A stretch of 64,000 bases of DNA from an uncultured delta proteobacterium (lineage in GTDB: Bacteria > Myxococcota > UBA727 > VGSZ01): assembly GCA_963775425.1 (NCBI GenBank), contig CAVZJB010000009.1:272616-336615 (forward strand). Direction: 5' to 3'. The notes below the pieces were generated by a model. It had not been told where the DNA came from, made no database searches, and saw only the letters and a list, made by a program, of their open reading frames with translations. The number at the start of each line of letters is the position of its first letter. The stretch's first letter is position 1. The translations under genes were made by a program, and so were the position numbers. Positions 1-64,000 of the stretch are shown here, piece by piece.

Positions 1-2
1 CG

Positions 3-1412
3 TGCACCCTGCCGCAGCTCGCCGAGATCGCGCGCAGCGGCGCGTTCCTCAACCGCGTCACCCTGTTCGGGAGCGAGGCGGCGGCGCGCGGCGTGTTCGC
101 CGCCATCCTCCTGCTGTTCGCGGGCGGGCTGCTCTACTACCTCTGGCGCGCCGGGCGCGATCCGCTCCTGCACGCGGCCGCCATCCTCTTCGCGCTCTCC
201 ACGCTCGCCAAGGGCCCCGTCGGCGTCGGCGTCTGCGGCCTCACGCTCCTGTGCACCATCGCCGTGCTCGGCGAGTGGGAGCGGATGCTGCGCCCGGCCG
301 CCGTCTCGTGCACCGCGCTGTTCCTCGCCATCTGCGCGCCGTGGCCCATCGTGATGACGTTCTTCACCGGGCTCGACGAGGAGCGAAAGACCTGGGTGCA
401 GCGCTTCATCTTCTACGACCTCCTCGGCCGCATCGGCCCCGGCGCCCACGGCGACCGCGGCTCGTTCAACTATTATGTGGAATACGCCGGCTTCGGCATG
501 TTCCCGTGGACGGGCCTGGTCCCGCCCGCGCTGTTCTCCGCCGCGGGCGCCCGCGCCGCGCCGCGAAACAAGGGCGAGCGCTTCACGGTGCTCGTCGCGC
601 TGTGGGCGGTGATCACCTTCGCCTTCTTCGCCGCCACGACGACCAAGTTCCACCACTACATCTTCCCGCTGTGCGTCCCCTGCGCGCTGCTCATCGGGCG
701 CTACCTCGACAAGCTGGTGTCCGAGCCCAAGCTGCGGGTGGCGCCGGTGGTGGCGTTCTTCGCGGTGACGCTGGCGGCGCTCATCGGCCGGGATCTCGTC
801 ACGGAGCCCTGGCAGCTCATCGACCTCTTCACCTACCACTACAAGAGCTACAAGCCTGCCTATTACTTCCCTTCAGATGAGGAGTGGCGGGTCGGTCTCA
901 GCATCGCGTGTTTTGGCGCCACCCTCGTCGTGGCCGCCGGCGCGGTGTGGGACATGGTGCGTCCGCCGCCGGAGGGCGAGCACAAGACCTGGCTCGGCTC
1001 GCTGGTCTTTTCCCGTCGCTGCGCCAGCGAGGGCTTCATCACCGCCTATCTCGCGGCTGCGATCTTGTTTGCGGTGTTTGCGGTGCAGGTCCACTTCAAC
1101 CGCGCCTCGCAGCACTGGAGCCAGCGCGAGATCTTCGATACCTACTATTCGATGAGAAAGGGTGACGAGCCCATCATCGCTTTCCAGATGGATTGGAAGG
1201 GTGAGACCTTCTACGGGAAGAACCAGGACATCCAGATCAAGCGCTCCGGCAGCGAGCTGAAGAAGGCCGTCGAGCGCCCGGGGCGCGAATTCGTCCTCGT
1301 CCAGACCGATCGCTACGGCAGCTTGAAGAGCGCGCTCGGCAAGGACTACGAATCACGCATCAAGGTCGTCGATCGAAGCAATCAAAAATGGTACCTGGTG
1401 CTGGTCGAGTGA
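3..1412 (+). CDS. Glycosyltransferase family 39 (ArnT/PMT-like) integral membrane protein, C-terminal part; 5' end lies outside the window
   Basis: Frame is open from window position 3. Multi-TM sequence typical of GT39 C-terminal regions. The 93..1412 ORF extends upstream without a stop. Confidence 0.6.
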   Translation, partial: CTLPQLAEIARSGAFLNRVTLFGSEAAARGVFAAILLLFAGGLLYYLWRAGRDPLLHAAAILFALSTLAKGPVGVGVCGLTLLCTIAVLGEWERMLRPAAVSCTALFLAICAPWPIVMTFFTGLDEERKTWVQRFIFYDLLGRIGPGAHGDRGSFNYYVEYAGFGMFPWTGLVPPALFSAAGARAAPRNKGERFTVLVALWAVITFAFFAATTTKFHHYIFPLCVPCALLIGRYLDKLVSEPKLRVAPVVAFFAVTLAALIGRDLVTEPWQLIDLFTYHYKSYKPAYYFPSDEEWRVGLSIACFGATLVVAAGAVWDMVRPPPEGEHKTWLGSLVFSRRCASEGFITAYLAAAILFAVFAVQVHFNRASQHWSQREIFDTYYSMRKGDEPIIAFQMDWKGETFYGKNQDIQIKRSGSELKKAVERPGREFVLVQTDRYGSLKSALGKDYESRIKVVDRSNQKWYLVLVE

Positions 1413-1422
1413 CGGGCCGCGC

Positions 1423-2106
1423 TCAATACGGCATGGCTTGCGCGTCGGGGTGGCCGGGGGAGAGGAAGCCGGGCGCGCCGGTGCCGTCGTCGCCGTCGTG
1501 CTTCTTCTCGGCGGTGAGGGCGTAGGAGACGGGGACGGCGGCGACGCCGACGGCCGCGACGGCGGCGCCGGCCACGACGAGCCCGTAGAGCGCGGGATCG
1601 CCGGCGCCGCCGCCGCCGCCGCCGGCGAGGAGGGTGTAGAGCGTGGCGGCGCTGACGACGCCTGCGACGGCGGCGACGTACGACGCGACGACGGGCCAGA
1701 GCGCGGGCGCGCGGCTCGGGCCGAGCCGATCGCCGAGGATGGTGGCGGCGTAGCCGCTGGCGGCTGGCAGCAGGCACGCGACGCAGGCGCCGCCGGGCAC
1801 CACGGCGGCGATGATCAGCGCGCAGGGCATGCCGACGACGCTGACGCTGCAGGGCACGAGCGCTTGCAGGCACCCCACGAGGACGGGGTCGAGGGGCGCC
1901 GGCGCTCTCCGCTCGTCCGGCCGCACGGGCCGCGGCCGCGGTGTCGGTGTCGGTGTCGGTGTCGACGCCGGCGGCGGGGCGCGCGCCGCGGGGACGCGCT
2001 CCGAAGACCCATCGAGCAACGGCGGCGGCGGCGGCAGTGGATCGACCGGGGTCGCTCCGACCGGGGCCTGGGCCAACGCGGCGACCGTGACGACCAGCCC
2101 GAGCAC
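1423..2106 (-). CDS. Hypothetical membrane protein (signal peptide, Pro/Thr-rich linker, ~4 TM helices)
   Basis: ORF 1423..2106 has natural amino-acid composition and hydrophobic helices. The antisense ORF is Gly/Asp/Arg-rich and looks like an artefact. Confidence 0.4.
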   Translation of the reverse strand: MLGLVVTVAALAQAPVGATPVDPLPPPPPLLDGSSERVPAARAPPPASTPTPTPTPRPRPVRPDERRAPAPLDPVLVGCLQALVPCSVSVVGMPCALIIAAVVPGGACVACLLPAASGYAATILGDRLGPSRAPALWPVVASYVAAVAGVVSAATLYTLLAGGGGGGAGDPALYGLVVAGAAVAAVGVAAVPVSYALTAEKKHDGDDGTGAPGFLSPGHPDAQAMPY

Positions 2107-2198
2107 GGCGCCACTCTACCTGCCTGCGCGCCATGGCGCCCGTCACTACGACCTTCCGACGCCGCGGCTATCATCGAGCGACGTCCGCGAGGTTCTTC

Positions 2199-3140
2199 AT
2201 GAGCGACCAGAGATGTGAAAACTGCGGCTGTGGGCTCGGCGACGCCGCTGCGTGTCCCGCGTGTGGCCTCGCGCGCATCGGCGCCAGCGTCGGCGCCGTC
2301 GCCGAGAGGCGCTACGACGTCGCGCCGCTCCCCGCCGGCCCCTACGAAGTGGAGCTCGGCATCGGCGACACGCTCTCGTGGACGTTCAAGATGTGGTGGG
2401 ACAACCTGCCGCGCCTCATGGCGCTCGGCTTCGTGCCGTACGCCCTCATGTTGCCGTTCGTCATCCTGGGCGGCGGGCTCGCGCTCAGCCCGCGCTGGGC
2501 CGAAGAGCTGTTCAGCCCGCAAAACCTCGTGTGGCTGGTGCCCGCGGGCTGCGTGCTCTTCGTGGTCTTCATCGTCGCCGGCCTGAGCGCGGCGGGGGGC
2601 GTCGTGCACCTGGTCGACGAGCAGCAGCACGGGGTGCGCGTCGGCGCCTTCGCCGCGCTCCTGACGGGGGCCCGCCACGTCGGGTGGCTCGGCCTCGGGT
2701 GGCTGCTCTTCTCGGCGCTCATGATCTTCGCCGTGGCCGGCCCCGCGCTCCCCATCGCCGTCGCCCTGGATCGCTCGGAGGCGCAAACGGCGCTGTTCGC
2801 GCTCCCGGGTCTCGCCACCGTCGTCGTCGCCATGGTGATCGGCGCGCGCCTCGCGCCCGCGTTCCCGGCGATCATCGTCGAGGACATCGGGCTCGGGCAG
2901 GCGATGTCGCGCGCCTGGTCGTTGACGCGCGGCCGCACGCTGACCGTGCTCGGCGCGTCGGTGCTGTTCATGGTGGCCTACTTCGCCATGAGCATGACGG
3001 CCGGCCTGGTGGGCATCGTGCCCATCCTCGGGCTGGTCGCGCAGCTCGCCATCTCGGCGATGATGGCGCCGCTCACCTACGTCTTTCCGTTCGCCGTCTA
3101 CGCCGGCTGCGTCCGCGCCGAGCAGCGCGCTCAGCGGTAG
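2199..3140 (+). CDS. Hypothetical multi-pass membrane protein with N-terminal zinc-ribbon (CxxC...CxxC)
   Basis: ATG at 2199 (MSDQRCENCGCG...CPACG), followed by 6-7 predicted TM segments. Confidence 0.5.
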   Translation: MSDQRCENCGCGLGDAAACPACGLARIGASVGAVAERRYDVAPLPAGPYEVELGIGDTLSWTFKMWWDNLPRLMALGFVPYALMLPFVILGGGLALSPRWAEELFSPQNLVWLVPAGCVLFVVFIVAGLSAAGGVVHLVDEQQHGVRVGAFAALLTGARHVGWLGLGWLLFSALMIFAVAGPALPIAVALDRSEAQTALFALPGLATVVVAMVIGARLAPAFPAIIVEDIGLGQAMSRAWSLTRGRTLTVLGASVLFMVAYFAMSMTAGLVGIVPILGLVAQLAISAMMAPLTYVFPFAVYAGCVRAEQRAQR

Positions 3141-3562
3141 ATCGCCGCCCAGCCCGCCGGGTCCTTGAACAGCCGCACGCAGCGGATGGTCTTTTTGTCC
3201 GTGAGCTCGAAGCGGTGGTGTTTGCCCTTGGGGACGACGATCAGGTCGCCGGGCTCCACCACCACGCGCATCCACCTGTCGTCGTTGCTGCGGATGTCGA
3301 AGACGCCCTCGCCCTCGAGGACGAAGCGCACCTCGTCATCGTCGTGGTGGTGCTCCGGATCGAACTTGGCGAGCAGGCCCTCGAGGTTCGCCGTGTCGGG
3401 GCGCAGGGCCACCTCGTCCTGCGTGATGTAGCCGCGGCGCTTGGTGAGCTCGTCGAGCGCGGGCTGGTGCGCGCCGAGGGGCAGGTCGCGATAGATGACA
3501 CCGTTTTCCTCGAGGAGGTTCCCGTCGATGGCCTCGTTGGTGTCGCGGAAGAAGGCTCTCAT
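3131..3562 (-). CDS. mtnD: Acireductone dioxygenase (1,2-dihydroxy-3-keto-5-methylthiopentene dioxygenase), cupin
   Basis: 143-aa cupin with an HHHDDDEVRF...GEGVF motif typical of ARD. Internal ATG at 3560-3562 overlaps the mtnB stop (ATGA). Confidence 0.75.
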   Translation of the reverse strand: MRAFFRDTNEAIDGNLLEENGVIYRDLPLGAHQPALDELTKRRGYITQDEVALRPDTANLEGLLAKFDPEHHHDDDEVRFVLEGEGVFDIRSNDDRWMRVVVEPGDLIVVPKGKHHRFELTDKKTIRCVRLFKDPAGWAAIYR

Positions 3563-4242
3563 GGCTGCGTCTCCGAGGGGTGACGTCGCATGTGTACGGC
3601 GACGTCGAAGAGGTAGTCGTAGCACTCGGCGTGGCGCTTGGCTTCGCGCCAGTCCGCGCCCCACACGTAGACCCCGTGGCGGCGCACGAGGACCGCGTGC
3701 GCGTCGGGGTATCCGGCGACGGCGGCGCTCAGGGAGTCCGCCAGGTCGCACTCGCGGGCCGTGTTTTCGATGACGGGCACGCGGTGGACGTCGTCGTAGC
3801 CGACGCCGCGCAGGCCCTTCATCATCTCGAGCTTCGTGAGCACGACCTCGCGATCGAACGCGAGGGTGGCGAAGAGCGCGCGCTTGCTGTGTGTGTGGAT
3901 GACGGCGCCGGCGCCGCGGAGCTTCATGGCCGCGAGGAACAGCGGGCGGCACTGCGAGACGGTGAAGCCCGACGACGCCGGCGGCCCCGCCTTCACCTCA
4001 CCGTCGTCGTCGAGCTCGAAGATGACGTCGGGCGTGAGCAGCTCCTTTTGCACCCCCGACGGCGCCATGAAGGTGCGCCCGTCGTGGCGGATGGAGATGC
4101 CGCCGCCGGTGCCGCTCACCCAGCCCTGCGTATAGAAGCGCCGGCCGAGCGCGCAGATGACGCGCTTGGCGTCGTCCGCGGAGCCGACCGGCTTGTCCTC
4201 GAGGTCCACACGGAGAGCTTGCCCGGCCGCCGCGCGCCCCAC
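3559..4242 (-). CDS. mtnB: Methylthioribulose-1-phosphate dehydratase (class II aldolase/adducin family)
   Basis: Class II aldolase fold with metal-binding HTHS and RRHGVYVWG motifs. Its stop overlaps the mtnD start. Confidence 0.75.
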   Translation of the reverse strand: MGRAAAGQALRVDLEDKPVGSADDAKRVICALGRRFYTQGWVSGTGGGISIRHDGRTFMAPSGVQKELLTPDVIFELDDDGEVKAGPPASSGFTVSQCRPLFLAAMKLRGAGAVIHTHSKRALFATLAFDREVVLTKLEMMKGLRGVGYDDVHRVPVIENTARECDLADSLSAAVAGYPDAHAVLVRRHGVYVWGADWREAKRHAECYDYLFDVAVHMRRHPSETQP

Positions 4243-4259
4243 AAGCCGGCCCGCGGGCC

Positions 4260-6701
4260 CTATTGCACGACGGCGGCGAGGTTGTCGGTGCAGGCGTAGC
4301 TGTCGTCGAAGCTGCTCTGGTCGTAGGTCGGGTTCAGGCCGCCGCCCACCGAGAGGGTGTCGCCGTCGACGGTGATGGTCCCCGAGATCTGGTTGGTGAC
4401 GCCGTCGAGGCTGCCGTTGACGGCGCTCAGGTCGGTGTCGGGGATCTCGATCTCGAAGGTCTTGCCCTGCGCCTCGAGCGTGGCGTGGGCGTTTCGCAGG
4501 TGCACGTTGGAGATGCGCGCCACCGGCGTCGGCACGTCGAAGGTCTGGGTGTCGTCGGCGCGGGCGCCGGTCGCGGGCTCCACCGTCGCCGACAGCGTGC
4601 CGTCGTGGATGGTGAGCTTGCCGATGGGCTCGCTCTCGCCCGCCGCCAACGGATACGTAACGAACTCGTGGAGCGCCGTGTTGTCGAGCCAGATGGTCAC
4701 GCTCTCGTCGTTGCGCGGCTCGATGGCGTCGATGATCAGGAACTGGGTGGTGCGCTCGCCGAGGACGGTGCGCGTGGCGTTCACGTCAGCGGTGCCCTGG
4801 TAGAACGTCGCGCCGCCGCTGCAGTCCTCGCTGAGCGTCTGCAGGTTCGGGTCGCCGACGGTGCAGCCGGAGACGTCCCACGTCATCGAGCCCATGTCTC
4901 CCGGGTTGCCCTGAACGTCGCTCGGGAAGATCAACACGCCGAGCTGGTCCTCGAAGCCGCAGTTGCTGTCGCCGTTCACCATGGTCGCCACCGTGCCCAC
5001 CGTCTGGATCACCAGGCGCGCGGCGCCGTCGGCGATGACCTGGTGGAAGTTGCACTGCGCGTCGCTCGCCGGCACCGCCATGTTGGGCGTGCAGGCGTAG
5101 CTCGCGTTGAACGCGGCGGCGTCGTAGTTGGGGTCGAGGATGGGGGCGCCCTCGAGGGGGATCTGGTAGTCGGTGCCGTTGACGGTGATGTCGCCGGCGA
5201 GCTTGTTCTCCACGCCGTCCTTGTTGCCGTTTTGCGCCGAGAGGCTGCTGCCGTCGATGTCGATGCGCAGCGCGTTGCCCGCGGCGCGCACGATGCCCAC
5301 CGCGCCGGGCTGCCACGCCAGGTCGTCGAACGTGGACACGGGCGTGGGGATGCTGCACGCGCCGGTGAGCGTGTCCTGCGCCATGCGCGGCTCCATCCGT
5401 CCGTCGATGCCGCCCTCGACGACCTCGAGGGATTGGTCGGAGACGCTGTCGGTGACGCGAAAGTTCTGGAAGTCGATGTGGAACGTGAACGACGCAGGGT
5501 CGCGTGACGTCGGGATCACCGGCTGCGACGGGTCGCCGCTCAGGCGGCCGCGCAGGCGCATGGTCCCCGTGATGAGCGCGGTGCCCTCGGCGTAGGTGGT
5601 CTTGCCCGAGCAATCGCGCGCGACCTCGGTGGGCGTGGGGAACACCAGCGCGCAGGGTTGATCGATGCGGAACACGGCCTCGCCGCCCTCGTGGCCGACG
5701 TCGCCGGTGATCTGGGCGTTCGCGATGACGCCGGGGCTCATGAAGCCGCAGCGGGTGTCGGCGGCGGCGACGGAGATCACGTTGCCCACGTTGTTCACCG
5801 TGAGCTTGGCGGCGCCGTCGGCGAGCTGCGGCGTGAGGTCCTTGCAGACGTACTCCACGGGCAGCTTGAGGTCGTCGACGCAGGCGAACGAGTTGGCGAA
5901 CTCGTCGGCCTTGTAGTCCGGGTCGAGCACGTGGTCGTCGTTGAGGTCGACGTCGCTGTCCCAGACCGTGATCTTGCCCTCGAGGTAGTTCTCGAAGTCG
6001 CCGTAGACGCCGAGCTGCGCCTTCTCCTCGAGCGACGGGACGTCGACGTCGAAGATGTGGCCGTCGTCGTCGACGGTGTAGGTGGCGTCCGTGACCTTGA
6101 TGCTGTTGAGCGTGACGTCGCTGGTGGGGACGCCGCAGACGCCGAGCGAGATGTTCTGCGCGAGGTGGATGCTCGCGCTCTCGTCGACGTGGCCCGTATG
6201 CATGGTCAGGCCGGTGGTCTTGTCGCTCAAGCGGATCTGGTAGTCCTGCACGTCGGCGCTGACGGTGATGGCGACGGCGTCCGGGGACGACGGGATCACG
6301 GGGTTTTCGGGGTTGCCGGTGAGGGTGCCGGTGACGGTGCGGGTGGCGCTCAAGGTGACCTTGCCGCTCACCGTGGTCTTCTCCCCGTTGCAGTCTTCGC
6401 TGGGGGCCCCGCCCGGGACCAGCGTGTCGCCGAAGTCCATGACGCAGTTGTCGACGGTCCAGGTGACGGTGCCGGGGCCGCCGAGCTCACCGTCCTCGAC
6501 GTAGTTGTCCTGCACGTGCTTCGAGGAGAAGCCGCAATTCGTGTCGGCGTCGGCGAGCGCGATGAGCTTCACCGCGTTTCGCACCGTGAGGCGCGCGGCG
6601 CCGGCGCCGACGTCCTTGGGAAAGAATTGCTCGATCTCGCACCCGCCGCCGAGCGCCACGGCGGAGAAGGTGAAGACCAGGATGATGCAGCGCGTAAGCA
6701 T
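4260..6701 (-). CDS. Secreted lipoprotein with three tandem ~240-aa internal repeats (unknown repeat family)
   Basis: ATG at 6699-6701 with GGAGG 8-10 nt upstream. Signal peptide MLTRCIILVFTFSAVALGGGC. Each repeat begins ADGAA(K/R)L...AD.(N/R)CGF. The remainder of the 4260..8996 ORF is an Arg-rich alternate-frame artefact. Confidence 0.65.
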   Translation of the reverse strand: MLTRCIILVFTFSAVALGGGCEIEQFFPKDVGAGAARLTVRNAVKLIALADADTNCGFSSKHVQDNYVEDGELGGPGTVTWTVDNCVMDFGDTLVPGGAPSEDCNGEKTTVSGKVTLSATRTVTGTLTGNPENPVIPSSPDAVAITVSADVQDYQIRLSDKTTGLTMHTGHVDESASIHLAQNISLGVCGVPTSDVTLNSIKVTDATYTVDDDGHIFDVDVPSLEEKAQLGVYGDFENYLEGKITVWDSDVDLNDDHVLDPDYKADEFANSFACVDDLKLPVEYVCKDLTPQLADGAAKLTVNNVGNVISVAAADTRCGFMSPGVIANAQITGDVGHEGGEAVFRIDQPCALVFPTPTEVARDCSGKTTYAEGTALITGTMRLRGRLSGDPSQPVIPTSRDPASFTFHIDFQNFRVTDSVSDQSLEVVEGGIDGRMEPRMAQDTLTGACSIPTPVSTFDDLAWQPGAVGIVRAAGNALRIDIDGSSLSAQNGNKDGVENKLAGDITVNGTDYQIPLEGAPILDPNYDAAAFNASYACTPNMAVPASDAQCNFHQVIADGAARLVIQTVGTVATMVNGDSNCGFEDQLGVLIFPSDVQGNPGDMGSMTWDVSGCTVGDPNLQTLSEDCSGGATFYQGTADVNATRTVLGERTTQFLIIDAIEPRNDESVTIWLDNTALHEFVTYPLAAGESEPIGKLTIHDGTLSATVEPATGARADDTQTFDVPTPVARISNVHLRNAHATLEAQGKTFEIEIPDTDLSAVNGSLDGVTNQISGTITVDGDTLSVGGGLNPTYDQSSFDDSYACTDNLAAVVQ

Positions 6702-6749
6702 GCAGGAATCCCTCCCGGGAACGACTTGGGTCATGTATCGCACCTGCAT

Positions 6750-7934
6750 ATGCGACCGTTGCCTACATGGTCTGACCATCGGGCGTTTGACCGAGATCTG
6801 CGCGAGATCTCGTCGACGACGCAGGGGCGCGCGGCCCCGGCGTCGGGCGCCCCCTCCCCGGCGGGCCGCGGGGTCACGCGCCGCTTCTACTGGGAGCTGG
6901 TCTCGCTGCGGCGATCCGGGGGCCCGCAGGCGGCGGCGGTGCTCGCGGACCGGCGCATGGACGTGGCCCTCTCGGCGCTGCGCGCGGCCCGGCCGGAGGA
7001 GCCGCTGCGCATCGCCTGCGTGCTCGAGCTCGCCGACGAGATGGACGTGGCGCCGCTGTTGCGCGCGCGCGCGGCCCTGGCCCGCCACGAGATCGCGCTC
7101 GATCTCTGGCCGCAGCTCGCCGGCGCCGAGCGCTTCCTGAACACGGGCACCGCCGAGATCTTCCAGCAGCGGTTGCTGCCGCTCCTCGACGTGCTCGCCC
7201 GCAGCGACGATGGCTGCGACATCGGCGTCGCCCTCGACCTCGAGCCCAACGAGGCGCTCGCGCGGGCGGCGTGGGAGATGCGGGCGCCGGGCTCCTCGCT
7301 CTTCGAGCGCGCGCGCGCGCTCGGTCGCATCGCGAGGAGCGTGGGCGGCAGCGTGGCCATGGCGCGCCAGGGGCGCCGGGACCTCGCCGAGCTCGCGCGC
7401 GACCTGCAGGCGCGCGATCTCCCGGTGCACGTCGCGGTGATGCCGCCGCTGTCGTCGTCCACGAGTGACACGCTGCGCGCGTGGGCGCTCGGCTGCCCCG
7501 CCGTCGACGACGACGGCCGGCCGCTCTTCGGCCTTCAGGCCGCCATGTGCTACGCGTCGCTCACCCGGCGGCTGCCGGAGCGCCTGCGCGCCAGGGTGGA
7601 CCCGCGGCCCCTCGACGACGACGACGACGACGCGCGCGACGCGGACCGCCGCCGCGACAAGGACACGCTCGCCTTGTGGGCGGCCCGCCACCGCACCGCC
7701 TTCGACGCCGTCGTCGTCGGCATGACCGCCACCGGCATCCTCGGCGACGAGCCCGTCTACGAAGACCCCGCGGTGCTCGCCGAAGACGTGCGCGCCATGG
7801 AGGCCCTCGGCTTCTCGGACGTCGCCCTCTACGCGCTCGAGGGCCTGTTCTTCGGCCCCGCCGGCCCCGGCGACGACCTTGCGCTCCGCCCCGACGTCGA
7901 GCGCTGGCTCGGCGCCGCGTTCGGCGAGGCCTGA
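6750..7934 (+). CDS. Hypothetical protein (start uncertain; alternative ATG at 6957)
   Basis: The distal part of ORF 5658..7934 has normal composition. The proximal part is antisense to the repeat lipoprotein gene. Confidence 0.4.
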   Translation: MRPLPTWSDHRAFDRDLREISSTTQGRAAPASGAPSPAGRGVTRRFYWELVSLRRSGGPQAAAVLADRRMDVALSALRAARPEEPLRIACVLELADEMDVAPLLRARAALARHEIALDLWPQLAGAERFLNTGTAEIFQQRLLPLLDVLARSDDGCDIGVALDLEPNEALARAAWEMRAPGSSLFERARALGRIARSVGGSVAMARQGRRDLAELARDLQARDLPVHVAVMPPLSSSTSDTLRAWALGCPAVDDDGRPLFGLQAAMCYASLTRRLPERLRARVDPRPLDDDDDDARDADRRRDKDTLALWAARHRTAFDAVVVGMTATGILGDEPVYEDPAVLAEDVRAMEALGFSDVALYALEGLFFGPAGPGDDLALRPDVERWLGAAFGEA

Positions 7935-7948
7935 GGAGACGGCCGCAC

Positions 7949-8881
7949 CTACGGGCCGATGGACCAGGCGGCGAACGAGTCGAACGACGTCACCATGCGG
8001 TTGGACCGGAGCACGACGCCGCCGGCGGGCGTGGCGGTGGCGTCGACGACGGTGGCCACGCCCTCGAGCTGGCACTGCAGCGAGCCGTCGAGCACCGCGC
8101 GCAACAAGAGCGTGGGTCCGACGATCTGATCGGGGCTCGCGAGGTCGCTCGACGCGCGGAATTCGCTGGCGTCGTTGTTCACCAGCCCGTCGATGACGAG
8201 CGCCTGCGCGCCGTCGCCGATGACGGGGAAGCACATCACGCCGTCGGCGTCGCCGGTCATGCCGACGCCGATGCCCGCGCTCGCCGTGTTGAACTGGCCG
8301 CCGAGCTCGAAGCTCTCCACGGTGAAGCGGAGCTCGACGACGATGTGGTCGGTGGGGGCGATGTCGGTGCGCCGCAGGATCTCGGCGTCGGCGGTGGCCG
8401 TGTGATGAAGCTGATCGTTCGAGAGGCTCCATGAGCCGGCGCCGGTCCACGCCGACGAGAGCACCACGCCGTCGAACGCGTCGAACGCGATGAGCACGTC
8501 GCCGCCCTGGTCGGGCCGTGGGTCGCACGCGTCGCCGACGCCGTCGCCGTCGCTGTCGGCCTGGGCCGCGTCCGAGGTGGTGGGGCAGTCGTCGCAGCGG
8601 TCGGCGACGCCGTCGTTGTCCTCGTCGTGGGTGCCGCAGGGATCGCCTTCGCCTTCGCCCTCGCCGCCTTCGCCCTCGCCCTCGCCCTCGCCGAAGTCGG
8701 TGATGCAGTGTCCGTCGCGGCAGACGTGGCCTACGAAGCAGTCGCTGTCGGCGTTGCAGATGACGCCGCTGTCGTCGGGCGGGCAGCCGCTCGTCGCCAC
8801 GATCGCCACGAACACGAGCGCGGCGCGCGCGAGCGCCGCTACGGGCGCGGTGGCGAGGCCGGAGACCGGGGGGCGGCGCAT
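7949..8881 (-). CDS. Lipoprotein with thrombospondin type-3-like Ca-binding repeats and a GEGEGE linker
   Basis: ATG at 8879-8881. Signal peptide with lipobox ATSGC. DxDxDGxxDxxD repeats. Stop is TAG at 7949-7951. Confidence 0.65.
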   Translation of the reverse strand: MRRPPVSGLATAPVAALARAALVFVAIVATSGCPPDDSGVICNADSDCFVGHVCRDGHCITDFGEGEGEGEGGEGEGEGDPCGTHDEDNDGVADRCDDCPTTSDAAQADSDGDGVGDACDPRPDQGGDVLIAFDAFDGVVLSSAWTGAGSWSLSNDQLHHTATADAEILRRTDIAPTDHIVVELRFTVESFELGGQFNTASAGIGVGMTGDADGVMCFPVIGDGAQALVIDGLVNNDASEFRASSDLASPDQIVGPTLLLRAVLDGSLQCQLEGVATVVDATATPAGGVVLRSNRMVTSFDSFAAWSIGP

Positions 8882-8946
8882 GCGCCGAGGATAGCGCGCC
8901 GCAGGCGGGGTCGCCGTCTCCGTCGAGAGCCCTACGCGGCCGCGGT

Positions 8947-9300
8947 TCACTTGCAGGCGGCTTCGACCTTGTCGAGCGTCCACGTGTCGGGGCCATAGCG
9001 GCCGAGCACCACGCCGTCGGCGTCGATGAGCCACGCGCCCTTCACGCCGACCTTCACCATGTAGCCGGCCTCGGGCTTCCGGGCGGTCACGGTGGCGCCG
9101 TCGAGCGTGCCCCGCAGGACGCGCGCGACGTCGAGCACCAGCTCCTGTGAGGGGTTCAGCGTCCCCTTGTCGCTCCACGTCGCCGGTTTGTCGGGCGGCG
9201 GCGGCGTCGGCCCCGTGGCGGTGACCTCTTTGACCGTGGCTTCGACGACGAGCGTGGCGAGCGGGATGATCTCGTGGAGGGGCTCGGGGGGCTTGGCCAT
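8947..9300 (-). CDS. Hypothetical small protein (117 aa)
   Basis: ORF with normal composition, sitting between the calpain-like gene and the TSP3 lipoprotein gene on the same strand. Confidence 0.35.
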   Translation of the reverse strand: MAKPPEPLHEIIPLATLVVEATVKEVTATGPTPPPPDKPATWSDKGTLNPSQELVLDVARVLRGTLDGATVTARKPEAGYMVKVGVKGAWLIDADGVVLGRYGPDTWTLDKVEAACK

Positions 9301-9319
9301 GCCGGACGTTATCCCGTCG

Positions 9320-11155
9320 TCAGGACACGCTCCACAGGACCGAGTACCACTTGGGCATGTCGTCGAGCTTGAGCTCGAAGATGCCGTCGTTCTTCCCGTT
9401 GCCGCGCGGCTCGGACTCGCCCCAGGGGTTCCTGAGCTTCACCATCTTCACGCCGTTTTTCTCGTAGGCGTCGACGACGGTGTAGGTGTGGTCGCCGTAG
9501 ACGCCGGTGTTGGCGAACAGCGCCTCGTGGCCCGCGTCGTCCTTGGTGCCGAGGCACACCGGGAGCTTGTGCGCGAGCTTGTCCTTGATGATGCGGAAGC
9601 ACGCGTCCTTGTTGCGCGCCGAGAAGTCCTTCTCGAGCGCCGGCCGGCCGAGGACCGCTTCGAAGAGGTCGGCGGAGCTGCCGCCGTCGCCGATGTCGTT
9701 GTAATCGCCGTTGAGCTGCGCCCACGCTTTCTCGAAGAGCGGGAACCACAGCTCCATCTTGTCGCGCGCGGTGGAGTTGGCCGACGAGCCGTACAGCGGG
9801 CCGCCCCAGGAGCGCGTGTAGAGGTCGGCGTCGACGGCCTCAAGGTGCTTCTTCGCGTACCCGTCGCGGTCACGCTTGAGCTCGACGACGTAGAACGTGC
9901 CGTTCGCCGGCAACGGCGGCTCGCCGCGCTTCTTCCTGTCCGCGTTCACGGTCTTCCGGTCGGCGTCGGTGGCCACGCGGATGATCTGCGTGAGCAGGTC
10001 GGGGCGCACGAGCGCGAGCGCCGCCGCCCCCGCCGGCGTGTAGCAGTCGCCGAGGTTGCCCTGCACCACGTCTTCCATGGCGGCGCCGTCCTTGAACAGC
10101 GGCCCCGTGTAGTTCTTGAGGTCGTAGCGCGAGCTGCCGTCGGGCTTGCGATCGTCCTTGTGCGGCTTGGGATCTTCGATCTCCACGGGAGCGCCCGTCG
10201 CGCCGCCCGCGCCGAGCACCGCCGAGGTGCCGGCGATCTCCTTGAAGTCCGTGTTGTTGCGGCCGTCGGTGGCCGCCACCTGGAACGTGTCGCCGGGCTT
10301 GCCGTTCAGCTTGGGGACGCCGGGGAAGCGCCCGGTGTCGTCCATGGTGATGTCGGTCTTTTCGCCGGTGCGCTCATTTTCGAAGCGCAGCACCGCGTAG
10401 GGCTCCGAGATCGGGCGGGAGTTGTTGTTGTTGGCGACGGCGATCTTGCCGCGTCCGGCGTCGGACAGCTCGATGCGCATGAGCGCCACTTCGGCGCCGC
10501 GCTTGTCGGCGCCGAGCTGGTCGGCGCGGATCACCATCCAGGCCGAGGCGTTGCCGTGCGCGTCCCGGGTGCGCACGCGCAGCCAGTCGCCGCCCTTCAG
10601 GTCGGTGGTGCCGGTGAGCCGGCCGGTGGCGTCGGTCTTTCCGAGGACGAAGGTGTCGTCGTCGTGAAGGCGCATCGCGGGGATGGCCGAGAGGTTCAGC
10701 GCCTCCACCGTCACGTTCGGCCCGGCGCTCCCTTCGATCTTCACCTTGCCGCGCACGAGCCTCATGTCGGTGATGTTGACGGGGCCGCTTTGCGGGTTCA
10801 CCGGCGCGCGGCCGACGAGCTGCTCGAGGAAGCGCTGCGCGTCGTCGGCGAGGGGGACGGCGCCGCCGTCGAGGATGGCCTCGACGTCCTTCTTCTCACG
10901 CTTGCTCAAGCCCTCGCGCACGATGGACATGAGCTCCTGCTTGGACACCGCGTTGTCGAGCTGGTCCCGCGCGCTCGTCATCGCGAGGCCGCTGCGGTCG
11001 GCGATGTCGGCGAGGAGGGCCTTCAGATCGTCGAGGCCGGCCTTCTTCGAGCCCGTGAAGGCGCGCGCGAGCTTGTCGACCTCGGCGCGGATGGAGCGGT
11101 CGCGGATGGTGACGGGCATCGGGACTCCCGGACGAGATGCCCCGTTATCGGTCAC
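9320..11155 (-). CDS. Calpain-like cysteine protease (peptidase C2) domain protein with a large N-terminal extension
   Basis: C-terminal domain carries the calpain catalytic motifs QGNLGDCY (Cys), GDHTYTV (His) and LRNPWG (Asn). No signal peptide. Confidence 0.6.
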   Translation of the reverse strand: MTDNGASRPGVPMPVTIRDRSIRAEVDKLARAFTGSKKAGLDDLKALLADIADRSGLAMTSARDQLDNAVSKQELMSIVREGLSKREKKDVEAILDGGAVPLADDAQRFLEQLVGRAPVNPQSGPVNITDMRLVRGKVKIEGSAGPNVTVEALNLSAIPAMRLHDDDTFVLGKTDATGRLTGTTDLKGGDWLRVRTRDAHGNASAWMVIRADQLGADKRGAEVALMRIELSDAGRGKIAVANNNNSRPISEPYAVLRFENERTGEKTDITMDDTGRFPGVPKLNGKPGDTFQVAATDGRNNTDFKEIAGTSAVLGAGGATGAPVEIEDPKPHKDDRKPDGSSRYDLKNYTGPLFKDGAAMEDVVQGNLGDCYTPAGAAALALVRPDLLTQIIRVATDADRKTVNADRKKRGEPPLPANGTFYVVELKRDRDGYAKKHLEAVDADLYTRSWGGPLYGSSANSTARDKMELWFPLFEKAWAQLNGDYNDIGDGGSSADLFEAVLGRPALEKDFSARNKDACFRIIKDKLAHKLPVCLGTKDDAGHEALFANTGVYGDHTYTVVDAYEKNGVKMVKLRNPWGESEPRGNGKNDGIFELKLDDMPKWYSVLWSVS

Positions 11156-12372
11156 ATGTGGGATACGGTGCTACATCCCCGCGCGGCCCGCGCCGCGGGG
11201 AGCACCTTGGCGCCAACCGCGCGGATCTCCGCGACTTCCGCGCTGTGACCGGCCTCCCACGCCAGGAAGCGGGTGCGGATCGCGGCGGCGCGATCGGGGC
11301 CGGCGACCCAGGCCGCGGCGGCGGCGTCGCCGCGCAGGAGCGCATCGAGCACGCGCTCCCCGAGCAGCGCCTTGGCGTGAGACGACTCCCACCACGAGCC
11401 TGCGTCGGGCGCCTCGTCGAAGGCGAGGCCCTGGAAGTCGAGCAGCACGACGTCGAGGCCCTCGCGGCGCTCTTTGTCGACGATGCGCTCGATGGTGGCC
11501 TTCCACCGATCCTGCGCGTCGAGCAGCCCGGCCTGCTCGATGACCTCGAGGTGACGCGCGTGCACCGGCGAGAAGTAGAGGCGCACGCGGGTGTGTCCGC
11601 GCCGCGCGAGCTCGAGCAGGCGCGCGAGGTCGCGGAGCCCGCGCGTGTCCTCGACGGGCTCGCCGTGGATGGCGAGCGGGTTCGCGCAGGAGTAGTTGCC
11701 GAAGTAGTCCTTCTCCGACGCGCGGAAGTACGCGAGCGGGCCGCCGGCGCGCGCGCGATCGCGCTCCTGGAAGCGCGGGTCGCGTTGGCCGAGCTGCGTG
11801 AAGTAGCTCGGGTCGTGGCGGCGCCGGAGGGTGGACAGCGACGAGCGCAGCGCGTCTTCGGACAGGACGGTGGAGCCGAAGTCGCTCCAGGCGGACCAGC
11901 GCTGCGGCGCGCCGCTGCTGTCCACGGCGTAGCGGGCCTCGTCGAGCGTGGCGGGGATCTTGGCGGCGGCGTCGAACGCCAGGAGATCGAGGCCGACGAC
12001 GATGAGCTTCTGCGGGACGAGGGCGTTCGCGTGTTGGTACAGGCGCACCCAGTCGTAGGGCTGCGAGCCGTTGACGGCGGCGTTCACCACGTGGAGGCCG
12101 CCGAACGCGGGGCTCTGTGGATCGAGCATCACCTGCGCGCGCGACGTCCCGAGGATGATCCCCTCGGGCTTCTCGCTGCGCACCAGGTGGACCTTGAAGA
12201 GGCGATCGTGTCCCTCCTGCGCCGGGCGGTTGGGGAGCCAGGGCGTGTGAACGATGCGCAGGACGTCGTAGGGATCGATGACGACGTTGATGCCGGCGAC
12301 GACGCCGACGCCGAAGAGCAGCAGCGCGACGAACGCGAGCAGGAAGCGCTCCGGCTGGTGCAGGCGAATCAC
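11152..12372 (-). CDS. Membrane-anchored hypothetical protein (possible SGNH/DltD-AlgJ-like fold)
   Basis: GTG start and N-terminal TM helix. ILGTSR and D..H-type motifs. 4-nt overlap with the calpain-like gene. Confidence 0.45.
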   Translation of the reverse strand: MIRLHQPERFLLAFVALLLFGVGVVAGINVVIDPYDVLRIVHTPWLPNRPAQEGHDRLFKVHLVRSEKPEGIILGTSRAQVMLDPQSPAFGGLHVVNAAVNGSQPYDWVRLYQHANALVPQKLIVVGLDLLAFDAAAKIPATLDEARYAVDSSGAPQRWSAWSDFGSTVLSEDALRSSLSTLRRRHDPSYFTQLGQRDPRFQERDRARAGGPLAYFRASEKDYFGNYSCANPLAIHGEPVEDTRGLRDLARLLELARRGHTRVRLYFSPVHARHLEVIEQAGLLDAQDRWKATIERIVDKERREGLDVVLLDFQGLAFDEAPDAGSWWESSHAKALLGERVLDALLRGDAAAAAWVAGPDRAAAIRTRFLAWEAGHSAEVAEIRAVGAKVLPAARAARGCSTVSHM

Positions 12373-12435
12373 GCGGCCAGCGTAGCCCGCCTCCGCCGCG
12401 GACGACGAGCGCTTCCGGCACGGGATCGTCTCGAG

Positions 12436-14304
<1,869 letters not shown>

Positions 14305-14482
14305 GGCGGCGCTTTTACTGCGATTCGCACGGCGTGACGACCGGCTGCTGCGGCGCCGGCGCGCGAGGCATGAGCGAGAAGGCGCTGTGCGAAATCGCCG
14401 GCTGTCTCACGACGATGAGGTGGGTTTCTGCGTGCTACTGCCGAGATGAACGACCGCGCGCATCGCGCGCCACGAGGATTCG

Positions 14483-15691
<1,209 letters not shown>

Positions 15692-15869
15692 AAGGCTGAC
15701 GAAAAGCAAGGCTCGTAGCAGCACTCGGCGAAGCCGCCCACAAGGTGGCTCGCCGCGCGGAGTACGTGGCGAGGCACGTCGGCGCGCAAGAACCGCTTCG
15801 CGCCGCTTGTGTCACGCGCCTTCGCGGCGCGGGCCGCGTGCGCCGCATCGGAGATCTCCGGATTGTCGG

Positions 15870-16171
15870 CATCGGCGAGCACCGCGAGGACATCGGTGAG
15901 GAGCTTGTCGAACGCGGCGCGGTGATCGACGCGGAACCTGGCGAGGACGTCATGACTCGGGCGCAGATCGCCGACGATAAAACGGAAGGCGTCGTCGTTC
16001 GTCGTCAGCCGCGCGATCTCCCGGCCGCTCCCGATCCCTTGGCCTATCGCGTACAGCCACAGCGTCAGGAGCATCCGCGGGCTCGTCATCGGGCGCCCAC
16101 GTGAACCCGTCGAGGTCGAGCACACGGTCGATCAGGCGAGCCGGGTGCTCGGGGCCGATGAGGTCGTCCAC
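15870..16171 (-). pseudogene. IS5/IS1182-family transposase remnant (N-terminal ~100 aa only, internally frameshifted, DDE domain missing)
   Basis: Two adjacent frames encode HPARLIDRVLDLDGFTWAP and RMLLTLWLYAIGQGIGSGREIARLTTNDDAFRFIVGDLRPSHDVLARFR, matching the conserved N-terminus of IS5-family transposases. No catalytic domain follows. Confidence 0.5.
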
Positions 16172-16413
16172 GGCCTGGGTCTTCAGCTTGGGCGCTCGGA
16201 ATCAGCGAAGGCGAGACAACGTCGCCACCGCCGGAGCTCCTTTCCGCTCCGCCGTGTGGCCGTAGCACCGGCCCCTTCCGGGTGGCTCGGATCAACACGT
16301 TACGCGTCAGCCCTGAGCCGAGCGGCGCTACGACATCCGGTGCGCCCGGATCGACCGGCGGTCCACGGCGGGGTGAGACGCCAGGCTTGCGTTGTTCCGC
16401 AACGGGAGCTCGC

Positions 16414-17763
16414 ATGCGCACGCGCGTCGTCGCAGTCGTCTTCGCCACCGTCGTCGTCGCCGGTGTCACGCTCGGCGCCACCGATCCGCCGCCGACGCGG
16501 ATCGCGCCGCACGGCGCGCAGGTCATGGCCGATCAGATCGCGGCGTTCGACGCGCTGAAGACCGACGTCACGGGCGAGGTGATCCCCACCGACCGGGCCT
16601 ACTGGAACACGCTCGTCCCCGAGGACAACGCCGCCACGCCCGCGCGCATCGCCCTCGGCAAGAAGCTCTACTTCGACCCGCGGCTGTCGCGCGACGGCAC
16701 CGTCGCGTGCGCGACCTGCCACGACGTCAGCCGCGGCTTCACCGACCGGCGCCCCGCGTCCGAGGGCATCGGCGGGCGCATCGGACGCAGAAACGCGCCC
16801 ACCACGTTGAACGCGGCGTTCTTCTCGTCGCAGTTCTGGGACGGGCGCGCCAAGACCCTGGAGGACCAGGCGAGGCTGCCGCCGCTGAACCCCGTCGAGA
16901 TGGGACAGCCCAACGGGGACGCGGTCGTCGCCGTGCTCACAGCGGACGCCGACTACCCGCGGCTGTTCCACGAGGCCTACGGACACCCGCCCAACTACGA
17001 AGACTTCGGCCGCGCCATCGGCGCCTTCGAAAGGACGCTCATCTTCCTCGACGCGCCCTTCGACCGCTTCATGAACGGACAGGTGGACGCCATCGACGAC
17101 GACGCCAAGGCCGGCATGGTGCTCTTCTTCGGCAAGGCGCGCTGCGCCTCGTGCCACACCCTGAGCGCCGTGAACCCCGTCGGCACCGACAACCGCTTCC
17201 ACAACATCGGCGTCAGCGCGCGGCACCAGGACTTCGAGAAGCTCGCGCGGCAGGCGGTGGCGGCGCTCGACAAGACGGGCGGCGGGGACCGCGCCGTCGA
17301 CGAGCTCGCGCTCTCCAGCGATCTCGCCGAGCTCGGCCGCTTCGTCGTCACCAAGCACCGAAGCGACATCGGGGCGTTCAAGACGGAGCAGTTGCGCAAC
17401 GTCGGGCTCACGCCGCCGTACATGCACGACGGCTCCATGCAGACGCTCTGGGACGTCGTCGACCACTACAACAAGGGCGGCGAGGCGAACCCGTACCTCG
17501 ACGGCGGCATCGAGCCCCTCGACCTGAGCGAGCAGGAGGTGAACCAGCTCGTCGCCTTCATGTTCACGCTCACCGACGCGCGCTTCGCCGATGACAACCG
17601 CACGCAATTCAATGAGCAGCGGGCGAAGGCGCAGAAGTCGCGCCCGTTCCGCGACGACGAGCTCGCGCACAGGACAGTGCTGCCGTTTCAGCAACGCCTG
17701 GCACGCGAGGACCGCGCGGCGGGCTCCGTCGACGGCGGGACGCGAGGGAAGGGGGCGCCATGA
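16414..17763 (+). CDS. Di-heme cytochrome c peroxidase (CCP/MauG family)
   Basis: Two CxxCH motifs (CATCH, CASCH). Signal peptide after the ATG at 16414. GGGAG RBS. Confidence 0.8.
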   Translation: MRTRVVAVVFATVVVAGVTLGATDPPPTRIAPHGAQVMADQIAAFDALKTDVTGEVIPTDRAYWNTLVPEDNAATPARIALGKKLYFDPRLSRDGTVACATCHDVSRGFTDRRPASEGIGGRIGRRNAPTTLNAAFFSSQFWDGRAKTLEDQARLPPLNPVEMGQPNGDAVVAVLTADADYPRLFHEAYGHPPNYEDFGRAIGAFERTLIFLDAPFDRFMNGQVDAIDDDAKAGMVLFFGKARCASCHTLSAVNPVGTDNRFHNIGVSARHQDFEKLARQAVAALDKTGGGDRAVDELALSSDLAELGRFVVTKHRSDIGAFKTEQLRNVGLTPPYMHDGSMQTLWDVVDHYNKGGEANPYLDGGIEPLDLSEQEVNQLVAFMFTLTDARFADDNRTQFNEQRAKAQKSRPFRDDELAHRTVLPFQQRLAREDRAAGSVDGGTRGKGAP

Positions 17764-18872
17764 AGGGCTGGAAGAGCGTTGAGACCAGGTACCTCGAGAA
17801 GCGCGAGCGCGCGTTGCGCGCGCTGGCCGGCCTAAACCGCCGCGGCTTCCTCAAAGCGTCGGCCGCGGCGGCCGCGGCGGCGGCGGGGCTCGTGTACCCG
17901 CGCAGCTTCCAGCCCATCGCCATCGCGCGCGCCGCGGAGCTCGACGGTGCGCCCTTCCGAATCGCGTACATCTCGGACTCGCACCTGTACGAGACCAGCC
18001 TCAACCCGCGCTTCGTCAACGCCATCATGCGCGCCGTCGACGACGTCAACGCGCTCGATCCGCAGCCGGACTTCGTCATCTTCGGCGGCGACCTGGCGCA
18101 GCTCGGCCAGGCCAAAGAGCTCGAGCTGGGCGCGCAGATCTTGAAGGAGCTGAAGGCGCCGCTGCACGTCATGGTGGGCGAGCACGACTGGTACTTCGAC
18201 CTGGGCGAGAAGTGGCGCGACCTGTTCGGCGAGCCCACCTACTCGTTCGACCACCGCGGCGTGCACTTCGTGGTGCTCAACAGCGTCATCGAGGACGACT
18301 TCTGGACCGCGCGCAAGCTCACGCCCATGGAGCGGATGCGCACCGTGGCCGGGCTCGACGACAAGATCCAGTCGCGTTTCCAGGTCGGCGCGAAGCAACG
18401 CGCGTGGCTCGAGAAGGACCTGGCCCACCTGCCGGCGTCGACGCCGCTCGTCGTCTTCTCGCATTCGCCGCTCTACAAGCTCTACCGCCCCTGGAACTTC
18501 TGGACGGAGGACGCCGAAGAGGTGCAGGCGCTCCTCAAGCGCTTCTCGCACGTGAGCGTCATCCACGGGCACACGCACCAACTTCTCTTGAATCACGTCG
18601 ACAACATCAACTTCTACGGGATGCTGTCGACGGCGTGGCCCTGGCCGTACGCGCCCGAGGGGCTGCCGCCGCTCACCGTGCAGATGGGCCGCGCCGATCC
18701 ATTCGATCCGCAGGACGGCTGCGGCGACGGCACGTTCTCCCTGTCCGACGACGGCGTGGTCGAGAGCATCTACGACCTCTGGAATCGGAACCCGATCACC
18801 GTGCGCGCGAGCTACCTGTCGTCGAACGGCAAGGTCGACGTCCCGCCCGCGCCTGCTCTCGTCAGCTACTGA
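17760..18872 (+). CDS. Tat-secreted calcineurin-like metallophosphoesterase
   Basis: Twin-arginine motif NRRGFLK. Metallophosphoesterase motifs DSH, GGD, GEHD, GHTH. Its ATG overlaps the CCP stop (ATGA). Confidence 0.7.
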   Translation: MKGWKSVETRYLEKRERALRALAGLNRRGFLKASAAAAAAAAGLVYPRSFQPIAIARAAELDGAPFRIAYISDSHLYETSLNPRFVNAIMRAVDDVNALDPQPDFVIFGGDLAQLGQAKELELGAQILKELKAPLHVMVGEHDWYFDLGEKWRDLFGEPTYSFDHRGVHFVVLNSVIEDDFWTARKLTPMERMRTVAGLDDKIQSRFQVGAKQRAWLEKDLAHLPASTPLVVFSHSPLYKLYRPWNFWTEDAEEVQALLKRFSHVSVIHGHTHQLLLNHVDNINFYGMLSTAWPWPYAPEGLPPLTVQMGRADPFDPQDGCGDGTFSLSDDGVVESIYDLWNRNPITVRASYLSSNGKVDVPPAPALVSY

Positions 18873-18897
18873 ACGTCGCGCCGCGCAGGGGGTCTTC

Positions 18898-19557
18898 ATG
18901 TCGCGTCAGCGTCTCTTCATCGTCACCGCGCTCGCCGGCGCCGTCTCCGTCTGCGCCACGCTCGCGGGTTGCCGCGCGCCCCCGCCGCCGCCGCCGGCCG
19001 GCAAGGAGGGCGTCGAGGTGCTCCTGTGCGACGGAAAGACGAAGACCGTGATGCCCACGGGTACGCCCGGCACGGCCATCGCGGGCGCGCTGATGAGCCA
19101 GTGGCTGCGCAATAACCCCACGAAGGACTGGGACGTGGCGGAGGCCGACGCGCACACCCTCGTGCCCGCGTACGACAACGCGTCGCTCGTCGGCGATCCG
19201 CAGGGCGCGACGTACGGCGGCGTCACCAAGGACGACGTCGCCCTGTGGAAGAGCGAGAGCGAACGCTTCGCGCGCGCCGGCTCACGCGTGTTCCACAGCG
19301 CCGATGAGCTCGGCAGCACCATCGGCGTCTCCTGCGACATGTGTCACCCGAACGGATCGAACACGCACCCGGAGACCTTCCCGAAGTACGAGCCGCAGGT
19401 CGGCCGCGTCACCCTGCTGCGCGACATGATCAACTGGTGCATCGAGCACCCGGTGAAGGGCAAGGCGCTCGCGGGCGACGACCCGCGCATGCGCGCCCTC
19501 GAGGCGTACATCCTCGCGCAGCGCTCCGGCGTGCCGCTCGCCTACGGCAAGCGCTGA
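18898..19557 (+). CDS. c-type cytochrome lipoprotein (single CxxCH)
   Basis: Lipobox LAGC and a CDMCH heme-binding motif. Confidence 0.6.
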   Translation: MSRQRLFIVTALAGAVSVCATLAGCRAPPPPPPAGKEGVEVLLCDGKTKTVMPTGTPGTAIAGALMSQWLRNNPTKDWDVAEADAHTLVPAYDNASLVGDPQGATYGGVTKDDVALWKSESERFARAGSRVFHSADELGSTIGVSCDMCHPNGSNTHPETFPKYEPQVGRVTLLRDMINWCIEHPVKGKALAGDDPRMRALEAYILAQRSGVPLAYGKR

Positions 19558-19559
19558 TC

Positions 19560-19579
19560 GCGCCGCGCGGTCGCGGCGC
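19560..19579. terminator. GC-rich hairpin (8-bp stem GCGCCGCG/CGCGGCGC, 4-nt loop) between convergent genes
   Basis: Seen in sequence directly after the cytochrome lipoprotein stop and before the DUF1178 gene end. Confidence 0.35.
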
Positions 19580-19598
19580 TCGTCGGCGCCGCGCGTCT

Positions 19599-20078
19599 TC
19601 AGTTGAGGTCGATGTCGGGGACGGGGATCTTGGCGAACGGCACGCCCTCGTCGACGAGGCGCTGCTCTTCCTCGGCGGTGGACGTGCCGTGGATGGGCCG
19701 CGCCTCCTCCTCGCCGTGGTGGATGGCCAAGGCGCGGCTGGCGAACGTGTCGCCGACGTCCTCGGCGTGGGTCCGCACGGCGCGGAGCAGGCGGGAGAGC
19801 GCGCGCTGCACCTCCAGCGGCATCGTCGCGTCGGGCACCGGCCGCTGCGCGTCGGGCGCCGGCCGCGGCGCGTCGGGGGCCGGCGCGGGGGTCTTGTCCG
19901 GCGCCGTCGAGCCCCGCGTGGCGATGCCGCGGAAGCTCGGGCGCTGCGCGACGTCGCCGCTGCCACACGTGGGGCAACAGAGCTCACCGCCGTCGCGCGC
20001 GCCTTCGAAGGCGGCGGCGTTGTCGTACCACCCCTCGTAGAGGTGTCCGGCGGCGCAGGCGAGGTCCACGACGAACAT
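19599..20078 (-). CDS. DUF1178 family protein
   Basis: N-terminal MFVVDLACAAGHLYEGWY...CPTCGS matches the DUF1178 zinc-ribbon signature. Confidence 0.55.
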   Translation of the reverse strand: MFVVDLACAAGHLYEGWYDNAAAFEGARDGGELCCPTCGSGDVAQRPSFRGIATRGSTAPDKTPAPAPDAPRPAPDAQRPVPDATMPLEVQRALSRLLRAVRTHAEDVGDTFASRALAIHHGEEEARPIHGTSTAEEEQRLVDEGVPFAKIPVPDIDLN

Positions 20079-20124
20079 CGGTACGAGCATACGGTTCGCG
20101 ACCCCGGCGCGACCACCGGGGGCG

Positions 20125-21036
20125 TCACAGCATGCGGCGCCACAGCACGTTGCCGGCGTGCACGTCGACGGCGAGGACCCCCGCGCCCGCCGCCTCGCGC
20201 GCGACGACGAGGATCAGGCTGTCGCCCTCGAGGTGCGCGGCGGCGAGCGCCGCGCCCGGCAGGTCGGGTGCCAGGACCACGTCCCACAGCCGCGCGCCGT
20301 CGGCGGTGCGCACGCCGGCCACGGCCTGCTGCGAGGCGTGGCCCTTGCGGTCCATCTTGTCGTCGTGCCGGAAGAACGCGATGGCGCCGTCGTCCGCCGT
20401 GAGCTGCGCGCTGCTCGCGGCGTCGCCGACGACCTTGGCGTGGATGTACTCCTCGTCGCCGTAGGGCTTCTCCTCGCCCCCGGGCCCGCGCAACAGCCGC
20501 GCGCGCGCCTCGTGACCGGGCTCCACGAGCTCGCCGCCGGGCATCTCGAGGGAGTCGCGGTCAAAGCGCGGCGGCGCCCGGGTCACCCGCACCGCCGACG
20601 TCCGCACCTGCTCGGCGCGTCCGGTGCCGTCCACGCGCCAAGAGGTGCCGCCGGTGGTGGCGTAGTACGCGGCGCCGGTGTCGTCGTCGACGATCGGCGC
20701 GTGGTCCATGAGGTCCTCGAGGTGCACGCCGCGCTGCGCGAGGGTGTCGTCGTCGACGGCGACGGCGCGGGTGGCCGTGGAGAGCGCGTACACCGCGTCC
20801 TTGCGATCCTTGCACCACACGAGCCCGCGCGCCGGGCGGCTGCACTTGAGCGCCGCGGGGATGACGACGGCCACAGGCGCGCTTCGCCCGTCGAGCGGCA
20901 CGAACGATACGCGCGTGGCGTTGCGGCCGGAGCGGCCGAAAGGCTGGTCGCCGGAGCGAACGTGCTCGACGACCGTCGCGAGCGGCGGGTCCTCGGTGAA
21001 CCAGACCGCCTGGACGCGTCCGTGCAGGTGGAACAC
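20125..21036 (-). CDS. Hypothetical protein; start probably lies upstream at a non-ATG codon, with an N-terminal TM helix
   Basis: The open frame continues upstream and encodes AIGGPALLLLGIVAAAAWNF before the first ATG. Confidence 0.4.
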   Translation of the reverse strand: MFHLHGRVQAVWFTEDPPLATVVEHVRSGDQPFGRSGRNATRVSFVPLDGRSAPVAVVIPAALKCSRPARGLVWCKDRKDAVYALSTATRAVAVDDDTLAQRGVHLEDLMDHAPIVDDDTGAAYYATTGGTSWRVDGTGRAEQVRTSAVRVTRAPPRFDRDSLEMPGGELVEPGHEARARLLRGPGGEEKPYGDEEYIHAKVVGDAASSAQLTADDGAIAFFRHDDKMDRKGHASQQAVAGVRTADGARLWDVVLAPDLPGAALAAAHLEGDSLILVVAREAAGAGVLAVDVHAGNVLWRRML

Positions 21037-21154
21037 GCGCGTCTCCCAGCCGAACGGCGCGAAGTTCCACGCGGCGGCGGCGACGATGCCGAGCAGCAGC
21101 AGCGCCGGACCGCCAATCGCAGCTTGTCGGCGAGATCCCCGCGTCCCGCGTTGC

Positions 21155-22690
21155 TCACGGGCCGACCTCGACGGCGCCCGCGGTGCACGACGACGCCTCG
21201 CGCGGGTGCCCGAGCGCGTCCGCCGCGGGGCAGTCCGCGCCCGCGCCGACGGCGGGGGAGCCCGCGGCGGGCGCGCGCACGGGGACGACGCCGCTGTCGT
21301 CGATGTCGCTGAGGGTGACGTCCTTTACCGTGACGTCCGGTGCGCACAGCGCGTCGGGGTCGTCGCTGCCGCCGCCGCTGCGCTCGACGGGGAACTGGAA
21401 GCTGCCGGCGCCGCCGTCGAGGGCGGTGGTGCAGCTCACGGGGTTGAAGCCGTTGCCCGCGACCGAGTCGAGGACGAGCGTGTTCCTCATCGTCACGCCG
21501 GCGCCGTTGCCGACGATGGCGCCGCCGAACGCGACGTCGCCGGGTGCGGCGTTGCCGGCGAAGGTGCAGTTGACCACGGCGCCGCCGAGGACGCCGTCGA
21601 GGAAGACGCCGCCGCCAAGGCCGGCGCTGGCGGTGTCGTCGAGGAAGCTCGTGTTTTCGAGGTTCACCGTGGCGCCCGGGCCGAAGTACGCGCCGCCGGC
21701 GGCGCGCGCGGTGCAGCCGACGACGGTGGAGGCGCTCATGGTGACGACGGTGCCCTGCAGGTAGAGGCCGCCGGCCATGGAGGGGTCGTGGTCGTCGATG
21801 ACGGCGCCATCGACGACGGTGCGGTCGATGTCGGTGGGCTCGGTGAAGTCGTACGCGACGCGAAAGACGGCACCGCCGAAGGCGTTTGCCCTGGAGCGCG
21901 TGATGTGGACGCCGCAGAGCGTGACGCTGCGGCCCTCGCCGTCGATGGAGAGGGTGCCGCCGTTGCCGCCGTCGCCGGGGTTTCCGCCGGTGCCGGTGGC
22001 CTGGTTGTCGTCGAAGTCGGAATTGACGACGACGAGGTCGTTGCCGAGGTTGCCGAGCGCCCCGCCGTTGCTGCAGCGGTTGCCCGAGAAGGTGGTACCG
22101 ACCACGGTGGTGAAGCCGCCGCCCTCGGAGAAGATGGCGCCGCCCGCGGTGTCCTGGCCGTCGACGTTGCCGACGTCGTCGACGAAGGAGCAGGCGATGA
22201 CGTCGAGGGTGCCGCCGACGCGGGCGATGGCCGCGCCGCCGCCGCCGAGGTCGGTGCCGGACGCGCTGCCGTCGGCGAAGCCGAGGCGCTGGACGACGAC
22301 GTGGGGCGTGTCGCGGTCGAAGGTGGAGTCGATGCGCAGGATGCGCGTGCTGCCGCCGCCGGAGAGCGTGACGGTGCCGCCGCCGTCGATGACGACGTCC
22401 TCGGTGAGGACCTTCTCGGCGGTGACGGTGACGGTGACGGGGGCGGGGCCGCAGTCGAAGCGGATCTTGGCGGCGTGCTGCCCGAGGGCGGCGTCGAGGG
22501 CGGCCTCGGTGCAGGAGGCTGCGCCGCCGTCGCCGACGACGACGGCGTCGCCGACCTCGACGGGCTCGAGCGGGGCGGGACAGACGACGGCGGCCCCCGC
22601 GCCCGGCGAAGGCGGAGGCGAAGGCGCCGGCCCGCAGGCGATTGCGAGGGCGGTGGCGAGCAGGCCGGCGGCGGAGCGGGCGAGCGGCAT
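21155..22690 (-). CDS. Lipoprotein with right-handed parallel beta-helix repeats (pectate-lyase-like fold)
   Basis: Lipobox LAIAC. Repeated GGA(I/V)...N..F.GN turns. Confidence 0.6.
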   Translation of the reverse strand: MPLARSAAGLLATALAIACGPAPSPPPSPGAGAAVVCPAPLEPVEVGDAVVVGDGGAASCTEAALDAALGQHAAKIRFDCGPAPVTVTVTAEKVLTEDVVIDGGGTVTLSGGGSTRILRIDSTFDRDTPHVVVQRLGFADGSASGTDLGGGGAAIARVGGTLDVIACSFVDDVGNVDGQDTAGGAIFSEGGGFTTVVGTTFSGNRCSNGGALGNLGNDLVVVNSDFDDNQATGTGGNPGDGGNGGTLSIDGEGRSVTLCGVHITRSRANAFGGAVFRVAYDFTEPTDIDRTVVDGAVIDDHDPSMAGGLYLQGTVVTMSASTVVGCTARAAGGAYFGPGATVNLENTSFLDDTASAGLGGGVFLDGVLGGAVVNCTFAGNAAPGDVAFGGAIVGNGAGVTMRNTLVLDSVAGNGFNPVSCTTALDGGAGSFQFPVERSGGGSDDPDALCAPDVTVKDVTLSDIDDSGVVPVRAPAAGSPAVGAGADCPAADALGHPREASSCTAGAVEVGP

Positions 22691-22825
22691 GGGACGACGC
22701 TACTGCGCGGCCGGGGCGACCGGGATCACAGGCCGGACCCGGCCGACACGGATCCGGGCGGGTGGCGCCAAGCCCCGGGCAAGTCCGCGCGGCAGCCCCG
22801 CGCCAACCCCCATGAGGTCCTTTCC

Positions 22826-23614
22826 ATGTCCATGAACGTCCTCGGCCAAAGCGAACGCCCGGCAGGCGCCCTGGCGCTCCCGCTGGCCATCACCGCCCTG
22901 CTCGCGCTCGCCGCTTTGTCGGCCCCCGGCTGCATCGTCTACGACGACCGCGGCGGCGGCAACGACTGGAGCTGGAACGGCGGCGACTGCGGCGCGTGCA
23001 CCGCGAGCGACGACGCCGACGGCGACGGCCTGCCGGACGCCGACGAGCCCGGGTGCAACCTCGACCCCAACAACCCCGACACCGACGGCGACGGCGTCCT
23101 CGACGGCGACGAGGACCTCGACGGCGACGGCTTCACCACGTCGCAGGAGCTGGCCTTCGGCTCCAACTGCGCCGACGGCAGCGACTTCCCCGGCAGCGCC
23201 GGCGAAGGCGAGGGCGAGGGCGATGTCGACGGAGACGTCGACCAGGACGGCGACGGCATGACGGCGAGCGAAGAGGACGAGTGCGGCACGAGCGACTGGT
23301 TCTCGGACAGCGACAACGACGGCGTGCTCGACGTCGACGAGGACCTCGACGGCGACGGCTACAGCAACGCCTGGGAGATCGCGGCCGGGACGAGCTGCTG
23401 GGATCCGACGAGCCACCCGCCGGCGGGCAGCCAGCCCCCCGACGGCGTCGACCCGCCGCCCGCGGACAGCGACCAGGACGGCGTGTCCGACGCCGACGAG
23501 GCCGCCCGCGGCACCGACCCCAACAACCCCGACACCGACGGCGACGGCCAGTGCGACGCCGCCGAGATCGAGTGCGGCAGCTCTCCGCTCGACCCGTTCA
23601 TCACCTGCACCTGA
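22826..23614 (+). CDS. Lipoprotein with thrombospondin type-3 Ca-binding repeats
   Basis: ATG at 22826 with GAGG upstream. Lipobox LSAPGC. Multiple DxDxDGxxDxxE repeats and a GEGEGEGD tract. Confidence 0.65.
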   Translation: MSMNVLGQSERPAGALALPLAITALLALAALSAPGCIVYDDRGGGNDWSWNGGDCGACTASDDADGDGLPDADEPGCNLDPNNPDTDGDGVLDGDEDLDGDGFTTSQELAFGSNCADGSDFPGSAGEGEGEGDVDGDVDQDGDGMTASEEDECGTSDWFSDSDNDGVLDVDEDLDGDGYSNAWEIAAGTSCWDPTSHPPAGSQPPDGVDPPPADSDQDGVSDADEAARGTDPNNPDTDGDGQCDAAEIECGSSPLDPFITCT

Positions 23615-23680
23615 CCCGGGCGGGCCGCGCCCCGCGAACAGACCGAGCGCCAGCCGCCAGCCGCCAGCCGTCAGCCGTCG

Positions 23681-24023
23681 TCACCGGCGGCGGCGGCGGC
23701 GGCGCATGGCGTCGACGTCGCGCAGGGCGGCGGCGAGGACCTCGGGATCGCCGGCGACGAGCCGCAGCCGGCGGGCCCGATCGAGCTTCTTCAGGGCGAC
23801 CTCGAGGCGGCGCGCCTTGGTCTCCGAGCGCAGCGGGTGCGCGAACGCGAGGGCGACCGGCCGCCGGCACCGCGTGTACGAGCCGCCGCGCCCCGCGTTG
23901 TGGGTGGCGAGGCGCTTGTCGAGAATCGTTGGTGACGCCGACGTAGAGCGAGTCGTCGGCGCAGCGTACGAGGTAGACGGTCCACACGCGCGCGGCGCTA
24001 GCGTCCTCGTCCCCGGCCCACAA
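23681..24023 (-). CDS. GIY-YIG nuclease family protein (UPF0213-like), frameshifted in this sequence
   Basis: N-terminal VWTVYLVRCADDSLYVGVTND is in one frame; LDKRLATHNAGRGGSYTRCRRPVALAF is in the -1 frame. One extra A/T at about 23924 (GAGAATCG). Confidence 0.55.
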
Positions 24024-24056
24024 GGCACGCCGCGCGGTTCACGCAAGAGACGGGCG

Positions 24057-27000
24057 TCAGGCCGCGGAGACGTCGACGCGGCTCTTGCCGCCGCCGAGCG
24101 GGACCACGCGGACCTGCGCGCCGATGCGCTCGGCGAGCGCGGGCAGGTGCGAGATGACGCCGATCTGCCGGCCGGTGGCGCGCAGCGCCTCGAGCGCCGC
24201 CAGCGCCGCCTCGAGGGTCTCCGGGTCGAGGCTCGAGAAACCCTCGTCGATGAACAGGGACTCCACCGGCGTCCGCGCCGCCGACAGCGCCGACAACCCC
24301 AGCGCCAAGGACAGCGACACCAAGAAGGTCTCTCCGCCCGACAGCGAGCCCACCGCGCGCGGCTCGTCGCCGCTTTCGCAATCGACGACGACGAGATCGA
24401 GGTCGAAGCGCGCGCGCTTGTCGCCGCCGCCGGCGCGCTCGAGGCGGTAGCGCGGCGCGAGCATCGCGAGCTGCGCGTTGGCGTGCACGAGCAGCGCGTC
24501 GAGCGTGAGGCTCTGCGCGAACACGCGGAAGCGCGCGCCGTCGGCGGAGCCAATCACGTCGCTCAAGCGCTCCCAGGTGAGCGCCCGTGCGCGCTGCGCC
24601 TCGAGCCTCGGGAGGAGCAGCCCCGCGCGCCGCCGCGCATCGTCGTCGCGCGCGAGCGCCGCGCGGGCGCCGGCCCAGCGCTCGGTCGCGACGGCGAGCG
24701 CCGCCCGCGCGTCGTCGACGGTGTCCGGCGCCTGCGCCGGCGCGCCCTCGCCGTGCGCCTGCGCCGCCGACGCGCGCTCCGCGAGCACGGCCTCCGCGCG
24801 GGCGACGGCGTCGTCGAGCGCGCGCACCGCGGCGCGGGCGCGCTCGAGGGCGCCGTCGTCGAGAGCGCAGGCGCGGGCGAGCGCGTGATCGTCGTCGACG
24901 TCGCTGACGTCGCTGACGTCGCTGACGCGCGGCCCGGCGGCGCCGAGGCCCCCGTCGGGGACGGCGGGCCCCCCTCGGGCGAGCCGCCCACCGGGGCGCG
25001 CCGCGCGGCGGGCCGCCTCGAGCGCGGCGCGGGCGTCGTCGTGCGCGCGGCGGGCGCGCTCGTCGCCGTCGAGGGCGCCGGCGCGCCCGGCCTCGGCCTG
25101 GCCGCAGCGCACCTCGGCGGCGGCCAGGGCGACGGCGGCCTCGGCCGCGGCGGCGCGCGCCTCGTCGAGGGCGGCGGTCAGGCGCCCGCGGACCTCGGCG
25201 ACCGACGCGCCGTCGAACAGCGCCGCGCGGGCCCGCAACAGCTCCGCCTCGTGCGCCCGCGCCTCCGCCGCGCGTGACGCCAGCGACGCCTCGCGCTCGG
25301 CGGCGGCGGCGCGGCGCTGCTCGAGCGCGCGCAGGGCGGGCTCGCTGTGCGCGAGCGCGGCCCGGGCGCGCAGCGCGATCTGCTGTTGCGCGCGCAGCCC
25401 CTCGACGCGCGGCTGCAGCGCGCGCAGCAAGGCGCGCGGCGAGGCGAGCGCATCGGCGGACGCGGCGCGCGCGTCCCCCTCCGCGCCGCCGTGCGGATCC
25501 AGGCGCGCGCGCAGAGACGCCGCGCGCTCGTCGCGGGCGACGACGCGGCCCTCGACGTCGTGCACGCGCAGGGCGAGGGCCTGCTCGTCCGCGGCGACCG
25601 CGGCCCCGGCGTCTGCCAACGCGCGCTCCATCGATCGGACGCGCTCGTCCGCGGCGCGCGCCCGGGCGAGCGCCGCGCGGCCGCGGGCGAGGGCGTCTTC
25701 GTCGAGGGCCGGCCCGCGCCGCTCGGCTTCGAGCCGCGCGACGTCCTCGTCGACGCGCGCCTGCTCGCCCGCCGCGTGCGCCAGCGCGCGCTCGATCTCG
25801 GCGGCGCGCGCCCGGGCCGCCGCGGCGCGCTCGCCCTGCCCACGCGCCGCGTCCTCGAGCGCCTCCAGCGGCGCGGCGGGCGCGTCGACCGCGGCGTCGT
25901 CCATCGGCGCGCCGTCGACGGCGGGGTGCGCGCGGCTCCCGCACAGCGGACACGGCTCGCCGTCGCGCAGCCGCGCGCGCCGCGCGCACGAGAGCGCCTC
26001 GCTCGCGCGGGCGCGCGCCTCGTCCGCGGCGCGCGCCTCGTCGACGGCGGCCGCGCGATCTGCGCGCAAGGCCGCGGCGCGGCTGAGCACACGCGCCCGC
26101 TCGGCGTCGAGCGCGCGGCGGTGCATCAAATCGGCCGCGGCCCCGGCGAGGATGCCGGCGGCGTCGTCGACGTCGCCGTCGCCCACCACCGCCGCGAGCG
26201 CCGCGCGCGCCTGGCCCAGCTCCGCGCCGGCGGCCGCGAGGCTCGCCGCCGCTTCGTCGCGCGCCGCGCGGGCCTCGTCCCGGTTGCGGGCCGCCGCGGC
26301 GGCGAACGCGCGCGCGCCCTCGAGCTCGGTGTCGAAGCGCGCGAGCTTGTCGAGGTCTGCCGCCAGCGCCTCCCACGACGGGATCAGCGCCACCAACGAC
26401 GGCTCGCGGGCGAGCACCTCTTCGGCGCGGTGGAGATCGCCGGCCGCCACCGCGCGGCTGACGGTCAGCTCGGCGAGCTCGCGCTCCACGCCGGCGAGCT
26501 CGTCCGCGGCGCGCGCGTGCGCGTCGACGGCGGCGGCGGTGCCGGCGCGCACGATCTGTTCGTCGAGCCGCAGCGCGCGCTCGAGCTCCGGCTCCGCGTC
26601 GGCGAGCACGCGGGCATGGTGGACGAACGCCTCGTCGGCGCGTGCGCGCCGCTCGCGCGCGCTGGCGACGTCGCCGCGCGCCCGTCGCTCGTCGTCACGC
26701 GCGCGCTCCGCCGCCCGCGCCGCACGCTCCGCCGCCGCCCGCGCCGCGCGCTCCGCCGCCGCGGGCGCCCGCAGCGGCCACACCCGCTCGAGCTCCGCGA
26801 GCTCCTGCGCCGCGGGGGCGCTCGCGCGGGCGCGCCGGGCGGCGTCGACGTCGACGGCCGCGGCTGCGGCGGCGCGCTCGAGCTCCAGCGCGCGCTCGTC
26901 GTGCCGCCGGCGCGCCTCGGCCGCCTCGAGCGCCCCTGCGGCGGCGGCGCGCGCGGCGTCGGCGTCGGCGTCGGCGCTCTCGAGGCACCGGCGCTCGTCG

Positions 27001-27688
27001 TCGCCGGCCGGCGGCATGGCGCGCAGCTCGTCCTCGAGGGAGCGCAGCGCGCGCGCCTCCTCCTTGCTGCGCTCGTGGGCCTGCACGGAGAGCGTCGAGT
27101 ACAGATCCGTGCCCGTGATCTTTTCGAGGAGCGCCGCGCGGTCGTCGGCGCGCGCCTTCAAGAAGCTCGCGAAGCCGCCCTGGGCGAGCAGCACCGAGCG
27201 GCAGCACTCGTCGAAGGTGAGGCCGAGGCGGGCGCGGATGTGCTCGAGCGTGTCCTCCTTGCCGTCGCCGGCGCGCTCGCCGGTGACGACGTCATGAAGC
27301 GTGAGCACCTCTTCCTGCAGGCGGCCGAAGGCCTGGCCGCGGGCGCGCCGCACCGTCCAGCGCGCGCGCCACACGCGCCCGTCGACGCCGCTGAAGTCCA
27401 CCTCGGCGAACGCGGTGGCGGCCATCCGGCGCACGAGGCTCTTGGGATCGTTGGCGCGCAGCGACGCGCCGTCCTTCTTGAGCGGAGATCCGCCGCGCCC
27501 CGACAGCCGCGGCGTGCGGTTGAAGAGCGCGAGGCACATCGCGTCGAGGAGCGTGGACTTGCCCGAGCCGACGGGGCCGGCGATGGCGAACAGGCCGAGG
27601 TGGCACAGCGGCGGCTGCGCGAGAATCGACGGCGAAGCCGCCCTTGAGCGACGCGAGGTTGGCGCCGCGGATGGCGAGGATCCTCACG
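24057..27688 (-). CDS. sbcC: Exonuclease SbcC (SMC-like ATPase), frameshifted near the 5' end in this sequence
   Basis: Long coiled coil, CPLCGS zinc hook, C-terminal ABC signature. The N-terminal VRILAIRGANLASLKGGF and Walker A GPVGSGKSTLLDAMCLALF lie in a different frame, separated by one extra base at about 27625 (GAGAATCG). GTG start overlaps the sbcD stop (GTGA). Confidence 0.85.
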
Positions 27689-28973
27689 GCCGCTCCCCCT
27701 CGTCGGCGGCCCTCGCCGGCACGGTGGACGGCGGCACCGTGGACGGCGGCACCGTCGACGACGGCGCGACGGCCTCCATCAGCTCGAAGAAGGCGCCGCG
27801 GATGTCGTCCGGGACGGCGCCGCCGTAGGTGCGCTCGTAGAGCCGCTCGAGCACGTGAACGGGCTCGATGTCCTGCAGCGAGGCGGCGGCGGCGACGTCG
27901 GCGAGGGGGCCGCCGTCGCCGGCGAGCGCCCGGTGCACGCGCACGAGCCGCACCGGCTTCCCCTCGAGCGCCGCCTCCACGCGCGCGCGCAGGTCGGGGC
28001 ACGGGGCGTCGAGCTTGACGCGCACCTCGAGGAGCGGCCGCGCGTCGACGGGGGCGTCCGGGAGATCGAGCGCGCGCAGGCGGGCGAGGACGTCGTCGAC
28101 GCCGGCGGCGGCCTCGGGGACGCGCAGCAGGTCGACGGCGCGCGGGACGAAGAGCGGGCGGACGCGGGCCTCGGGGAGGTCGACGACGAGCACCTGGTGG
28201 CGGTAGGCGCGCTCGGTCATCGACAGCGGGATGGGCGAGCCGCTGTAGCGGACGTTGTCGCGGCCGGCGACGTCCTGCGCGAGGTGGAGGTGGCCGAGCG
28301 CGACGTAGTCGACGTCGTCGGGGAAGATGTCGGCGGGGAGCGCGTGGACGTTGCCGAACACGGGGCGCTCGCTGTCCTCCGTGAGGCGCCCGCCCTGCAT
28401 GTGGCAGTGCCCGAGCGCGACGAGCGACTGCCCGGGGTGGCGCCGCGCGCGCGCGTGGTCCAGCACGCGGGCGTAGGCGTCGGCGACGCCGGCGACGACG
28501 GCGTCGCTGACGTCGGCGGGCTGGGGCGCGAGGTCCGCCATGCGCAGGAAGGGCAAGGCGGCGCACCACGCCTCGACGTCGCCGCCGTCACCGGTGAGCG
28601 GAACGACGCAAGACGCCGCGTCCACCTCGCCGGACGCGCGGGGCAGGGCCCCAACGACGTGCACGTCGAGCTCGCGCAGGATGGGGCCGGGCGCATCGAG
28701 GCGCGGCGCGGCGTCGTGGTTTCCGCCGATGACGACGATGTCGAGCCGCGGGAAGCGGCGCCGCGCCTCGGCGAGCCAGCGGTAGTACTGCGACTGCGCG
28801 GACGCGGGGGCGTTGCCGGTGTCGAAGACGTCGCCGCAGACGACGACGGCGTCGGCGCGCTCGTCCTCGATGCGATCGAGCAGCCACGCCATGAAGCGCT
28901 GGTGCTCCACGGCCCGCGAGAAGCCGCCGAGGGTCTGCCCCAGGTGCCAGTCGCCGGTGTGGATCAGCCGCAA
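27684..28973 (-). CDS. sbcD: Exonuclease SbcD (Mre11-like phosphoesterase)
   Basis: MRLIHTGDWHLG and GNHD motifs. TTG start. Contains a 15-nt x3 tandem repeat encoding PSTVP. Confidence 0.85.
   Translation of the reverse strand: MRLIHTGDWHLGQTLGGFSRAVEHQRFMAWLLDRIEDERADAVVVCGDVFDTGNAPASAQSQYYRWLAEARRRFPRLDIVVIGGNHDAAPRLDAPGPILRELDVHVVGALPRASGEVDAASCVVPLTGDGGDVEAWCAALPFLRMADLAPQPADVSDAVVAGVADAYARVLDHARARRHPGQSLVALGHCHMQGGRLTEDSERPVFGNVHALPADIFPDDVDYVALGHLHLAQDVAGRDNVRYSGSPIPLSMTERAYRHQVLVVDLPEARVRPLFVPRAVDLLRVPEAAAGVDDVLARLRALDLPDAPVDARPLLEVRVKLDAPCPDLRARVEAALEGKPVRLVRVHRALAGDGGPLADVAAAASLQDIEPVHVLERLYERTYGGAVPDDIRGAFFELMEAVAPSSTVPPSTVPPSTVPARAADEGERP
27721..27780. repeat. 15-nt tandem repeat (caccgtggacggcgg x3, plus one degenerate copy) inside the sbcD 3' end
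   Basis: Seen directly in sequence; encodes (PSTVP)n. Confidence 0.6.
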
Positions 28974-29106
28974 CGCGCCCTCCTATGAGGACATCCGCGC
29001 GACCCCCTCGAAATTTGCGCCGGATCCGCCACAGCGCCTGTAAATCTGATCCACGCCGCTCATTTTTGGAAGCGTGAAAGTGACCGGCGGGCTACCGGCG
29101 CCCGGC

Positions 29107-30282
29107 TCACCGCTCGTTCCAGTCCTTGGTGCCGTCGTCGGCGACGGCCCAGGTGCCGACCCAGCGCTTGCGCGCCTCGTCGATGACGCTCAGGTACTGC
29201 TCCGACTCTTCCTCCACCTGCCGCAGCACGGCGACGCTGCCGCTTTGGCGATCGCGGACGACGGTGAGGAGGCCCTTGTTGTCGAGCCGCGTGATGCTCG
29301 AGCCGGAGTTGTCGCGCACGGCGTGCAGCAGGGTCTTGGCGCCCGGGATGGAGCGGAGCTCGGCCACCGAGAGCTTCTCGAGGGAGCCGTCCTTGAGGCC
29401 CTTGTCGAGGTCAAAGGCGCCGTCGGCCCTCGAGAAGCGCTTGCCCCACGCGCTGCGGACCGCCTTGGTCTTGGTCGACGGCTGCTTGCCCGCGTCGCCG
29501 TAGTCGTTGACCTCGTCGAGGGTGACGTCGAGGGTGAGGAAGGGCTTTCGGGCGTTGCCCTTGACGAGCCCGATCTTCTCCGTACCCGCGCGCAACAGCG
29601 AGCCCGCGTCCGCCGACGAAAAGCCGCTCATCCCGTTGTCTCGTTGGATCCACGTGTCCGCGGGGAGCTTGCCCTCGCGCGGCGAGACCACGAGCCAGTA
29701 GGGCGGCAGGTCGGGGCGCGCGAGCGGCGGATCGAGGCGCGACGCGGTGATCATCACCTTGTCGGTGAGCGCGAGGACGACGTCCTTGGCGGTGGCGCCG
29801 GCGAGCGCCTCCTTGAAGTCGATGTCGACGGCGACGTGCCCGCGCGACTCCTTCACCGTCACGCCGGACACCGCCGTGCCCGCCTTCGACGGGATCTTGA
29901 GGCCCGTGATGCGCTCGTAGTCCGCGCGAAAGGCCTGCGGCAGGAAGCGGGCGGACTGCGGCGTCAAGACGCCGCCCGTCGCCTTGGCCGCCTGCTCCGC
30001 CGCCTCCGTCGCCAGCGCCGCGTCGGTGTCGTACGCCTTCGACAGCGGGAGCGCGCCGCGCGCGGTGTCCTCGATGGCCTTGAGGTTGTCGAAGATGAGC
30101 GCGACGTCGGGATCGCGCTGCTTCGCCGACGCCTCGAAGTGCAGCTTGCTCGACAGCGATCGCGCGCCGACGCCCTGCGCGAGCGGCCCGACGATGCCTT
30201 CGAAGAGCTGCCGGTGGGCCTGGCCGAACGCGGAAGGGGAGAGAGACTTCAGACCCATGGAATGTGCCTCCGGGACGTACAT
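29107..30282 (-). CDS. Hypothetical protein
   Basis: 391-aa ORF of normal composition with no recognisable motifs. Confidence 0.45.
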   Translation of the reverse strand: MYVPEAHSMGLKSLSPSAFGQAHRQLFEGIVGPLAQGVGARSLSSKLHFEASAKQRDPDVALIFDNLKAIEDTARGALPLSKAYDTDAALATEAAEQAAKATGGVLTPQSARFLPQAFRADYERITGLKIPSKAGTAVSGVTVKESRGHVAVDIDFKEALAGATAKDVVLALTDKVMITASRLDPPLARPDLPPYWLVVSPREGKLPADTWIQRDNGMSGFSSADAGSLLRAGTEKIGLVKGNARKPFLTLDVTLDEVNDYGDAGKQPSTKTKAVRSAWGKRFSRADGAFDLDKGLKDGSLEKLSVAELRSIPGAKTLLHAVRDNSGSSITRLDNKGLLTVVRDRQSGSVAVLRQVEEESEQYLSVIDEARKRWVGTWAVADDGTKDWNER

Positions 30283-30382
30283 GTAGGTCTTCGGAGCAAA
30301 TCTTCCGAAGTTGCGCGATCCCGGGGATTTCCCCTGCTGCGTCGGACGCTTGGACGATGTCTTGCCCGCCGGCGCCGCCTGG

Positions 30383-31381
30383 TCAGATGCGGTAGCCGAA
30401 CGCCCGCAGGACGTCGACGTGGTAGGTGTGCCGCGACTCGGCGGCGCCCTTCTTCACGACGTAGCGGCCGCCGTCGGCGGGGTCCCAGCGCACGCTGTCG
30501 ATGTCGTGGCCGCCGCGCTTGAGCGCGTTTTCGATGAGGAATGCCGCGAGGACGTCGGGCTTGTCGTAGTGCTGCACGCTGCCGCCGACGTCGAGCTTGT
30601 AGCGTCCCGCGTCGAACGACACCGGCCACGGCAGGCTCAAGGTCTCCCGGGAAAAGAGGTTGAGCACGTGCGAGCCGCGCAGCGTGCAGGGGCGGCCGCG
30701 GTTGAGCTCGAGGTCTTCCTTGTAGTGCACGCCGACGTGGCGATAGGTCTCCTCGGCCGCCGCCTGCATCGCCTCGAAGCCGCCCGCCGCGTAGTCGGAG
30801 CGCTTGGTGGTCTGGGCCCAGTAGCTGAGCTGGTAGGTGTCGTAGGGGTGGTCGCCGGCGCCGACCTTGAGCGCGCGCACCTCGTCGGCGGTGACGTTGC
30901 CGCGGCGGAGCAGCTCGCGCATGGCGTGGTCGATGTCGATGCTGCGGTTCGTCGAGAAATTCGCGAGCGCGGCCTTGGCGTCAGGCGTGGTCCTGGCCGC
31001 GAGCAGCGCGGCGAAGACGCTCACGCGCTGCTTGCCCGAGACCCCGCTGCCCTTGCCCACCTCGCTCAGCACGGCGAGCGCGTCCTTGAGGTCGACGATG
31101 CCGTCGTCCTTCTCGAGCTTGTCGAGGAGCTTGGCGGGCTTGCCGCGCAGCGCGGTGAGGAACACCTCGAGCGCCTCCTTGTCCTTGGGCGCGCCCGCCT
31201 GCGTCTTCACGCCCTCGAACGTGTCGAACAGGTCCTTGCGATCGGTGTCGCTCAAACGGCCGATGTCGCCGACGAGCCCGGCGACCTCGGACGTGCTGTT
31301 CTTCCCGTCGGCGACCATCTCGCGCGCGCGGCGCAAAACGTCGACCACAGGCGGGCTCAGCGAAGAAGGGATCTGGGACAC
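30383..31381 (-). CDS. Hypothetical protein (GTG start with GGAGG RBS)
   Basis: In-frame GTG at 31379-31381 lies 5 nt downstream of GGAGG. The upstream Arg-rich extension of ORF 30383..31885 was rejected. Confidence 0.5.
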   Translation of the reverse strand: MSQIPSSLSPPVVDVLRRAREMVADGKNSTSEVAGLVGDIGRLSDTDRKDLFDTFEGVKTQAGAPKDKEALEVFLTALRGKPAKLLDKLEKDDGIVDLKDALAVLSEVGKGSGVSGKQRVSVFAALLAARTTPDAKAALANFSTNRSIDIDHAMRELLRRGNVTADEVRALKVGAGDHPYDTYQLSYWAQTTKRSDYAAGGFEAMQAAAEETYRHVGVHYKEDLELNRGRPCTLRGSHVLNLFSRETLSLPWPVSFDAGRYKLDVGGSVQHYDKPDVLAAFLIENALKRGGHDIDSVRWDPADGGRYVVKKGAAESRHTYHVDVLRAFGYRI

Positions 31382-31433
31382 ATCTACCTCCGGGGCTCGA
31401 GCGTAGGTCGCGTGGCCGCGCCCCGTCGACGGG

Positions 31434-32897
31434 TCAATACGAGCACGCGTCACCTTCGGCGACGAGCAGCGTGGAGCCGCCGATGTCGGCGCTCGCGTCG
31501 AAGTGCACGGTGCAGCCGACGATGGCCGAGACGCCCGGCTCGACGGGGACGCAGCGGTCGCCGTCGAGCGTGCACACCAGCGCGTCGTTCGGCGTGCACG
31601 CCGGCACAAAGACCTCGTCGAGCGGCTGCAGGATGCGCGCGGCGACGGCGGCGAGGACGTCGCCGCGGCCGGCGAAGTCGCATATGGAGCCGGACACGCC
31701 GAAGTTGGCGTCGACCACCGACTGCACGGCGCCGTCGACGCCGGAGGGAGAGCAGTCCTCGTTGGGGCCGGCGTTGGCGAGGGCGTGGACGCGGACCGAG
31801 AGCGTGCGCCCGTCGACGACGAGCTGGTCGAGCGCCGTCTGCGCCTGCGACGGCGTGAGGTTCGGGGTCTGGTCGGGGCTGTCACCGATGTACACGATGT
31901 GCAGTTGCGCGTCGGGCCGCAGGAACTCCCCGGTGTCGGTGGGGTACGCGGGCGCCGAGAAGTAGCCCGTCATGGAGCCGAGCGGCGTCTCGGTGCCGGA
32001 GCCGGCGAAGCTGCCGGCGTCCCAGAGCTGGCTCACGGCGCAGTCGAGATCCGTGCGAGCGTCGCTGGAGGTCTCGTCGACGAAGGGGGTGTTGCACAGC
32101 CGCGGGTCGCCGAAGGGGCCGACGGCGGCGTTGTTGAAGTCGTCGGTGTCGGTGACGGCGAAGCGCAGGTCGGCGCTGCGGGCGAAGACCGCGTCGAAGT
32201 GCGCGCCGATGGTGCCGATGATGTTGCCCTTGTCCGACATGGAGCCGGAGGCGTCGAGCACGTACAGCACGTCGTGACGCGCGCTGGGCGGCACGTTGAT
32301 CAGCACCGACGACGACGTGCTCACGCTGAAGTGGACGGGGATGGCGAAGTTGCCGCCGCCGACGTTGTCGTGGACGAGGACGCTGCCGGTGACGCCGGGC
32401 GGCGCGCCGACCTCCCAGGTGACGTTGAGCGTGGCGCCGCCCCCCTGGGCCAGCGCGAGGGTGGCGGGGGACACGCCGAGCACGGCGCGTGACGTCGTCA
32501 ACGTGAGGTCGACGTCGGCGAGCGCGGTGACGGCGACGCCGACCGAGAACGTGTGGCCCGCGCACATCGCGGGCTGCGCGGCGGCGGTGATCTCGGCGAC
32601 CGTGTCGATGAGGTCGACGGGCGGCTCGCCCTCTCCCTCGCCCTCGCCCTCGCCCTCGCCCTCTCCCTCGCCCTCGCCCTCGCCCTCGCCCTCGCCCGGC
32701 TCGCCCTCTCCCTCGCCGGGCTCGCCCTCCCCCTCGGCGCGGTCGCGGCACAGGCCGCCGTGGCAGATGCCGAAGCCTACGCAGTCGCCGTCGTCGGCGC
32801 ACTCGACCTGGCCGCGCAGCAGGCGGCACCCGGCGCCGCCGGCGACCAAGCACGCCAGGAGCAGGAGCGCGACCCCGGGGAGCAGCTCGCGGGTCAC
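31434..32897 (-). CDS. VWA (von Willebrand factor A) domain lipoprotein with GEGEGE linker
   Basis: GTG start overlaps the upstream stop (GTGA). Signal peptide with Cys. MIDAS motif DVLYVLDASGSMSD. (GEGEGE)n linker. Confidence 0.65.
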   Translation of the reverse strand: MTRELLPGVALLLLACLVAGGAGCRLLRGQVECADDGDCVGFGICHGGLCRDRAEGEGEPGEGEGEPGEGEGEGEGEGEGEGEGEGEGEGEPPVDLIDTVAEITAAAQPAMCAGHTFSVGVAVTALADVDLTLTTSRAVLGVSPATLALAQGGGATLNVTWEVGAPPGVTGSVLVHDNVGGGNFAIPVHFSVSTSSSVLINVPPSARHDVLYVLDASGSMSDKGNIIGTIGAHFDAVFARSADLRFAVTDTDDFNNAAVGPFGDPRLCNTPFVDETSSDARTDLDCAVSQLWDAGSFAGSGTETPLGSMTGYFSAPAYPTDTGEFLRPDAQLHIVYIGDSPDQTPNLTPSQAQTALDQLVVDGRTLSVRVHALANAGPNEDCSPSGVDGAVQSVVDANFGVSGSICDFAGRGDVLAAVAARILQPLDEVFVPACTPNDALVCTLDGDRCVPVEPGVSAIVGCTVHFDASADIGGSTLLVAEGDACSY

Positions 32898-33757
32898 GAT
32901 CCCCCCAGCAGCGCGCCGGCGCCGGCGAGCGCGAGGCCGACGACGGCGGCGCCGCCCGCGACGGCGGCGGTGAAGACGACGGGCGGGCCGATGTCGAGCG
33001 CCTGGCGCTTGTCGCTCGGCGTGGCGCCGCTCCCCGCGGCGAGGCGGTCGTCGAGGACGAGGGCGAAGACGCCGGCGCCGACGGCGGCGAGGCCGGCCAC
33101 CCCGGCGAGGCCGCCGCCGCCGACGAGGAGCACGCCGGGGAGCACCGGCGCGTCGCCGCCGGCCGGCTTGGCGGGCGCGGCGCTCGAGGCCACCGACGCC
33201 GGCACCAGCGGGTGGAGCACGCGGGCGGCGAGCTCTCCCAGGCGCGGCGTGAGCGCGCCCGCCGAGGGCGCCGTGACGCTCGCGCGCTCCAGCGTCTGGC
33301 TGCCGCCGACGTCGAAGAGCCACACCTGCAAGACGCGCTCGTCGCCGAGCTTGCCGAGCGTGCCGGTGACGACGTAGTGAGCGCCGAACGCACCGGCGAT
33401 CTCGGCGAGGCAGCCGGCGTCGTTGCAGCCGGCGGCGGCCTTGTTGGCCTCGAGCGTGATGAGCGTGCGGATGTCGTTGCCGGTGGCGACCTTCGGGCGC
33501 GCCGCCGCCGGCCACCCCTTCACCGCCGTGCCCACCGCCTCGGCGAACAGCCCGTCGACGACGCGCGCCTCGTCCTCGTCGACGCCGACCGGCTTGAGGT
33601 CGAGCACGAGCAGGTCCGCCGCGCCGGCGCTCTCCGCGCCGGCGCTCTCCGCGACGACGGGCGACCCGGGGCCGGGGGCGCCGGCGGCGAGCAGGGCGGC
33701 GAAAGTGGCGGGCAGCATCGGGGCGACCTTAGCGCGGCACCGTGGGTCTTCCTGCAA
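32894..33757 (-). CDS. Secreted hypothetical protein (TTG start)
   Basis: Signal peptide MLPATFAALLAAG. Translationally coupled to the VWA gene. Confidence 0.5.
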   Translation of the reverse strand: MQEDPRCRAKVAPMLPATFAALLAAGAPGPGSPVVAESAGAESAGAADLLVLDLKPVGVDEDEARVVDGLFAEAVGTAVKGWPAAARPKVATGNDIRTLITLEANKAAAGCNDAGCLAEIAGAFGAHYVVTGTLGKLGDERVLQVWLFDVGGSQTLERASVTAPSAGALTPRLGELAARVLHPLVPASVASSAAPAKPAGGDAPVLPGVLLVGGGGLAGVAGLAAVGAGVFALVLDDRLAAGSGATPSDKRQALDIGPPVVFTAAVAGGAAVVGLALAGAGALLGGS

Positions 33758-33802
33758 CCTTGATCACAGCGGCGTGCCCGACGACGACGGCGGCGCGGCG
33801 GA

Positions 33803-34126
33803 TCACGAGCCGCGGTAGGTGGAGTAGCCGAAGGGCGACAGCAGGAGCGGCACGTGGAAGTGCTGGGCTGCGTCCTTCACCACGAACGTGATCTGGGCGT
33901 GGGGATAGAACGTGTCCTGCCCGCTCTTTGCGTAGTGCGCGCCGACATCGAACGTCAGGCGGTGCGTCCCGGCGCCGACCTCGGCGAACGTCTTCACGCG
34001 GCCGTCGTCGTCGGTGACGGCGCTCTGCCTGTCCCCGAGCGTTGCGCCGCTCTCCAGCGTGACGGCGACGCCGGCGGCGGGCTGGCCGCGCGAGATGTCG
34101 AGGACGTGGGTGGTGATGCGGGCCAT
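33803..34126 (-). CDS. hiuH: 5-hydroxyisourate hydrolase (transthyretin-like)
   Basis: 107-aa protein ending in the diagnostic YRGS tetrapeptide. ATG at 34124-34126. Confidence 0.8.
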   Translation of the reverse strand: MARITTHVLDISRGQPAAGVAVTLESGATLGDRQSAVTDDDGRVKTFAEVGAGTHRLTFDVGAHYAKSGQDTFYPHAQITFVVKDAAQHFHVPLLLSPFGYSTYRGS

Positions 34127-34247
34127 GCGTCGTCTCCGGTCCGTGGTGATGGTGCCGACAAGAGTGCCTCGACGGGACGATAGCGCGCCGGCAAGCTCGA
34201 GCGGACGGTCCGGCGTCGCGCGCGTCCCCCTCGTTGGCCTCGAGGCG

Positions 34248-35135
34248 ATGCGAGGCGCGTGCGCCGCACCCTGCGTGCTCAAGCAGCGCACCGCGCTCAT
34301 CGGCGTGGCCGCCTGGTGCATCGCCGCGTGGTGCGGGTGCGACCGCCCCGCGCACGGGGGCGCCTGCAACGAGGACTCGGATTGCGCGGGCGCCTCCTGC
34401 GTCCTCGGCGCGTGCGTGGTCCCGGCCGTGGTGTGCGGAGACGGCAAGCTCGACGCGGGCGAGCAGTGCGACGACGGCGCGCGCGCAGCCGGTGACGGCT
34501 GCGACGCCCGCTGCCTGATCGAGGCGGGCTGGGACTGCGGCGGCGCGCCGAGCGTCTGCCAGCGCTGTGGCGACGGGGTGCAACAGGGCACCGAGGCGTG
34601 CGACGACGGCGGGCTCGCGCCCGGCGACGGCTGCACCGCGGCGTGCTCCGTCGAGAGCGGCTACGCCTGCGCCGGCGCGCCGAGCGCGTGCGCCCCGGTG
34701 TGCGACGACGGCACGGCGACGCCGGCGACGGCTGCGACGAGAGCTGCGCGGTCGAGACGGGCTTTGCCTGCGACGACGGCGAGCCCTCGACGTGCATGGC
34801 CGTCTGTGGCGACGGGCTCGTGCGCGGCGCCGAGGGCTGCGACGACGCCAACGCCGCCGCCGGCTGCGACGCCGGCTGCACCCCGACCGTCGGCTTCGCG
34901 TGCGACGCCTCCGAGCCGTCGGTCTGCCGGACCTTGCAACGGGCGCGACCGCCTTGCACGGCGTCGACGCGAGCGAGCTTGTGCTCACGCCGACGGGCGC
35001 AACGCGATCCCCCCTCCCCGCGGTGGTCGCCGCCGCCGGTGCGCACGAGAGCCCTCCACACCGCTGCGAAGTCGCCACAGCGACACCGCTCCCAATTCCG
35101 TTTCGACTATTCCGCTATGCGGATCACTTCTCTAG
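34248..35135 (+). CDS. Myxococcus cysteine-rich repeat protein (CGDG...E.CDDG...GDGC units); a -1 frameshift near 34715 splits the repeats across two frames; true 3' end uncertain
   Basis: ATG at 34248 with a signal peptide. The repeats CGDGKLDAGEQCDDGARAAGDGC... continue in the -1 frame as DAGDGCDESCAVETGFACDDGEPSTC.... Confidence 0.45.
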   Translation: MRGACAAPCVLKQRTALIGVAAWCIAAWCGCDRPAHGGACNEDSDCAGASCVLGACVVPAVVCGDGKLDAGEQCDDGARAAGDGCDARCLIEAGWDCGGAPSVCQRCGDGVQQGTEACDDGGLAPGDGCTAACSVESGYACAGAPSACAPVCDDGTATPATAATRAARSRRALPATTASPRRAWPSVATGSCAAPRAATTPTPPPAATPAAPRPSASRATPPSRRSAGPCNGRDRLARRRRERACAHADGRNAIPPPRGGRRRRCAREPSTPLRSRHSDTAPNSVSTIPLCGSLL

Positions 35136-36652
35136 GCGAGCCTGGCCAACCGAAGCGCGGTGATCCTCTTCTGCTCCTCGGCCGCGTTCTTGATCTCGGC
35201 GTCGCGGTCGTTCTTCACGCGCTCCTCGAGGATGGCGAGCATCTCCGCCGCCGACTTCCCCGACGCCATCACGATGAAGATGAAGCCGTGCTTGGCGAAA
35301 TACGCGTCGTTTTGCGCGGCGAGGCGCGCCTTGACGTCGTCGACGGCGCCGCCGACGGCGCGCTGCTCGTCGTCGGACCACGCGCGGGACGCTGCCGTCG
35401 CTGCCGCGGCCGCTCCGCCGCCGATGCGCGGGTGCGCCGCGAAAGCCTCGAGCCAGTCGTCGGTGACGAGGGCGTTGAACGCGGCGCGCACCGACTCGTC
35501 CAAGGCGCTCGGCGCGAGGAACGGCCGCGCCGCCAGCATCTTCTTCGCCCACGTGCATGAGCCGCAGCAGGAGAGGAACGCCGCCTCCGCCTCGGCGGGC
35601 GGCATGGCGTTCAGGCGCTTGACGCGCAGGGCCGCGCGCTCGTCGTCGTCGACGCGGGCGAACACGCGGAAGCGCGCGACGCCGCCGTCGGGGTGGACGC
35701 GGAGGCGAACGTGCGACACCGCCGGTTGCGCGCCCGACAAGGGGAACACGTGCCGCGTGTGCGGCCGCAGTTGCGTGCGCGGGAACAGCTCGCGCCACTC
35801 GCCGTCTGCGGAGCTGCCGGCGTCGACCGCGAAGCTCTCGGGGCAGTTGCCCTTGAAGTGCGACGTGTCGACGACGAGCCGCGTGGGCGTCGACCGCGCG
35901 CCGAGCTTCACGACGGCCCAGTCGTAGCCCGCGCGGCGCGCGCGGCGGGTCTCCCACCCGTCGTGCATGCCGCCGCTGTGCCCGGGGAAGAGCAGGTTGT
36001 GGCGGGAGCCGAAGAACATGTCGCTGCAGGCGAGGACGACGCCACCGAGCTCGGCGCCGGACACCTCGAGCTCGCCGTCGAGGCCGCCGTGGAGACGGAA
36101 GTCGGGCAGGGGCTCGCCGTACACACGCAGCCGCGCGACGCCGCCGTCGGGGAAGATGCGCAGGCGCACGTGGGTGAAGCGGTACGGCGACGACACCGCG
36201 AAGTCGTTCTTGGCGTTGCCGAGGAGGGGCGAGCGCGGCAACAGCGGGAACCACTCCGCGTGCTTGGCGATCTCTTGCGCGCTCGGGTAGCCGTCCACGC
36301 TCGTGCCCTCGAGCGCGCAGTGCGACGGGAAGTTGCCGCGGAAGAACGCGGTGTCGACGACGACGCCGCGGATGACGCCCGGTGCCCCGAGCCGCACCAC
36401 GCAGAAGTCCTCGTGCCACTCACCGTCGCGCGCGCCGCTGTTCTCGCGGTGGCTGCGCCGGCTCTCCCAGCCGTCCATCCACTTGCCGCGGTCGGTGTAC
36501 GCGTCCTCGTCCCAGACGGGCTCCTTGGCCTTCACGAGGTTTTCCATGCCGGCGAAGAAGTCGTCGCTGCACACCACGGCGGCGCCGCCGAGCCGCTCGT
36601 TGGCCAGGTCGACGAGGTCCTCGAACGAAGCGATGGCGTGCGTCGTCGTCAT
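35132..36652 (-). CDS. Allantoicase (two allantoicase repeats) fused to OHCU decarboxylase
   Basis: N-terminal ~330 aa carries duplicated allantoicase motifs. C-terminal ~170 aa (AHPRIGG...FIFIVMASGKSAAEMLAILEERVKNDRDAEIKNAAEEQ) matches 2-oxo-4-hydroxy-4-carboxy-5-ureidoimidazoline decarboxylase. Confidence 0.75.
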   Translation of the reverse strand: MTTTHAIASFEDLVDLANERLGGAAVVCSDDFFAGMENLVKAKEPVWDEDAYTDRGKWMDGWESRRSHRENSGARDGEWHEDFCVVRLGAPGVIRGVVVDTAFFRGNFPSHCALEGTSVDGYPSAQEIAKHAEWFPLLPRSPLLGNAKNDFAVSSPYRFTHVRLRIFPDGGVARLRVYGEPLPDFRLHGGLDGELEVSGAELGGVVLACSDMFFGSRHNLLFPGHSGGMHDGWETRRARRAGYDWAVVKLGARSTPTRLVVDTSHFKGNCPESFAVDAGSSADGEWRELFPRTQLRPHTRHVFPLSGAQPAVSHVRLRVHPDGGVARFRVFARVDDDERAALRVKRLNAMPPAEAEAAFLSCCGSCTWAKKMLAARPFLAPSALDESVRAAFNALVTDDWLEAFAAHPRIGGGAAAAATAASRAWSDDEQRAVGGAVDDVKARLAAQNDAYFAKHGFIFIVMASGKSAAEMLAILEERVKNDRDAEIKNAAEEQKRITALRLARLA

Positions 36653-36709
36653 GGCCGGGTTGTCGGCCGCGCCGGGGGAAATGACAAGGCACTATCGCGT
36701 GCGGACGGG

Positions 36710-38164
36710 TCAACCGCGGCCGAGGATCAGCCGGCCGTCGCGCGCGGTGACGTCGTCGCCGCGGCGAAAGACCTGTTGCCCGCGCAGCCACGTGGAGCGC
36801 ACCACGCCGAACAGCTCGCGGCCGTGGTACGGCGTGAGCTTGTTCTTGTGCGCGAGCTTCTCCTGGTCGACGACGAAGGTCGCGTCGGGGTCGATGACGG
36901 CGAAGTCGGCGTCCTTGCCCTTGGCGATGCTCCCCTTGCGAGAGAGCCCCGCGAGGAGCGCGGGCTCTTCGCTCATCCAGCGCGCCACGTCGACGAGCGT
37001 CCGTCCGCGGGCGCGCGCGCCGGTCCACGTGGCGGGCAGCGTGAGCTGGAGCGAGGAGATGCCGCCCCACGCGGCGTCGAAGTCGCCGCGCTCGACCTGC
37101 TTGAGAGCGACGGTGCACGGCGAGTGGTCGCTGACCACGCTGTCGAGGACGCCGCGGGCGAGCGCGTCCCAGAGGGCGTCCTGGTTTTCGCGCTCGCGGA
37201 TGGGCGGCGTGCACTTGAACCAGGTGGCGCCGTCGTCGATCTCCTCGGCGCAAAACGACAGGTAGTGCGGGCAGGTCTCGACGGTGAGCGGCAGGCCGTC
37301 GTCGCGCGCGTCCTCCAGCAGGGCCAGGGCCTCCGACGACGAGTGATGCACGATGTGCACGGGCCCACCGCGGGCGCGACACATGCGGACCATGAGCTCG
37401 ACGGCGGCGTTCTCCGACGCCTTGGGCCGGCTCTCGAGGTGGAAGCGATAGCTCCGCCGCGACAAGGCGCCGGAGGCGAGGGCGGCCTCGAGCGCGTGCG
37501 CGGCCTCGTCGATGGGCCCCTGCAATTCGGCGTGGGCGAGCAACGGGGCGCGCGCGTCCCGCAGGATCCCGAGGGAGCGATCCAGGTCCGCCTCGGAGAC
37601 GTTCTTGAACTCGGGGACGCCCGAGTCGATGAGGAAGCACTTGAAGCCGAGCACGCCGCGCTCGACCAGCGGGACCAGGTCCTCGTGGTTCCCCGGCACC
37701 ACGCCGCCCCAGAAGCCGACGTCGACGGCGAGCTGGTTCTTGGCGGCGTCGAGCTTGTCCTCGAACGCGGCGACGCTCGTGGTGGGCGGCAGGGAATTGA
37801 GCGGCATGTCGACGAGGGTGGTGACGCCGCCGCGCGAGGCCGCTTGCGTGGCGGTGGCGAACCCCTCCCACGCCGTGCGCCCGGGCTCGTTCACGTGCAC
37901 GTGGCTGTCGACGAGGCCGGGCATCACGAGCGAATCGAGGAAGTCCACGACGTCGACGCCGACGGGCACGCGGCCGCGCTCAACGACGTCTACGATCGCG
38001 CCGCCGTCGTCGACGAGCACCGCCGCCGGCCGCACGGCGCCGCCGGTGACCACGCGCGTCGACGTGAACGCCCGCGCGATCCCCCCGGCGGGCGCGCCGC
38101 CGCGCCACGCCGAGCGACCCTCGTCGTGGCGTGGGGGCTTGTTGTCGCTCGCCCCCGTCGTCAC
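36710..38164 (-). CDS. allB: Allantoinase (cyclic amidohydrolase)
   Basis: DSHVHVNEPG metal-binding motif and amidohydrolase fold. GTG start overlaps the upstream stop (GTGA). The Arg-rich N-terminal extension of ORF 36710..38581 was rejected. Confidence 0.75.
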   Translation of the reverse strand: MTTGASDNKPPRHDEGRSAWRGGAPAGGIARAFTSTRVVTGGAVRPAAVLVDDGGAIVDVVERGRVPVGVDVVDFLDSLVMPGLVDSHVHVNEPGRTAWEGFATATQAASRGGVTTLVDMPLNSLPPTTSVAAFEDKLDAAKNQLAVDVGFWGGVVPGNHEDLVPLVERGVLGFKCFLIDSGVPEFKNVSEADLDRSLGILRDARAPLLAHAELQGPIDEAAHALEAALASGALSRRSYRFHLESRPKASENAAVELMVRMCRARGGPVHIVHHSSSEALALLEDARDDGLPLTVETCPHYLSFCAEEIDDGATWFKCTPPIRERENQDALWDALARGVLDSVVSDHSPCTVALKQVERGDFDAAWGGISSLQLTLPATWTGARARGRTLVDVARWMSEEPALLAGLSRKGSIAKGKDADFAVIDPDATFVVDQEKLAHKNKLTPYHGRELFGVVRSTWLRGQQVFRRGDDVTARDGRLILGRG

Positions 38165-39807
38165 GGCGCCCCCGCGGCCGCGGGGCCGAAGGCGAAGTCG
38201 GCGGTGACCTCGCCGCCGGCGGGCACCGTCACGTGCACCGTCTTCTTGCCGCCGGCGTCGCTCCACGCGGTGAGCTCGACGTCGCCGGCGGGGACGCCGT
38301 CGAGGACGAAGGCCCCGTCGTCCTTGGTGACGGCGAACCACGGGTCGTCGACGACGCCGATGTGGTTGATCATCCACGGGTGGATGTCGCAGCGCGTCTC
38401 CACCATCAGCTCGGGCGCACGGAACACCTTGGTGTCCCGCTGCCCCTGCGCGGGCTGGTTGATGCTGAAGGTGTCGTTGTTTTGCGCCACCGAGCGGATG
38501 TTGTGAAAGACCGGGTCGGTGTTCACGAAGGTGACGGGCTGTCCCACGCGCACGCCGCTCACGCGCGGCTGGTAGAGGCACCCCTTCTGCTCGACGGTGA
38601 CCTCGCCCTGCGGCGCGGGGATGGCGTACTTGTCGACGCCGCCGGTGACGGCGACGAACGCCTCCGCGAGCTTTCCGTCATGAACGACCGCGGCGGGGAT
38701 GGACAGCGGCCCGTCGTGGCCGGCCTCACAGCCGCCGTAGAGCGCCACCTCGCGTGGCGCGGGGACGTCCCCCTGCCATGTGACGCTGCCGCGGATGCGG
38801 CCGGTGGCCGTGATGGGCGTGCCCGTCTTGGCTGCGTTCACGACGGGCGCGGCGCGGTCGTGGTCCGAGGCCAGCGTGCCCGCGACGGACGCGACGATGG
38901 TGACGACGACGAGCGTGCCGAGGAAGCCGAGCATGACCGTGGCCGGCGGGTCCACCTTGTTCATCCACCACTTCACGCCGGCGCCGGCGCAGCAGACCAC
39001 GACGAGGATCACCCAGTTCCACCCGATGGTGGTGCCGGCCACGTGGGCGGCGGCGCCGTAGGTGAACGGGAAGTGGTTGGAGATCATGATGAAGATGACC
39101 GGGTAGGTCATGTAGTGGTTGTGCTTGCTGCGGCGCTTGGCCGAGTACGCCTTGGCCGCGTCGGGCTCCTTGCCCGTCTTCACGCTCTCGACGAGGTTTC
39201 GCTGCGCCGGGATGATGCGCATCCAGACGTTGGCCACCATGCACGTGCCCATCACCGCCGCGGTGTGGATGTACGCCGCGCGGCCCGACAGGAGGTGCGT
39301 GAACGCGAAGGCGATGGCCGCGAGGCCGATGACCGAGATGGCCACCGTGAGCGGCGGGTTCTGCGACGCGGCGCCGGCGAGCCGGGAGGACCACAGGAGG
39401 TCGTAGGCGACCCAAGCGACGACGAGCGTGCCCATGCAGATGGCGGTGGCCACCTGATGCGAGACCACCGGGTGAGCGGCGTCGACGAGGAGGACGCCGC
39501 CGCCGAGGTGGTAGAGCACGATGAGGAGGAAGAAGCCGGTCATCCAGGTGAACGCGGCCTCCCACTTGAACCAGTGAAGCGTCGACGGCAGCGCGCTCGG
39601 CGCCACCAGCTTCTTTTCGACCTCGTAGAAGCCGCCGGAGTGCACCATCCACAGGACTCCCTCGAGCCCCTCCCGCTTCTCCTTGGGCTTCTCCATGTGG
39701 CTGTCGAGCCAATGGAAGAAGATGGACGAGCCGATCCACATGATGCCGGCGATGAGGTGCGCCCAACGCAGGACGAGGTTCAAGCCTTCACTGACGAGCG
39801 GATTCAT
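38161..39807 (-). CDS. PuuD-like (DUF989) integral membrane protein fused to a periplasmic type-1 copper cupredoxin domain; candidate membrane urate hydroxylase
   Basis: N-terminal ~330-aa multi-TM domain resembling urate hydroxylase PuuD. C-terminal TFVNTDPVFHN...ETRCDIHPWM carries a His/Cys-x2-His-x2-Met blue-copper site. Confidence 0.6.
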   Translation of the reverse strand: MNPLVSEGLNLVLRWAHLIAGIMWIGSSIFFHWLDSHMEKPKEKREGLEGVLWMVHSGGFYEVEKKLVAPSALPSTLHWFKWEAAFTWMTGFFLLIVLYHLGGGVLLVDAAHPVVSHQVATAICMGTLVVAWVAYDLLWSSRLAGAASQNPPLTVAISVIGLAAIAFAFTHLLSGRAAYIHTAAVMGTCMVANVWMRIIPAQRNLVESVKTGKEPDAAKAYSAKRRSKHNHYMTYPVIFIMISNHFPFTYGAAAHVAGTTIGWNWVILVVVCCAGAGVKWWMNKVDPPATVMLGFLGTLVVVTIVASVAGTLASDHDRAAPVVNAAKTGTPITATGRIRGSVTWQGDVPAPREVALYGGCEAGHDGPLSIPAAVVHDGKLAEAFVAVTGGVDKYAIPAPQGEVTVEQKGCLYQPRVSGVRVGQPVTFVNTDPVFHNIRSVAQNNDTFSINQPAQGQRDTKVFRAPELMVETRCDIHPWMINHIGVVDDPWFAVTKDDGAFVLDGVPAGDVELTAWSDAGGKKTVHVTVPAGGEVTADFAFGPAAAGAP

Positions 39808-40495
39808 CGACGATCTCTTTCGCGCTGAAGGTGTTGTCTGCCCAGGTATGCACGGGCACGCGGCGCGCGTCGAGGAGCGCGGTGCGCACCGGGTGGGCGA
39901 TGGCGCCGTCGGCGCCCGCGACGCCGTAGACGTTGAAGAGCGACGCGAACGCCTCCACCACGTCGGGCGCGCCCGTGGCGAGGGTGAACCCCGCGTCGCC
40001 GGCGACCGCGAAGCGCGCCGCGTACGCGCGCAGCGCCGCCGGCGTGTCCCGCGCCGGATCGAGCGTGACGACGAGGACGCGGGCGCCGTCGCGGCGTGCC
40101 TCGGCGAGCTTCTTCATGGTGAGCGGACACATGGTCTCGACGGGGCAGTGCGTATAGACAAAGCCCACGGCGACGGGCCCGGCGACGTCACCAAGCTCGA
40201 ACGCTTGCCCGTCCTGGTCGACGAGCGGAAACGACGGCACCGGTTGTCCGGGCCGCCACGCGGCGACGTCGGCGCGCCAGGCGTCGTGGCTGCGACAGGA
40301 CGTGAGCGCGAGCGCGGCGCCGAGGAGCGCGGCGCACACCGTCGGCCACGAGGCACGTTCGTCAGGGCGCACCTGGGGGCCAATAGCGGCGATGACGGCG
40401 GGTGCCAACGGCGGGGGCGCGCGGCGCCGTGAGGTCGGAGGCAACACGAGCGCGCCCACGCTGTGACGGTAGCGCGCCCGAGCGGGCGTGGGCAT
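39788..40495 (-). CDS. SCO1/SenC-like thioredoxin-fold copper chaperone lipoprotein
   Basis: Lipobox LALTSC and a YTHCPVETMCP motif in a thioredoxin-like fold. Its stop overlaps the PuuD-like gene start. Confidence 0.6.
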   Translation of the reverse strand: MPTPARARYRHSVGALVLPPTSRRRAPPPLAPAVIAAIGPQVRPDERASWPTVCAALLGAALALTSCRSHDAWRADVAAWRPGQPVPSFPLVDQDGQAFELGDVAGPVAVGFVYTHCPVETMCPLTMKKLAEARRDGARVLVVTLDPARDTPAALRAYAARFAVAGDAGFTLATGAPDVVEAFASLFNVYGVAGADGAIAHPVRTALLDARRVPVHTWADNTFSAKEIVDESARQ

Positions 40496-40560
40496 TGACG
40501 GTCCGTCCGGCGGGAAGGAAACGGGCTGATGATCCTCTGCACGCCTTCCCCGGTCGGCCC

Positions 40561-41922
40561 ATGAGCAACACGTCGCTGCCCCCCACGTTCCTCGCCGAGA
40601 CCACCGCGCGCCTGCGGGCCGCCAACGAGCCCGTCACCCGTCGCTTCGTCGGCGAGAGCGCCTCACGCCAGCCGGTGCACACGGTCTACGGCGGGGCGCA
40701 GCTCTTCAAGAAGGACGCGGCGTGGAAGCTCGGCCGCGGCGCGCTCAAGGCGCTCGACGAGTACGCGCCCTCGGCGGACGTGTTCGCGCGCGCCGCGGGC
40801 ATCCGCGCCGACGTCGCCGGCGTCGTGTACGAGCGCGTGCGCGAGAAGCTCGTGCGCGAGCCCGTCGAGGACATGCGCATCGACTTCGAGGACGGCTACG
40901 GCAACCGCCCCGACGACGAAGAAGACGCCGAGGCGGTGCGCTGCGCGCACGAGGTGGCCGCCGGCATGAAGGATCCGCGCGCGCCGGGCAGCGGGCTGCC
41001 GCCGTTCATCGGCATTCGCATCAAGACCTTCTCGGACGAGCTGTTCGCGCGCGCGGTGCGCACCCTCGACCTTTTCGTGAGCGCGCTCGTCAAAGACACC
41101 GGCGGTAAGCTGCCGGACGGCTTCGTCATCACGCAGCCGAAGATCACCACGGCCGAGCACGTCGCCGTCCTCGCCGACGTCCTCGAAGCGCTGGAGGAGC
41201 GCCTCGGCCTGTCGTCGGGGGCGTTGCAGCTCGAGGTGATGATCGAGGCGACGCAGTCCATCCTGGACATCGACGGCAGGATCGCCCTGCCCAGGATCCT
41301 CGACGCCGCGCGCGGCCGCTGCGTGGCCGCGCACTTCGGGACCTACGACTACACCGCGTCCAACAACATCACCGCCGCGTACCAGTCCATGGAGCACGCG
41401 GTCTGCGACTTCGCCCGCACCTTCATGTTGCAGGCGTACGCGGGCACGGGCGTGTGGCTCAGCGACGGAGCCACCAACGTGATGCCGGTGCCGGTGCACC
41501 GCGCGGCCGACGGCCACGCGCTCACCGCCGCGCAGGTCGCCGAGAACGTGTCGGTGGTGCACGCGGCGTGGGCGCTGCACGTGCGCCACATCCGCCACTC
41601 GCTGGAAAACGGCTACTACCAGGGCTGGGACCTCCACCCCGCGCAGCTCCCCACGCGCTACGGCGCGCTCTACGCGTTCTTCCTCGAGGCGCTCCCCGCG
41701 GCGAGCGAGCGCCTGAAGAACTTCGTGCAGAAGGCCGCGCAGGCCACGCTCGTGGGCGACGTCTTCGACGACGCCGCCACGGGCCAGGGCCTGTTGAACT
41801 TCTTCCTGCGCGGCATCAACTGCGGCGCCCTCAAGGAGGACGAGGCCCTCGCCACGGGCCTCACCCTCGACGAGCTGCGCGGCCGCAGCTTCGTCAAGAT
41901 CTTGAAGAACCGTCGGGGTTGA
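40561..41922 (+). CDS. HpcH/HpaI aldolase - citrate lyase beta (CitE)-like family protein
   Basis: ATG at 40561. GYYQGWDLHPAQL resembles the CitE/malyl-CoA lyase G..GK..IHP.Q motif. Confidence 0.5.
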   Translation: MSNTSLPPTFLAETTARLRAANEPVTRRFVGESASRQPVHTVYGGAQLFKKDAAWKLGRGALKALDEYAPSADVFARAAGIRADVAGVVYERVREKLVREPVEDMRIDFEDGYGNRPDDEEDAEAVRCAHEVAAGMKDPRAPGSGLPPFIGIRIKTFSDELFARAVRTLDLFVSALVKDTGGKLPDGFVITQPKITTAEHVAVLADVLEALEERLGLSSGALQLEVMIEATQSILDIDGRIALPRILDAARGRCVAAHFGTYDYTASNNITAAYQSMEHAVCDFARTFMLQAYAGTGVWLSDGATNVMPVPVHRAADGHALTAAQVAENVSVVHAAWALHVRHIRHSLENGYYQGWDLHPAQLPTRYGALYAFFLEALPAASERLKNFVQKAAQATLVGDVFDDAATGQGLLNFFLRGINCGALKEDEALATGLTLDELRGRSFVKILKNRRG

Positions 41923-41932
41923 AGGCAGCGGC

Positions 41933-42943
41933 ATGCCCGTCGCCAATCCGGTCCAGTTCGCCGTGGTGCGCGAGGATCCCGTCGTCGAGCTCTCGCTCCT
42001 CGCGGACGTCCGGCGCGGCGCTTCGACCGCGGCGCTGCTCATCGCCTCGGGCGGCTGCACGGCGCTCACGGTCGCGGCGGCGCGCCCCGACGTGGCGCTC
42101 ACGCTGCTCGATGCGAACCCCGCCCAGCTCGCCCTCGTCGAGCGAAAGCGCGCCGCGCTCGCCGCGCACGCGCCGGGGTCGGCCGCGCGGCGGCGCACCT
42201 TCGGCGTCGACGCGGACGACGCGGCGTCCCTGTCGGGGTGCGGCAACTTCGAGTCGCTGTTTCGCGGGCTGCGCGCCGTGCTCGATGACCTGGTGATGCC
42301 GGCGGCCGAGCGGCGCGCGCTCCTCGCGGGCGACGGCGGCGCGGGCGCGCTCACCGGCAACAGGTACTGGCCGGTGGCGTTCGAGATGTTCTTCTCCGAC
42401 GCCATGCTCGAGGCCATGTTCGGGCCCGAGGCCACGCAGCACGCGGACAAGGGCTCGTACCCGGCGTACTTCCGCCGCGTCGTCGAGCGCGCCCTCGCCG
42501 GCGGCGCGGGGGGAGCGCCGGCGCGCGCGAACCCGTATCTTCACCACGTGTTGCTCGGCCACTACCTCGACGGCGCTCTGCCGGCGTTCCTGGAGCGCAT
42601 GACATGCGCGCAGGCGGAGGGCGCGCGCTTCAATCTCGTCGAGGGGAGCGTGACGCGGGGGCCGTCCTTCTCGGCGTTCGACCTCGTGTCGCTGTCGAAC
42701 CTCTTCGACTGGATGAGCGACGACGACGTGGCCGCGACGTGCGCGCGCCTCGCCGCCGAGTCCAAGCCCGGCGCCGTCGTGGTCTTGCGCCAGCTCAACA
42801 ACCGCGCTCCGGTCGAGCGCTTCTTCGGCGACGCGTTCCGCTTCGACGACGCACGCGCCGCGGCGCTCCTCGCCCGCGACCGCAGCATGTTCTACGAGCG
42901 CCTCGTGGTCGGCACGCGGGTCGCCGGCGGGGGTGGCGCATGA
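41933..42943 (+). CDS. DUF3419 (BtaA-like) family protein
   Basis: IASGGCTAL...DANPAQLALVERK resembles the DUF3419 signature. Confidence 0.45.
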   Translation: MPVANPVQFAVVREDPVVELSLLADVRRGASTAALLIASGGCTALTVAAARPDVALTLLDANPAQLALVERKRAALAAHAPGSAARRRTFGVDADDAASLSGCGNFESLFRGLRAVLDDLVMPAAERRALLAGDGGAGALTGNRYWPVAFEMFFSDAMLEAMFGPEATQHADKGSYPAYFRRVVERALAGGAGGAPARANPYLHHVLLGHYLDGALPAFLERMTCAQAEGARFNLVEGSVTRGPSFSAFDLVSLSNLFDWMSDDDVAATCARLAAESKPGAVVVLRQLNNRAPVERFFGDAFRFDDARAAALLARDRSMFYERLVVGTRVAGGGGA

Positions 42944-43689
42944 GCGCGGCGGCGCCCCCGGAGAGCGCGGGTCGCTCGGCTGCCTCGCCGGAGCTCGTGC
43001 GGCTCATCGACGACGTGCTCGCCGACGTCGACTACGCCGAGAACCCCTACTTCACCGCGCTGCGCGACGGGAGCTTTTCGCGCGAGGACTTCCTCGAGAC
43101 GCAGCTCCAATTCCACGCGGCGGTGACGTTCTTCTCGCGGCCCATGGCGGCGCTGGCGGCCAAGATCCCGTCCGCGGAGCTGCGCGTGGAGATCGTGCGC
43201 AACGTGTGGGAGGAGCACGGCGAGGGCGATCCCGCGCGCATGCACGGCGCCACCTTCGTCGAGCTCCTGGCGCGCCTCACCGGCGGCGCCGCCGACGAGG
43301 TGCGGCGGGAGATCGAGCGCCGCCCCCTCTGGCCGGAGGTGCGCGCGTTCAACACCCTCCTCGCCGGCGTCTGCGTGCTCGACGAGTACCTCGTGGGCGT
43401 CGGCTGTATGGGCATCGTCGAGCGGATGTTCGCCGAGATCTCCGGCTGGATCGGAAACGCCATCGTCGCCCGCGGGTTCCTGCCCGCCGACCGGATGATC
43501 CACTACAGCCTTCACGAGTCCCTCGACGTCAAGCACGCGTCCGACTTCTTCGCCGTGCTCGACGCCGCCTGGGGCGCCGCCGACGAGCGCTACCGCATCG
43601 AGCAAGGCCTGCGCATGGGCGCCATCGCGTTCGACCAGCTCTACGCGCGCCTGTACCGCTGCCGCGACCGCCGCTGGGTGCGCCCGTGA
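42940..43689 (+). CDS. Iron-containing redox enzyme family protein (heme-oxygenase-like di-iron, CADD/PqqC-like)
   Basis: ATG at 42940 overlaps the previous stop (ATGA). The NVWEEHGEGDPARMH motif is typical of heme-oxygenase-like di-iron enzymes. Confidence 0.55.
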   Translation: MSAAAPPESAGRSAASPELVRLIDDVLADVDYAENPYFTALRDGSFSREDFLETQLQFHAAVTFFSRPMAALAAKIPSAELRVEIVRNVWEEHGEGDPARMHGATFVELLARLTGGAADEVRREIERRPLWPEVRAFNTLLAGVCVLDEYLVGVGCMGIVERMFAEISGWIGNAIVARGFLPADRMIHYSLHESLDVKHASDFFAVLDAAWGAADERYRIEQGLRMGAIAFDQLYARLYRCRDRRWVRP

Positions 43690-44846
43690 CGCGCCCGCGT
43701 CGTCGACCGCGCGCGGGGCGCCCGCCCACGGGCCGGTGGGCCGCCGCGCCCGTCACCGCCCTCGTCCTCGCCGTCACCGGCGCGCTCGCGGGCTGCCCCG
43801 CGCCGGCGAGCGAGGATCCGTTCGAGCTCGTCATCGCCGCCAAGAAGGCGGCCGCCGACGTGCGCGCCGACGGCGCCCGCGTCGCCTACACCGACGGCCT
43901 GGAGGCGAGCAGCGACGGCCAGGGGGTCGGGGTCGACGTCGTCGTCGCCGAGCGCGGCGAGGAGATCCTGCGCGCGCCGGCCGACGTCGCCGTGCGCGGG
44001 ATGGCGCTCGGCAAGACCTCCGTGGCCACGCTCGAGCTCGCCGAGGCCGCCGCCGTCAATCAGCACGTGGTCATCCGTCCCCTCGACGGCGGCGACGCCA
44101 TCGATGTCCCTCGCACGGACGCGCCCCTCGCCCTCGCCGCCGTCGACGACGGCGCCGGCTACCTCTGGATCGAAGCGCGCCTCGACGGCACCGACGACAC
44201 CGGCGGCGGCGTCGACGGCCTCTATGTGCTCACGCTCGTCGAGGCCGGCGAGGACGGTGTGGTGACCAGGCGCACGCCCTTCGACGCCGGAGAGATCCGC
44301 GCCCCCGCCGCCGTCCTCGAGCTGTTCCCGCGCCCCTTCGGCGTGCTCGTCGCCGGTGACGACGTCTACTTCGGCTGGGACTCCGACCTCTGCCGCGGCG
44401 GCTCCGTGCTCTACCGCGTGAGCCGCGCCGACGGCCACGGCGTCGCGGAGTGGCGCGGGCGCGTCGCCGCCGTCGGCCCCGTCGACGGCACGACGTGCGA
44501 GTGCGACACCACCGTCGCCGACAACGTCACGGACCGCGGCCAGGCCGTCGCGCTGGACGCGGGGACACCGGTGGTGGTGGGCGGTGTCTTCGACTGCGCC
44601 TCCGTGAGCGCGGAGCGCGGCTTCGTGCGTGACGGCGAGGACAGCGCCGAGGTCGAAGACGCGCTCCGCTTCGCGGGCTTCTCGTCGAGCGGCGTCACGG
44701 CCACCACGCCCACGGGAGTGGTGAAGCTCGTCGGCGTCGGCGAGGGCGCCGTCGTGAACGCCCACTCGCGCGTGACCGGCCTCGCGGTGGACGGCGGCGA
44801 CGTGTTCTTCAGCCTCGAGGACGGCGTCTACCGCCTCACGCCGTGA
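43686..44846 (+). CDS. Hypothetical lipoprotein
   Basis: GTG start overlaps the previous stop (GTGA). Signal peptide with lipobox LAGC. Confidence 0.45.
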   Translation: MTRPRRRPRAGRPPTGRWAAAPVTALVLAVTGALAGCPAPASEDPFELVIAAKKAAADVRADGARVAYTDGLEASSDGQGVGVDVVVAERGEEILRAPADVAVRGMALGKTSVATLELAEAAAVNQHVVIRPLDGGDAIDVPRTDAPLALAAVDDGAGYLWIEARLDGTDDTGGGVDGLYVLTLVEAGEDGVVTRRTPFDAGEIRAPAAVLELFPRPFGVLVAGDDVYFGWDSDLCRGGSVLYRVSRADGHGVAEWRGRVAAVGPVDGTTCECDTTVADNVTDRGQAVALDAGTPVVVGGVFDCASVSAERGFVRDGEDSAEVEDALRFAGFSSSGVTATTPTGVVKLVGVGEGAVVNAHSRVTGLAVDGGDVFFSLEDGVYRLTP

Positions 44847-44906
44847 CGCGGCGGTCCGGCCGCCGTTGACCGCGAGCGCCCGGCGCGGTCTCACTGCACC
44901 CAGGGC

Positions 44907-45707
44907 ATGCGCTTCTTCAAGATCACCCGCGAGATCCTGCCGCGCTGGCAGGAGAAGCTCGAGGCGCTCGAGCAACTGAGCGTCTATCCCCTCGGCGCCG
45001 ACGCCTTTCGCCTCACGCACGGCGCGGACTACTTCGCGTTCTTCGAGCGCATGGGCGAGGTCCACTACTACGCGATCGAGGAGGGCGGCGCGCTCGCCGC
45101 GGTCGCTTGCGGCGTGTTGCGGCCGGCGTCGGTGCGGGCGCCGCGTCGCTGGTACGCCGCGGACCTGAAGGTGCACCCGGCCTTTCGTGGGAGACACCTG
45201 CCGATCACGCTGCTCCGCCGCGCGTTCCTCCAAAACTGGCTCCGCTGCGGGCGCGGGTACGCGGTGGCGATGGACCCGTCCGACGGGCGCGTGCCTCCGG
45301 GGGTGCGGCTGATGGCGCACTTCAAGTGGATCCCGATGTCATTGATGGCGCTCGCCAAGATCGACGTCTACGCCGCCGACGAGCACGGGATGAAGCGCGC
45401 CGCGCCGCTCATCGCGCGTGGAGGCGTGCGGCCTCGATACGTATCGCTCGCAGGGGTCAAGGACCTCGTGCTCGAGAGCTCCAAGGCGCCGCTCGATCTT
45501 CTTCACGTGTCGTTTGCGCCCACCGGCGACGACCGGGTCTACGAGGCGCCGCAACGCGGGGCCACGCACATGTGGTGCGTGCCACGTGAGCACGCGCTGG
45601 CCGGCGCGCTCGCCGCCGAGGGCTTCACGCCCACGGCGAGCGCGACGCTCTTGCACCACCGGCTCGCGCGTATGGATTGGGCGACGCTCGAGACCTGCGA
45701 GATCTGA
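44907..45707 (+). CDS. GNAT-like acyltransferase family protein (putative)
   Basis: WYAADLKVHPAFRGRHL resembles the GNAT acyl-CoA binding motif (R/Q-x-x-G-x-G/A). Confidence 0.4.
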   Translation: MRFFKITREILPRWQEKLEALEQLSVYPLGADAFRLTHGADYFAFFERMGEVHYYAIEEGGALAAVACGVLRPASVRAPRRWYAADLKVHPAFRGRHLPITLLRRAFLQNWLRCGRGYAVAMDPSDGRVPPGVRLMAHFKWIPMSLMALAKIDVYAADEHGMKRAAPLIARGGVRPRYVSLAGVKDLVLESSKAPLDLLHVSFAPTGDDRVYEAPQRGATHMWCVPREHALAGALAAEGFTPTASATLLHHRLARMDWATLETCEI

Positions 45708-45709
45708 AC

Positions 45710-47662
45710 GTGTGCGGCATCGTCGCCGTCCTGCGCCTCGGCGAGCGTCCGCTGCCCGGGGACGACGCGGTACGCGCGATGACCCGAGCCATCGCTCACC
45801 GCGGCCCCGACGGCGAAGGCTTCCATCGCGACGACGACGTCGCGCTCGGCGTGGTGCGGCTGGCGGTCGTCGACGTCGGGCACGGGCGGCAGCCGGCGCG
45901 CGGCTGCCGCGGCGCCGGGCCCGTGTCCGTCGTGAACGGCGAGCTCTACGAGCACCGCCCGCTGCGCGCGGAGCTCGCCGCGCGGCACGAGATCGTCGAC
46001 GCGTGCGACGCCACGCTGCTGCCGCATTTGTACGAGGACCACGGCGCCAACATGGTGCTGCACATGCACGGCATGTTCGCCTTTGCGCTGTGGGACCGGC
46101 GCGAGCGCACGCTGCTCCTCGGCCGCGACCGCCTCGGCATCAAACCGCTCTTCTTCGCCGTCACGCCCGACTTCCTCGTTGCTGCGTCGGAGGCAAAGGC
46201 GATCTTCGCCTCCGGCCTCGTCCAGCCGCGCATCGATCGCGACGCCGTCGACGACCTCTTCTCCCTGGGGTACCCGTGCCCGCCGCGCACGATGTTCGCC
46301 GGCGTCACTGCGGTGCCCCCGGGGCACACGGTGACGGCTCGCGCGGGCGGCGGCGCACAGCGAGGCCGCGTCGACGCCGCTCGCCGCTACTGGCGCGCGC
46401 CGCTGTCTCCGCCGGCGCACACCGGCCAACGAGGGTCGCCCGCGGGGTCGGCCGCCGACGTCCACGACGCCCTCGCCGCCGCCTTGCGCACGCACCTCGA
46501 CGCCGACGTCCCCGTGGCCACGTGGCTGTCCGGAGGGCTCGACTCGTCCGCGGTCTCGGCGCTCGCGCGCGAGGCCGCCGGCGCGCCGCTCCCCGCGTTC
46601 GCGCTCACGTTCCCGGGAGACCCCGAGGGGCTCGACGAGAGCGCACCCGCGCGCGCCGTCGCCCGCTTCCTCGGCGCGGACCTGGACGAGGTGCCCATGG
46701 GAGCTCCGGCGGCTTCGTTGCTCGAGCGCATGACGTGGCACCTCGAGCTCCCGCTCCTCGTCCCCGGCGCGCTCGGCGGCCTCCTGCTCTCCGAGCGGCA
46801 GCGCGCGCGAGGCTTCAAGGTCACGCTCACCGGCGACGGTGCCGATGAGGTGCTCGGCGGCTACGACGTGTTTCGCGCGAGCCGCGCGCGCCGGCTCCTC
46901 GGGGCGCGCGCGTTCTCCGCCGCCGTCGTCGCGGGCGACGCGCTCGGCCTCCTCTCGCCGCGCGGCATCGGTGCGTTCCTCGCGCAAAACGCCCGCGCGC
47001 CACGGACGGACATCGTCGCCCGCGCGTACGGCGGCGTGCGCCCACCCTGGCTCGAGCAGTGGGCGCTCCTCGACGTCGAGCGCGCGGCGCTCCTGTCGCC
47101 CGACGGCAGGCGCGTGCGCCCGATCGAAGAGGCGCCCGCGGGCTTCGCCGCTTTGGTGCGCGAGGACGCCGTCGCGCTCGATCCGCTCGACGCCGAGATC
47201 GCGCTGGAGCTGGAGACGCGCCTGCCCGCGTGGATCCTGGTCATCGGTGATCGCTCATCGATGGCCCACGGGGTCGAGGCCCGCTTGCCGTTCCTCGACG
47301 ACGACGTCGTGCGCACGCTCCTCGCCGTCCGGCCGGCGCTGAAGATGCGCGGGATGCGCGAGAAGGCCGTGCTGCGCGACGCCGTCGCGGGGCTGCTGCC
47401 GCGCGCCATCGTGCGGCGCAGGAAGCAGCCGTTCATGACGCCGATCGCGCCGTGGTTCTTCCCGCCGGGAGCTACGCCGCCCGCCCTGACGCGCGCGCGG
47501 CTCGAGGACGCCGGGCTGTTCGACGCCGCCGTCGTCGCGCGGCTCCTCACGCGTCTGCACACCTCGCGCCCCGGGACGCTCGAGCGCGTCCGGCTGGAGA
47601 TGGTGCTGATGCTCGTCCTCGGGACGCAGCTCCTGCACGCGTCTTTCGTGGCCAGGGCTTAG
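45710..47662 (+). CDS. Asparagine synthetase (glutamine-hydrolysing) family amidotransferase / amide- or beta-lactam-synthetase-like
   Basis: GTG start followed by Cys2 (MCGIVAV), as in Ntn glutaminases. PP-loop WLSGGLDSS. ~650 aa. Confidence 0.8.
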   Translation: MCGIVAVLRLGERPLPGDDAVRAMTRAIAHRGPDGEGFHRDDDVALGVVRLAVVDVGHGRQPARGCRGAGPVSVVNGELYEHRPLRAELAARHEIVDACDATLLPHLYEDHGANMVLHMHGMFAFALWDRRERTLLLGRDRLGIKPLFFAVTPDFLVAASEAKAIFASGLVQPRIDRDAVDDLFSLGYPCPPRTMFAGVTAVPPGHTVTARAGGGAQRGRVDAARRYWRAPLSPPAHTGQRGSPAGSAADVHDALAAALRTHLDADVPVATWLSGGLDSSAVSALAREAAGAPLPAFALTFPGDPEGLDESAPARAVARFLGADLDEVPMGAPAASLLERMTWHLELPLLVPGALGGLLLSERQRARGFKVTLTGDGADEVLGGYDVFRASRARRLLGARAFSAAVVAGDALGLLSPRGIGAFLAQNARAPRTDIVARAYGGVRPPWLEQWALLDVERAALLSPDGRRVRPIEEAPAGFAALVREDAVALDPLDAEIALELETRLPAWILVIGDRSSMAHGVEARLPFLDDDVVRTLLAVRPALKMRGMREKAVLRDAVAGLLPRAIVRRRKQPFMTPIAPWFFPPGATPPALTRARLEDAGLFDAAVVARLLTRLHTSRPGTLERVRLEMVLMLVLGTQLLHASFVARA

Positions 47663-47829
47663 GGCCCCCGAATGAACAACTCGATCGCCCTCGCGGCCGA
47701 TCCATCGCCGCTGGCTTCGTTGCTCGTCGGTCACGTGGCGACGGCCACGCTCCCTCCTCGCGCCTCGCCATCGGCGCGCCTCGACCGCGATCATCGACCG
47801 ACTTGTTCATTCGAGGGCCCTTAGCCCTC
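47653..47829. mobile_element. MITE-like palindromic element: ~34-bp imperfect terminal inverted repeats (GGGCCCCCGAATGAACAA / TTGTTCATTCGAGGGCCC) flanking ~100 bp, bounded by TTAG on both sides, lying exactly between two convergent TAG stops
   Basis: Seen in sequence: left arm 47653-47686, right arm 47789-47829; ~30 of 34 positions are complementary. Confidence 0.45.
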
Positions 47830-50800
47830 TAGATCGCGTCGGCCGCGCCGACGTCGGCCTGCGGGGCGGCGGCGAGGGAGCGCGGACGCGCGGGGCGCTT
47901 GTCGACGACCTCGTCGATGAGGCCCGTGATGCACGTGGCCATGCGCTCGATGTTCTCGCTCCGAAACAGCTCGAGGTGCGAGCCCTTCACCGTGACGACG
48001 TCGATGCGACCCTTGACCCAGCGGCGCCAGCCGTTGGTGGGATCGTCCATGCGCGTGGCCGGCCAGCGGAAGGGATGCTCGGCGACAAAGAGCAGGAGCG
48101 GCGCCGTCTCTCCGTTCTGTTTGGGCATGTACGCGAGCTGGGCCTGCGTGAGGATGGCCCAGATCTGCTTCATGCGATCTTCGCGCTCACGGTCGGCGCC
48201 GTCGACGGCGGGCGCGAGCAGCTCGCCGAGGCCGAGCTTGAAGAGCAAGCGGCGGCGCACGTTGTCGATGCGATCCTTCACGTAGTTGAAGCGGCCCAAG
48301 GCGTCACGCCTGCGCAGCTCCTCGACATGCGCGAGCGCGCGCTCCATGCGCGGAAGCTTCTCGGGATAGCCGGGCGCGAAGGCGTCGAACGCGACGATGG
48401 CGCCGACGTTCTTCCCGCGCCGGCGCAGCCGGTGCGCGAGCTCGTAGGCGACCATGGCCCCGAAGCTGTAGCCGCCGACGACGAGCTGCTGCCCCGACAG
48501 CCCGCGCGCGTCGAGCTCGCGCTCGTAGGCCGCGGCGATCTCCTCGACCGACTCGCGTGGCAGGTCTTCGCCGTCGGCGCCGATGGCGGTGAAGGCGTAG
48601 ACGGGTTGATCGGGCCCGAGCCGCTGCGCGAGCTCGCGAAAGATGAACACCTGGCCGCCCGCGCCGGACACGATGAGCAGCGGCGGGCGCGTCCCGTGCG
48701 CGTTCAACACGACGAGGTGGCTCTGCGGCTCGGACGTCGCGCGCTCGCCGTCGCCGAGGCTCTGCGCGAGCGCGGCGATGGTGGGCTTCGCCAGGATGCG
48801 CGACAGCGGGACGTTGATGCCCAGCTCCTTCTTCAGCCGCGACACCACCACGACCGCGAGCAGCGAGTGGCCGCCCATGTCGTCGAAGAAGTCGTCGTGA
48901 ACACCCACCGGCGCGCGCAAGACGTCGCTCCACAGGGCGACGAGCTTCTCCTCGAGCGGGGTGCGCGGTGGGGACAGCGCGCGCCGCTCGAGGACGAGCG
49001 CCGGATCAGGGAGCGCCGCGCGGTCGAGCTTGCCGTTGGAGGTGACCGGCAGGCGGTCGAGCCGCACCAGGGCCGAAGGCACCATGAAGTCCGGCAGCGC
49101 CGCAGCCACCGCCGCCTTCAACGACGGCGCGTCGAAGGGCTGCGCCGCATGGAGCGGCACGACGTACGCCACCACGGCCTTCGCGCCGGAGGCGTCGGGG
49201 CGCGCGACGCACACGACGTCGCGCACGCCGGGCTGCTTGCGCAGCACGGCTTCGATCTCGCCGAGCTCGACGCGGAAGCCGCGCACCTTCACCTGGAAGT
49301 CGGCGCGCCCGAGGAACTCCATGGTGCCGTCGTCCCAGAAGCGCGCGAGGTCGCCCGTCTTGTAGATGCGCTCGCCCGGGAGGAACGGATCGGGGAGGAA
49401 CCGCTCGGCGGTGAGCTCCTCGCGGTTGAGGTAGCCGTCGGCGAGGCAGAGGCCGCCGATGTAGAGGTCGCCGGCGATGCCGGTGGGCGCCGGGCGCATG
49501 TGGCGATCGAGGATGTAGTAGCGGGCGTTGTCGATGGGACGGCCGTAGGGGATGGAGCGCCACGACGGGTCTACGTGGCCGATGCGGTGGAAGTTCGACC
49601 AGATGGCGGCCTCGGTGGCGCCGCCGAACGACACGGGTTCCACACCCTCGAACACCTCGCGCAGGTGGTCGGGCAGCTTGACCGGGATCCAGTCGCCGGA
49701 CATGAGCGCGAGCCGCAGCGTCGACGACGGCGCGCGCGCCGGAAAGAACGGCGCGAGCCGCGCCAGCGCCGGCGGCGCGGAGTCCCAGATGGTGATGCCG
49801 GGCGCGGTGAGCTTCTTCACCAGGAGCTCCGGCTCGCGCAGCGTCTCCACCGAAGCGATCTCGACGACGGCGCCGGCGCCGAGCGCGCCGAAGACGTCGT
49901 AGACGGACAGGTCGAAGCTCGGGGACGTGACGAACAAGAGCTTGTCGCGCGGGCCGACGCTGAAGGTGCGGTTCACCCACTGCAGCGTGTTCGTCACCGC
50001 GCGGTGCGTGAGCACCACGCCCTTGGGCCTGCCGGTGCTGCCCGACGTGTAGATGGCGTAGCTCACGTCCCTCGAGGCGGCGACGCGCGCGGGCCGGGTG
50101 TCGGGAGCGCCCTGCACGTCCGCGCCGTCGACGCCCAGGATGGGGATGCCCGGCGGCGGCGCGCCGTCGCCGTGGCCCCACGGCAGCGACGACGACGTCA
50201 CCACCGCCACCGCTCGCGCGTCTTCGACCATGAAGCGCGCGCGCTCTTCGGGGTAGCCCGGGTCCACGGGCACATATGCCGCACCGGACTTGGCGATGCC
50301 GATCATCGTGGTGACGAGGTCGAAGTTGCGGTCGAGCAGGAACGCCACGTATTGGCCGGGCTTCACCCCGCGGGCGCGCAGCGCGTGGGCGAGGCGGTTG
50401 GCGCGCCGCTCCACCTCGGCGAAGGTGAGCGTCTCTCCCTCGAATTCCAGGGCGACGTCGTCAGGCCGCGCGTCCACCTGCTCCTCGAAGAGCGTGTGGA
50501 TGAGGATCTCGTCTGAAAACGGCGCGGCCGTGTCGTTCCAGCCGAAGACCTGCCGCTTGCGGGTCTCGTCGTCGAGGAGGTCGACGCGCGCGAGGGGCTT
50601 TTCGGGATCCGCCGCGACCTGCGCGCACACCGCGGAGATCTGCTCCACCAGCGCGCGCACGCGGGGCGTGTCGACCGCGCCTTCGTCGACGACGAGCGAC
50701 GCCTGTCCGCCGCTCAGGCGCAGCGCCAGGACCGCGCCCGGCGGGAGGGCCTCGCCGTCGTCGAGCAGGACGGCCACGCACGACAGCGCGCTCGTCTGGA

Positions 50801-52202
50801 GCGCGCGGCTGGGGGAGAGCACAGGGGTACGCGCGACGAGGTCGACGAGGTAGCCGCCGCGGCGGCGGAGCTCGTCGAGGTCCTTTCGCACCGCGCGCAC
50901 CAGCTCCGCGAAGCCGCGCCCCGCGTCCAGGCCGACGAACAACGGGACGGTGGGCGCCAACAAGGCCGAGGCGGCTTCGAAGCGCTTGCGCACGGGGCCG
51001 TCTACGAGGGCGACGCACAGCTCGTCGCGGTCGCACAGCGTGGCCATGGCGAAGGAGAACGCGGCGGTGGCTGCGGCCTCGATGTCATCGGCGAAGCGCG
51101 AGCGCAGCTCGGGCAGGGGGAGCGAGTGCACCGACGTTTGTCCCGGCGGCCCCGCCGCCGACAAGAACGGCACCGCCGGCGACTCCGCGCGCGCGAGGCG
51201 CTTGACGAAGAACGGCTCGGCCTCGGCGATCTCGCGGGTGATCGCCGCGCGGCCCTCGCGTCCGGGATCGACGATCTGTCCACCGGGCTTGAGTCCCAGG
51301 TAGTGCAGCGCCTCCTCGACGGAGATCTCGACTCCGCTCAGGAGCGACGTCCGCTCCACGCGCAGCGCCCCCTGGGCGCACGCCACCACGAAGGAGCGGG
51401 CGTCGGCCTCGAGGACGGTGCCCGGGCCCCCGCCCGCGCCGGACACCGACGCCTCACGCACGACCACCGCGCGCTCCCCCGCCGACGTCTTGTGCACGAG
51501 CTTGGCGAGGGCGAAGCGGTTGATGTACGGGCCCCAGTCGCAGGCGCGCACGAGCCGGTCGAGCTCGGCGGCCGTCTGGCTCCAGTCGAGAGTGGCCAGG
51601 GCCGCGGGGCGATCGTGACGCGAGAAGATCAGCCGCTCGCCGCCGGGGTTCGTCCCCTTCGGCTGGGGGATGCCCGGCGGCGCGCCGTGCTCGAGCTTCT
51701 CGACGAGAGACTTGAAGGCGTCGAGCGCGAGCGCGGCGTTCTTGATGTTGAGGGAGACGGAGCTCTCGCGCTCCTCGATGTCGACGTCGCGGCGCTCGAG
51801 GATGTCGCCGGTGTCGATGCCGTCGGCGAGGCGATGCCACACCACGGCGTGCGTGCGCTCGCCGCGCAGGAGCGCCCACGCCGAGCCGTGAATGCCCGCG
51901 TAGCGGGGCAGCGGTCCGTCGTGGAAATTGACGGCGTCGATGCGCGCCTTGGTGAAGTGCTCGGCCTTGAGGATGGCGGGGTACGTGATGGACAAGAGGA
52001 CGTCGATGTCGCCGGCGGCCATGAGCTCACCGATGCGCGCGCGCCCGTAGACCGGCACGTCCTTGCCCCGCGCCCACTCGGCGAGGGCCGGGTTGAGCGT
52101 GACGAGGCCGGCGAGGGCGTGCCCCCGCTCCAGGAGGAGCTCGCCGCACGAGACGGCGAGCGGCTCTTCTCCGAGGACGAGGCAGCGAAGGTGCGCGGGC
52201 AC
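47829..52202 (-). CDS. Non-ribosomal peptide synthetase, single module: formyltransferase-like domain, ~260-aa C-domain-like linker lacking HHxxxDG, adenylation, PCP, thioesterase
   Basis: Fmt-like NFHDGPLPRYAG. A-domain motifs YTSGSTGRPKG, YKTGDL, GRADFQVKVRGFRVELGEIE, NGKLDR. PCP motif DDMGGHSLL. TE motif GYSFG. Confidence 0.9.
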   Translation of the reverse strand: MPAHLRCLVLGEEPLAVSCGELLLERGHALAGLVTLNPALAEWARGKDVPVYGRARIGELMAAGDIDVLLSITYPAILKAEHFTKARIDAVNFHDGPLPRYAGIHGSAWALLRGERTHAVVWHRLADGIDTGDILERRDVDIEERESSVSLNIKNAALALDAFKSLVEKLEHGAPPGIPQPKGTNPGGERLIFSRHDRPAALATLDWSQTAAELDRLVRACDWGPYINRFALAKLVHKTSAGERAVVVREASVSGAGGGPGTVLEADARSFVVACAQGALRVERTSLLSGVEISVEEALHYLGLKPGGQIVDPGREGRAAITREIAEAEPFFVKRLARAESPAVPFLSAAGPPGQTSVHSLPLPELRSRFADDIEAAATAAFSFAMATLCDRDELCVALVDGPVRKRFEAASALLAPTVPLFVGLDAGRGFAELVRAVRKDLDELRRRGGYLVDLVARTPVLSPSRALQTSALSCVAVLLDDGEALPPGAVLALRLSGGQASLVVDEGAVDTPRVRALVEQISAVCAQVAADPEKPLARVDLLDDETRKRQVFGWNDTAAPFSDEILIHTLFEEQVDARPDDVALEFEGETLTFAEVERRANRLAHALRARGVKPGQYVAFLLDRNFDLVTTMIGIAKSGAAYVPVDPGYPEERARFMVEDARAVAVVTSSSLPWGHGDGAPPPGIPILGVDGADVQGAPDTRPARVAASRDVSYAIYTSGSTGRPKGVVLTHRAVTNTLQWVNRTFSVGPRDKLLFVTSPSFDLSVYDVFGALGAGAVVEIASVETLREPELLVKKLTAPGITIWDSAPPALARLAPFFPARAPSSTLRLALMSGDWIPVKLPDHLREVFEGVEPVSFGGATEAAIWSNFHRIGHVDPSWRSIPYGRPIDNARYYILDRHMRPAPTGIAGDLYIGGLCLADGYLNREELTAERFLPDPFLPGERIYKTGDLARFWDDGTMEFLGRADFQVKVRGFRVELGEIEAVLRKQPGVRDVVCVARPDASGAKAVVAYVVPLHAAQPFDAPSLKAAVAAALPDFMVPSALVRLDRLPVTSNGKLDRAALPDPALVLERRALSPPRTPLEEKLVALWSDVLRAPVGVHDDFFDDMGGHSLLAVVVVSRLKKELGINVPLSRILAKPTIAALAQSLGDGERATSEPQSHLVVLNAHGTRPPLLIVSGAGGQVFIFRELAQRLGPDQPVYAFTAIGADGEDLPRESVEEIAAAYERELDARGLSGQQLVVGGYSFGAMVAYELAHRLRRRGKNVGAIVAFDAFAPGYPEKLPRMERALAHVEELRRRDALGRFNYVKDRIDNVRRRLLFKLGLGELLAPAVDGADREREDRMKQIWAILTQAQLAYMPKQNGETAPLLLFVAEHPFRWPATRMDDPTNGWRRWVKGRIDVVTVKGSHLELFRSENIERMATCITGLIDEVVDKRPARPRSLAAAPQADVGAADAI

Positions 52203-52237
52203 GTCGTCGGATTATCACGACCTGCGGCGCCCGCGCA

Positions 52238-54094
52238 TTATCGGTAGCCACGTGCCTGCAGATCGAACATCTCGGCGTAACGACCGCGCTTGCTCATGAG
52301 CGTGTCGTGCGTGCCGCGCTCGACGACCCGGCCCCTCTCGAGCACGACAATCTGATCTGCCGTGCGCACCGTGGAGAACCTGTGCGAAATCACGATGCCG
52401 ATTCGCCCGCGCAACAGACCGCGCAGCTCGGCGAAGATTTCTGCCTCCGCGGCCGGGTCGAGGTTCGCCGTGGGCTCGTCGAGGACCCACACGTCGGCGT
52501 CGCGGTAGATGAGGCGTGCGAGCGCGAGGCGTTGCCATTGGCCCCCGCTCAAGTCGTGCCCTCCCTCGAACAAGCGGCCGACGACGGACCCCAGTCCGTG
52601 CCCGATCTCGTCGACGATGCCGTCCGCGCGCGCGGACGCGAGCGCGCGTTCCGCCCGCTCCCGGTCGAACGGCAAGGAGATCCGGCCGAAGCGCAAGACG
52701 TCCTGCACCTCGAGCTCGTAGGCGCCGTAGTCTTGGAACAGCACCCCGATCCTGTCGCGCAGGCGCTCGGGGTCGGCGGCGCGCGCGTCGACGGCGACGT
52801 CGACGCCGTCGACGGGGCCCGAGAAGACGATCCGCCCCTCGTCGGGATCGAAGAAGCGGCACAGGAGCTTCACCAGGGTGCTCTTGCCGGCGCCGTTTTC
52901 GCCCACCAGCGCGAGGATCTCGCCGGCGCGCACCTCGAGGTCGACGCCGGCGAGCGCGCCCCGCTCCTCGTCGTGGCCCGGGTACCGGAACGACACGTTC
53001 TCGAGCGCCACCCGCGTGATGCGCTCGGGGAGGGCCTTCGCGACGGCCGGGGCGCGAACGGTGGGCTCGATGGCGAGGAAGCTGAAGTAGTCGTCGATGA
53101 ACTGCGCGTGCTCGTCGACGGTGACCAGCGAGCCGAGCGTGGCGCCGAGGTTGCTCGTCAGGGCGGTGAAGGCGCCGAAGATCGCGGCGACGTCGCCGAT
53201 GCTGAGGGTGCCGCGGGTGCCGGCGCCGGCGATGAAGATGTAGGCGACCAACAAGAGCGAGGCGGAGCCGGCGCCGCCGAGGAGGTCGAGGACGTTGGCG
53301 TCGCGGTAGAGCCGCCGCTTTTGCTCGAGCCGATCGAGCGACATGGCCTTGGCCCGGTCGACCACGTGCTGCGCCAGGCCGAACGCGCGCACGTCCTTGG
53401 CGAAGTGCGGCTCCGACGCCACCTGCACCATGTAGTCGTGCTCGCGCTCGCGGCGGGTGGTGCGCCAGAAGAGCTCGTAGAAGCGGCGGTTGGTGCGGAG
53501 CTTCATCAACGCCACCGGCAGCACGGAGAGCACGCCGAGGGGGACGAGCCGCGCGTCCAGGACGAACAGCGCGGAGCACAGGGTGACGAGCGTGATCGTC
53601 GACGAGAAGATGTGGATGAGCGTGAGCGTGAGGTTGTACGGGCGCCAGCCCACGTCGGCGCGGGCGCGCTGCAGCCTGTCGTGCCACGCGGGGTCGTCGA
53701 GGAGCGCGAGGTCGGCGGTGGCGACGTGCAGGAGGAACTTCTTGTGGGCGGACATCCAGACGCGGTCGGAGAACACGTCGTGGACGCGCCCGGTGAACGC
53801 CTGCAGCGATTGATTGAGGACGGCGAGGCCGCCGAGCGCGAGCACCGGGAAGAGCACCCGGTGATCCCGCCACGACGACGGGTGCGCCGCGATGCCGTCG
53901 ATGAGCCTGCCCGTGGCGAGGAGCGTCAGCGGCGTCAGCACGGCGCTCACCACGGTGAGCGCGAGGACGGTGCCCATCTGCCGCGGCGCCGCCTCCCAGG
54001 CGAGCGCCAGCGTGGCGCGCACGTTCCGCCAGATGCGCGCGGGTCGCGGCAGCATCTTGCGCACGGGCGGCGTCTCCTGGGCAGGCGCGGTCAT
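52238..54094 (-). CDS. ABC transporter, fused permease/ATP-binding exporter
   Basis: Six TM segments followed by Walker A GENGAGKST, signature LSGGQWQRLALAR and Walker B VWVLDEPT. ATG at 54092-54094. Confidence 0.8.
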   Translation of the reverse strand: MTAPAQETPPVRKMLPRPARIWRNVRATLALAWEAAPRQMGTVLALTVVSAVLTPLTLLATGRLIDGIAAHPSSWRDHRVLFPVLALGGLAVLNQSLQAFTGRVHDVFSDRVWMSAHKKFLLHVATADLALLDDPAWHDRLQRARADVGWRPYNLTLTLIHIFSSTITLVTLCSALFVLDARLVPLGVLSVLPVALMKLRTNRRFYELFWRTTRREREHDYMVQVASEPHFAKDVRAFGLAQHVVDRAKAMSLDRLEQKRRLYRDANVLDLLGGAGSASLLLVAYIFIAGAGTRGTLSIGDVAAIFGAFTALTSNLGATLGSLVTVDEHAQFIDDYFSFLAIEPTVRAPAVAKALPERITRVALENVSFRYPGHDEERGALAGVDLEVRAGEILALVGENGAGKSTLVKLLCRFFDPDEGRIVFSGPVDGVDVAVDARAADPERLRDRIGVLFQDYGAYELEVQDVLRFGRISLPFDRERAERALASARADGIVDEIGHGLGSVVGRLFEGGHDLSGGQWQRLALARLIYRDADVWVLDEPTANLDPAAEAEIFAELRGLLRGRIGIVISHRFSTVRTADQIVVLERGRVVERGTHDTLMSKRGRYAEMFDLQARGYR

Positions 54095-55056
54095 CAATAT
54101 CCCGCGGCGACGTCGACCACGCCGAGGAGCGGCTCCCGCGCGGCGTAGCGGCGGACGTTGTCGCGCACGCGCTCCTTCAGGAGCGGCACCGCCATCTCGG
54201 GCGTGTTCCCGACGTGCGGCGTGATGACGCAGCGCTCGCTGCGCCACAGGGGGTGATCCTCCGGGAGCGGCTCGGGATCGGTGACGTCGAGCGCGGCGCC
54301 GCCGATGACGCCGCGCGCGAGCGCGTCGACGAGGGCGCCGGTGTCGACGAGGGCGCCGCGCGCGACGTTCACGAGCCAGGCGTGCCGGGGCATGCACGCG
54401 AGCTCCGCGGCGCCGATCATCCCCCGCGTCTCCGGCGTCAGCGCCGCGGCGAGGAACACGACGTCCGCCCCGGCGAACGCCTCGCGCCGCGCTTCGAACG
54501 TCACCGTCCGCACCAGACCGTCGCCGCCGGCGAACGGGACGCTCCGGCGCCTGACGACGGTGAGCGCGCAGCGAAACGGCGCCAGCAGCGCGACCAGGCT
54601 CCGGGCGATGCCGCCGGCGCCGACGATGACGACCTTCCCGCCGAGGAGCGAGAGCCCATCCGCGGGCCCGCCGTTCGGCCGCACCCAGGAGCGCGCGAGC
54701 GCGCGTGCCTTCAGGTTGCGCAGCCCGGCGAGCGCCAGGGCGAGCGCGTGCTCGGCGACGGGGGCGGCGTACACGCCCTGTCCCGCGGTGAAGCGGTGGT
54801 TGTCGTCGAGGACGCTGAGGAACGGCTCGATGCCCGCCCACGGCAACTGCACCCAGCGGATGTTGTCGTGCAGATCGAGGAGGGCGCGCAGGTCGGCGGC
54901 CCCCGTCGAGCTCGCCCAGACGAGACCCTCGGCGTCCTCGGGGGAAGCGAGCGCGGCGCCGCCTTCGACGACGGCGTCCTCGAGGAACGGGCGCACGCCC
55001 TTCGGCGCCACGCAGACCTTCAGCGCGCTCACGGCGCCGATGATGCACGGCGCCAC
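54094..55056 (-). CDS. D-isomer-specific 2-hydroxyacid dehydrogenase family protein (NAD-binding)
   Basis: GxGxxG motif VGAGGIARS. Motifs GAALDVTDPEP and ITPH. Confidence 0.7.
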   Translation of the reverse strand: MAPCIIGAVSALKVCVAPKGVRPFLEDAVVEGGAALASPEDAEGLVWASSTGAADLRALLDLHDNIRWVQLPWAGIEPFLSVLDDNHRFTAGQGVYAAPVAEHALALALAGLRNLKARALARSWVRPNGGPADGLSLLGGKVVIVGAGGIARSLVALLAPFRCALTVVRRRSVPFAGGDGLVRTVTFEARREAFAGADVVFLAAALTPETRGMIGAAELACMPRHAWLVNVARGALVDTGALVDALARGVIGGAALDVTDPEPLPEDHPLWRSERCVITPHVGNTPEMAVPLLKERVRDNVRRYAAREPLLGVVDVAAGY

Positions 55057-55138
55057 CGGCCGCGGGAAGCGCGGAAGCGAAAGCGCGCCCCACGGGGGGC
55101 GCGCGCAGATCAGCGACCGGAGGGAGCGGCCGCGCAGA

Positions 55139-57064
55139 TCACAGGGTCTTGAGGAACGCGACGAGGTCGGCCTTGTCCTGGAAGGACAGGTTGGAGCCGT
55201 GGCCCATCTTGTCGGTGGCCACCAGGCGCTCGACGACGTCCTCGAGCGTGGCCGCGGAGCCGTCGTGCAGGTACGGCGCGCTCTCGATGAGCCCGTGCAG
55301 CACCGGCGTGGCGAACTCCGAGGACCAATCGAGGTTGTCGCCGCCGGTGCCGACGCTGTGGGTGAGGTTGTCGGTGAAGGCGTCGCCGGCGTGGCACTGG
55401 CCGCAGCCGGCGCTGCCGTAGAACAGCTCCTCGCCGTGGGCGACGGCCTGCGCGTCGAGGCCGCTCGGCGGCATGGGTGCCGGGATCTGGTCGAGGAATT
55501 TGCCGACCTTGTTCATGGCGGTGGCGTCGAGGCCGTTGCCGCCCATGCGGCCCACGATGGTGACGTCGCTGATGCCGGCCATGTTCGGCACGCTCTGATC
55601 CCAGTGGAAGGGCTCGGTGCCGAGGATGCCGCCCCACAGCGCGGGCGCGTTGCGCGGGCCCTCGGCGAAGTGCCAGGTGGTGCCGTCGGGGCCGCCGCCC
55701 GGGTGGCAGGAGTCGCAGGAGATGGCGCCGAACTTCGTGAGGTCGTCGTTGACGCTGTAGAAGAGCACGCGGCCCTCACGCACGTCGGCGGGCAGCACGG
55801 GCGCCGCAACGGTGAACGTGTTGTCGACGGAGATCTTCTTGAGCGCGCCGGCGCTGCCCCCGGCGTAGCGAGACTTGGCCGAGGCGTCGGCCGGCACCGC
55901 GAAGCTCGAGATGGTGTCGTCGAAGGCGTTGTAGACGTACGCCGTGGTCCCGTCGGGGGAGACCTGGATGGACTCGACGCCGACCTTCAGCGGCACCACC
56001 GCGACGATGGACGGCTCGCCCTCGCCGATCACCGGCCGGCGCACGATGACGTTGCCCGAGCCGCGCGCGACCACGAGCTGGAGCTTGCCGCCGTCGACGG
56101 TGGCGATCTCCTGCGGCCCGTTGAAGGTCTCGTCGTGCAGGAGGTTGCGGTTGAGCGCGTCGACCACGGGCGCGGCGTCACCGGCGTGCTCGGGGGCGCT
56201 GCCGTTGGCCTCCTCGAGGGGCCGGTTCTCGTCGGACAAGAGCGAGCCCGACGCCGGGTCCACGCGGCTGACGGCCGGGTTCACCGCCGGGTAGCCCGTG
56301 GGGCCGTCGACGTAATACGTGACCGAGGGCTGACCGGCGAAGTTGGTGCCGCCGAGGAACTGGGCCGGGTCGTTGTTGCACTCGACGTGGGGGACGACGA
56401 CGCCGTCGCCGTCCGCGCTCGCGGTGATGCTCCCCATCTGGTTGGGGAAGAAGAACTGCTTGGAGGGCAGGTGCATGTCGACGTCGGCCGCGACGTTGTC
56501 GCCGTCGATGATGGACACGTAGCCCGCGGTGAAGTGGGTGACGGCGACGCGGCCGTCCTCGAGGCGCACGATGCCGCGCGGGTCGCCGTGGTGGAGCGTG
56601 ATGCGCGAAGCGACGCGCGTCGGATCCGCGAGGTCGATGCGCGCGAGGTCGCCCTCGCCGGCGACGGCGACGAGCACGGCGTGACCGACCTGAACGAGGC
56701 CGAAGGGATCGCTGCCGACGTCGGCGGTGCCGTCCACGGTGCCCTTCTCGACGTTCACCACCGAGACGGTGCCGGCGTAGCGCGCGCTCACGGCGACGCG
56801 GCCGTCGTCGAGGACGGTGAGGCGGTGGGGATACCCGGGCACCGCGACCTCGCCGAGCTTGGCGCCGCTGTGGGCGTCGACGGCGCGCACCAGGTCATGG
56901 TCGGCGAGGGCGACGTAGAGAGTCTTTCCGTCCTTGGAGATCTGCATGCGGCCGGTCTGCGGCGCGCTCGCCGGACCGATCTTCACGTCGGGCTCGCAGC
57001 CCGATGCCAGCGAGAGGGAGAGCAGCGCGATGGGTACGGCGACGGCGAGGTGTCGAACGAGCAT
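55139..57064 (-). CDS. Lipoprotein with YVTN-type beta-propeller repeats and C-terminal di-heme cytochrome c domain
   Basis: Lipobox LASGC. CDSCH and CGQCH heme motifs. Confidence 0.65.
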   Translation of the reverse strand: MLVRHLAVAVPIALLSLSLASGCEPDVKIGPASAPQTGRMQISKDGKTLYVALADHDLVRAVDAHSGAKLGEVAVPGYPHRLTVLDDGRVAVSARYAGTVSVVNVEKGTVDGTADVGSDPFGLVQVGHAVLVAVAGEGDLARIDLADPTRVASRITLHHGDPRGIVRLEDGRVAVTHFTAGYVSIIDGDNVAADVDMHLPSKQFFFPNQMGSITASADGDGVVVPHVECNNDPAQFLGGTNFAGQPSVTYYVDGPTGYPAVNPAVSRVDPASGSLLSDENRPLEEANGSAPEHAGDAAPVVDALNRNLLHDETFNGPQEIATVDGGKLQLVVARGSGNVIVRRPVIGEGEPSIVAVVPLKVGVESIQVSPDGTTAYVYNAFDDTISSFAVPADASAKSRYAGGSAGALKKISVDNTFTVAAPVLPADVREGRVLFYSVNDDLTKFGAISCDSCHPGGGPDGTTWHFAEGPRNAPALWGGILGTEPFHWDQSVPNMAGISDVTIVGRMGGNGLDATAMNKVGKFLDQIPAPMPPSGLDAQAVAHGEELFYGSAGCGQCHAGDAFTDNLTHSVGTGGDNLDWSSEFATPVLHGLIESAPYLHDGSAATLEDVVERLVATDKMGHGSNLSFQDKADLVAFLKTL

Positions 57065-57331
57065 GGTGTGAAGTCTCCCCAGATGACGAACGTCGGACGA
57101 ACAGAAGCCGGCAAGGCGCGCTCAGAGAACCAAAACACGTGCCATGCGCTCGTGTGCTGTGCCACCGCGCACGGACGCGATCCTGGATCACCCCCCGGCG
57201 TGTGGGGCGAAATCCATGTGTGACAATTGTGTCGTGCGACGAAGATCTGTGGCGCGGATTCAATGGGTCGCGGGAGTGTCAGGTGCCGGTTCCCGGACGA
57301 GCTGCACGCAACCGTCGGGCGGCCGGTCGAA

Positions 57332-58552
57332 TCAGTCCGCCTGCGGCGGTTCCTCTTCGCTCGCCCGCCGCGTGCGCACCCAGGCGTCGGAGCGCTTCCA
57401 GGGACGGGCGACCACGAGCTTCCACAAGACGTACGCCGGCGCCGTCAGCAGAGCGAAGAGGCCGGCGACGCCGGTGCCGGAGAACGCCACGCCGCGCAGG
57501 ACGTAGGCCGCGAGCGACAGCGTCGACAGCGCCCACAGCGGCCACGCCGGCGACGGCCCGCCGGCGACGAAGACGTGGGCGCCCTCGACGGCGAGGCCGG
57601 CGACGACGACGAGCGCGGGGTACGAGATCGGCGGGACCATGAGGTCGCAGGCGAGATTGAAGAGCAGCAGCGAGCGCTGCGCCACCGCCGCCTTCAGCAC
57701 GCGCGGGAGGAGCGTGCGCATCAGGCCGAAGCGGCCGCCCTCCCAGCGGCGCCGCTGCGACAGCGCGGTCCCGGCGCTCACCGGCGCGTCGGAGCGGATC
57801 CACGTCTCCGGAGCGAACGCCACGCGGACGCCGTTCATCCCGAGCCGCACGCCGTACTCGACGTCCTCGACGACGCCGTACACCTCGTGCGGCACGCGCT
57901 CGAGGCACTCCCGTGAAAAGGCCATGCCCGTGCCGCGCAGCCCGACCGAGAGGCCGAGCCGCTCGCGCCCGAGCGAGCGCACGCCGTTGATCATCGCCAT
58001 CGCGATGGCCTGCAGGCGCGGCCGCCAGCCCGCGCCCGGGTTCTTCACGGCGTTTTCGACCTGCATCGCGAGGTCGCCGGCGACCACGCGGGCGCCCACC
58101 GCGCGCCAGAGGTTGCCGGCGACGATGGTGTCGGCGTCGACGACGATGACGCCCTCGACGCGCTCGTCGCCCTCGAGCGCCAGCGCGTGCGCGAACGCGG
58201 CCTCGAGCGCGTAGCCCTTGCCGCGGCGCACGTCGTCCCTGCGCTCGAGCACGCGGGCGCCGGCCTCGCGGGCGAGGGTGGCGGTGTCGTCGGTGCAGTT
58301 GTCGGCGACGACGAGGACGATCTTCTTGTCCGCGGGCGCGTCCGCGGCGAGCAGGCTCTTCACCGTGGCCGCGATGCCGTCCTTCTCGTTGTGCGCCGGC
58401 ACCACGCAGACGAGGCGCGGCGTGTCTGCGTCGGCGGGGGCCGGCGGAGGCCGCTTGCGCCACGACAGGAGCGTGAGGAACCCGAGGTACAGCCACACCG
58501 GCAACACGGCGACGGCGAGCACCCACGAGAGGACCTCGAGCGCCGCCGGCAT
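57332..58552 (-). CDS. Family 2 glycosyltransferase, membrane-embedded processive type
   Basis: DNCTDD and DAD motifs and a Q-R-R-R-W (QxxRW) motif, with flanking TM helices. Confidence 0.7.
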   Translation of the reverse strand: MPAALEVLSWVLAVAVLPVWLYLGFLTLLSWRKRPPPAPADADTPRLVCVVPAHNEKDGIAATVKSLLAADAPADKKIVLVVADNCTDDTATLAREAGARVLERRDDVRRGKGYALEAAFAHALALEGDERVEGVIVVDADTIVAGNLWRAVGARVVAGDLAMQVENAVKNPGAGWRPRLQAIAMAMINGVRSLGRERLGLSVGLRGTGMAFSRECLERVPHEVYGVVEDVEYGVRLGMNGVRVAFAPETWIRSDAPVSAGTALSQRRRWEGGRFGLMRTLLPRVLKAAVAQRSLLLFNLACDLMVPPISYPALVVVAGLAVEGAHVFVAGGPSPAWPLWALSTLSLAAYVLRGVAFSGTGVAGLFALLTAPAYVLWKLVVARPWKRSDAWVRTRRASEEEPPQAD

Positions 58553-58599
58553 CACCGCACGTTCTCGTCGAGGCCGTGTGCGCGCCGCATGGCGGGAGC

Positions 58600-59721
58600 A
58601 TGCCATCGGCCGGCGCGGCGCGGAAACGAGAAGCGCGCGGTGTCCGCGACGGCGGCGGGGCGTCGGGCACGGCGTGGTACGCTCGCGCGGTGGGGCACGG
58701 CACCGTCGTCGCGATCGTGGCCGTCGTCGTCGCCGGCGAGGGCTGCGCGGGCTGCAACGGCACGTTCACCCTGTCGTGCGCCGCCTCCACCGACTGCCCC
58801 GACGGCCTGTCCTGCGCCCCCGACGACATCTGCCGCCCCCATGACGCCGGCTCCGGCGACGGCGGCCCCCCCGTCGACACAGGCCCCACGGGCGACGGCG
58901 GCTCCCCCGGCGACGGCGGCCCCGTCGACGGCGGGCCCCCCGTCGACGGCGGCGAGGGCGAGGGAGAAGGAGAGGGCGAGGGGGAAGGCGAGCAGAGCGC
59001 CGCGAGCTGCGCCGCCGCGCTCGCCGCCGACCCGGCCGCGCCGAGCGGCATCTATCGCATCGGCGGCGCCGGCGTCGAGTGCGACATGACCACAGCGGGC
59101 GGCGGCTGGGCGCTCTTGTTCCGCTTCGACGCGCAGACGGACGACTGCCCCGCGGGGCTCGTCCGCGACGCCGCCAGCGGGGGCTGCGGACGCCCGCTGG
59201 ACGCGGCGCAGACGTCGCTGTTCCTGCCCGCGCCCGAGCCCTTCACGGAGCTGCGCGGCGAGGTCCGCGCGCTCGGCTTCGGCTCGCCCGACGCGTTCTT
59301 CGACACCGCGCCCACCATCGACGGCAACTACGGCGACGGCATCAGCTTCACCGTGGACTCGCCGCGCGTCCACGTCTTCACCCTCGCCCACGCCATCGCC
59401 GACGGCGCGAGCGGGTTCACCGTCCATCGCTGTCCGTGCGCGGGCGGAGATCCCCCGCCGGGCTTCGTCGGCACCGCCTACCTCTGCGAGGCGGCCACCA
59501 CCGCGTTCGTCGGCGGCGCGCGCACGCTCGACACCACCGACGTCCTGTGGGACGGGGCCGATCTCTTCCCGGGATGCGAAGGCGCGCCCGAGTCCGCGCC
59601 CGACTTCCAGGTCGCGCTCGCGGCCGAGGACCCCGGCCCCGTCGAGTTGCGCATCCTCCACAACGAGGTGAGCAGCGACGAGGACACGTACATCACCCGC
59701 GCGGAGCTCTGGGTGCGCTGA
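58600..59721 (+). CDS. Secreted protein with Cys-rich N-terminus, GEGEGE linker and fibrinogen-related (FReD) C-terminal domain; start uncertain
   Basis: GIYRIGGAGVECDMTTAGGGWALLFR matches the fibrinogen C-domain core (VYCDMTTDGGGWTV). Confidence 0.5.
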   Translation: MPSAGAARKREARGVRDGGGASGTAWYARAVGHGTVVAIVAVVVAGEGCAGCNGTFTLSCAASTDCPDGLSCAPDDICRPHDAGSGDGGPPVDTGPTGDGGSPGDGGPVDGGPPVDGGEGEGEGEGEGEGEQSAASCAAALAADPAAPSGIYRIGGAGVECDMTTAGGGWALLFRFDAQTDDCPAGLVRDAASGGCGRPLDAAQTSLFLPAPEPFTELRGEVRALGFGSPDAFFDTAPTIDGNYGDGISFTVDSPRVHVFTLAHAIADGASGFTVHRCPCAGGDPPPGFVGTAYLCEAATTAFVGGARTLDTTDVLWDGADLFPGCEGAPESAPDFQVALAAEDPGPVELRILHNEVSSDEDTYITRAELWVR

Positions 59722-59989
59722 CATACGCGCGCTGCGCGGCCTGCGCCGACGACGCGCGGCCGAGCTGCTCCCGCAGCGTCCGCTCCGCCGCGCCGGCGGC
59801 GACGGTGCACGCGTGGACGAGCCGGAGCAGCACCGTCCGGTCCTCGAGCGTGAGGCGGCAGAGGCCGGCCTGCGCGCACGCGGTGGTCGCGGCCTCGAGC
59901 GCTTCGCCCGCACCGACGACGTCGCCCTCGGCGAGCTTCTGCTGTGCGTGCGCGAGCCGATCGCGCAGGTGCTCCTCGACGCGCGTCAT
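59693..59989 (-). CDS. Hypothetical helical protein downstream of fliS (possibly FliT-like)
   Basis: ATG overlaps the fliS stop (ATGA). 98 aa. Confidence 0.35.
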   Translation of the reverse strand: MTRVEEHLRDRLAHAQQKLAEGDVVGAGEALEAATTACAQAGLCRLTLEDRTVLLRLVHACTVAAGAAERTLREQLGRASSAQAAQRAYVSAPRAPRG

Positions 59990-60366
59990 GGTTGCGGTCG
60001 CCCGGCGCGCGCGACCGCCTCTTCGAACGCCTCGGCGATCGGGTTGAAGGTGCGACGCGCGTCGTCGAGGGCGGCGCGGTCGCCGCGCAACGAGACGTAG
60101 AGCCGGGTGAGAACGAAGCCGTAGACGTCGTCGAGCATGGTGCACAGCTCGGGGGCCTTCGACGGATCGAGCGTGGACCGGAGCTCGTGCACGATGTCGA
60201 TGGCCTTGCGCACCGGCGTCGCCGCCTGCGCGGCGCGACCGAGGGCGAGCTCGCCGTCGGCGAGGAACATCTGCTTGCGCGCACCCGCGAGCAAGAGGAG
60301 CAGCACGCGCTCCTTCGACGCAGTGGCCGTCTGAGTTTCTTGATAGCGCGCCGACGGCAACATCAC
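59986..60366 (-). CDS. fliS: Flagellar export chaperone FliS
   Basis: YQETQTATASKERVLLLLLAGA...IVHELRSTLD pattern typical of FliS. 126 aa. Confidence 0.75.
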   Translation of the reverse strand: MMLPSARYQETQTATASKERVLLLLLAGARKQMFLADGELALGRAAQAATPVRKAIDIVHELRSTLDPSKAPELCTMLDDVYGFVLTRLYVSLRGDRAALDDARRTFNPIAEAFEEAVARAGRPQP

Positions 60367-61700
60367 CCACCTCCGTTGTTCTTGCTCGCGGTCTCCTGGC
60401 TGGTGAGGAAGTTGCCGATGGCCTTCAGGCCGCTCAGCACCTTCTCCATCGCCGCGAACTGCGCGACGAGTCGCGCGCGGTACTGATCCGCGCGGTCCTG
60501 CAGTTGCGTGATCTGATCGCCGACGCGCTTCTTCTTGTCCGCGAGGCCCTGGCTGCGCACCGTGAGCGCGCCGTTGACCGAGTCGGTGAACGCGTTGACG
60601 AGGTCGTCGGCGGCGGGCTTGAGCCCGGCGAGGATGCGATCGGCGGCGCCGGGATCCGACGCGACCGCCTTGTCGAACGCCGCGTCGTCGATGGTGACCT
60701 TGCCGTCGCGGTCGCTCTTGAGCCCCAGGTCCGCGAGCGTACGCATCCCGGTCGAGCCCACCGCCGTCGTCAACAGCGCCTGCATGCGCGCCTGCACCAG
60801 GCGCATGGTGGGGTCGCCGCCGAGGGTCTTCGTGCGGTCCGTGTTGGCGTGGATGTCGAGCTCACCCTGCACCGCGCCGACGATGGTGTTGTAGGCGTCG
60901 ACGAGCTTCTGCAGCGAGGCTTTGGTCTGGTCGCCGTCGTCGGCGATGACGATGTCCTCGGGACCGGTGCTGACCTGTTTGAGCGAAAGCGTGGCGCCGG
61001 GGAGGGCGTCGTCGATCTCGTTGGTGCGGCGCTCGAAGGCGAGGCCGTCGAGGGTGAGCTTGGCGTTTTGCGCCGTCACCACCGTCGAGAAGCCGAGCGC
61101 GTCGGCGGTGGTCCCCGAGAGCGTGAGGGCGCTGTCGGGCGTGGAGCCGACCTCGAAGCCCGACGTCGTGCGCGCCACGCTCAGGTAGTCGCTGGTGCCG
61201 TCGTTGAGGACGTTGGCGGTGACGGGCGCGCCGCTCGCGCGGATGGCGGAGGCGAGGTCACCGAGGCTCATGCCGTCGGTCACGTCGATGTCGTAGCCGG
61301 TGCCGTCGGCGTCGATGTGCAGCGTGCCTGCCGACAGGAGGGCCGACGTGCTCTGCGCCGCGCTCCGGCTCTTGGCCGCTTGCGCGAGCTGCGAGACCTC
61401 GAGGGTGGTGCGGCCGGCGCTCGCGCCGGGGGACGCGGTGACGTCGGCGGCGGCGGGCGCCTGCGCGACGCGCGCGCCGTGCGCGCCGGTGTCGACGAGA
61501 CCGTGGAGCGCGGTCTGGAAGGCGAGGAGGTTCGAGCGGAGCGACCCGATCGACGAGATCTGCACGTCGATGGCGGTCTGGCTCTGCTGGAGGGTGGCGA
61601 TCGGCTTGCTTTGCAGAGAGACGAGCTGATCCACGATGGACGCGGTGTCGATCCCGGACGCGAGGCCGCTCGCTTGGAATGACGGAATCGTCGTGGACAT
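60363..61700 (-). CDS. fliD: Flagellar filament capping protein FliD
   Basis: N-terminal SGLASGIDTASIVDQLVSLQSKPI and FliD-type C-terminal coiled coil. Confidence 0.75.
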   Translation of the reverse strand: MSTTIPSFQASGLASGIDTASIVDQLVSLQSKPIATLQQSQTAIDVQISSIGSLRSNLLAFQTALHGLVDTGAHGARVAQAPAAADVTASPGASAGRTTLEVSQLAQAAKSRSAAQSTSALLSAGTLHIDADGTGYDIDVTDGMSLGDLASAIRASGAPVTANVLNDGTSDYLSVARTTSGFEVGSTPDSALTLSGTTADALGFSTVVTAQNAKLTLDGLAFERRTNEIDDALPGATLSLKQVSTGPEDIVIADDGDQTKASLQKLVDAYNTIVGAVQGELDIHANTDRTKTLGGDPTMRLVQARMQALLTTAVGSTGMRTLADLGLKSDRDGKVTIDDAAFDKAVASDPGAADRILAGLKPAADDLVNAFTDSVNGALTVRSQGLADKKKRVGDQITQLQDRADQYRARLVAQFAAMEKVLSGLKAIGNFLTSQETASKNNGGG

Positions 61701-61778
61701 GGCGCTCTCCAAGAGGGGTGAACGAGGACGAAGCCGCCGCACGGATCACCCGGGTCCGTGCGGCGGCTTCAGGAGCGC

Positions 61779-62645
61779 TCAGCCGAGGAGCTTGAGGGCG
61801 AGCTGGGGCGCCTGGTTCGCCTGGGCGAGCACCGAGACGCCGGCCTGCACGAGGATCTGCGCGCGGCTCATCTCCGCCGTCTCCGAGGCGACGTCGACGT
61901 CGCGGATGCGGCTGTTGGCGGCGGACACCGACTCGGACGCGCTGGCGATGGTCGACAGCGCGCTCGTGAGGTGGTTGGCGGAGGCGCCGAGGTCGGCGCG
62001 GAAGCCGGAGACCTCGTTGATGGCCTGGTCGATGACCGCGAGCGCGGACTGCGACTGCGTCGCGCTGGTGGCGAGGTCGGCCGCGCCGCCCGTCTTCAGG
62101 GTCGCGATCGCCGAGCCGCCGCCGCCGGTGCCGAGGGCCGCCGTGGTGACCGCCATGCCGGTGGTGTCCACCTTGATGACGTCGTTGGCGGTGCCGCGGA
62201 TGCCGACCTGGAACTGGAACGCCGCCGCGGCGCCGTAGACCTTCACGCCGTTGAACTCGGTGGTGGCGCCGATGCGGTCCACCTCGGCGAGCAGCGAGTC
62301 CGCCTCGCTCTGGATGTAGCCCCGCTCGGTGGTGCCGATGCCGTCCGAGGCCGACTGCATGGCGAGCTCGCGGACGCGGGTGAGGATGTTGGTCACCTCG
62401 TTGAGCCCTGCCTCGGCGGTCTGCGTGACCGAGATGCCGTCGTTGGCGTTGCGCGAAGCCTGGTCATAGCTCTTGAGCTGCGCGGTCATGTTCGCGCTCA
62501 CGCCGAGGCCGGCTGCGTCGTCGGACGCCTTGGTGATGCGGTAGCCGGAGGAGAGCTTGGCGAGCGAGGAATCGAGCGAGCTCTGATTCATCATCAAGCT
62601 GTGCTGCGCGGCGAGGGACGAGAGGTTGCTGCGGATGGACATCAT
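61779..62645 (-). CDS. fliC: Flagellin
   Basis: Conserved flagellin N-terminal (RIxSAxDDAAG) and C-terminal (LAQANQ..LALKLLG) helices. AAGGAG RBS. Confidence 0.9.
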   Translation of the reverse strand: MMSIRSNLSSLAAQHSLMMNQSSLDSSLAKLSSGYRITKASDDAAGLGVSANMTAQLKSYDQASRNANDGISVTQTAEAGLNEVTNILTRVRELAMQSASDGIGTTERGYIQSEADSLLAEVDRIGATTEFNGVKVYGAAAAFQFQVGIRGTANDVIKVDTTGMAVTTAALGTGGGGSAIATLKTGGAADLATSATQSQSALAVIDQAINEVSGFRADLGASANHLTSALSTIASASESVSAANSRIRDVDVASETAEMSRAQILVQAGVSVLAQANQAPQLALKLLG

Positions 62646-62828
62646 GGCGGGGCTCCTTCTTTCTGCTGAGCATTTCGTTCGTGTGTGCTCACGGAGAGGT
62701 TCGTCACGGCGCGGGCCCTGATTAAGATCTGCGTCGCCGGATCAACCCGCGCGGACGAATTCGCCGCACAAAAGAGCGCAAGGACGGAGCGAGCCCCGTC
62801 CTCATCACCGCGGCGCGGACCCGCGGGG

Positions 62829-63708
62829 TCACAGCTTGTCGAGGATGGTGAGCTGGAAGCTCTTGGCGCTCACGGTCAGCGCGGCGTCGAGCGAGCGCTC
62901 GGCGAACGCGAGAATCCGTCGCCGCCTTCGCGATGTCGGCGTCGGTCAGGCCGGCGCGCCTGCCGTCGGCCGCGTCCGCCACGTCGCCCGCGGCGGTCTG
63001 CGCGGCGTCCAGGCCGAGCTCGATGCCGCCGGCGTCGGCGCGGCCGGCGCCGACCTGCGCGATGCCCGAGCGCAGCGTGTCGATGCTCGCGCGCAGCCCC
63101 GTGGTGTCGTTGGTGGACAGCGCGGTGGCCAGGTCGCCGAGGGCCTGGAGGACGTCGACGCCGCCGCCGGCGCCCTTGATGACGACGTCGGCGCGCACGG
63201 ACACGCCCTGCACCACGCCGGGCGCGACCTCGATCTGCCGGACGCCGGCGTCGCCGGTGTAGCTGCCGTCGGCCTGGAACGGGGCCGCGTTGTCGACGGT
63301 GCCGCCCATGACGAAGCGGCCGCCGACGTCGATGTTCAACGCGCTCACGGCTTCGGCCAGCATCTGCGTCGCCTGGCTCGCGGCGCTCGCGCGATCCGCG
63401 CTGTTGTAGGTGCCGTTCGACATCTGGATCGCGAGCTGCTGCGCGCGCGAGAGCGTGTTGATCACCGACGACAGCGCGCCGTCGGCGGCGTTGACGTCGT
63501 CAAGCGCCCGTGACGTCGTGGTCGAGATGCCCGAAGCGCGCACCGCGGCGAAGCGCTCGCGCGCGATCTGCCCCGCGGAGTCCGTCTCCCAGGGGTGCCG
63601 CACGGAGACGCCGGTGGAGGCGCGGTCGGTGGCCTTCTCGTAGCGCTCGCGCGCGGTCTGCGTCGCGGCGTTCGCGTTGGCGAAGATGGAGCTATCAGTG
63701 ACGCGCAC
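62829..63708 (-). CDS. flgL: Flagellar hook-associated protein 3 FlgL, frameshifted near the 3' end in this sequence
   Basis: N-terminal STGVSVRHPWETD motif. After ...DADIAKAATD the frame degenerates. Deleting one A/T at about 62907 (GAGAATCC) restores ...LAFAERSLDAALTVSAKSFQLTILDKL*. Confidence 0.65.
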
Positions 63709-63711
63709 GGG

Positions 63712-64000
63712 CTACCTCAACTCCAGGAGGCCTTTGAGCATGTCGTCCGCCGTGGACAACACCTTGCCCACGGCGTCGAACACGCGCTGCGCCTTCGTCA
63801 TCTCGATCATCTCTTCGTCGATGGAGACACCCGACGCCGACTCGCGCAGGGACAACAGTTGATCGCGCGCGGCCGCCGACGCGTCGCGCTCGCTGAGCGC
63901 GCTCCTGGCGACGGCGCCGAAGTCGTCGATGGCGGAGGCGACCGTGCTCACGGTGGCGTCCTCGCCGGCGAGGAGCGCGAGCGCCTGGCTGCCGTCGCCT
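63712..64000 (-). CDS. flgK: Flagellar hook-associated protein 1 FlgK, C-terminal part (5' end beyond the window)
   Basis: C-terminal SGVSIDEEMIEMTKAQRVFDAVGKVLSTADDML is typical of FlgK. The frame is open to the window end. Confidence 0.65.
   Translation of the reverse strand, partial: GDGSQALALLAGEDATVSTVASAIDDFGAVARSALSERDASAAARDQLLSLRESASGVSIDEEMIEMTKAQRVFDAVGKVLSTADDMLKGLLELR

Follow-up and report, generated by a model that had tools for sequence, protein, structure and literature searches.

A palindromic 159-bp element between convergent AsnB-like and NRPS-like genes belongs to a MITE family that shares its terminal repeats with ISAzo13-family insertion sequences

In the 64-kb stretch of DNA analysed here (henceforth the window), two convergent genes meet at a palindromic repeat. 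On the + strand, positions 45710-47662 encode an AsnB-like glutamine-hydrolysing asparagine synthase of 650 aa (Pfam Asn_synthase, 2e-69, and GATase_7/6), while the - strand at 47829-52202 carries an NRPS-like gene with Formyl_trans_N/C, AMP-binding (3e-76), PP-binding and Thioesterase domains (Pfam). Domains and stop codons both bear out the convergent gene pair that a sequence-only reading had described. The protein collection contains a 650-aa protein (P0121) that is 100% identical to the AsnB-like product, the next-best homologue being 61% identical. Between the genes, at 47662-47820 (159 bp, assigned to the - strand, the better-folding orientation of its family), lies an element with GGGCCC at both ends that is very probably a non-autonomous transposable element (MITE) moved by a transposase of the ISAzo13 family. 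It has no transposase gene, and the ORFs crossing it are only frame-overlapping artefacts of G+C-rich DNA.

The inverted repeat is genuine and well outside anything that chance would produce. A repeat finder recovered the arms just as the sequence-only reading had described them, at 47654-47687 and 47795-47828 (34 nt, 88% complementary, 107 nt apart), and the 18-nt arm core GGGCCCYCGAATGAACAA has two matches in the window, inverted relative to each other, whereas at least two matches occurred in 0 of 100 shuffles. The 34-nt arms are thus recovered as such, but the 8 outermost nucleotides of each consist of host flank and target duplication, and the terminal inverted repeats proper are 26 nt long: the left one, at 47662-47687 on the + strand, reads GGGCCCCCGAATGAACAACTCGATCG, and the right one, at 47795-47820, reads GGGCCCTCGAATGAACAAGTCGGTCG on the - strand. 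Each is bordered by a TTA (47659-47661 and 47821-47823), the two copies of a 3-bp target-site duplication, and beyond these lie AGGGC (47654-47658) and GCCCT (47824-47828), which are complementary to each other and belong to the host flank outside the element.

The element is a member of a dispersed family, with more than 100 related copies of 93-196 bp in metagenomes as well as in MAGs of Kofleriaceae, Haliangiales and other Myxococcota. The arm 18-mer matches 39 loci in reference genomes, a set to which the source genome does not belong, and full-length homologues from Myxococcota MAGs make up about 25 of these loci; it also matches at least 120 metagenome loci, with dozens of sites in one metagenome group. 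The Kofleriaceae MAG JAGPCY01 has 12 loci, of which 11 bear the element and 10 are full-length and near-identical, and the 159-bp copies in the Kofleriaceae MAG have the same length and ends as the window element; four further loci lie in the nzgw251 MAG. Among the matches listed there are 69 distinct MITE-size sites with both ends, at which lengths of 178 bp (n=41) and 159 bp (n=10) recur and others vary. The terminal inverted repeats are about 26 bp long, with the family consensus GGGCCCGCGAATGAACAAGTCGRYCG; the right repeat of the window element has a single difference from the 22-nt family consensus GGGCCCGCGAATGAACAAGTCG, and both window arms deviate from the consensus at position 7. Over its full length the window element is 80-85% identical to copies at four loci (L161, L117, L019 and L007) and shares no more than 85% identity with any other copy compared, and the 64-kb window holds this one copy only and no solo arm. 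This somewhat diverged copy may be an old immobile relic. The search for further copies with conserved terminal repeats that the sequence-only reading had proposed thus found them in related genomes, and its description of the element as MITE-like holds: dispersed homologues share the same ends, and there are autonomous partners whose terminal repeats are the same.

The flanks of these copies define the duplication and the target. At 43 of the 69 sites among the matches listed, the 3 bp on either side are identical and almost always TAA or TTA (TAA/TAA at 21 and TTA/TTA at 20 of these 69), while the outer 4 bp are identical at only 1/69 in the same set. A perfect duplication is missing at about a third of the family sites among the matches listed. 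The target logo built from the 43 sites with identical flanks is S-TWA-S, and two loci (L002 and L131) hold tandem copies with one TTA in common. Since this logo contains no longer palindrome, the 5-nt complementarity of AGGGC and GCCCT is a local feature, and a palindromic target, an idea that these flanks had raised, was rejected. The family also has a preference for gene ends: the duplication overlaps the stop codon of an ORF at least 100 codons long at 42/69 sites among the matches listed, against a baseline of 31.7% for all TAA/TTA trinucleotides of those loci (odds ratio 3.3, p = 3.5e-6). Genomes of more than 70% G+C have few TAA and TTA trinucleotides other than in stop codons and intergenic DNA, and surviving copies therefore collect at gene ends.

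Larger elements with the same ends reveal the likely source of the transposase. Three loci (L061, L065 and L083) are insertion sequences of 1331-1339 bp with the terminal repeats of the MITE family, and their transposases of 404-408 aa score 539-553 bits (cutoff 200) with the model NF033519, "ISAzo13 family transposase". At four loci (L005, L040, L041 and L042), the ISAzo13 C-terminus (PF07592) ends 9 nt before ...GACTTGTTCATTCGCGGGCCC, after which comes TTA or TAA; the C-terminal PF07592 match has E = 1e-37. Between the MITE ends and the ends of ISAzo13-family insertion sequences, 23-27 of the first 30 nt are identical. Past about 27 nt the MITE interior has no similarity to the insertion sequences compared, and a derivation of this interior from insertion-sequence ends was rejected, as the similarity ends there. 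ISAzo13 and the eukaryotic Zator are both reported to make 3-bp duplications (PMC10045372). The window element has a 3-bp duplication in common with the Zator-related ISAzo13-family insertion sequences (NF033519; PF07592, DDE_Tnp_ISAZ013), and its repeats of about 26 bp are matched by the ends of 1.33-kb elements of that family (L061, L065, L083 and L042), from which it differs in its size of 159 bp, its lack of a transposase gene and its dissimilar interior. No ISAzo13 transposase gene was found in the 64-kb window; a weak tblastn match at 7389-7526 (E = 0.002, ISAzo13 fragments as query) was rejected as a homologue because Pfam gave no confirmation on either overlapping ORF. The shared ends suggest that the MITE would be mobilised in trans by an ISAzo13-family transposase.

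The TAG stop of the AsnB-like gene (47660-62) overlaps the left junction, being made up of the TA of the left TTA and the first G of the MITE, and the stop of the NRPS-like gene (47829-31) is 8 nt from the MITE. Removal of the element and one TTA yields the reconstruction GGCTTAGCCCTCTAG, in which the two stop codons are 4 nt apart. The MITE is an insertion into this 4-nt gap between convergent stop codons, and neither protein is changed. A degenerate 28-nt pattern of the reconstructed pre-insertion junction had no match in metagenome contigs, so that no empty site was found there. In the mechanism that we propose, an ISAzo13-family transposase supplied in trans would bind both terminal repeats and insert the element into a TWA trinucleotide with S on either side (S-TWA-S) by a 3-nt staggered cut, repair of which would yield the TTA...TTA duplication around the window element; this copy would have landed in the gap between the AsnB-like and NRPS-like stop codons.

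Nearly the whole element is predicted to pair as one long hairpin of 54-58 pairs, and complementarity extends beyond the 34-nt arms into the core of about 100 bp that the sequence-only reading had described. The predicted fold is very stable (-101 and -127 kcal/mol) and strongly exceeds that of shuffled sequence on both strands (z-scores of -6.6 for the + and -10.5 for the - strand), which adds to the case that the inverted repeat is real. Its predicted apical stem-loop, CGTGGC-GACG-GCCACG at 47734-47749, is the most variable part of the family, with apical pairs varying UA/CG, AU/CG/GC and CG/GC/AU such that pairing is kept through double substitutions. In the family alignment 95.8% of cells are paired; double changes occur at 13 pairs, against 5.8 +/- 1.4 in shuffles, 0/500 of which reached the observed value, and among 10 representatives less than 90% identical, 21/58 pairs show compensatory changes. 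One strand folds better in 15/16 representatives. Relative to the abutting gene, copies are oriented 13 vs 15, and an orientation-specific function in the 3'-UTR was rejected on this count. Scans found no promoter or terminator, there being no terminator-like site on either strand in 47300-48200, and the tails (GGGCCCTTAGCCCTCTAG on the + strand, GGGCCCTAAGCCCTGGCC on the - strand) are without a U-tract. Rfam 15 gave no match to the element; its sole hit, a chance match to Xoo8 that lies outside the element, reached 12.6 bits where the gathering score is 90. The hairpin would occur in read-through transcripts of both genes, where an effect on termination or RNA stability is possible.

Two alternatives concern the kind of enzyme that moved the element. 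The sequence-only reading had assigned it to the IS5 type, with a 4-bp YTAR duplication (TTAG), and had pointed to an IS5-family transposase remnant in the window. TTAG does stand literally at both junctions (47659-62 and 47821-24), and some IS5 subgroups duplicate 3-4 bp containing TA. The remnant is also there: a Pfam and NCBIfam screen of 79 candidate ORFs located it at 15562-16131 on the - strand (DUF772, E = 6e-9; partial match to the IS1182-family model), 31.5 kb from the MITE, and it is a fragment of the IS5-related IS1182 family. However, no arm-like sequence lies near this remnant, and there are no ends similar to those of the MITE in its vicinity. In the TTAG register the left end would begin at GGCCCC and the right end at GGGCCC, and the repeats would therefore be out of register; moreover, this register, with G as the fourth base, fits only 18/69 sites among the matches listed, which we judge to be about chance for a G after the repeat in G+C-rich DNA, and the 1/69 agreement of 4-bp flanks in that set stands against 43/69 for 3 bp. 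Full-length elements with GGGCCCGCGAATGAACAAG ends, finally, encode transposases of the ISAzo13 family and not of the IS5 family. The 3-bp duplications and the ISAzo13 partners with the same repeats together mean that "MITE" was the right call and "IS5-type, YTAR/TTAG" the wrong one, and an IS5-family MITE tied to the remnant is extremely unlikely. We assign an even smaller, practically negligible probability to a palindromic repeat of the REP/REPIN type, which a RAYT (IS200/IS605-like) enzyme would have mobilised. REPINs are dispersed extragenic hairpin repeats whose structure is maintained by compensation, as is the case for the present family, but the latter has a target duplication and long terminal repeats identical to the ends of DDE insertion sequences, and REP/REPIN elements are not known to have either long DDE-type terminal inverted repeats or target duplications. 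No RAYT gene is linked to the element, and the partner found belongs to the ISAzo13 family.

Two further alternatives place the hairpin itself at the centre. That it is a host-evolved, non-mobile bidirectional terminator or RNA-stabilising hairpin, a possibility already raised from the sequence, would account for its exact position between convergent stop codons, its very stable fold and the compensatory changes that keep it, yet neither strand offers a U-tract or a terminator-like site, orientation relative to the abutting gene is random, and it would leave unexplained why unrelated loci hold more than 100 homologous copies with target duplications and why relatives with a transposase exist. 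As the sole explanation a terminator is, on the sequence comparisons, already refuted by the dispersed family, and we consider it very unlikely; the hairpin may act on transcripts in a secondary way. An element of MITE origin may instead have been exapted, such that selection now keeps a gene-end hairpin that blocks read-through or protects both convergent 3' ends. The extent of pairing, the excess of double and compensatory changes, the better fold of one strand and the enrichment of copies at stop codons all favour exaptation, but copies have no preferred orientation with respect to the upstream gene, the scarcity of TWA together with purifying selection also predicts enrichment at gene ends, arm-to-arm templated repair can also produce compensatory changes in DNA palindromes, and the sequences are drawn from few lineages; we hold exaptation to be rather unlikely. 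Likewise doubtful, and to be put a little lower, is the broader proposal that the family is a structured RNA/ssDNA module, a portable gene-end signal without a U-tract that transposition would have brought to dozens of stop codons in uncultured Myxococcota. If true, such a signal could insulate convergent genes from read-through or protect 3' ends, and the window copy would serve as an insulator for the NRPS-like and AsnB-like genes, with stop codons that originally lay 4 nt from each other.

As a MITE moved by an ISAzo13-family transposase, the element is of an ordinary kind. Known bacterial MITEs include Correia (Neisseria), ERIC/IRU (enterobacteria), RUP (Streptococcus pneumoniae) and Nezha (cyanobacteria). 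Like bacterial MITEs generally, the window family is small, with terminal inverted repeats, a short duplication and many intergenic copies, and the element folds along its whole length into a long hairpin that would be carried into transcripts. Unlike Correia, which has a TA target, it has a 3-bp TWA target, and it differs from Correia, ERIC/IRU, RUP and Nezha alike in its transposase family and in its hosts, uncultured Myxococcota. With IS5-family MITEs and PIF/Harbinger (eukaryotic relatives with TWA targets) it has in common an A/T target with a central TA/TWA and short duplications, but its partner is not IS5 and its flanks lack the 4-bp YTAR duplication of IS5-family MITEs. The G+C-rich hairpin between convergent genes resembles rho-independent bidirectional terminators, from which it is set apart by the missing U-tract, a stem of about 55-58 pairs that is far longer than in a terminator, and its membership of a transposed repeat family. 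Among the papers found in our literature search, the 159-bp MITE family is absent, none links ISAzo13 to MITEs and none deals with myxobacterial MITEs.

These results correct the annotation of the locus to a transposon relic, neither a terminator nor an IS5 derivative, with exact bounds and a defined duplication. The insertion appears to do no harm to the neighbouring biosynthetic genes, each of which retains an intact reading frame and stop codon. For the little-studied ISAzo13 family, the analysis provides an associated MITE family with its end sequence, its S-TWA-S target and more than 60 natural insertion sites, and these could be the starting point of a transposition assay or of a model with which to annotate Myxococcota MAGs. 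The preference for stop codons and the conserved long hairpin together connect a mobile element with 3'-end biology in G+C-rich genomes in a way that can be tested.

The inverted repeat that a sequence-only reading had placed at 47653-47829 is present as described there, between an asparagine-synthase-type (AsnB-like, + strand, stop TAG at 47660-62) open reading frame and an NRPS-like one (- strand, stop at 47829-31; formyltransferase, adenylation, PCP and thioesterase domains), and the convergent arrangement of these genes was likewise recovered. The repeat arms (47654-47687 and 47795-47828) are 34 nt long, 88% complementary and spaced 107 nt apart. Throughout the 64 kb of the window there are just two occurrences of their 18-nt core, GGGCCCYCGAATGAACAA, inverted relative to each other, an outcome seen in 0 of 100 dinucleotide-preserving shuffles. 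Since GGGCCC starts and ends the element in every copy, the element in the window spans 47662-47820, with the left terminal inverted repeat GGGCCCCCGAATGAACAACTCGATCG, the right terminal inverted repeat GGGCCCTCGAATGAACAAGTCGGTCG (read on the - strand) and a TTA direct repeat abutting each end (47659-61 and 47821-23). At position 7 the consensus has G and both window arms deviate from it; T is found there in other copies too. The window copy is diverged and may have lost its mobility.

The element belongs to a dispersed family. An exact search with GGGCCCNCGAATGAACAA in one genome per prokaryotic species, a set that did not include the source genome, returned 39 loci, of which about 25 are not chance matches, as they have the whole element of ~160 nt in common with the window, beyond the arm alone; all of these come from Myxococcota MAGs. 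The Kofleriaceae MAG JAGPCY01 accounts for 12 loci, 11 with the element, including 10 near-identical copies of 159/160 bp, while the Myxococcales MAG nzgw251 has four loci, Baikal-deep-G131 three and SJ783 two. The same scan of metagenome contigs gave at least 120 loci. With duplicate sites removed, the matches listed hold 69 distinct MITE-size insertions with both ends, a figure that counts sites rather than independent lineages, because many metagenome copies probably stem from one population. Among these listed matches, lengths of 178 bp (n = 41) and 159 bp (n = 10) are accompanied by variants and deletion derivatives of 93-309 bp. The window copy, at 159 bp, has the length of the Kofleriaceae copies; its best relatives (loci L161, L117 and L019) share 80-85% identity with it from end to end.

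The flanks of these insertions define the target. At 43 of the 69 sites among the matches listed the 3-bp flanks are identical (TAA/TAA, n = 21; TTA/TTA, n = 20), and the target logo rebuilt from them reads S-TWA-S and extends no further, so the AGGGC/GCCCT pairing that had lengthened the previously proposed arms is host flank. At seven of the 69 listed sites (loci L043-L162) one flank is TTA and the opposite one TAA, a difference in the central base only; such mixed flanks outnumber any other mismatch class there and possibly reflect recombination between copies or repair at the central position. Tandem copies with a single TTA between them were seen at two loci (L002, 2363-2617, a 93-bp internal-deletion derivative plus a 159-bp copy; L131, 4217-4575). 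Sharing one TTA fits the target, as every junction recreates S-TWA-S, and the tandems are consistent with reinsertion into such a recreated site.

The partner transposase is of the ISAzo13 family. Locus L005 has, ahead of the arm, a transposase C-terminus (PF07592 DDE_Tnp_ISAZ013, E = 1e-37) whose stop lies 9 nt upstream of GACTTGTTCATTCGCGGGCCC, followed by TTA, and relatives of this fragment have the same end (...tgaCCGGnnGACTTGyyyATTCGCGrGCCC, then TTA or TAA); in one of them, L042, both ends of a 1.33-kb element are visible, flanked by TAA. The metagenome scan also yielded three intact elements (L061, L065 and L083) of 1331-1339 bp, bounded by the same repeats and encoding proteins of 404-408 aa that match the "ISAzo13 family transposase" model NF033519 of NCBIfam at 539-553 bits (cutoff 200). 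Their ends agree with those of the MITE at 23-27 of the first 30 nt, but the likeness ceases after ~27 nt and the interiors differ, which argues that the MITE has in common with its partner the putative transposase-binding ends and not the interior. Duplications of 3 bp are reported both for ISAzo13 and for Zator, its relative in eukaryotes (PMC10045372; the relationship is also stated in PMC5718144). Searches of the 64-kb window for an ISAzo13 homologue found none. The MITE-like element first proposed is small, ends in inverted repeats within a target duplication, has copies dispersed through related genomes and is matched by an autonomous partner; it behaves like any bacterial MITE and is a known kind of element.

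The assignment to IS5 did not stand. The proposed 4-bp TTAG duplication, in a register that includes the element's first G, fits 18 of the 69 listed sites, which we judged to be about the chance rate of a following G in G+C-rich DNA, and the outer 4 bp are identical at only 1 of these 69; with an ISAzo13-family partner, an IS5-type MITE was rejected. The remark that the window holds an IS5-family remnant is roughly right, since IS1182 is IS5-related and an IS1182-family fragment lies at 15562-16131 (- strand). It comprises only the N-terminal DUF772 region (E = 6e-9) within a 190-codon open frame, matches the IS1182-family model NF033551 partially (63.5 bits, cutoff 270) and lies 31.5 kb from the MITE, and no MITE-like ends or arm-like sequence were found near it.

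Insertions favor gene ends. At 42 of the 69 listed sites the duplication overlaps the stop of an ORF that is 100 codons or longer, compared with a background of 31.7% when every TAA or TTA trinucleotide of these loci is counted (odds ratio 3.3, Fisher p = 3.5e-6); under a stricter gene criterion, 31 of the 69 are at a stop. The window copy typifies this pattern: it sits at the stop of the AsnB-like gene, and the NRPS-like stop is 8 nt away. Taking the element and one TTA out of the window reconstructs ...GGC TTA GCCCT CTA G..., in which the two convergent stop codons would have been separated by 4 nt; the AsnB-like stop (TA + G) is unchanged by the insertion and the NRPS-like stop untouched. 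A search of metagenome contigs for this junction found no empty site, and the protein collection holds an identical AsnB-like protein and no other close relative (next-best match 61% identical). On the simplest reading, TWA would be scarce in genomes with >70% G+C, many tolerated TWA sites would be stop codons, and insertions within genes would be lost.

The element is palindromic over its entire length, and its pairing is kept despite sequence change. Nearly the whole region is predicted to fold into one long imperfect hairpin (+ strand -101.4 kcal/mol, z = -6.6; - strand -127 kcal/mol, z = -10.5). Across 11 copies from five sources, the 54 predicted pairs are 95.8% paired, and both sides have changed at 13 pairs, compared with 5.8 +/- 1.4 in shuffles (0 of 500 reach 13) and with 2-5 pairs when partners were slid by 1-3 columns. 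Among 10 representatives with mutual identity <90%, compensatory changes affect 21 of 58 pairs, and the apical stem-loop has been almost wholly replaced in sequence with its stem retained. For 15 of 16 representatives, RNA in the orientation of the window's - strand is predicted to fold more stably than the complementary RNA, with a gap of up to 29 kcal/mol that conserved G-U positions account for.

Such a hairpin could be read as the bidirectional terminator that had been offered as an alternative; that reading failed, as a scan of 47300-48200 on both strands found no U-tract terminator signature. A promoter scan found no sigma-70-like signature at the element, and Rfam gave no match for it. 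The element is randomly oriented with respect to the gene at whose stop it lies (13 vs 15). With pairing conserved yet orientation random and these signals absent, a transcript-level role of the predicted hairpin, such as a read-through block or 3'-end protection, is graded only as possible; the hairpin could also have been retained by arm-to-arm templated repair of the DNA palindrome or by a structural requirement during transposition.

Two MITE copies carry nested insertions. In L031 (303-2210, on a 2.2-kb contig binned as Thiohalocapsa), MITE positions 1-60 and 96-159 flank a ~1.8-kb insertion near the apex that encodes a 456-aa IS110-family transposase (PF01548 + PF02371). Palindromic repeats are known targets of IS110-type elements, so they may use the MITE as a landing site. 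In L151 (250-1869), the apex holds a ~1.46-kb insertion sequence with a 462-aa ORF, the ends CTCTCGAT...ATCGAGAG and a flanking 8-9 bp direct repeat, (A)CTGGTTGT, which looks like a putative IS4-like element.

Elsewhere in the window, genes of the flagellum (flagellin N and C domains, FliD, FlgE/F/G-type C-terminus) lie at ~54000-64000. The proteins of the window find their best matches in Polyangia-type Myxococcota MAGs, and flagella are not known to be typical of this group. Upstream of the AsnB/NRPS pair (~29000-42000) lies a purine/urate catabolism set (urate oxidase N-terminal domain, OHCU decarboxylase, HIUase/transthyretin, allantoicase and amidohydrolase). Where the G+C is unusually high (0.79-0.81 at 24000-28000, ~0.71 in the rest of the window), the - strand carries an ORF of 1209 codons (24057-27683).

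The papers searched, an incomplete sample of the literature, include none on ISAzo13-derived MITEs or a Myxococcota MITE family. With this family, the end sequence and the target of the little-studied ISAzo13 clade are defined and many natural insertion sites are at hand, and the stop-codon-hugging hairpin element offers a testable link to 3'-end biology.

Follow-up and report, generated by a model that had tools for sequence, protein, structure and literature searches.

Does the CDM..GGGW motif encoded in the window (the whole 64,000-nucleotide stretch of DNA analysed here) mark a fibrinogen-related domain (FReD) in a secreted bacterial protein, as an earlier note had proposed? The observation behind this proposal is confirmed and its interpretation is partly supported: the protein carries a fibrinogen-like head, not a fibrinogen-related domain. 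Here, we will go through the evidence on the gene, on the head and on the remainder of the domain, and discuss what the product may do. The features are collected in Table 1.

Table 1. Positions in the window of the gene, of the parts of its product and of the adjoining genes
Feature	Position	Strand	Basis
Open reading frame, 381 codons and stop	58576-59721	+	ORF scan, codon-position GC, homologues
Hydrophobic segment, residues 43-54, followed by EGCAGC	58702-58737	+	Kyte-Doolittle
Cys-rich stretch with six Cys, C57-C86	58744-58833	+	Alignment with relatives
Low-complexity G/P/D-rich spacer, residues 88-139, ending in (GE)7	58837-58992	+	Composition
Head module, residues 142-185, with ECDMTTAGGGW	58999-59130	+	NF040941, phmmer, profile, AF2
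Body, residues 186-381, beta-sandwich continuous with the head	59131-59718	+	Conservation, AF2
Di-haem peroxidase-like protein, 641 aa	55139-57064	-	
Divergent membrane family-2 glycosyltransferase (GT2)	57332-58606	-	
Convergent FliS, FliD and two flagellin-type genes	59986-63708	-	
Second flagellin-N-containing gene	62722-63708	-	

The open reading frame has four candidate starts: GTG 58576 (residue 1 in our numbering), ATG 58600, GTG 58690 and GTG 58717. The start used in the earlier note, ATG 58600, is the first ATG of the frame and would be overlapped by the GT2 gene with its annotated start at 58606, while a start at GTG 58690 leaves about 138 bp to this divergent gene, provided that GT2 starts at an internal Met. 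GC contents at the three codon positions are 0.73, 0.62 and 0.94. The frame is coding, because its GC3 (0.94-0.95) is like that of the adjoining genes (0.88-0.98) and because full-length homologues of it exist, in which Cys and His positions are conserved. At about 72% GC, long reading frames are common in the window (GC about 70-75% throughout) and occur in all six frames, which might suggest a spurious frame with a chance match to the motif. However, the GC3 of the frame and the E value of 2e-10 obtained for the motif with an NCBIfam model speak against this, and the hundreds of full-length homologues with their conserved Cys and His positions already refute it, making this explanation practically negligible.

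The product starts with a basic stretch, followed by a hydrophobic segment (TVVAIVAVVVAG) with a Kyte-Doolittle mean of up to 3.15 over 11 residues, which is likely the core of a signal peptide. Homologues have short, signal-like N-termini ending in Cys. Whether the product is a lipoprotein is uncertain, as no canonical lipobox (L-[AS]-[GA]-C) lies beside the hydrophobic core. The Cys-rich region that the earlier note had placed ahead of the motif is indeed present; its C68-x5-C74-x5-C80-x5-C86 pattern is kept in close relatives (including L005) as C-x4-5-C-x4-6-C-x3-6-C, and its match to TIGR04201 (Myxo_Cys_RPT) is sub-threshold (E 0.63, 10 bits, cutoff 25). The GEGEGE linker of the note was likewise found, as the (GE)7 run at 58954-58992 (counted from E127 as six EG pairs and a final E) that ends the spacer. 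With 21 Gly, 8 Pro, 7 Asp and 7 Glu of 56 residues and no collagen G-X-Y periodicity, this spacer probably serves as a flexible, acidic linker; four relatives (P0002-P0004 and L005) likewise have GE-rich linkers.

The peptide quoted in the earlier note (GIYRIGGAGVECDMTTAGGGWALLFRFD, encoded at 59047-59130) is the sole CD..GGGW or GGGW match in a six-frame translation of the window. Described there as C-terminal, it covers residues 158-185 of 381 and lies at the N-terminal edge of the C-terminal globular domain. NCBIfam model NF040941 (GGGWT_bact, 'fibrinogen-like YCDxxxxGGGW domain-containing protein') matches residues 144-181 over its positions 1-46 of 46, with an E value of 2.1e-10 and 40.5 bits (cutoff 30); the isolated domain scores 41.2 bits, and nine of 11 close relatives pass the model as well. 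Pfam was proposed in the note as the place to look for Fibrinogen_C, and the lack of any FReD hit by HMM as the result that would tell against its reading. Pfam matches no family to the window protein at E<=10, whereas the NCBIfam model of the head does match it; in those relatives that pass Pfam, Fibrinogen_C covers only model positions 2-58 of 221 and COLFI only positions 4-108 of 233.

Comparisons with solved proteins point to the same segment. Against PDB sequences, phmmer matched residues 136-189 alone, to Xenopus intelectin XEEL with an E value of 0.009 and to tenascin-R with one of 2.5. A profile built from 99 family members matched intelectin-type lectins best (E 1e-11 to 5e-9), followed by Tachylectin-5A (4e-5), fibrinogen beta/gamma (about 1e-4), the C-propeptides of COL3A1 and COL1A1 (about 1e-3), and ficolins, angiopoietins, tenascins and FIBCD1 (about 2e-3 or weaker), with all alignments stopping at profile positions of about 94-125, shortly past the GGGW strand. 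Local hhalign runs of the family profile gave probabilities of 7.9% for the human fibrinogen gamma C-domain and 31% for the COL1A1 C-propeptide, again with confident columns in the head only; both template sequences were approximate, so these values are of corroborative weight only. Because the profile, Pfam and hhalign matches all stop near the GGGW strand, the FReD-like part is limited to a head of about 45 residues, corresponding to the FReD A-subdomain, the 'NEC' module and NF040941. NEC, an alpha-beta3 unit that lies N-terminally and contains a Cys bridge, is common to the fibrinogen family, the C-terminal globular domains of fibrillar collagens, neurexins, ficolin and intelectin (Pradel et al. 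2004, J Exp Med, PMC2211786). Recognition of the head as a module in its own right thus dates from 2004, and PGAP would already name the protein from NF040941. This model spans the head only and says nothing on the body of about 195 residues; the body differs among bacterial GGGW proteins, and the name carries no function.

How far does the likeness to each of these families go? With FReDs (Pfam PF00147), the window protein shares the head segment S-G-x-Y ... (Y/F/E)CDM..GGGW(T/A) and the Cys pair, so that the features of the A-subdomain (the Cys pair and the CDM..GGGW strand) are all present. In contrast, the B and P subdomains are unmatched by HMM, profile or fold, the full Fibrinogen_C HMM of about 220 residues does not match, and FReDs lack the C-P-C signature of the Cys-rich beta-sandwich that forms the body of the window protein. 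Of the FReD core claimed in the earlier note, the head therefore stands and the rest does not. A canonical FReD of the ficolin or tenascin type, derived from animals and binding acetylated sugars through the pocket of its P-subdomain, would account for the match of the CDMxxxGGGW head to FReD N-termini and for the relatives that pass Fibrinogen_C on the head segment; with no P subdomain to be found, we regard it as very improbable.

Among solved proteins, intelectins, or X-type lectins (PDB 4wmq, 4wmo, 7e1e), come closest in sequence. Their alignments span about 65-70 residues, including the Cys after the GGGW strand (107 residues for 7e1e, where a poorly aligned N-terminal region is also spanned), and stop about 20 residues past GGGW in all three, with no homology found beyond the head. 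Judging by the extent of these alignments, the Ca2+/exocyclic-diol-binding region of intelectins would not be shared. Procollagen C-propeptides (PF01410 COLFI; PDB 5k31, 4ae2, 6fzw) have the same head, to which the sequence likeness is confined, and the 233-position COLFI HMM does not match the window protein.

No Pfam or NCBIfam model matches the body. It carries a signature of its own (C191, C204, Y252-x-D254-G255, R264-x-H266, C286-P-C288, C304, D326, C334, E357-x-R359) and ends in a final ELWVR strand. An exhaustive HMMER search with residues 139-381 as query gave 1881 cluster representatives at E<=1e-3, of which 670 reached E<=1e-10; for most, the alignment ran over the full 243 residues, which shows that head and body are one conserved unit. 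Invariant or nearly so among 99 members are W178, C191, P192, C204, G228, Y252, D254, G255, S257 and T259 in the first half, and R264, H266, C286-P-C288, C304, L324, D326, C334, F344, R359 and E369 in the second; E357 is conserved in 82% of the bacterial-like and 97% of the eukaryote-like members. The window protein aligns end to end with this unnamed family of a GGGW head and a C-P-C beta-sandwich over residues of about 142-381, and conserves C191, C204, G255, H266, C286 and C304. The GON domain (Pfam PF08685) does not match the window protein and matches only three of 99 relatives (best E 0.025). In the full-text literature, neither the motif strings nor the GON domain together with fibrinogen were found, and the searchable literature yielded no description of the body.

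An AlphaFold2 (AF2) model built on the 99-sequence alignment has a pLDDT of 95.9 and a pTM of 0.92 (a model from five sequences, with a pLDDT of 55, was discarded). In this model, the head consists of one helix and three strands (H7-13, E20-24, E27-32 and E40-47 in domain numbering) with Cys145 and Cys169, and about nine further strands follow in the body. In the model, residues 142-185 thereby match the alpha-beta3 unit and Cys pair of NEC. The NEC paper covers animal and apicomplexan proteins (PMC2211786), whereas in the present case NEC is joined to another body in a bacterial protein. Two structural searches with the AF2 model gave procollagen C-propeptides and beta-sandwich carbohydrate-binding modules (CBMs) as fold analogues. 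In one of them, Foldseek, no match reached E<=1e-3, and the analogues that ranked best over the full length were procollagen C-propeptides (probability 0.80-0.91), the best among solved structures at a TM of only about 0.38, and CBMs. Examples of the CBMs are the porphyran-binding CBM 8xmz_B, CBM16 (2zew), CBM22 and CBM36, with identities of 7-9% over 117-142 of 243 residues. On the predicted model, the resemblance to CBMs is one of fold, without evidence of homology or of common binding residues. The structural matches listed also include phage receptor-binding and baseplate proteins and Cry/Vip toxin domains; fibrinogen, ficolin, tenascin, angiopoietin and intelectin chains are absent among the matches listed by either structural search. 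A search of viral structures in BFVD gave weak tail-fibre/CBM-like fold matches only.

Named close relatives are proteins from metagenome-assembled genomes (MAGs) of 'Deltaproteobacteria bacterium', Myxococcota and Labilithrix, two of which are already called 'fibrinogen-like YCDxxxxGGGW domain-containing protein' in NCBI records. Identities to the closest relatives are 57-58% (P0001), 50% and 41-50%, varying with the query used; L005 has 44% identity over residues 5-243. The best profile matches are of animal type and include proteins of the sponges Geodia barretti and Amphimedon queenslandica, the latter carrying the UniRef name 'Fibrinogen C-terminal domain-containing protein', and many further profile matches, to proteins without a name, come from contigs of Mb scale that are poor in genes and carry LINE-like ones. 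In the animal-type members, the head is often reduced (only 57% have the CDM Cys), and the GGW strand and the body are kept, with extra Cys pairs. A collagen triple-helix region (PF01391) lies N-terminal to the domain in about 40 of 120 listed profile matches. On one 4.0-Mb contig (L003, ENA ERZ25068685), two adjacent single-exon genes (3001-4248 and 5772-7010) both code for a collagen triple helix with the domain behind it; this pair, on a gene-poor and apparently eukaryotic contig, suggests a local tandem expansion of the animal branch.

The motif had been called rare in bacteria, which the counts contradict: besides a dedicated NCBIfam model, the head alone has at least 187 confirmed loci in GTDB species-representative genomes, spanning Myxococcota, Bacteroidota, Bdellovibrionota, Gammaproteobacteria, CPR phyla and one Nanoarchaeota MAG. 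As for the whole domain, the scan found it in L005 and, as two tandem copies, in L004, a count that is a lower bound, as the scan was seeded on a five-sequence alignment favouring the GGGW head. Other bacterial GGGW proteins have different bodies behind the same head, nearly all ending in ..W[VI]R, and are fused to EGF_CA arrays, DUF4215, F5/8-type-C, DUF4842 or a T9SS sorting tail. Relatives of the window family are fused to Big_9, cadherin-like, PKD, C-type lectin, DUF4215 or Stig1 repeats, partner modules that are all extracellular, and the domain occurs as two to three tandem copies in single chains (P0006, P0010, L004). Two Halobacteriovoraceae/Bacteriovoracaceae MAGs (L027:3007-6567 and L038:3007-6564) encode proteins of about 1187 aa with five tandem GGGW-headed domains, the bodies of which are unlike those of the window family. 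At least one further bacterial body type (L006, L009, L011, L041, L074 and others) has the pattern '...GHTA.LP...W..DD......H.IW[VI]R'; its carriers are Bacteroidota and Myxococcota, in some cases with an added F5/8-type-C domain or T9SS tail, and Fibrinogen_C covers only positions 2-50 there.

What might such a protein do? The product would be an exported, modular extracellular protein, in which a hydrophobic N-terminus of signal type, a small knot rich in Cys and a flexible acidic Gly/Pro/Asp/Glu spacer precede a composite, putatively disulfide-stabilised globular domain of 240 residues. Its first 45 or so residues form the alpha-beta3 NEC/FReD-A head (S-C-x23-CDMxxxGGGW), as in FReDs, intelectins and fibrillar-collagen C-propeptides, and the remaining 195 or so a beta-sandwich other than the FReD B and P body, for which there is no curated model. 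Head and body together represent a conserved family of Myxococcota-type bacteria and sponges, placed in sponges at the C-terminal end of collagen helices. We propose that the domain may serve as a ligand-binding head for a glycan or for a matrix or cell-surface polymer, held off the cell, or secreted, on the flexible acidic spacer. A candidate binding face is offered by the invariant polar residues Y252, D254, R264, H266, E357 and R359; R264/H266 and E357/R359 would lie on neighbouring strands, with Y252/D254 just before an adjacent strand. We hold this reading of an exported protein with a lectin- or adhesin-like head, a role also raised in the earlier note, with moderate confidence.

Two other functions have to be weighed against it. 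The invariant His, Asp, Glu and Arg residues might instead serve a secreted jelly-roll enzyme with an NEC head (a glycan hydrolase, a lyase or another activity dependent on such residues), but the sequence matches no Pfam or NCBIfam enzyme family, the best structural matches are non-catalytic modules, and the collagen-tailed and tandem-repeat layouts of relatives are typical of binding domains, so that we consider an enzyme improbable. The domain could also be an assembly domain that, like the procollagen C-propeptide, oligomerises (e.g. trimerises) a structural matrix protein instead of binding a foreign ligand; the animal members of the family, like the propeptides, lie C-terminal to collagen helices. 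Yet this layout fits an assembly domain and a lectin alike, as it is shared by the collagen-tailed lectins (ficolins and collectins), and the window protein itself has neither a collagen helix nor a coiled-coil segment, its spacer being free of G-X-Y repeats. Moreover, several copies in one chain are ill-suited to a nucleus for chain registration, and the hhalign match to the COL1A1 propeptide is low and confident in the head alone. An assembly role is unlikely, though it deserves more credit than an enzymatic one.

For annotation, the consequence is that a CDM..GGGW motif should not be taken for a fibrinogen-related domain, being a small mobile head (NEC) borne by at least four different bodies. 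Behind it, the window protein has a body conserved across Myxococcota-type bacteria and sponges; in the latter it forms the tip of collagen stalks, much as the recognition heads do in ficolins and collectins. It is possible, although we advance it only tentatively, that the domain represents an undescribed fourth NEC-headed branch beside FReDs, intelectins and procollagen C-propeptides, with its own body and a putative ligand site of a new kind formed by the invariant Y-x-D-G, R-x-H and C-P-C; its presence in both Myxococcota-type bacteria and early-branching animals would then imply an old transfer in either direction. If a ligand were found, a new lectin-like family would be defined, and the body could inform the origin of collagen-tailed recognition proteins and procollagen C-propeptides.

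Horizontal acquisition had been raised in the earlier note as a matter for phylogeny. In a neighbour-joining (NJ) distance tree, the window protein falls in a clade of 22, of which 19, including its ten nearest, are labelled bacterial-like. Together with a base composition and GC3 that are those of the surrounding genes, this gives no indication of a recent acquisition. The labels are composition proxies and the tree has no support values, hence the direction of any ancient transfer between bacteria and animals cannot come from it.

The gene lies between the divergent GT2 gene and a convergent flagellar filament cluster, which thus adjoins a gene with its closest relatives in Myxococcota/'Deltaproteobacteria' MAGs. 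The neighbourhoods of four relatives have nothing in common with the window or with one another, so the gene appears to stand on its own. We reject a functional tie to the flagellar genes or to GT2 next door, as neither accompanies the four relatives. Around the gene, no promoter or terminator consensus and no usable inverted repeats were found, and there is no hint of a new kind of genetic system. Beyond GT2, the di-haem peroxidase-like product has matches to di-haem cytochrome c peroxidase/MauG and RoxA-like proteins in its C-terminal third only. Elsewhere in the window, positions 24001-28000 have a GC content of 0.79-0.81 (versus 0.70-0.75 in the remainder), and the only match of the frame at 24057-27539 (-) is to the SbcC/RAD50 Walker B, near its C-terminus. 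A single-module NRPS-like gene (47829-52202, -) combines formyltransferase N- and C-terminal domains, an adenylation domain, a PCP and a thioesterase. Finally, a 978-aa frame at 20678-23614 (+), in which a TSP3_bac (bacterial thrombospondin type-3) repeat lies close to the C-terminus, is possibly another secreted matrix-type protein.
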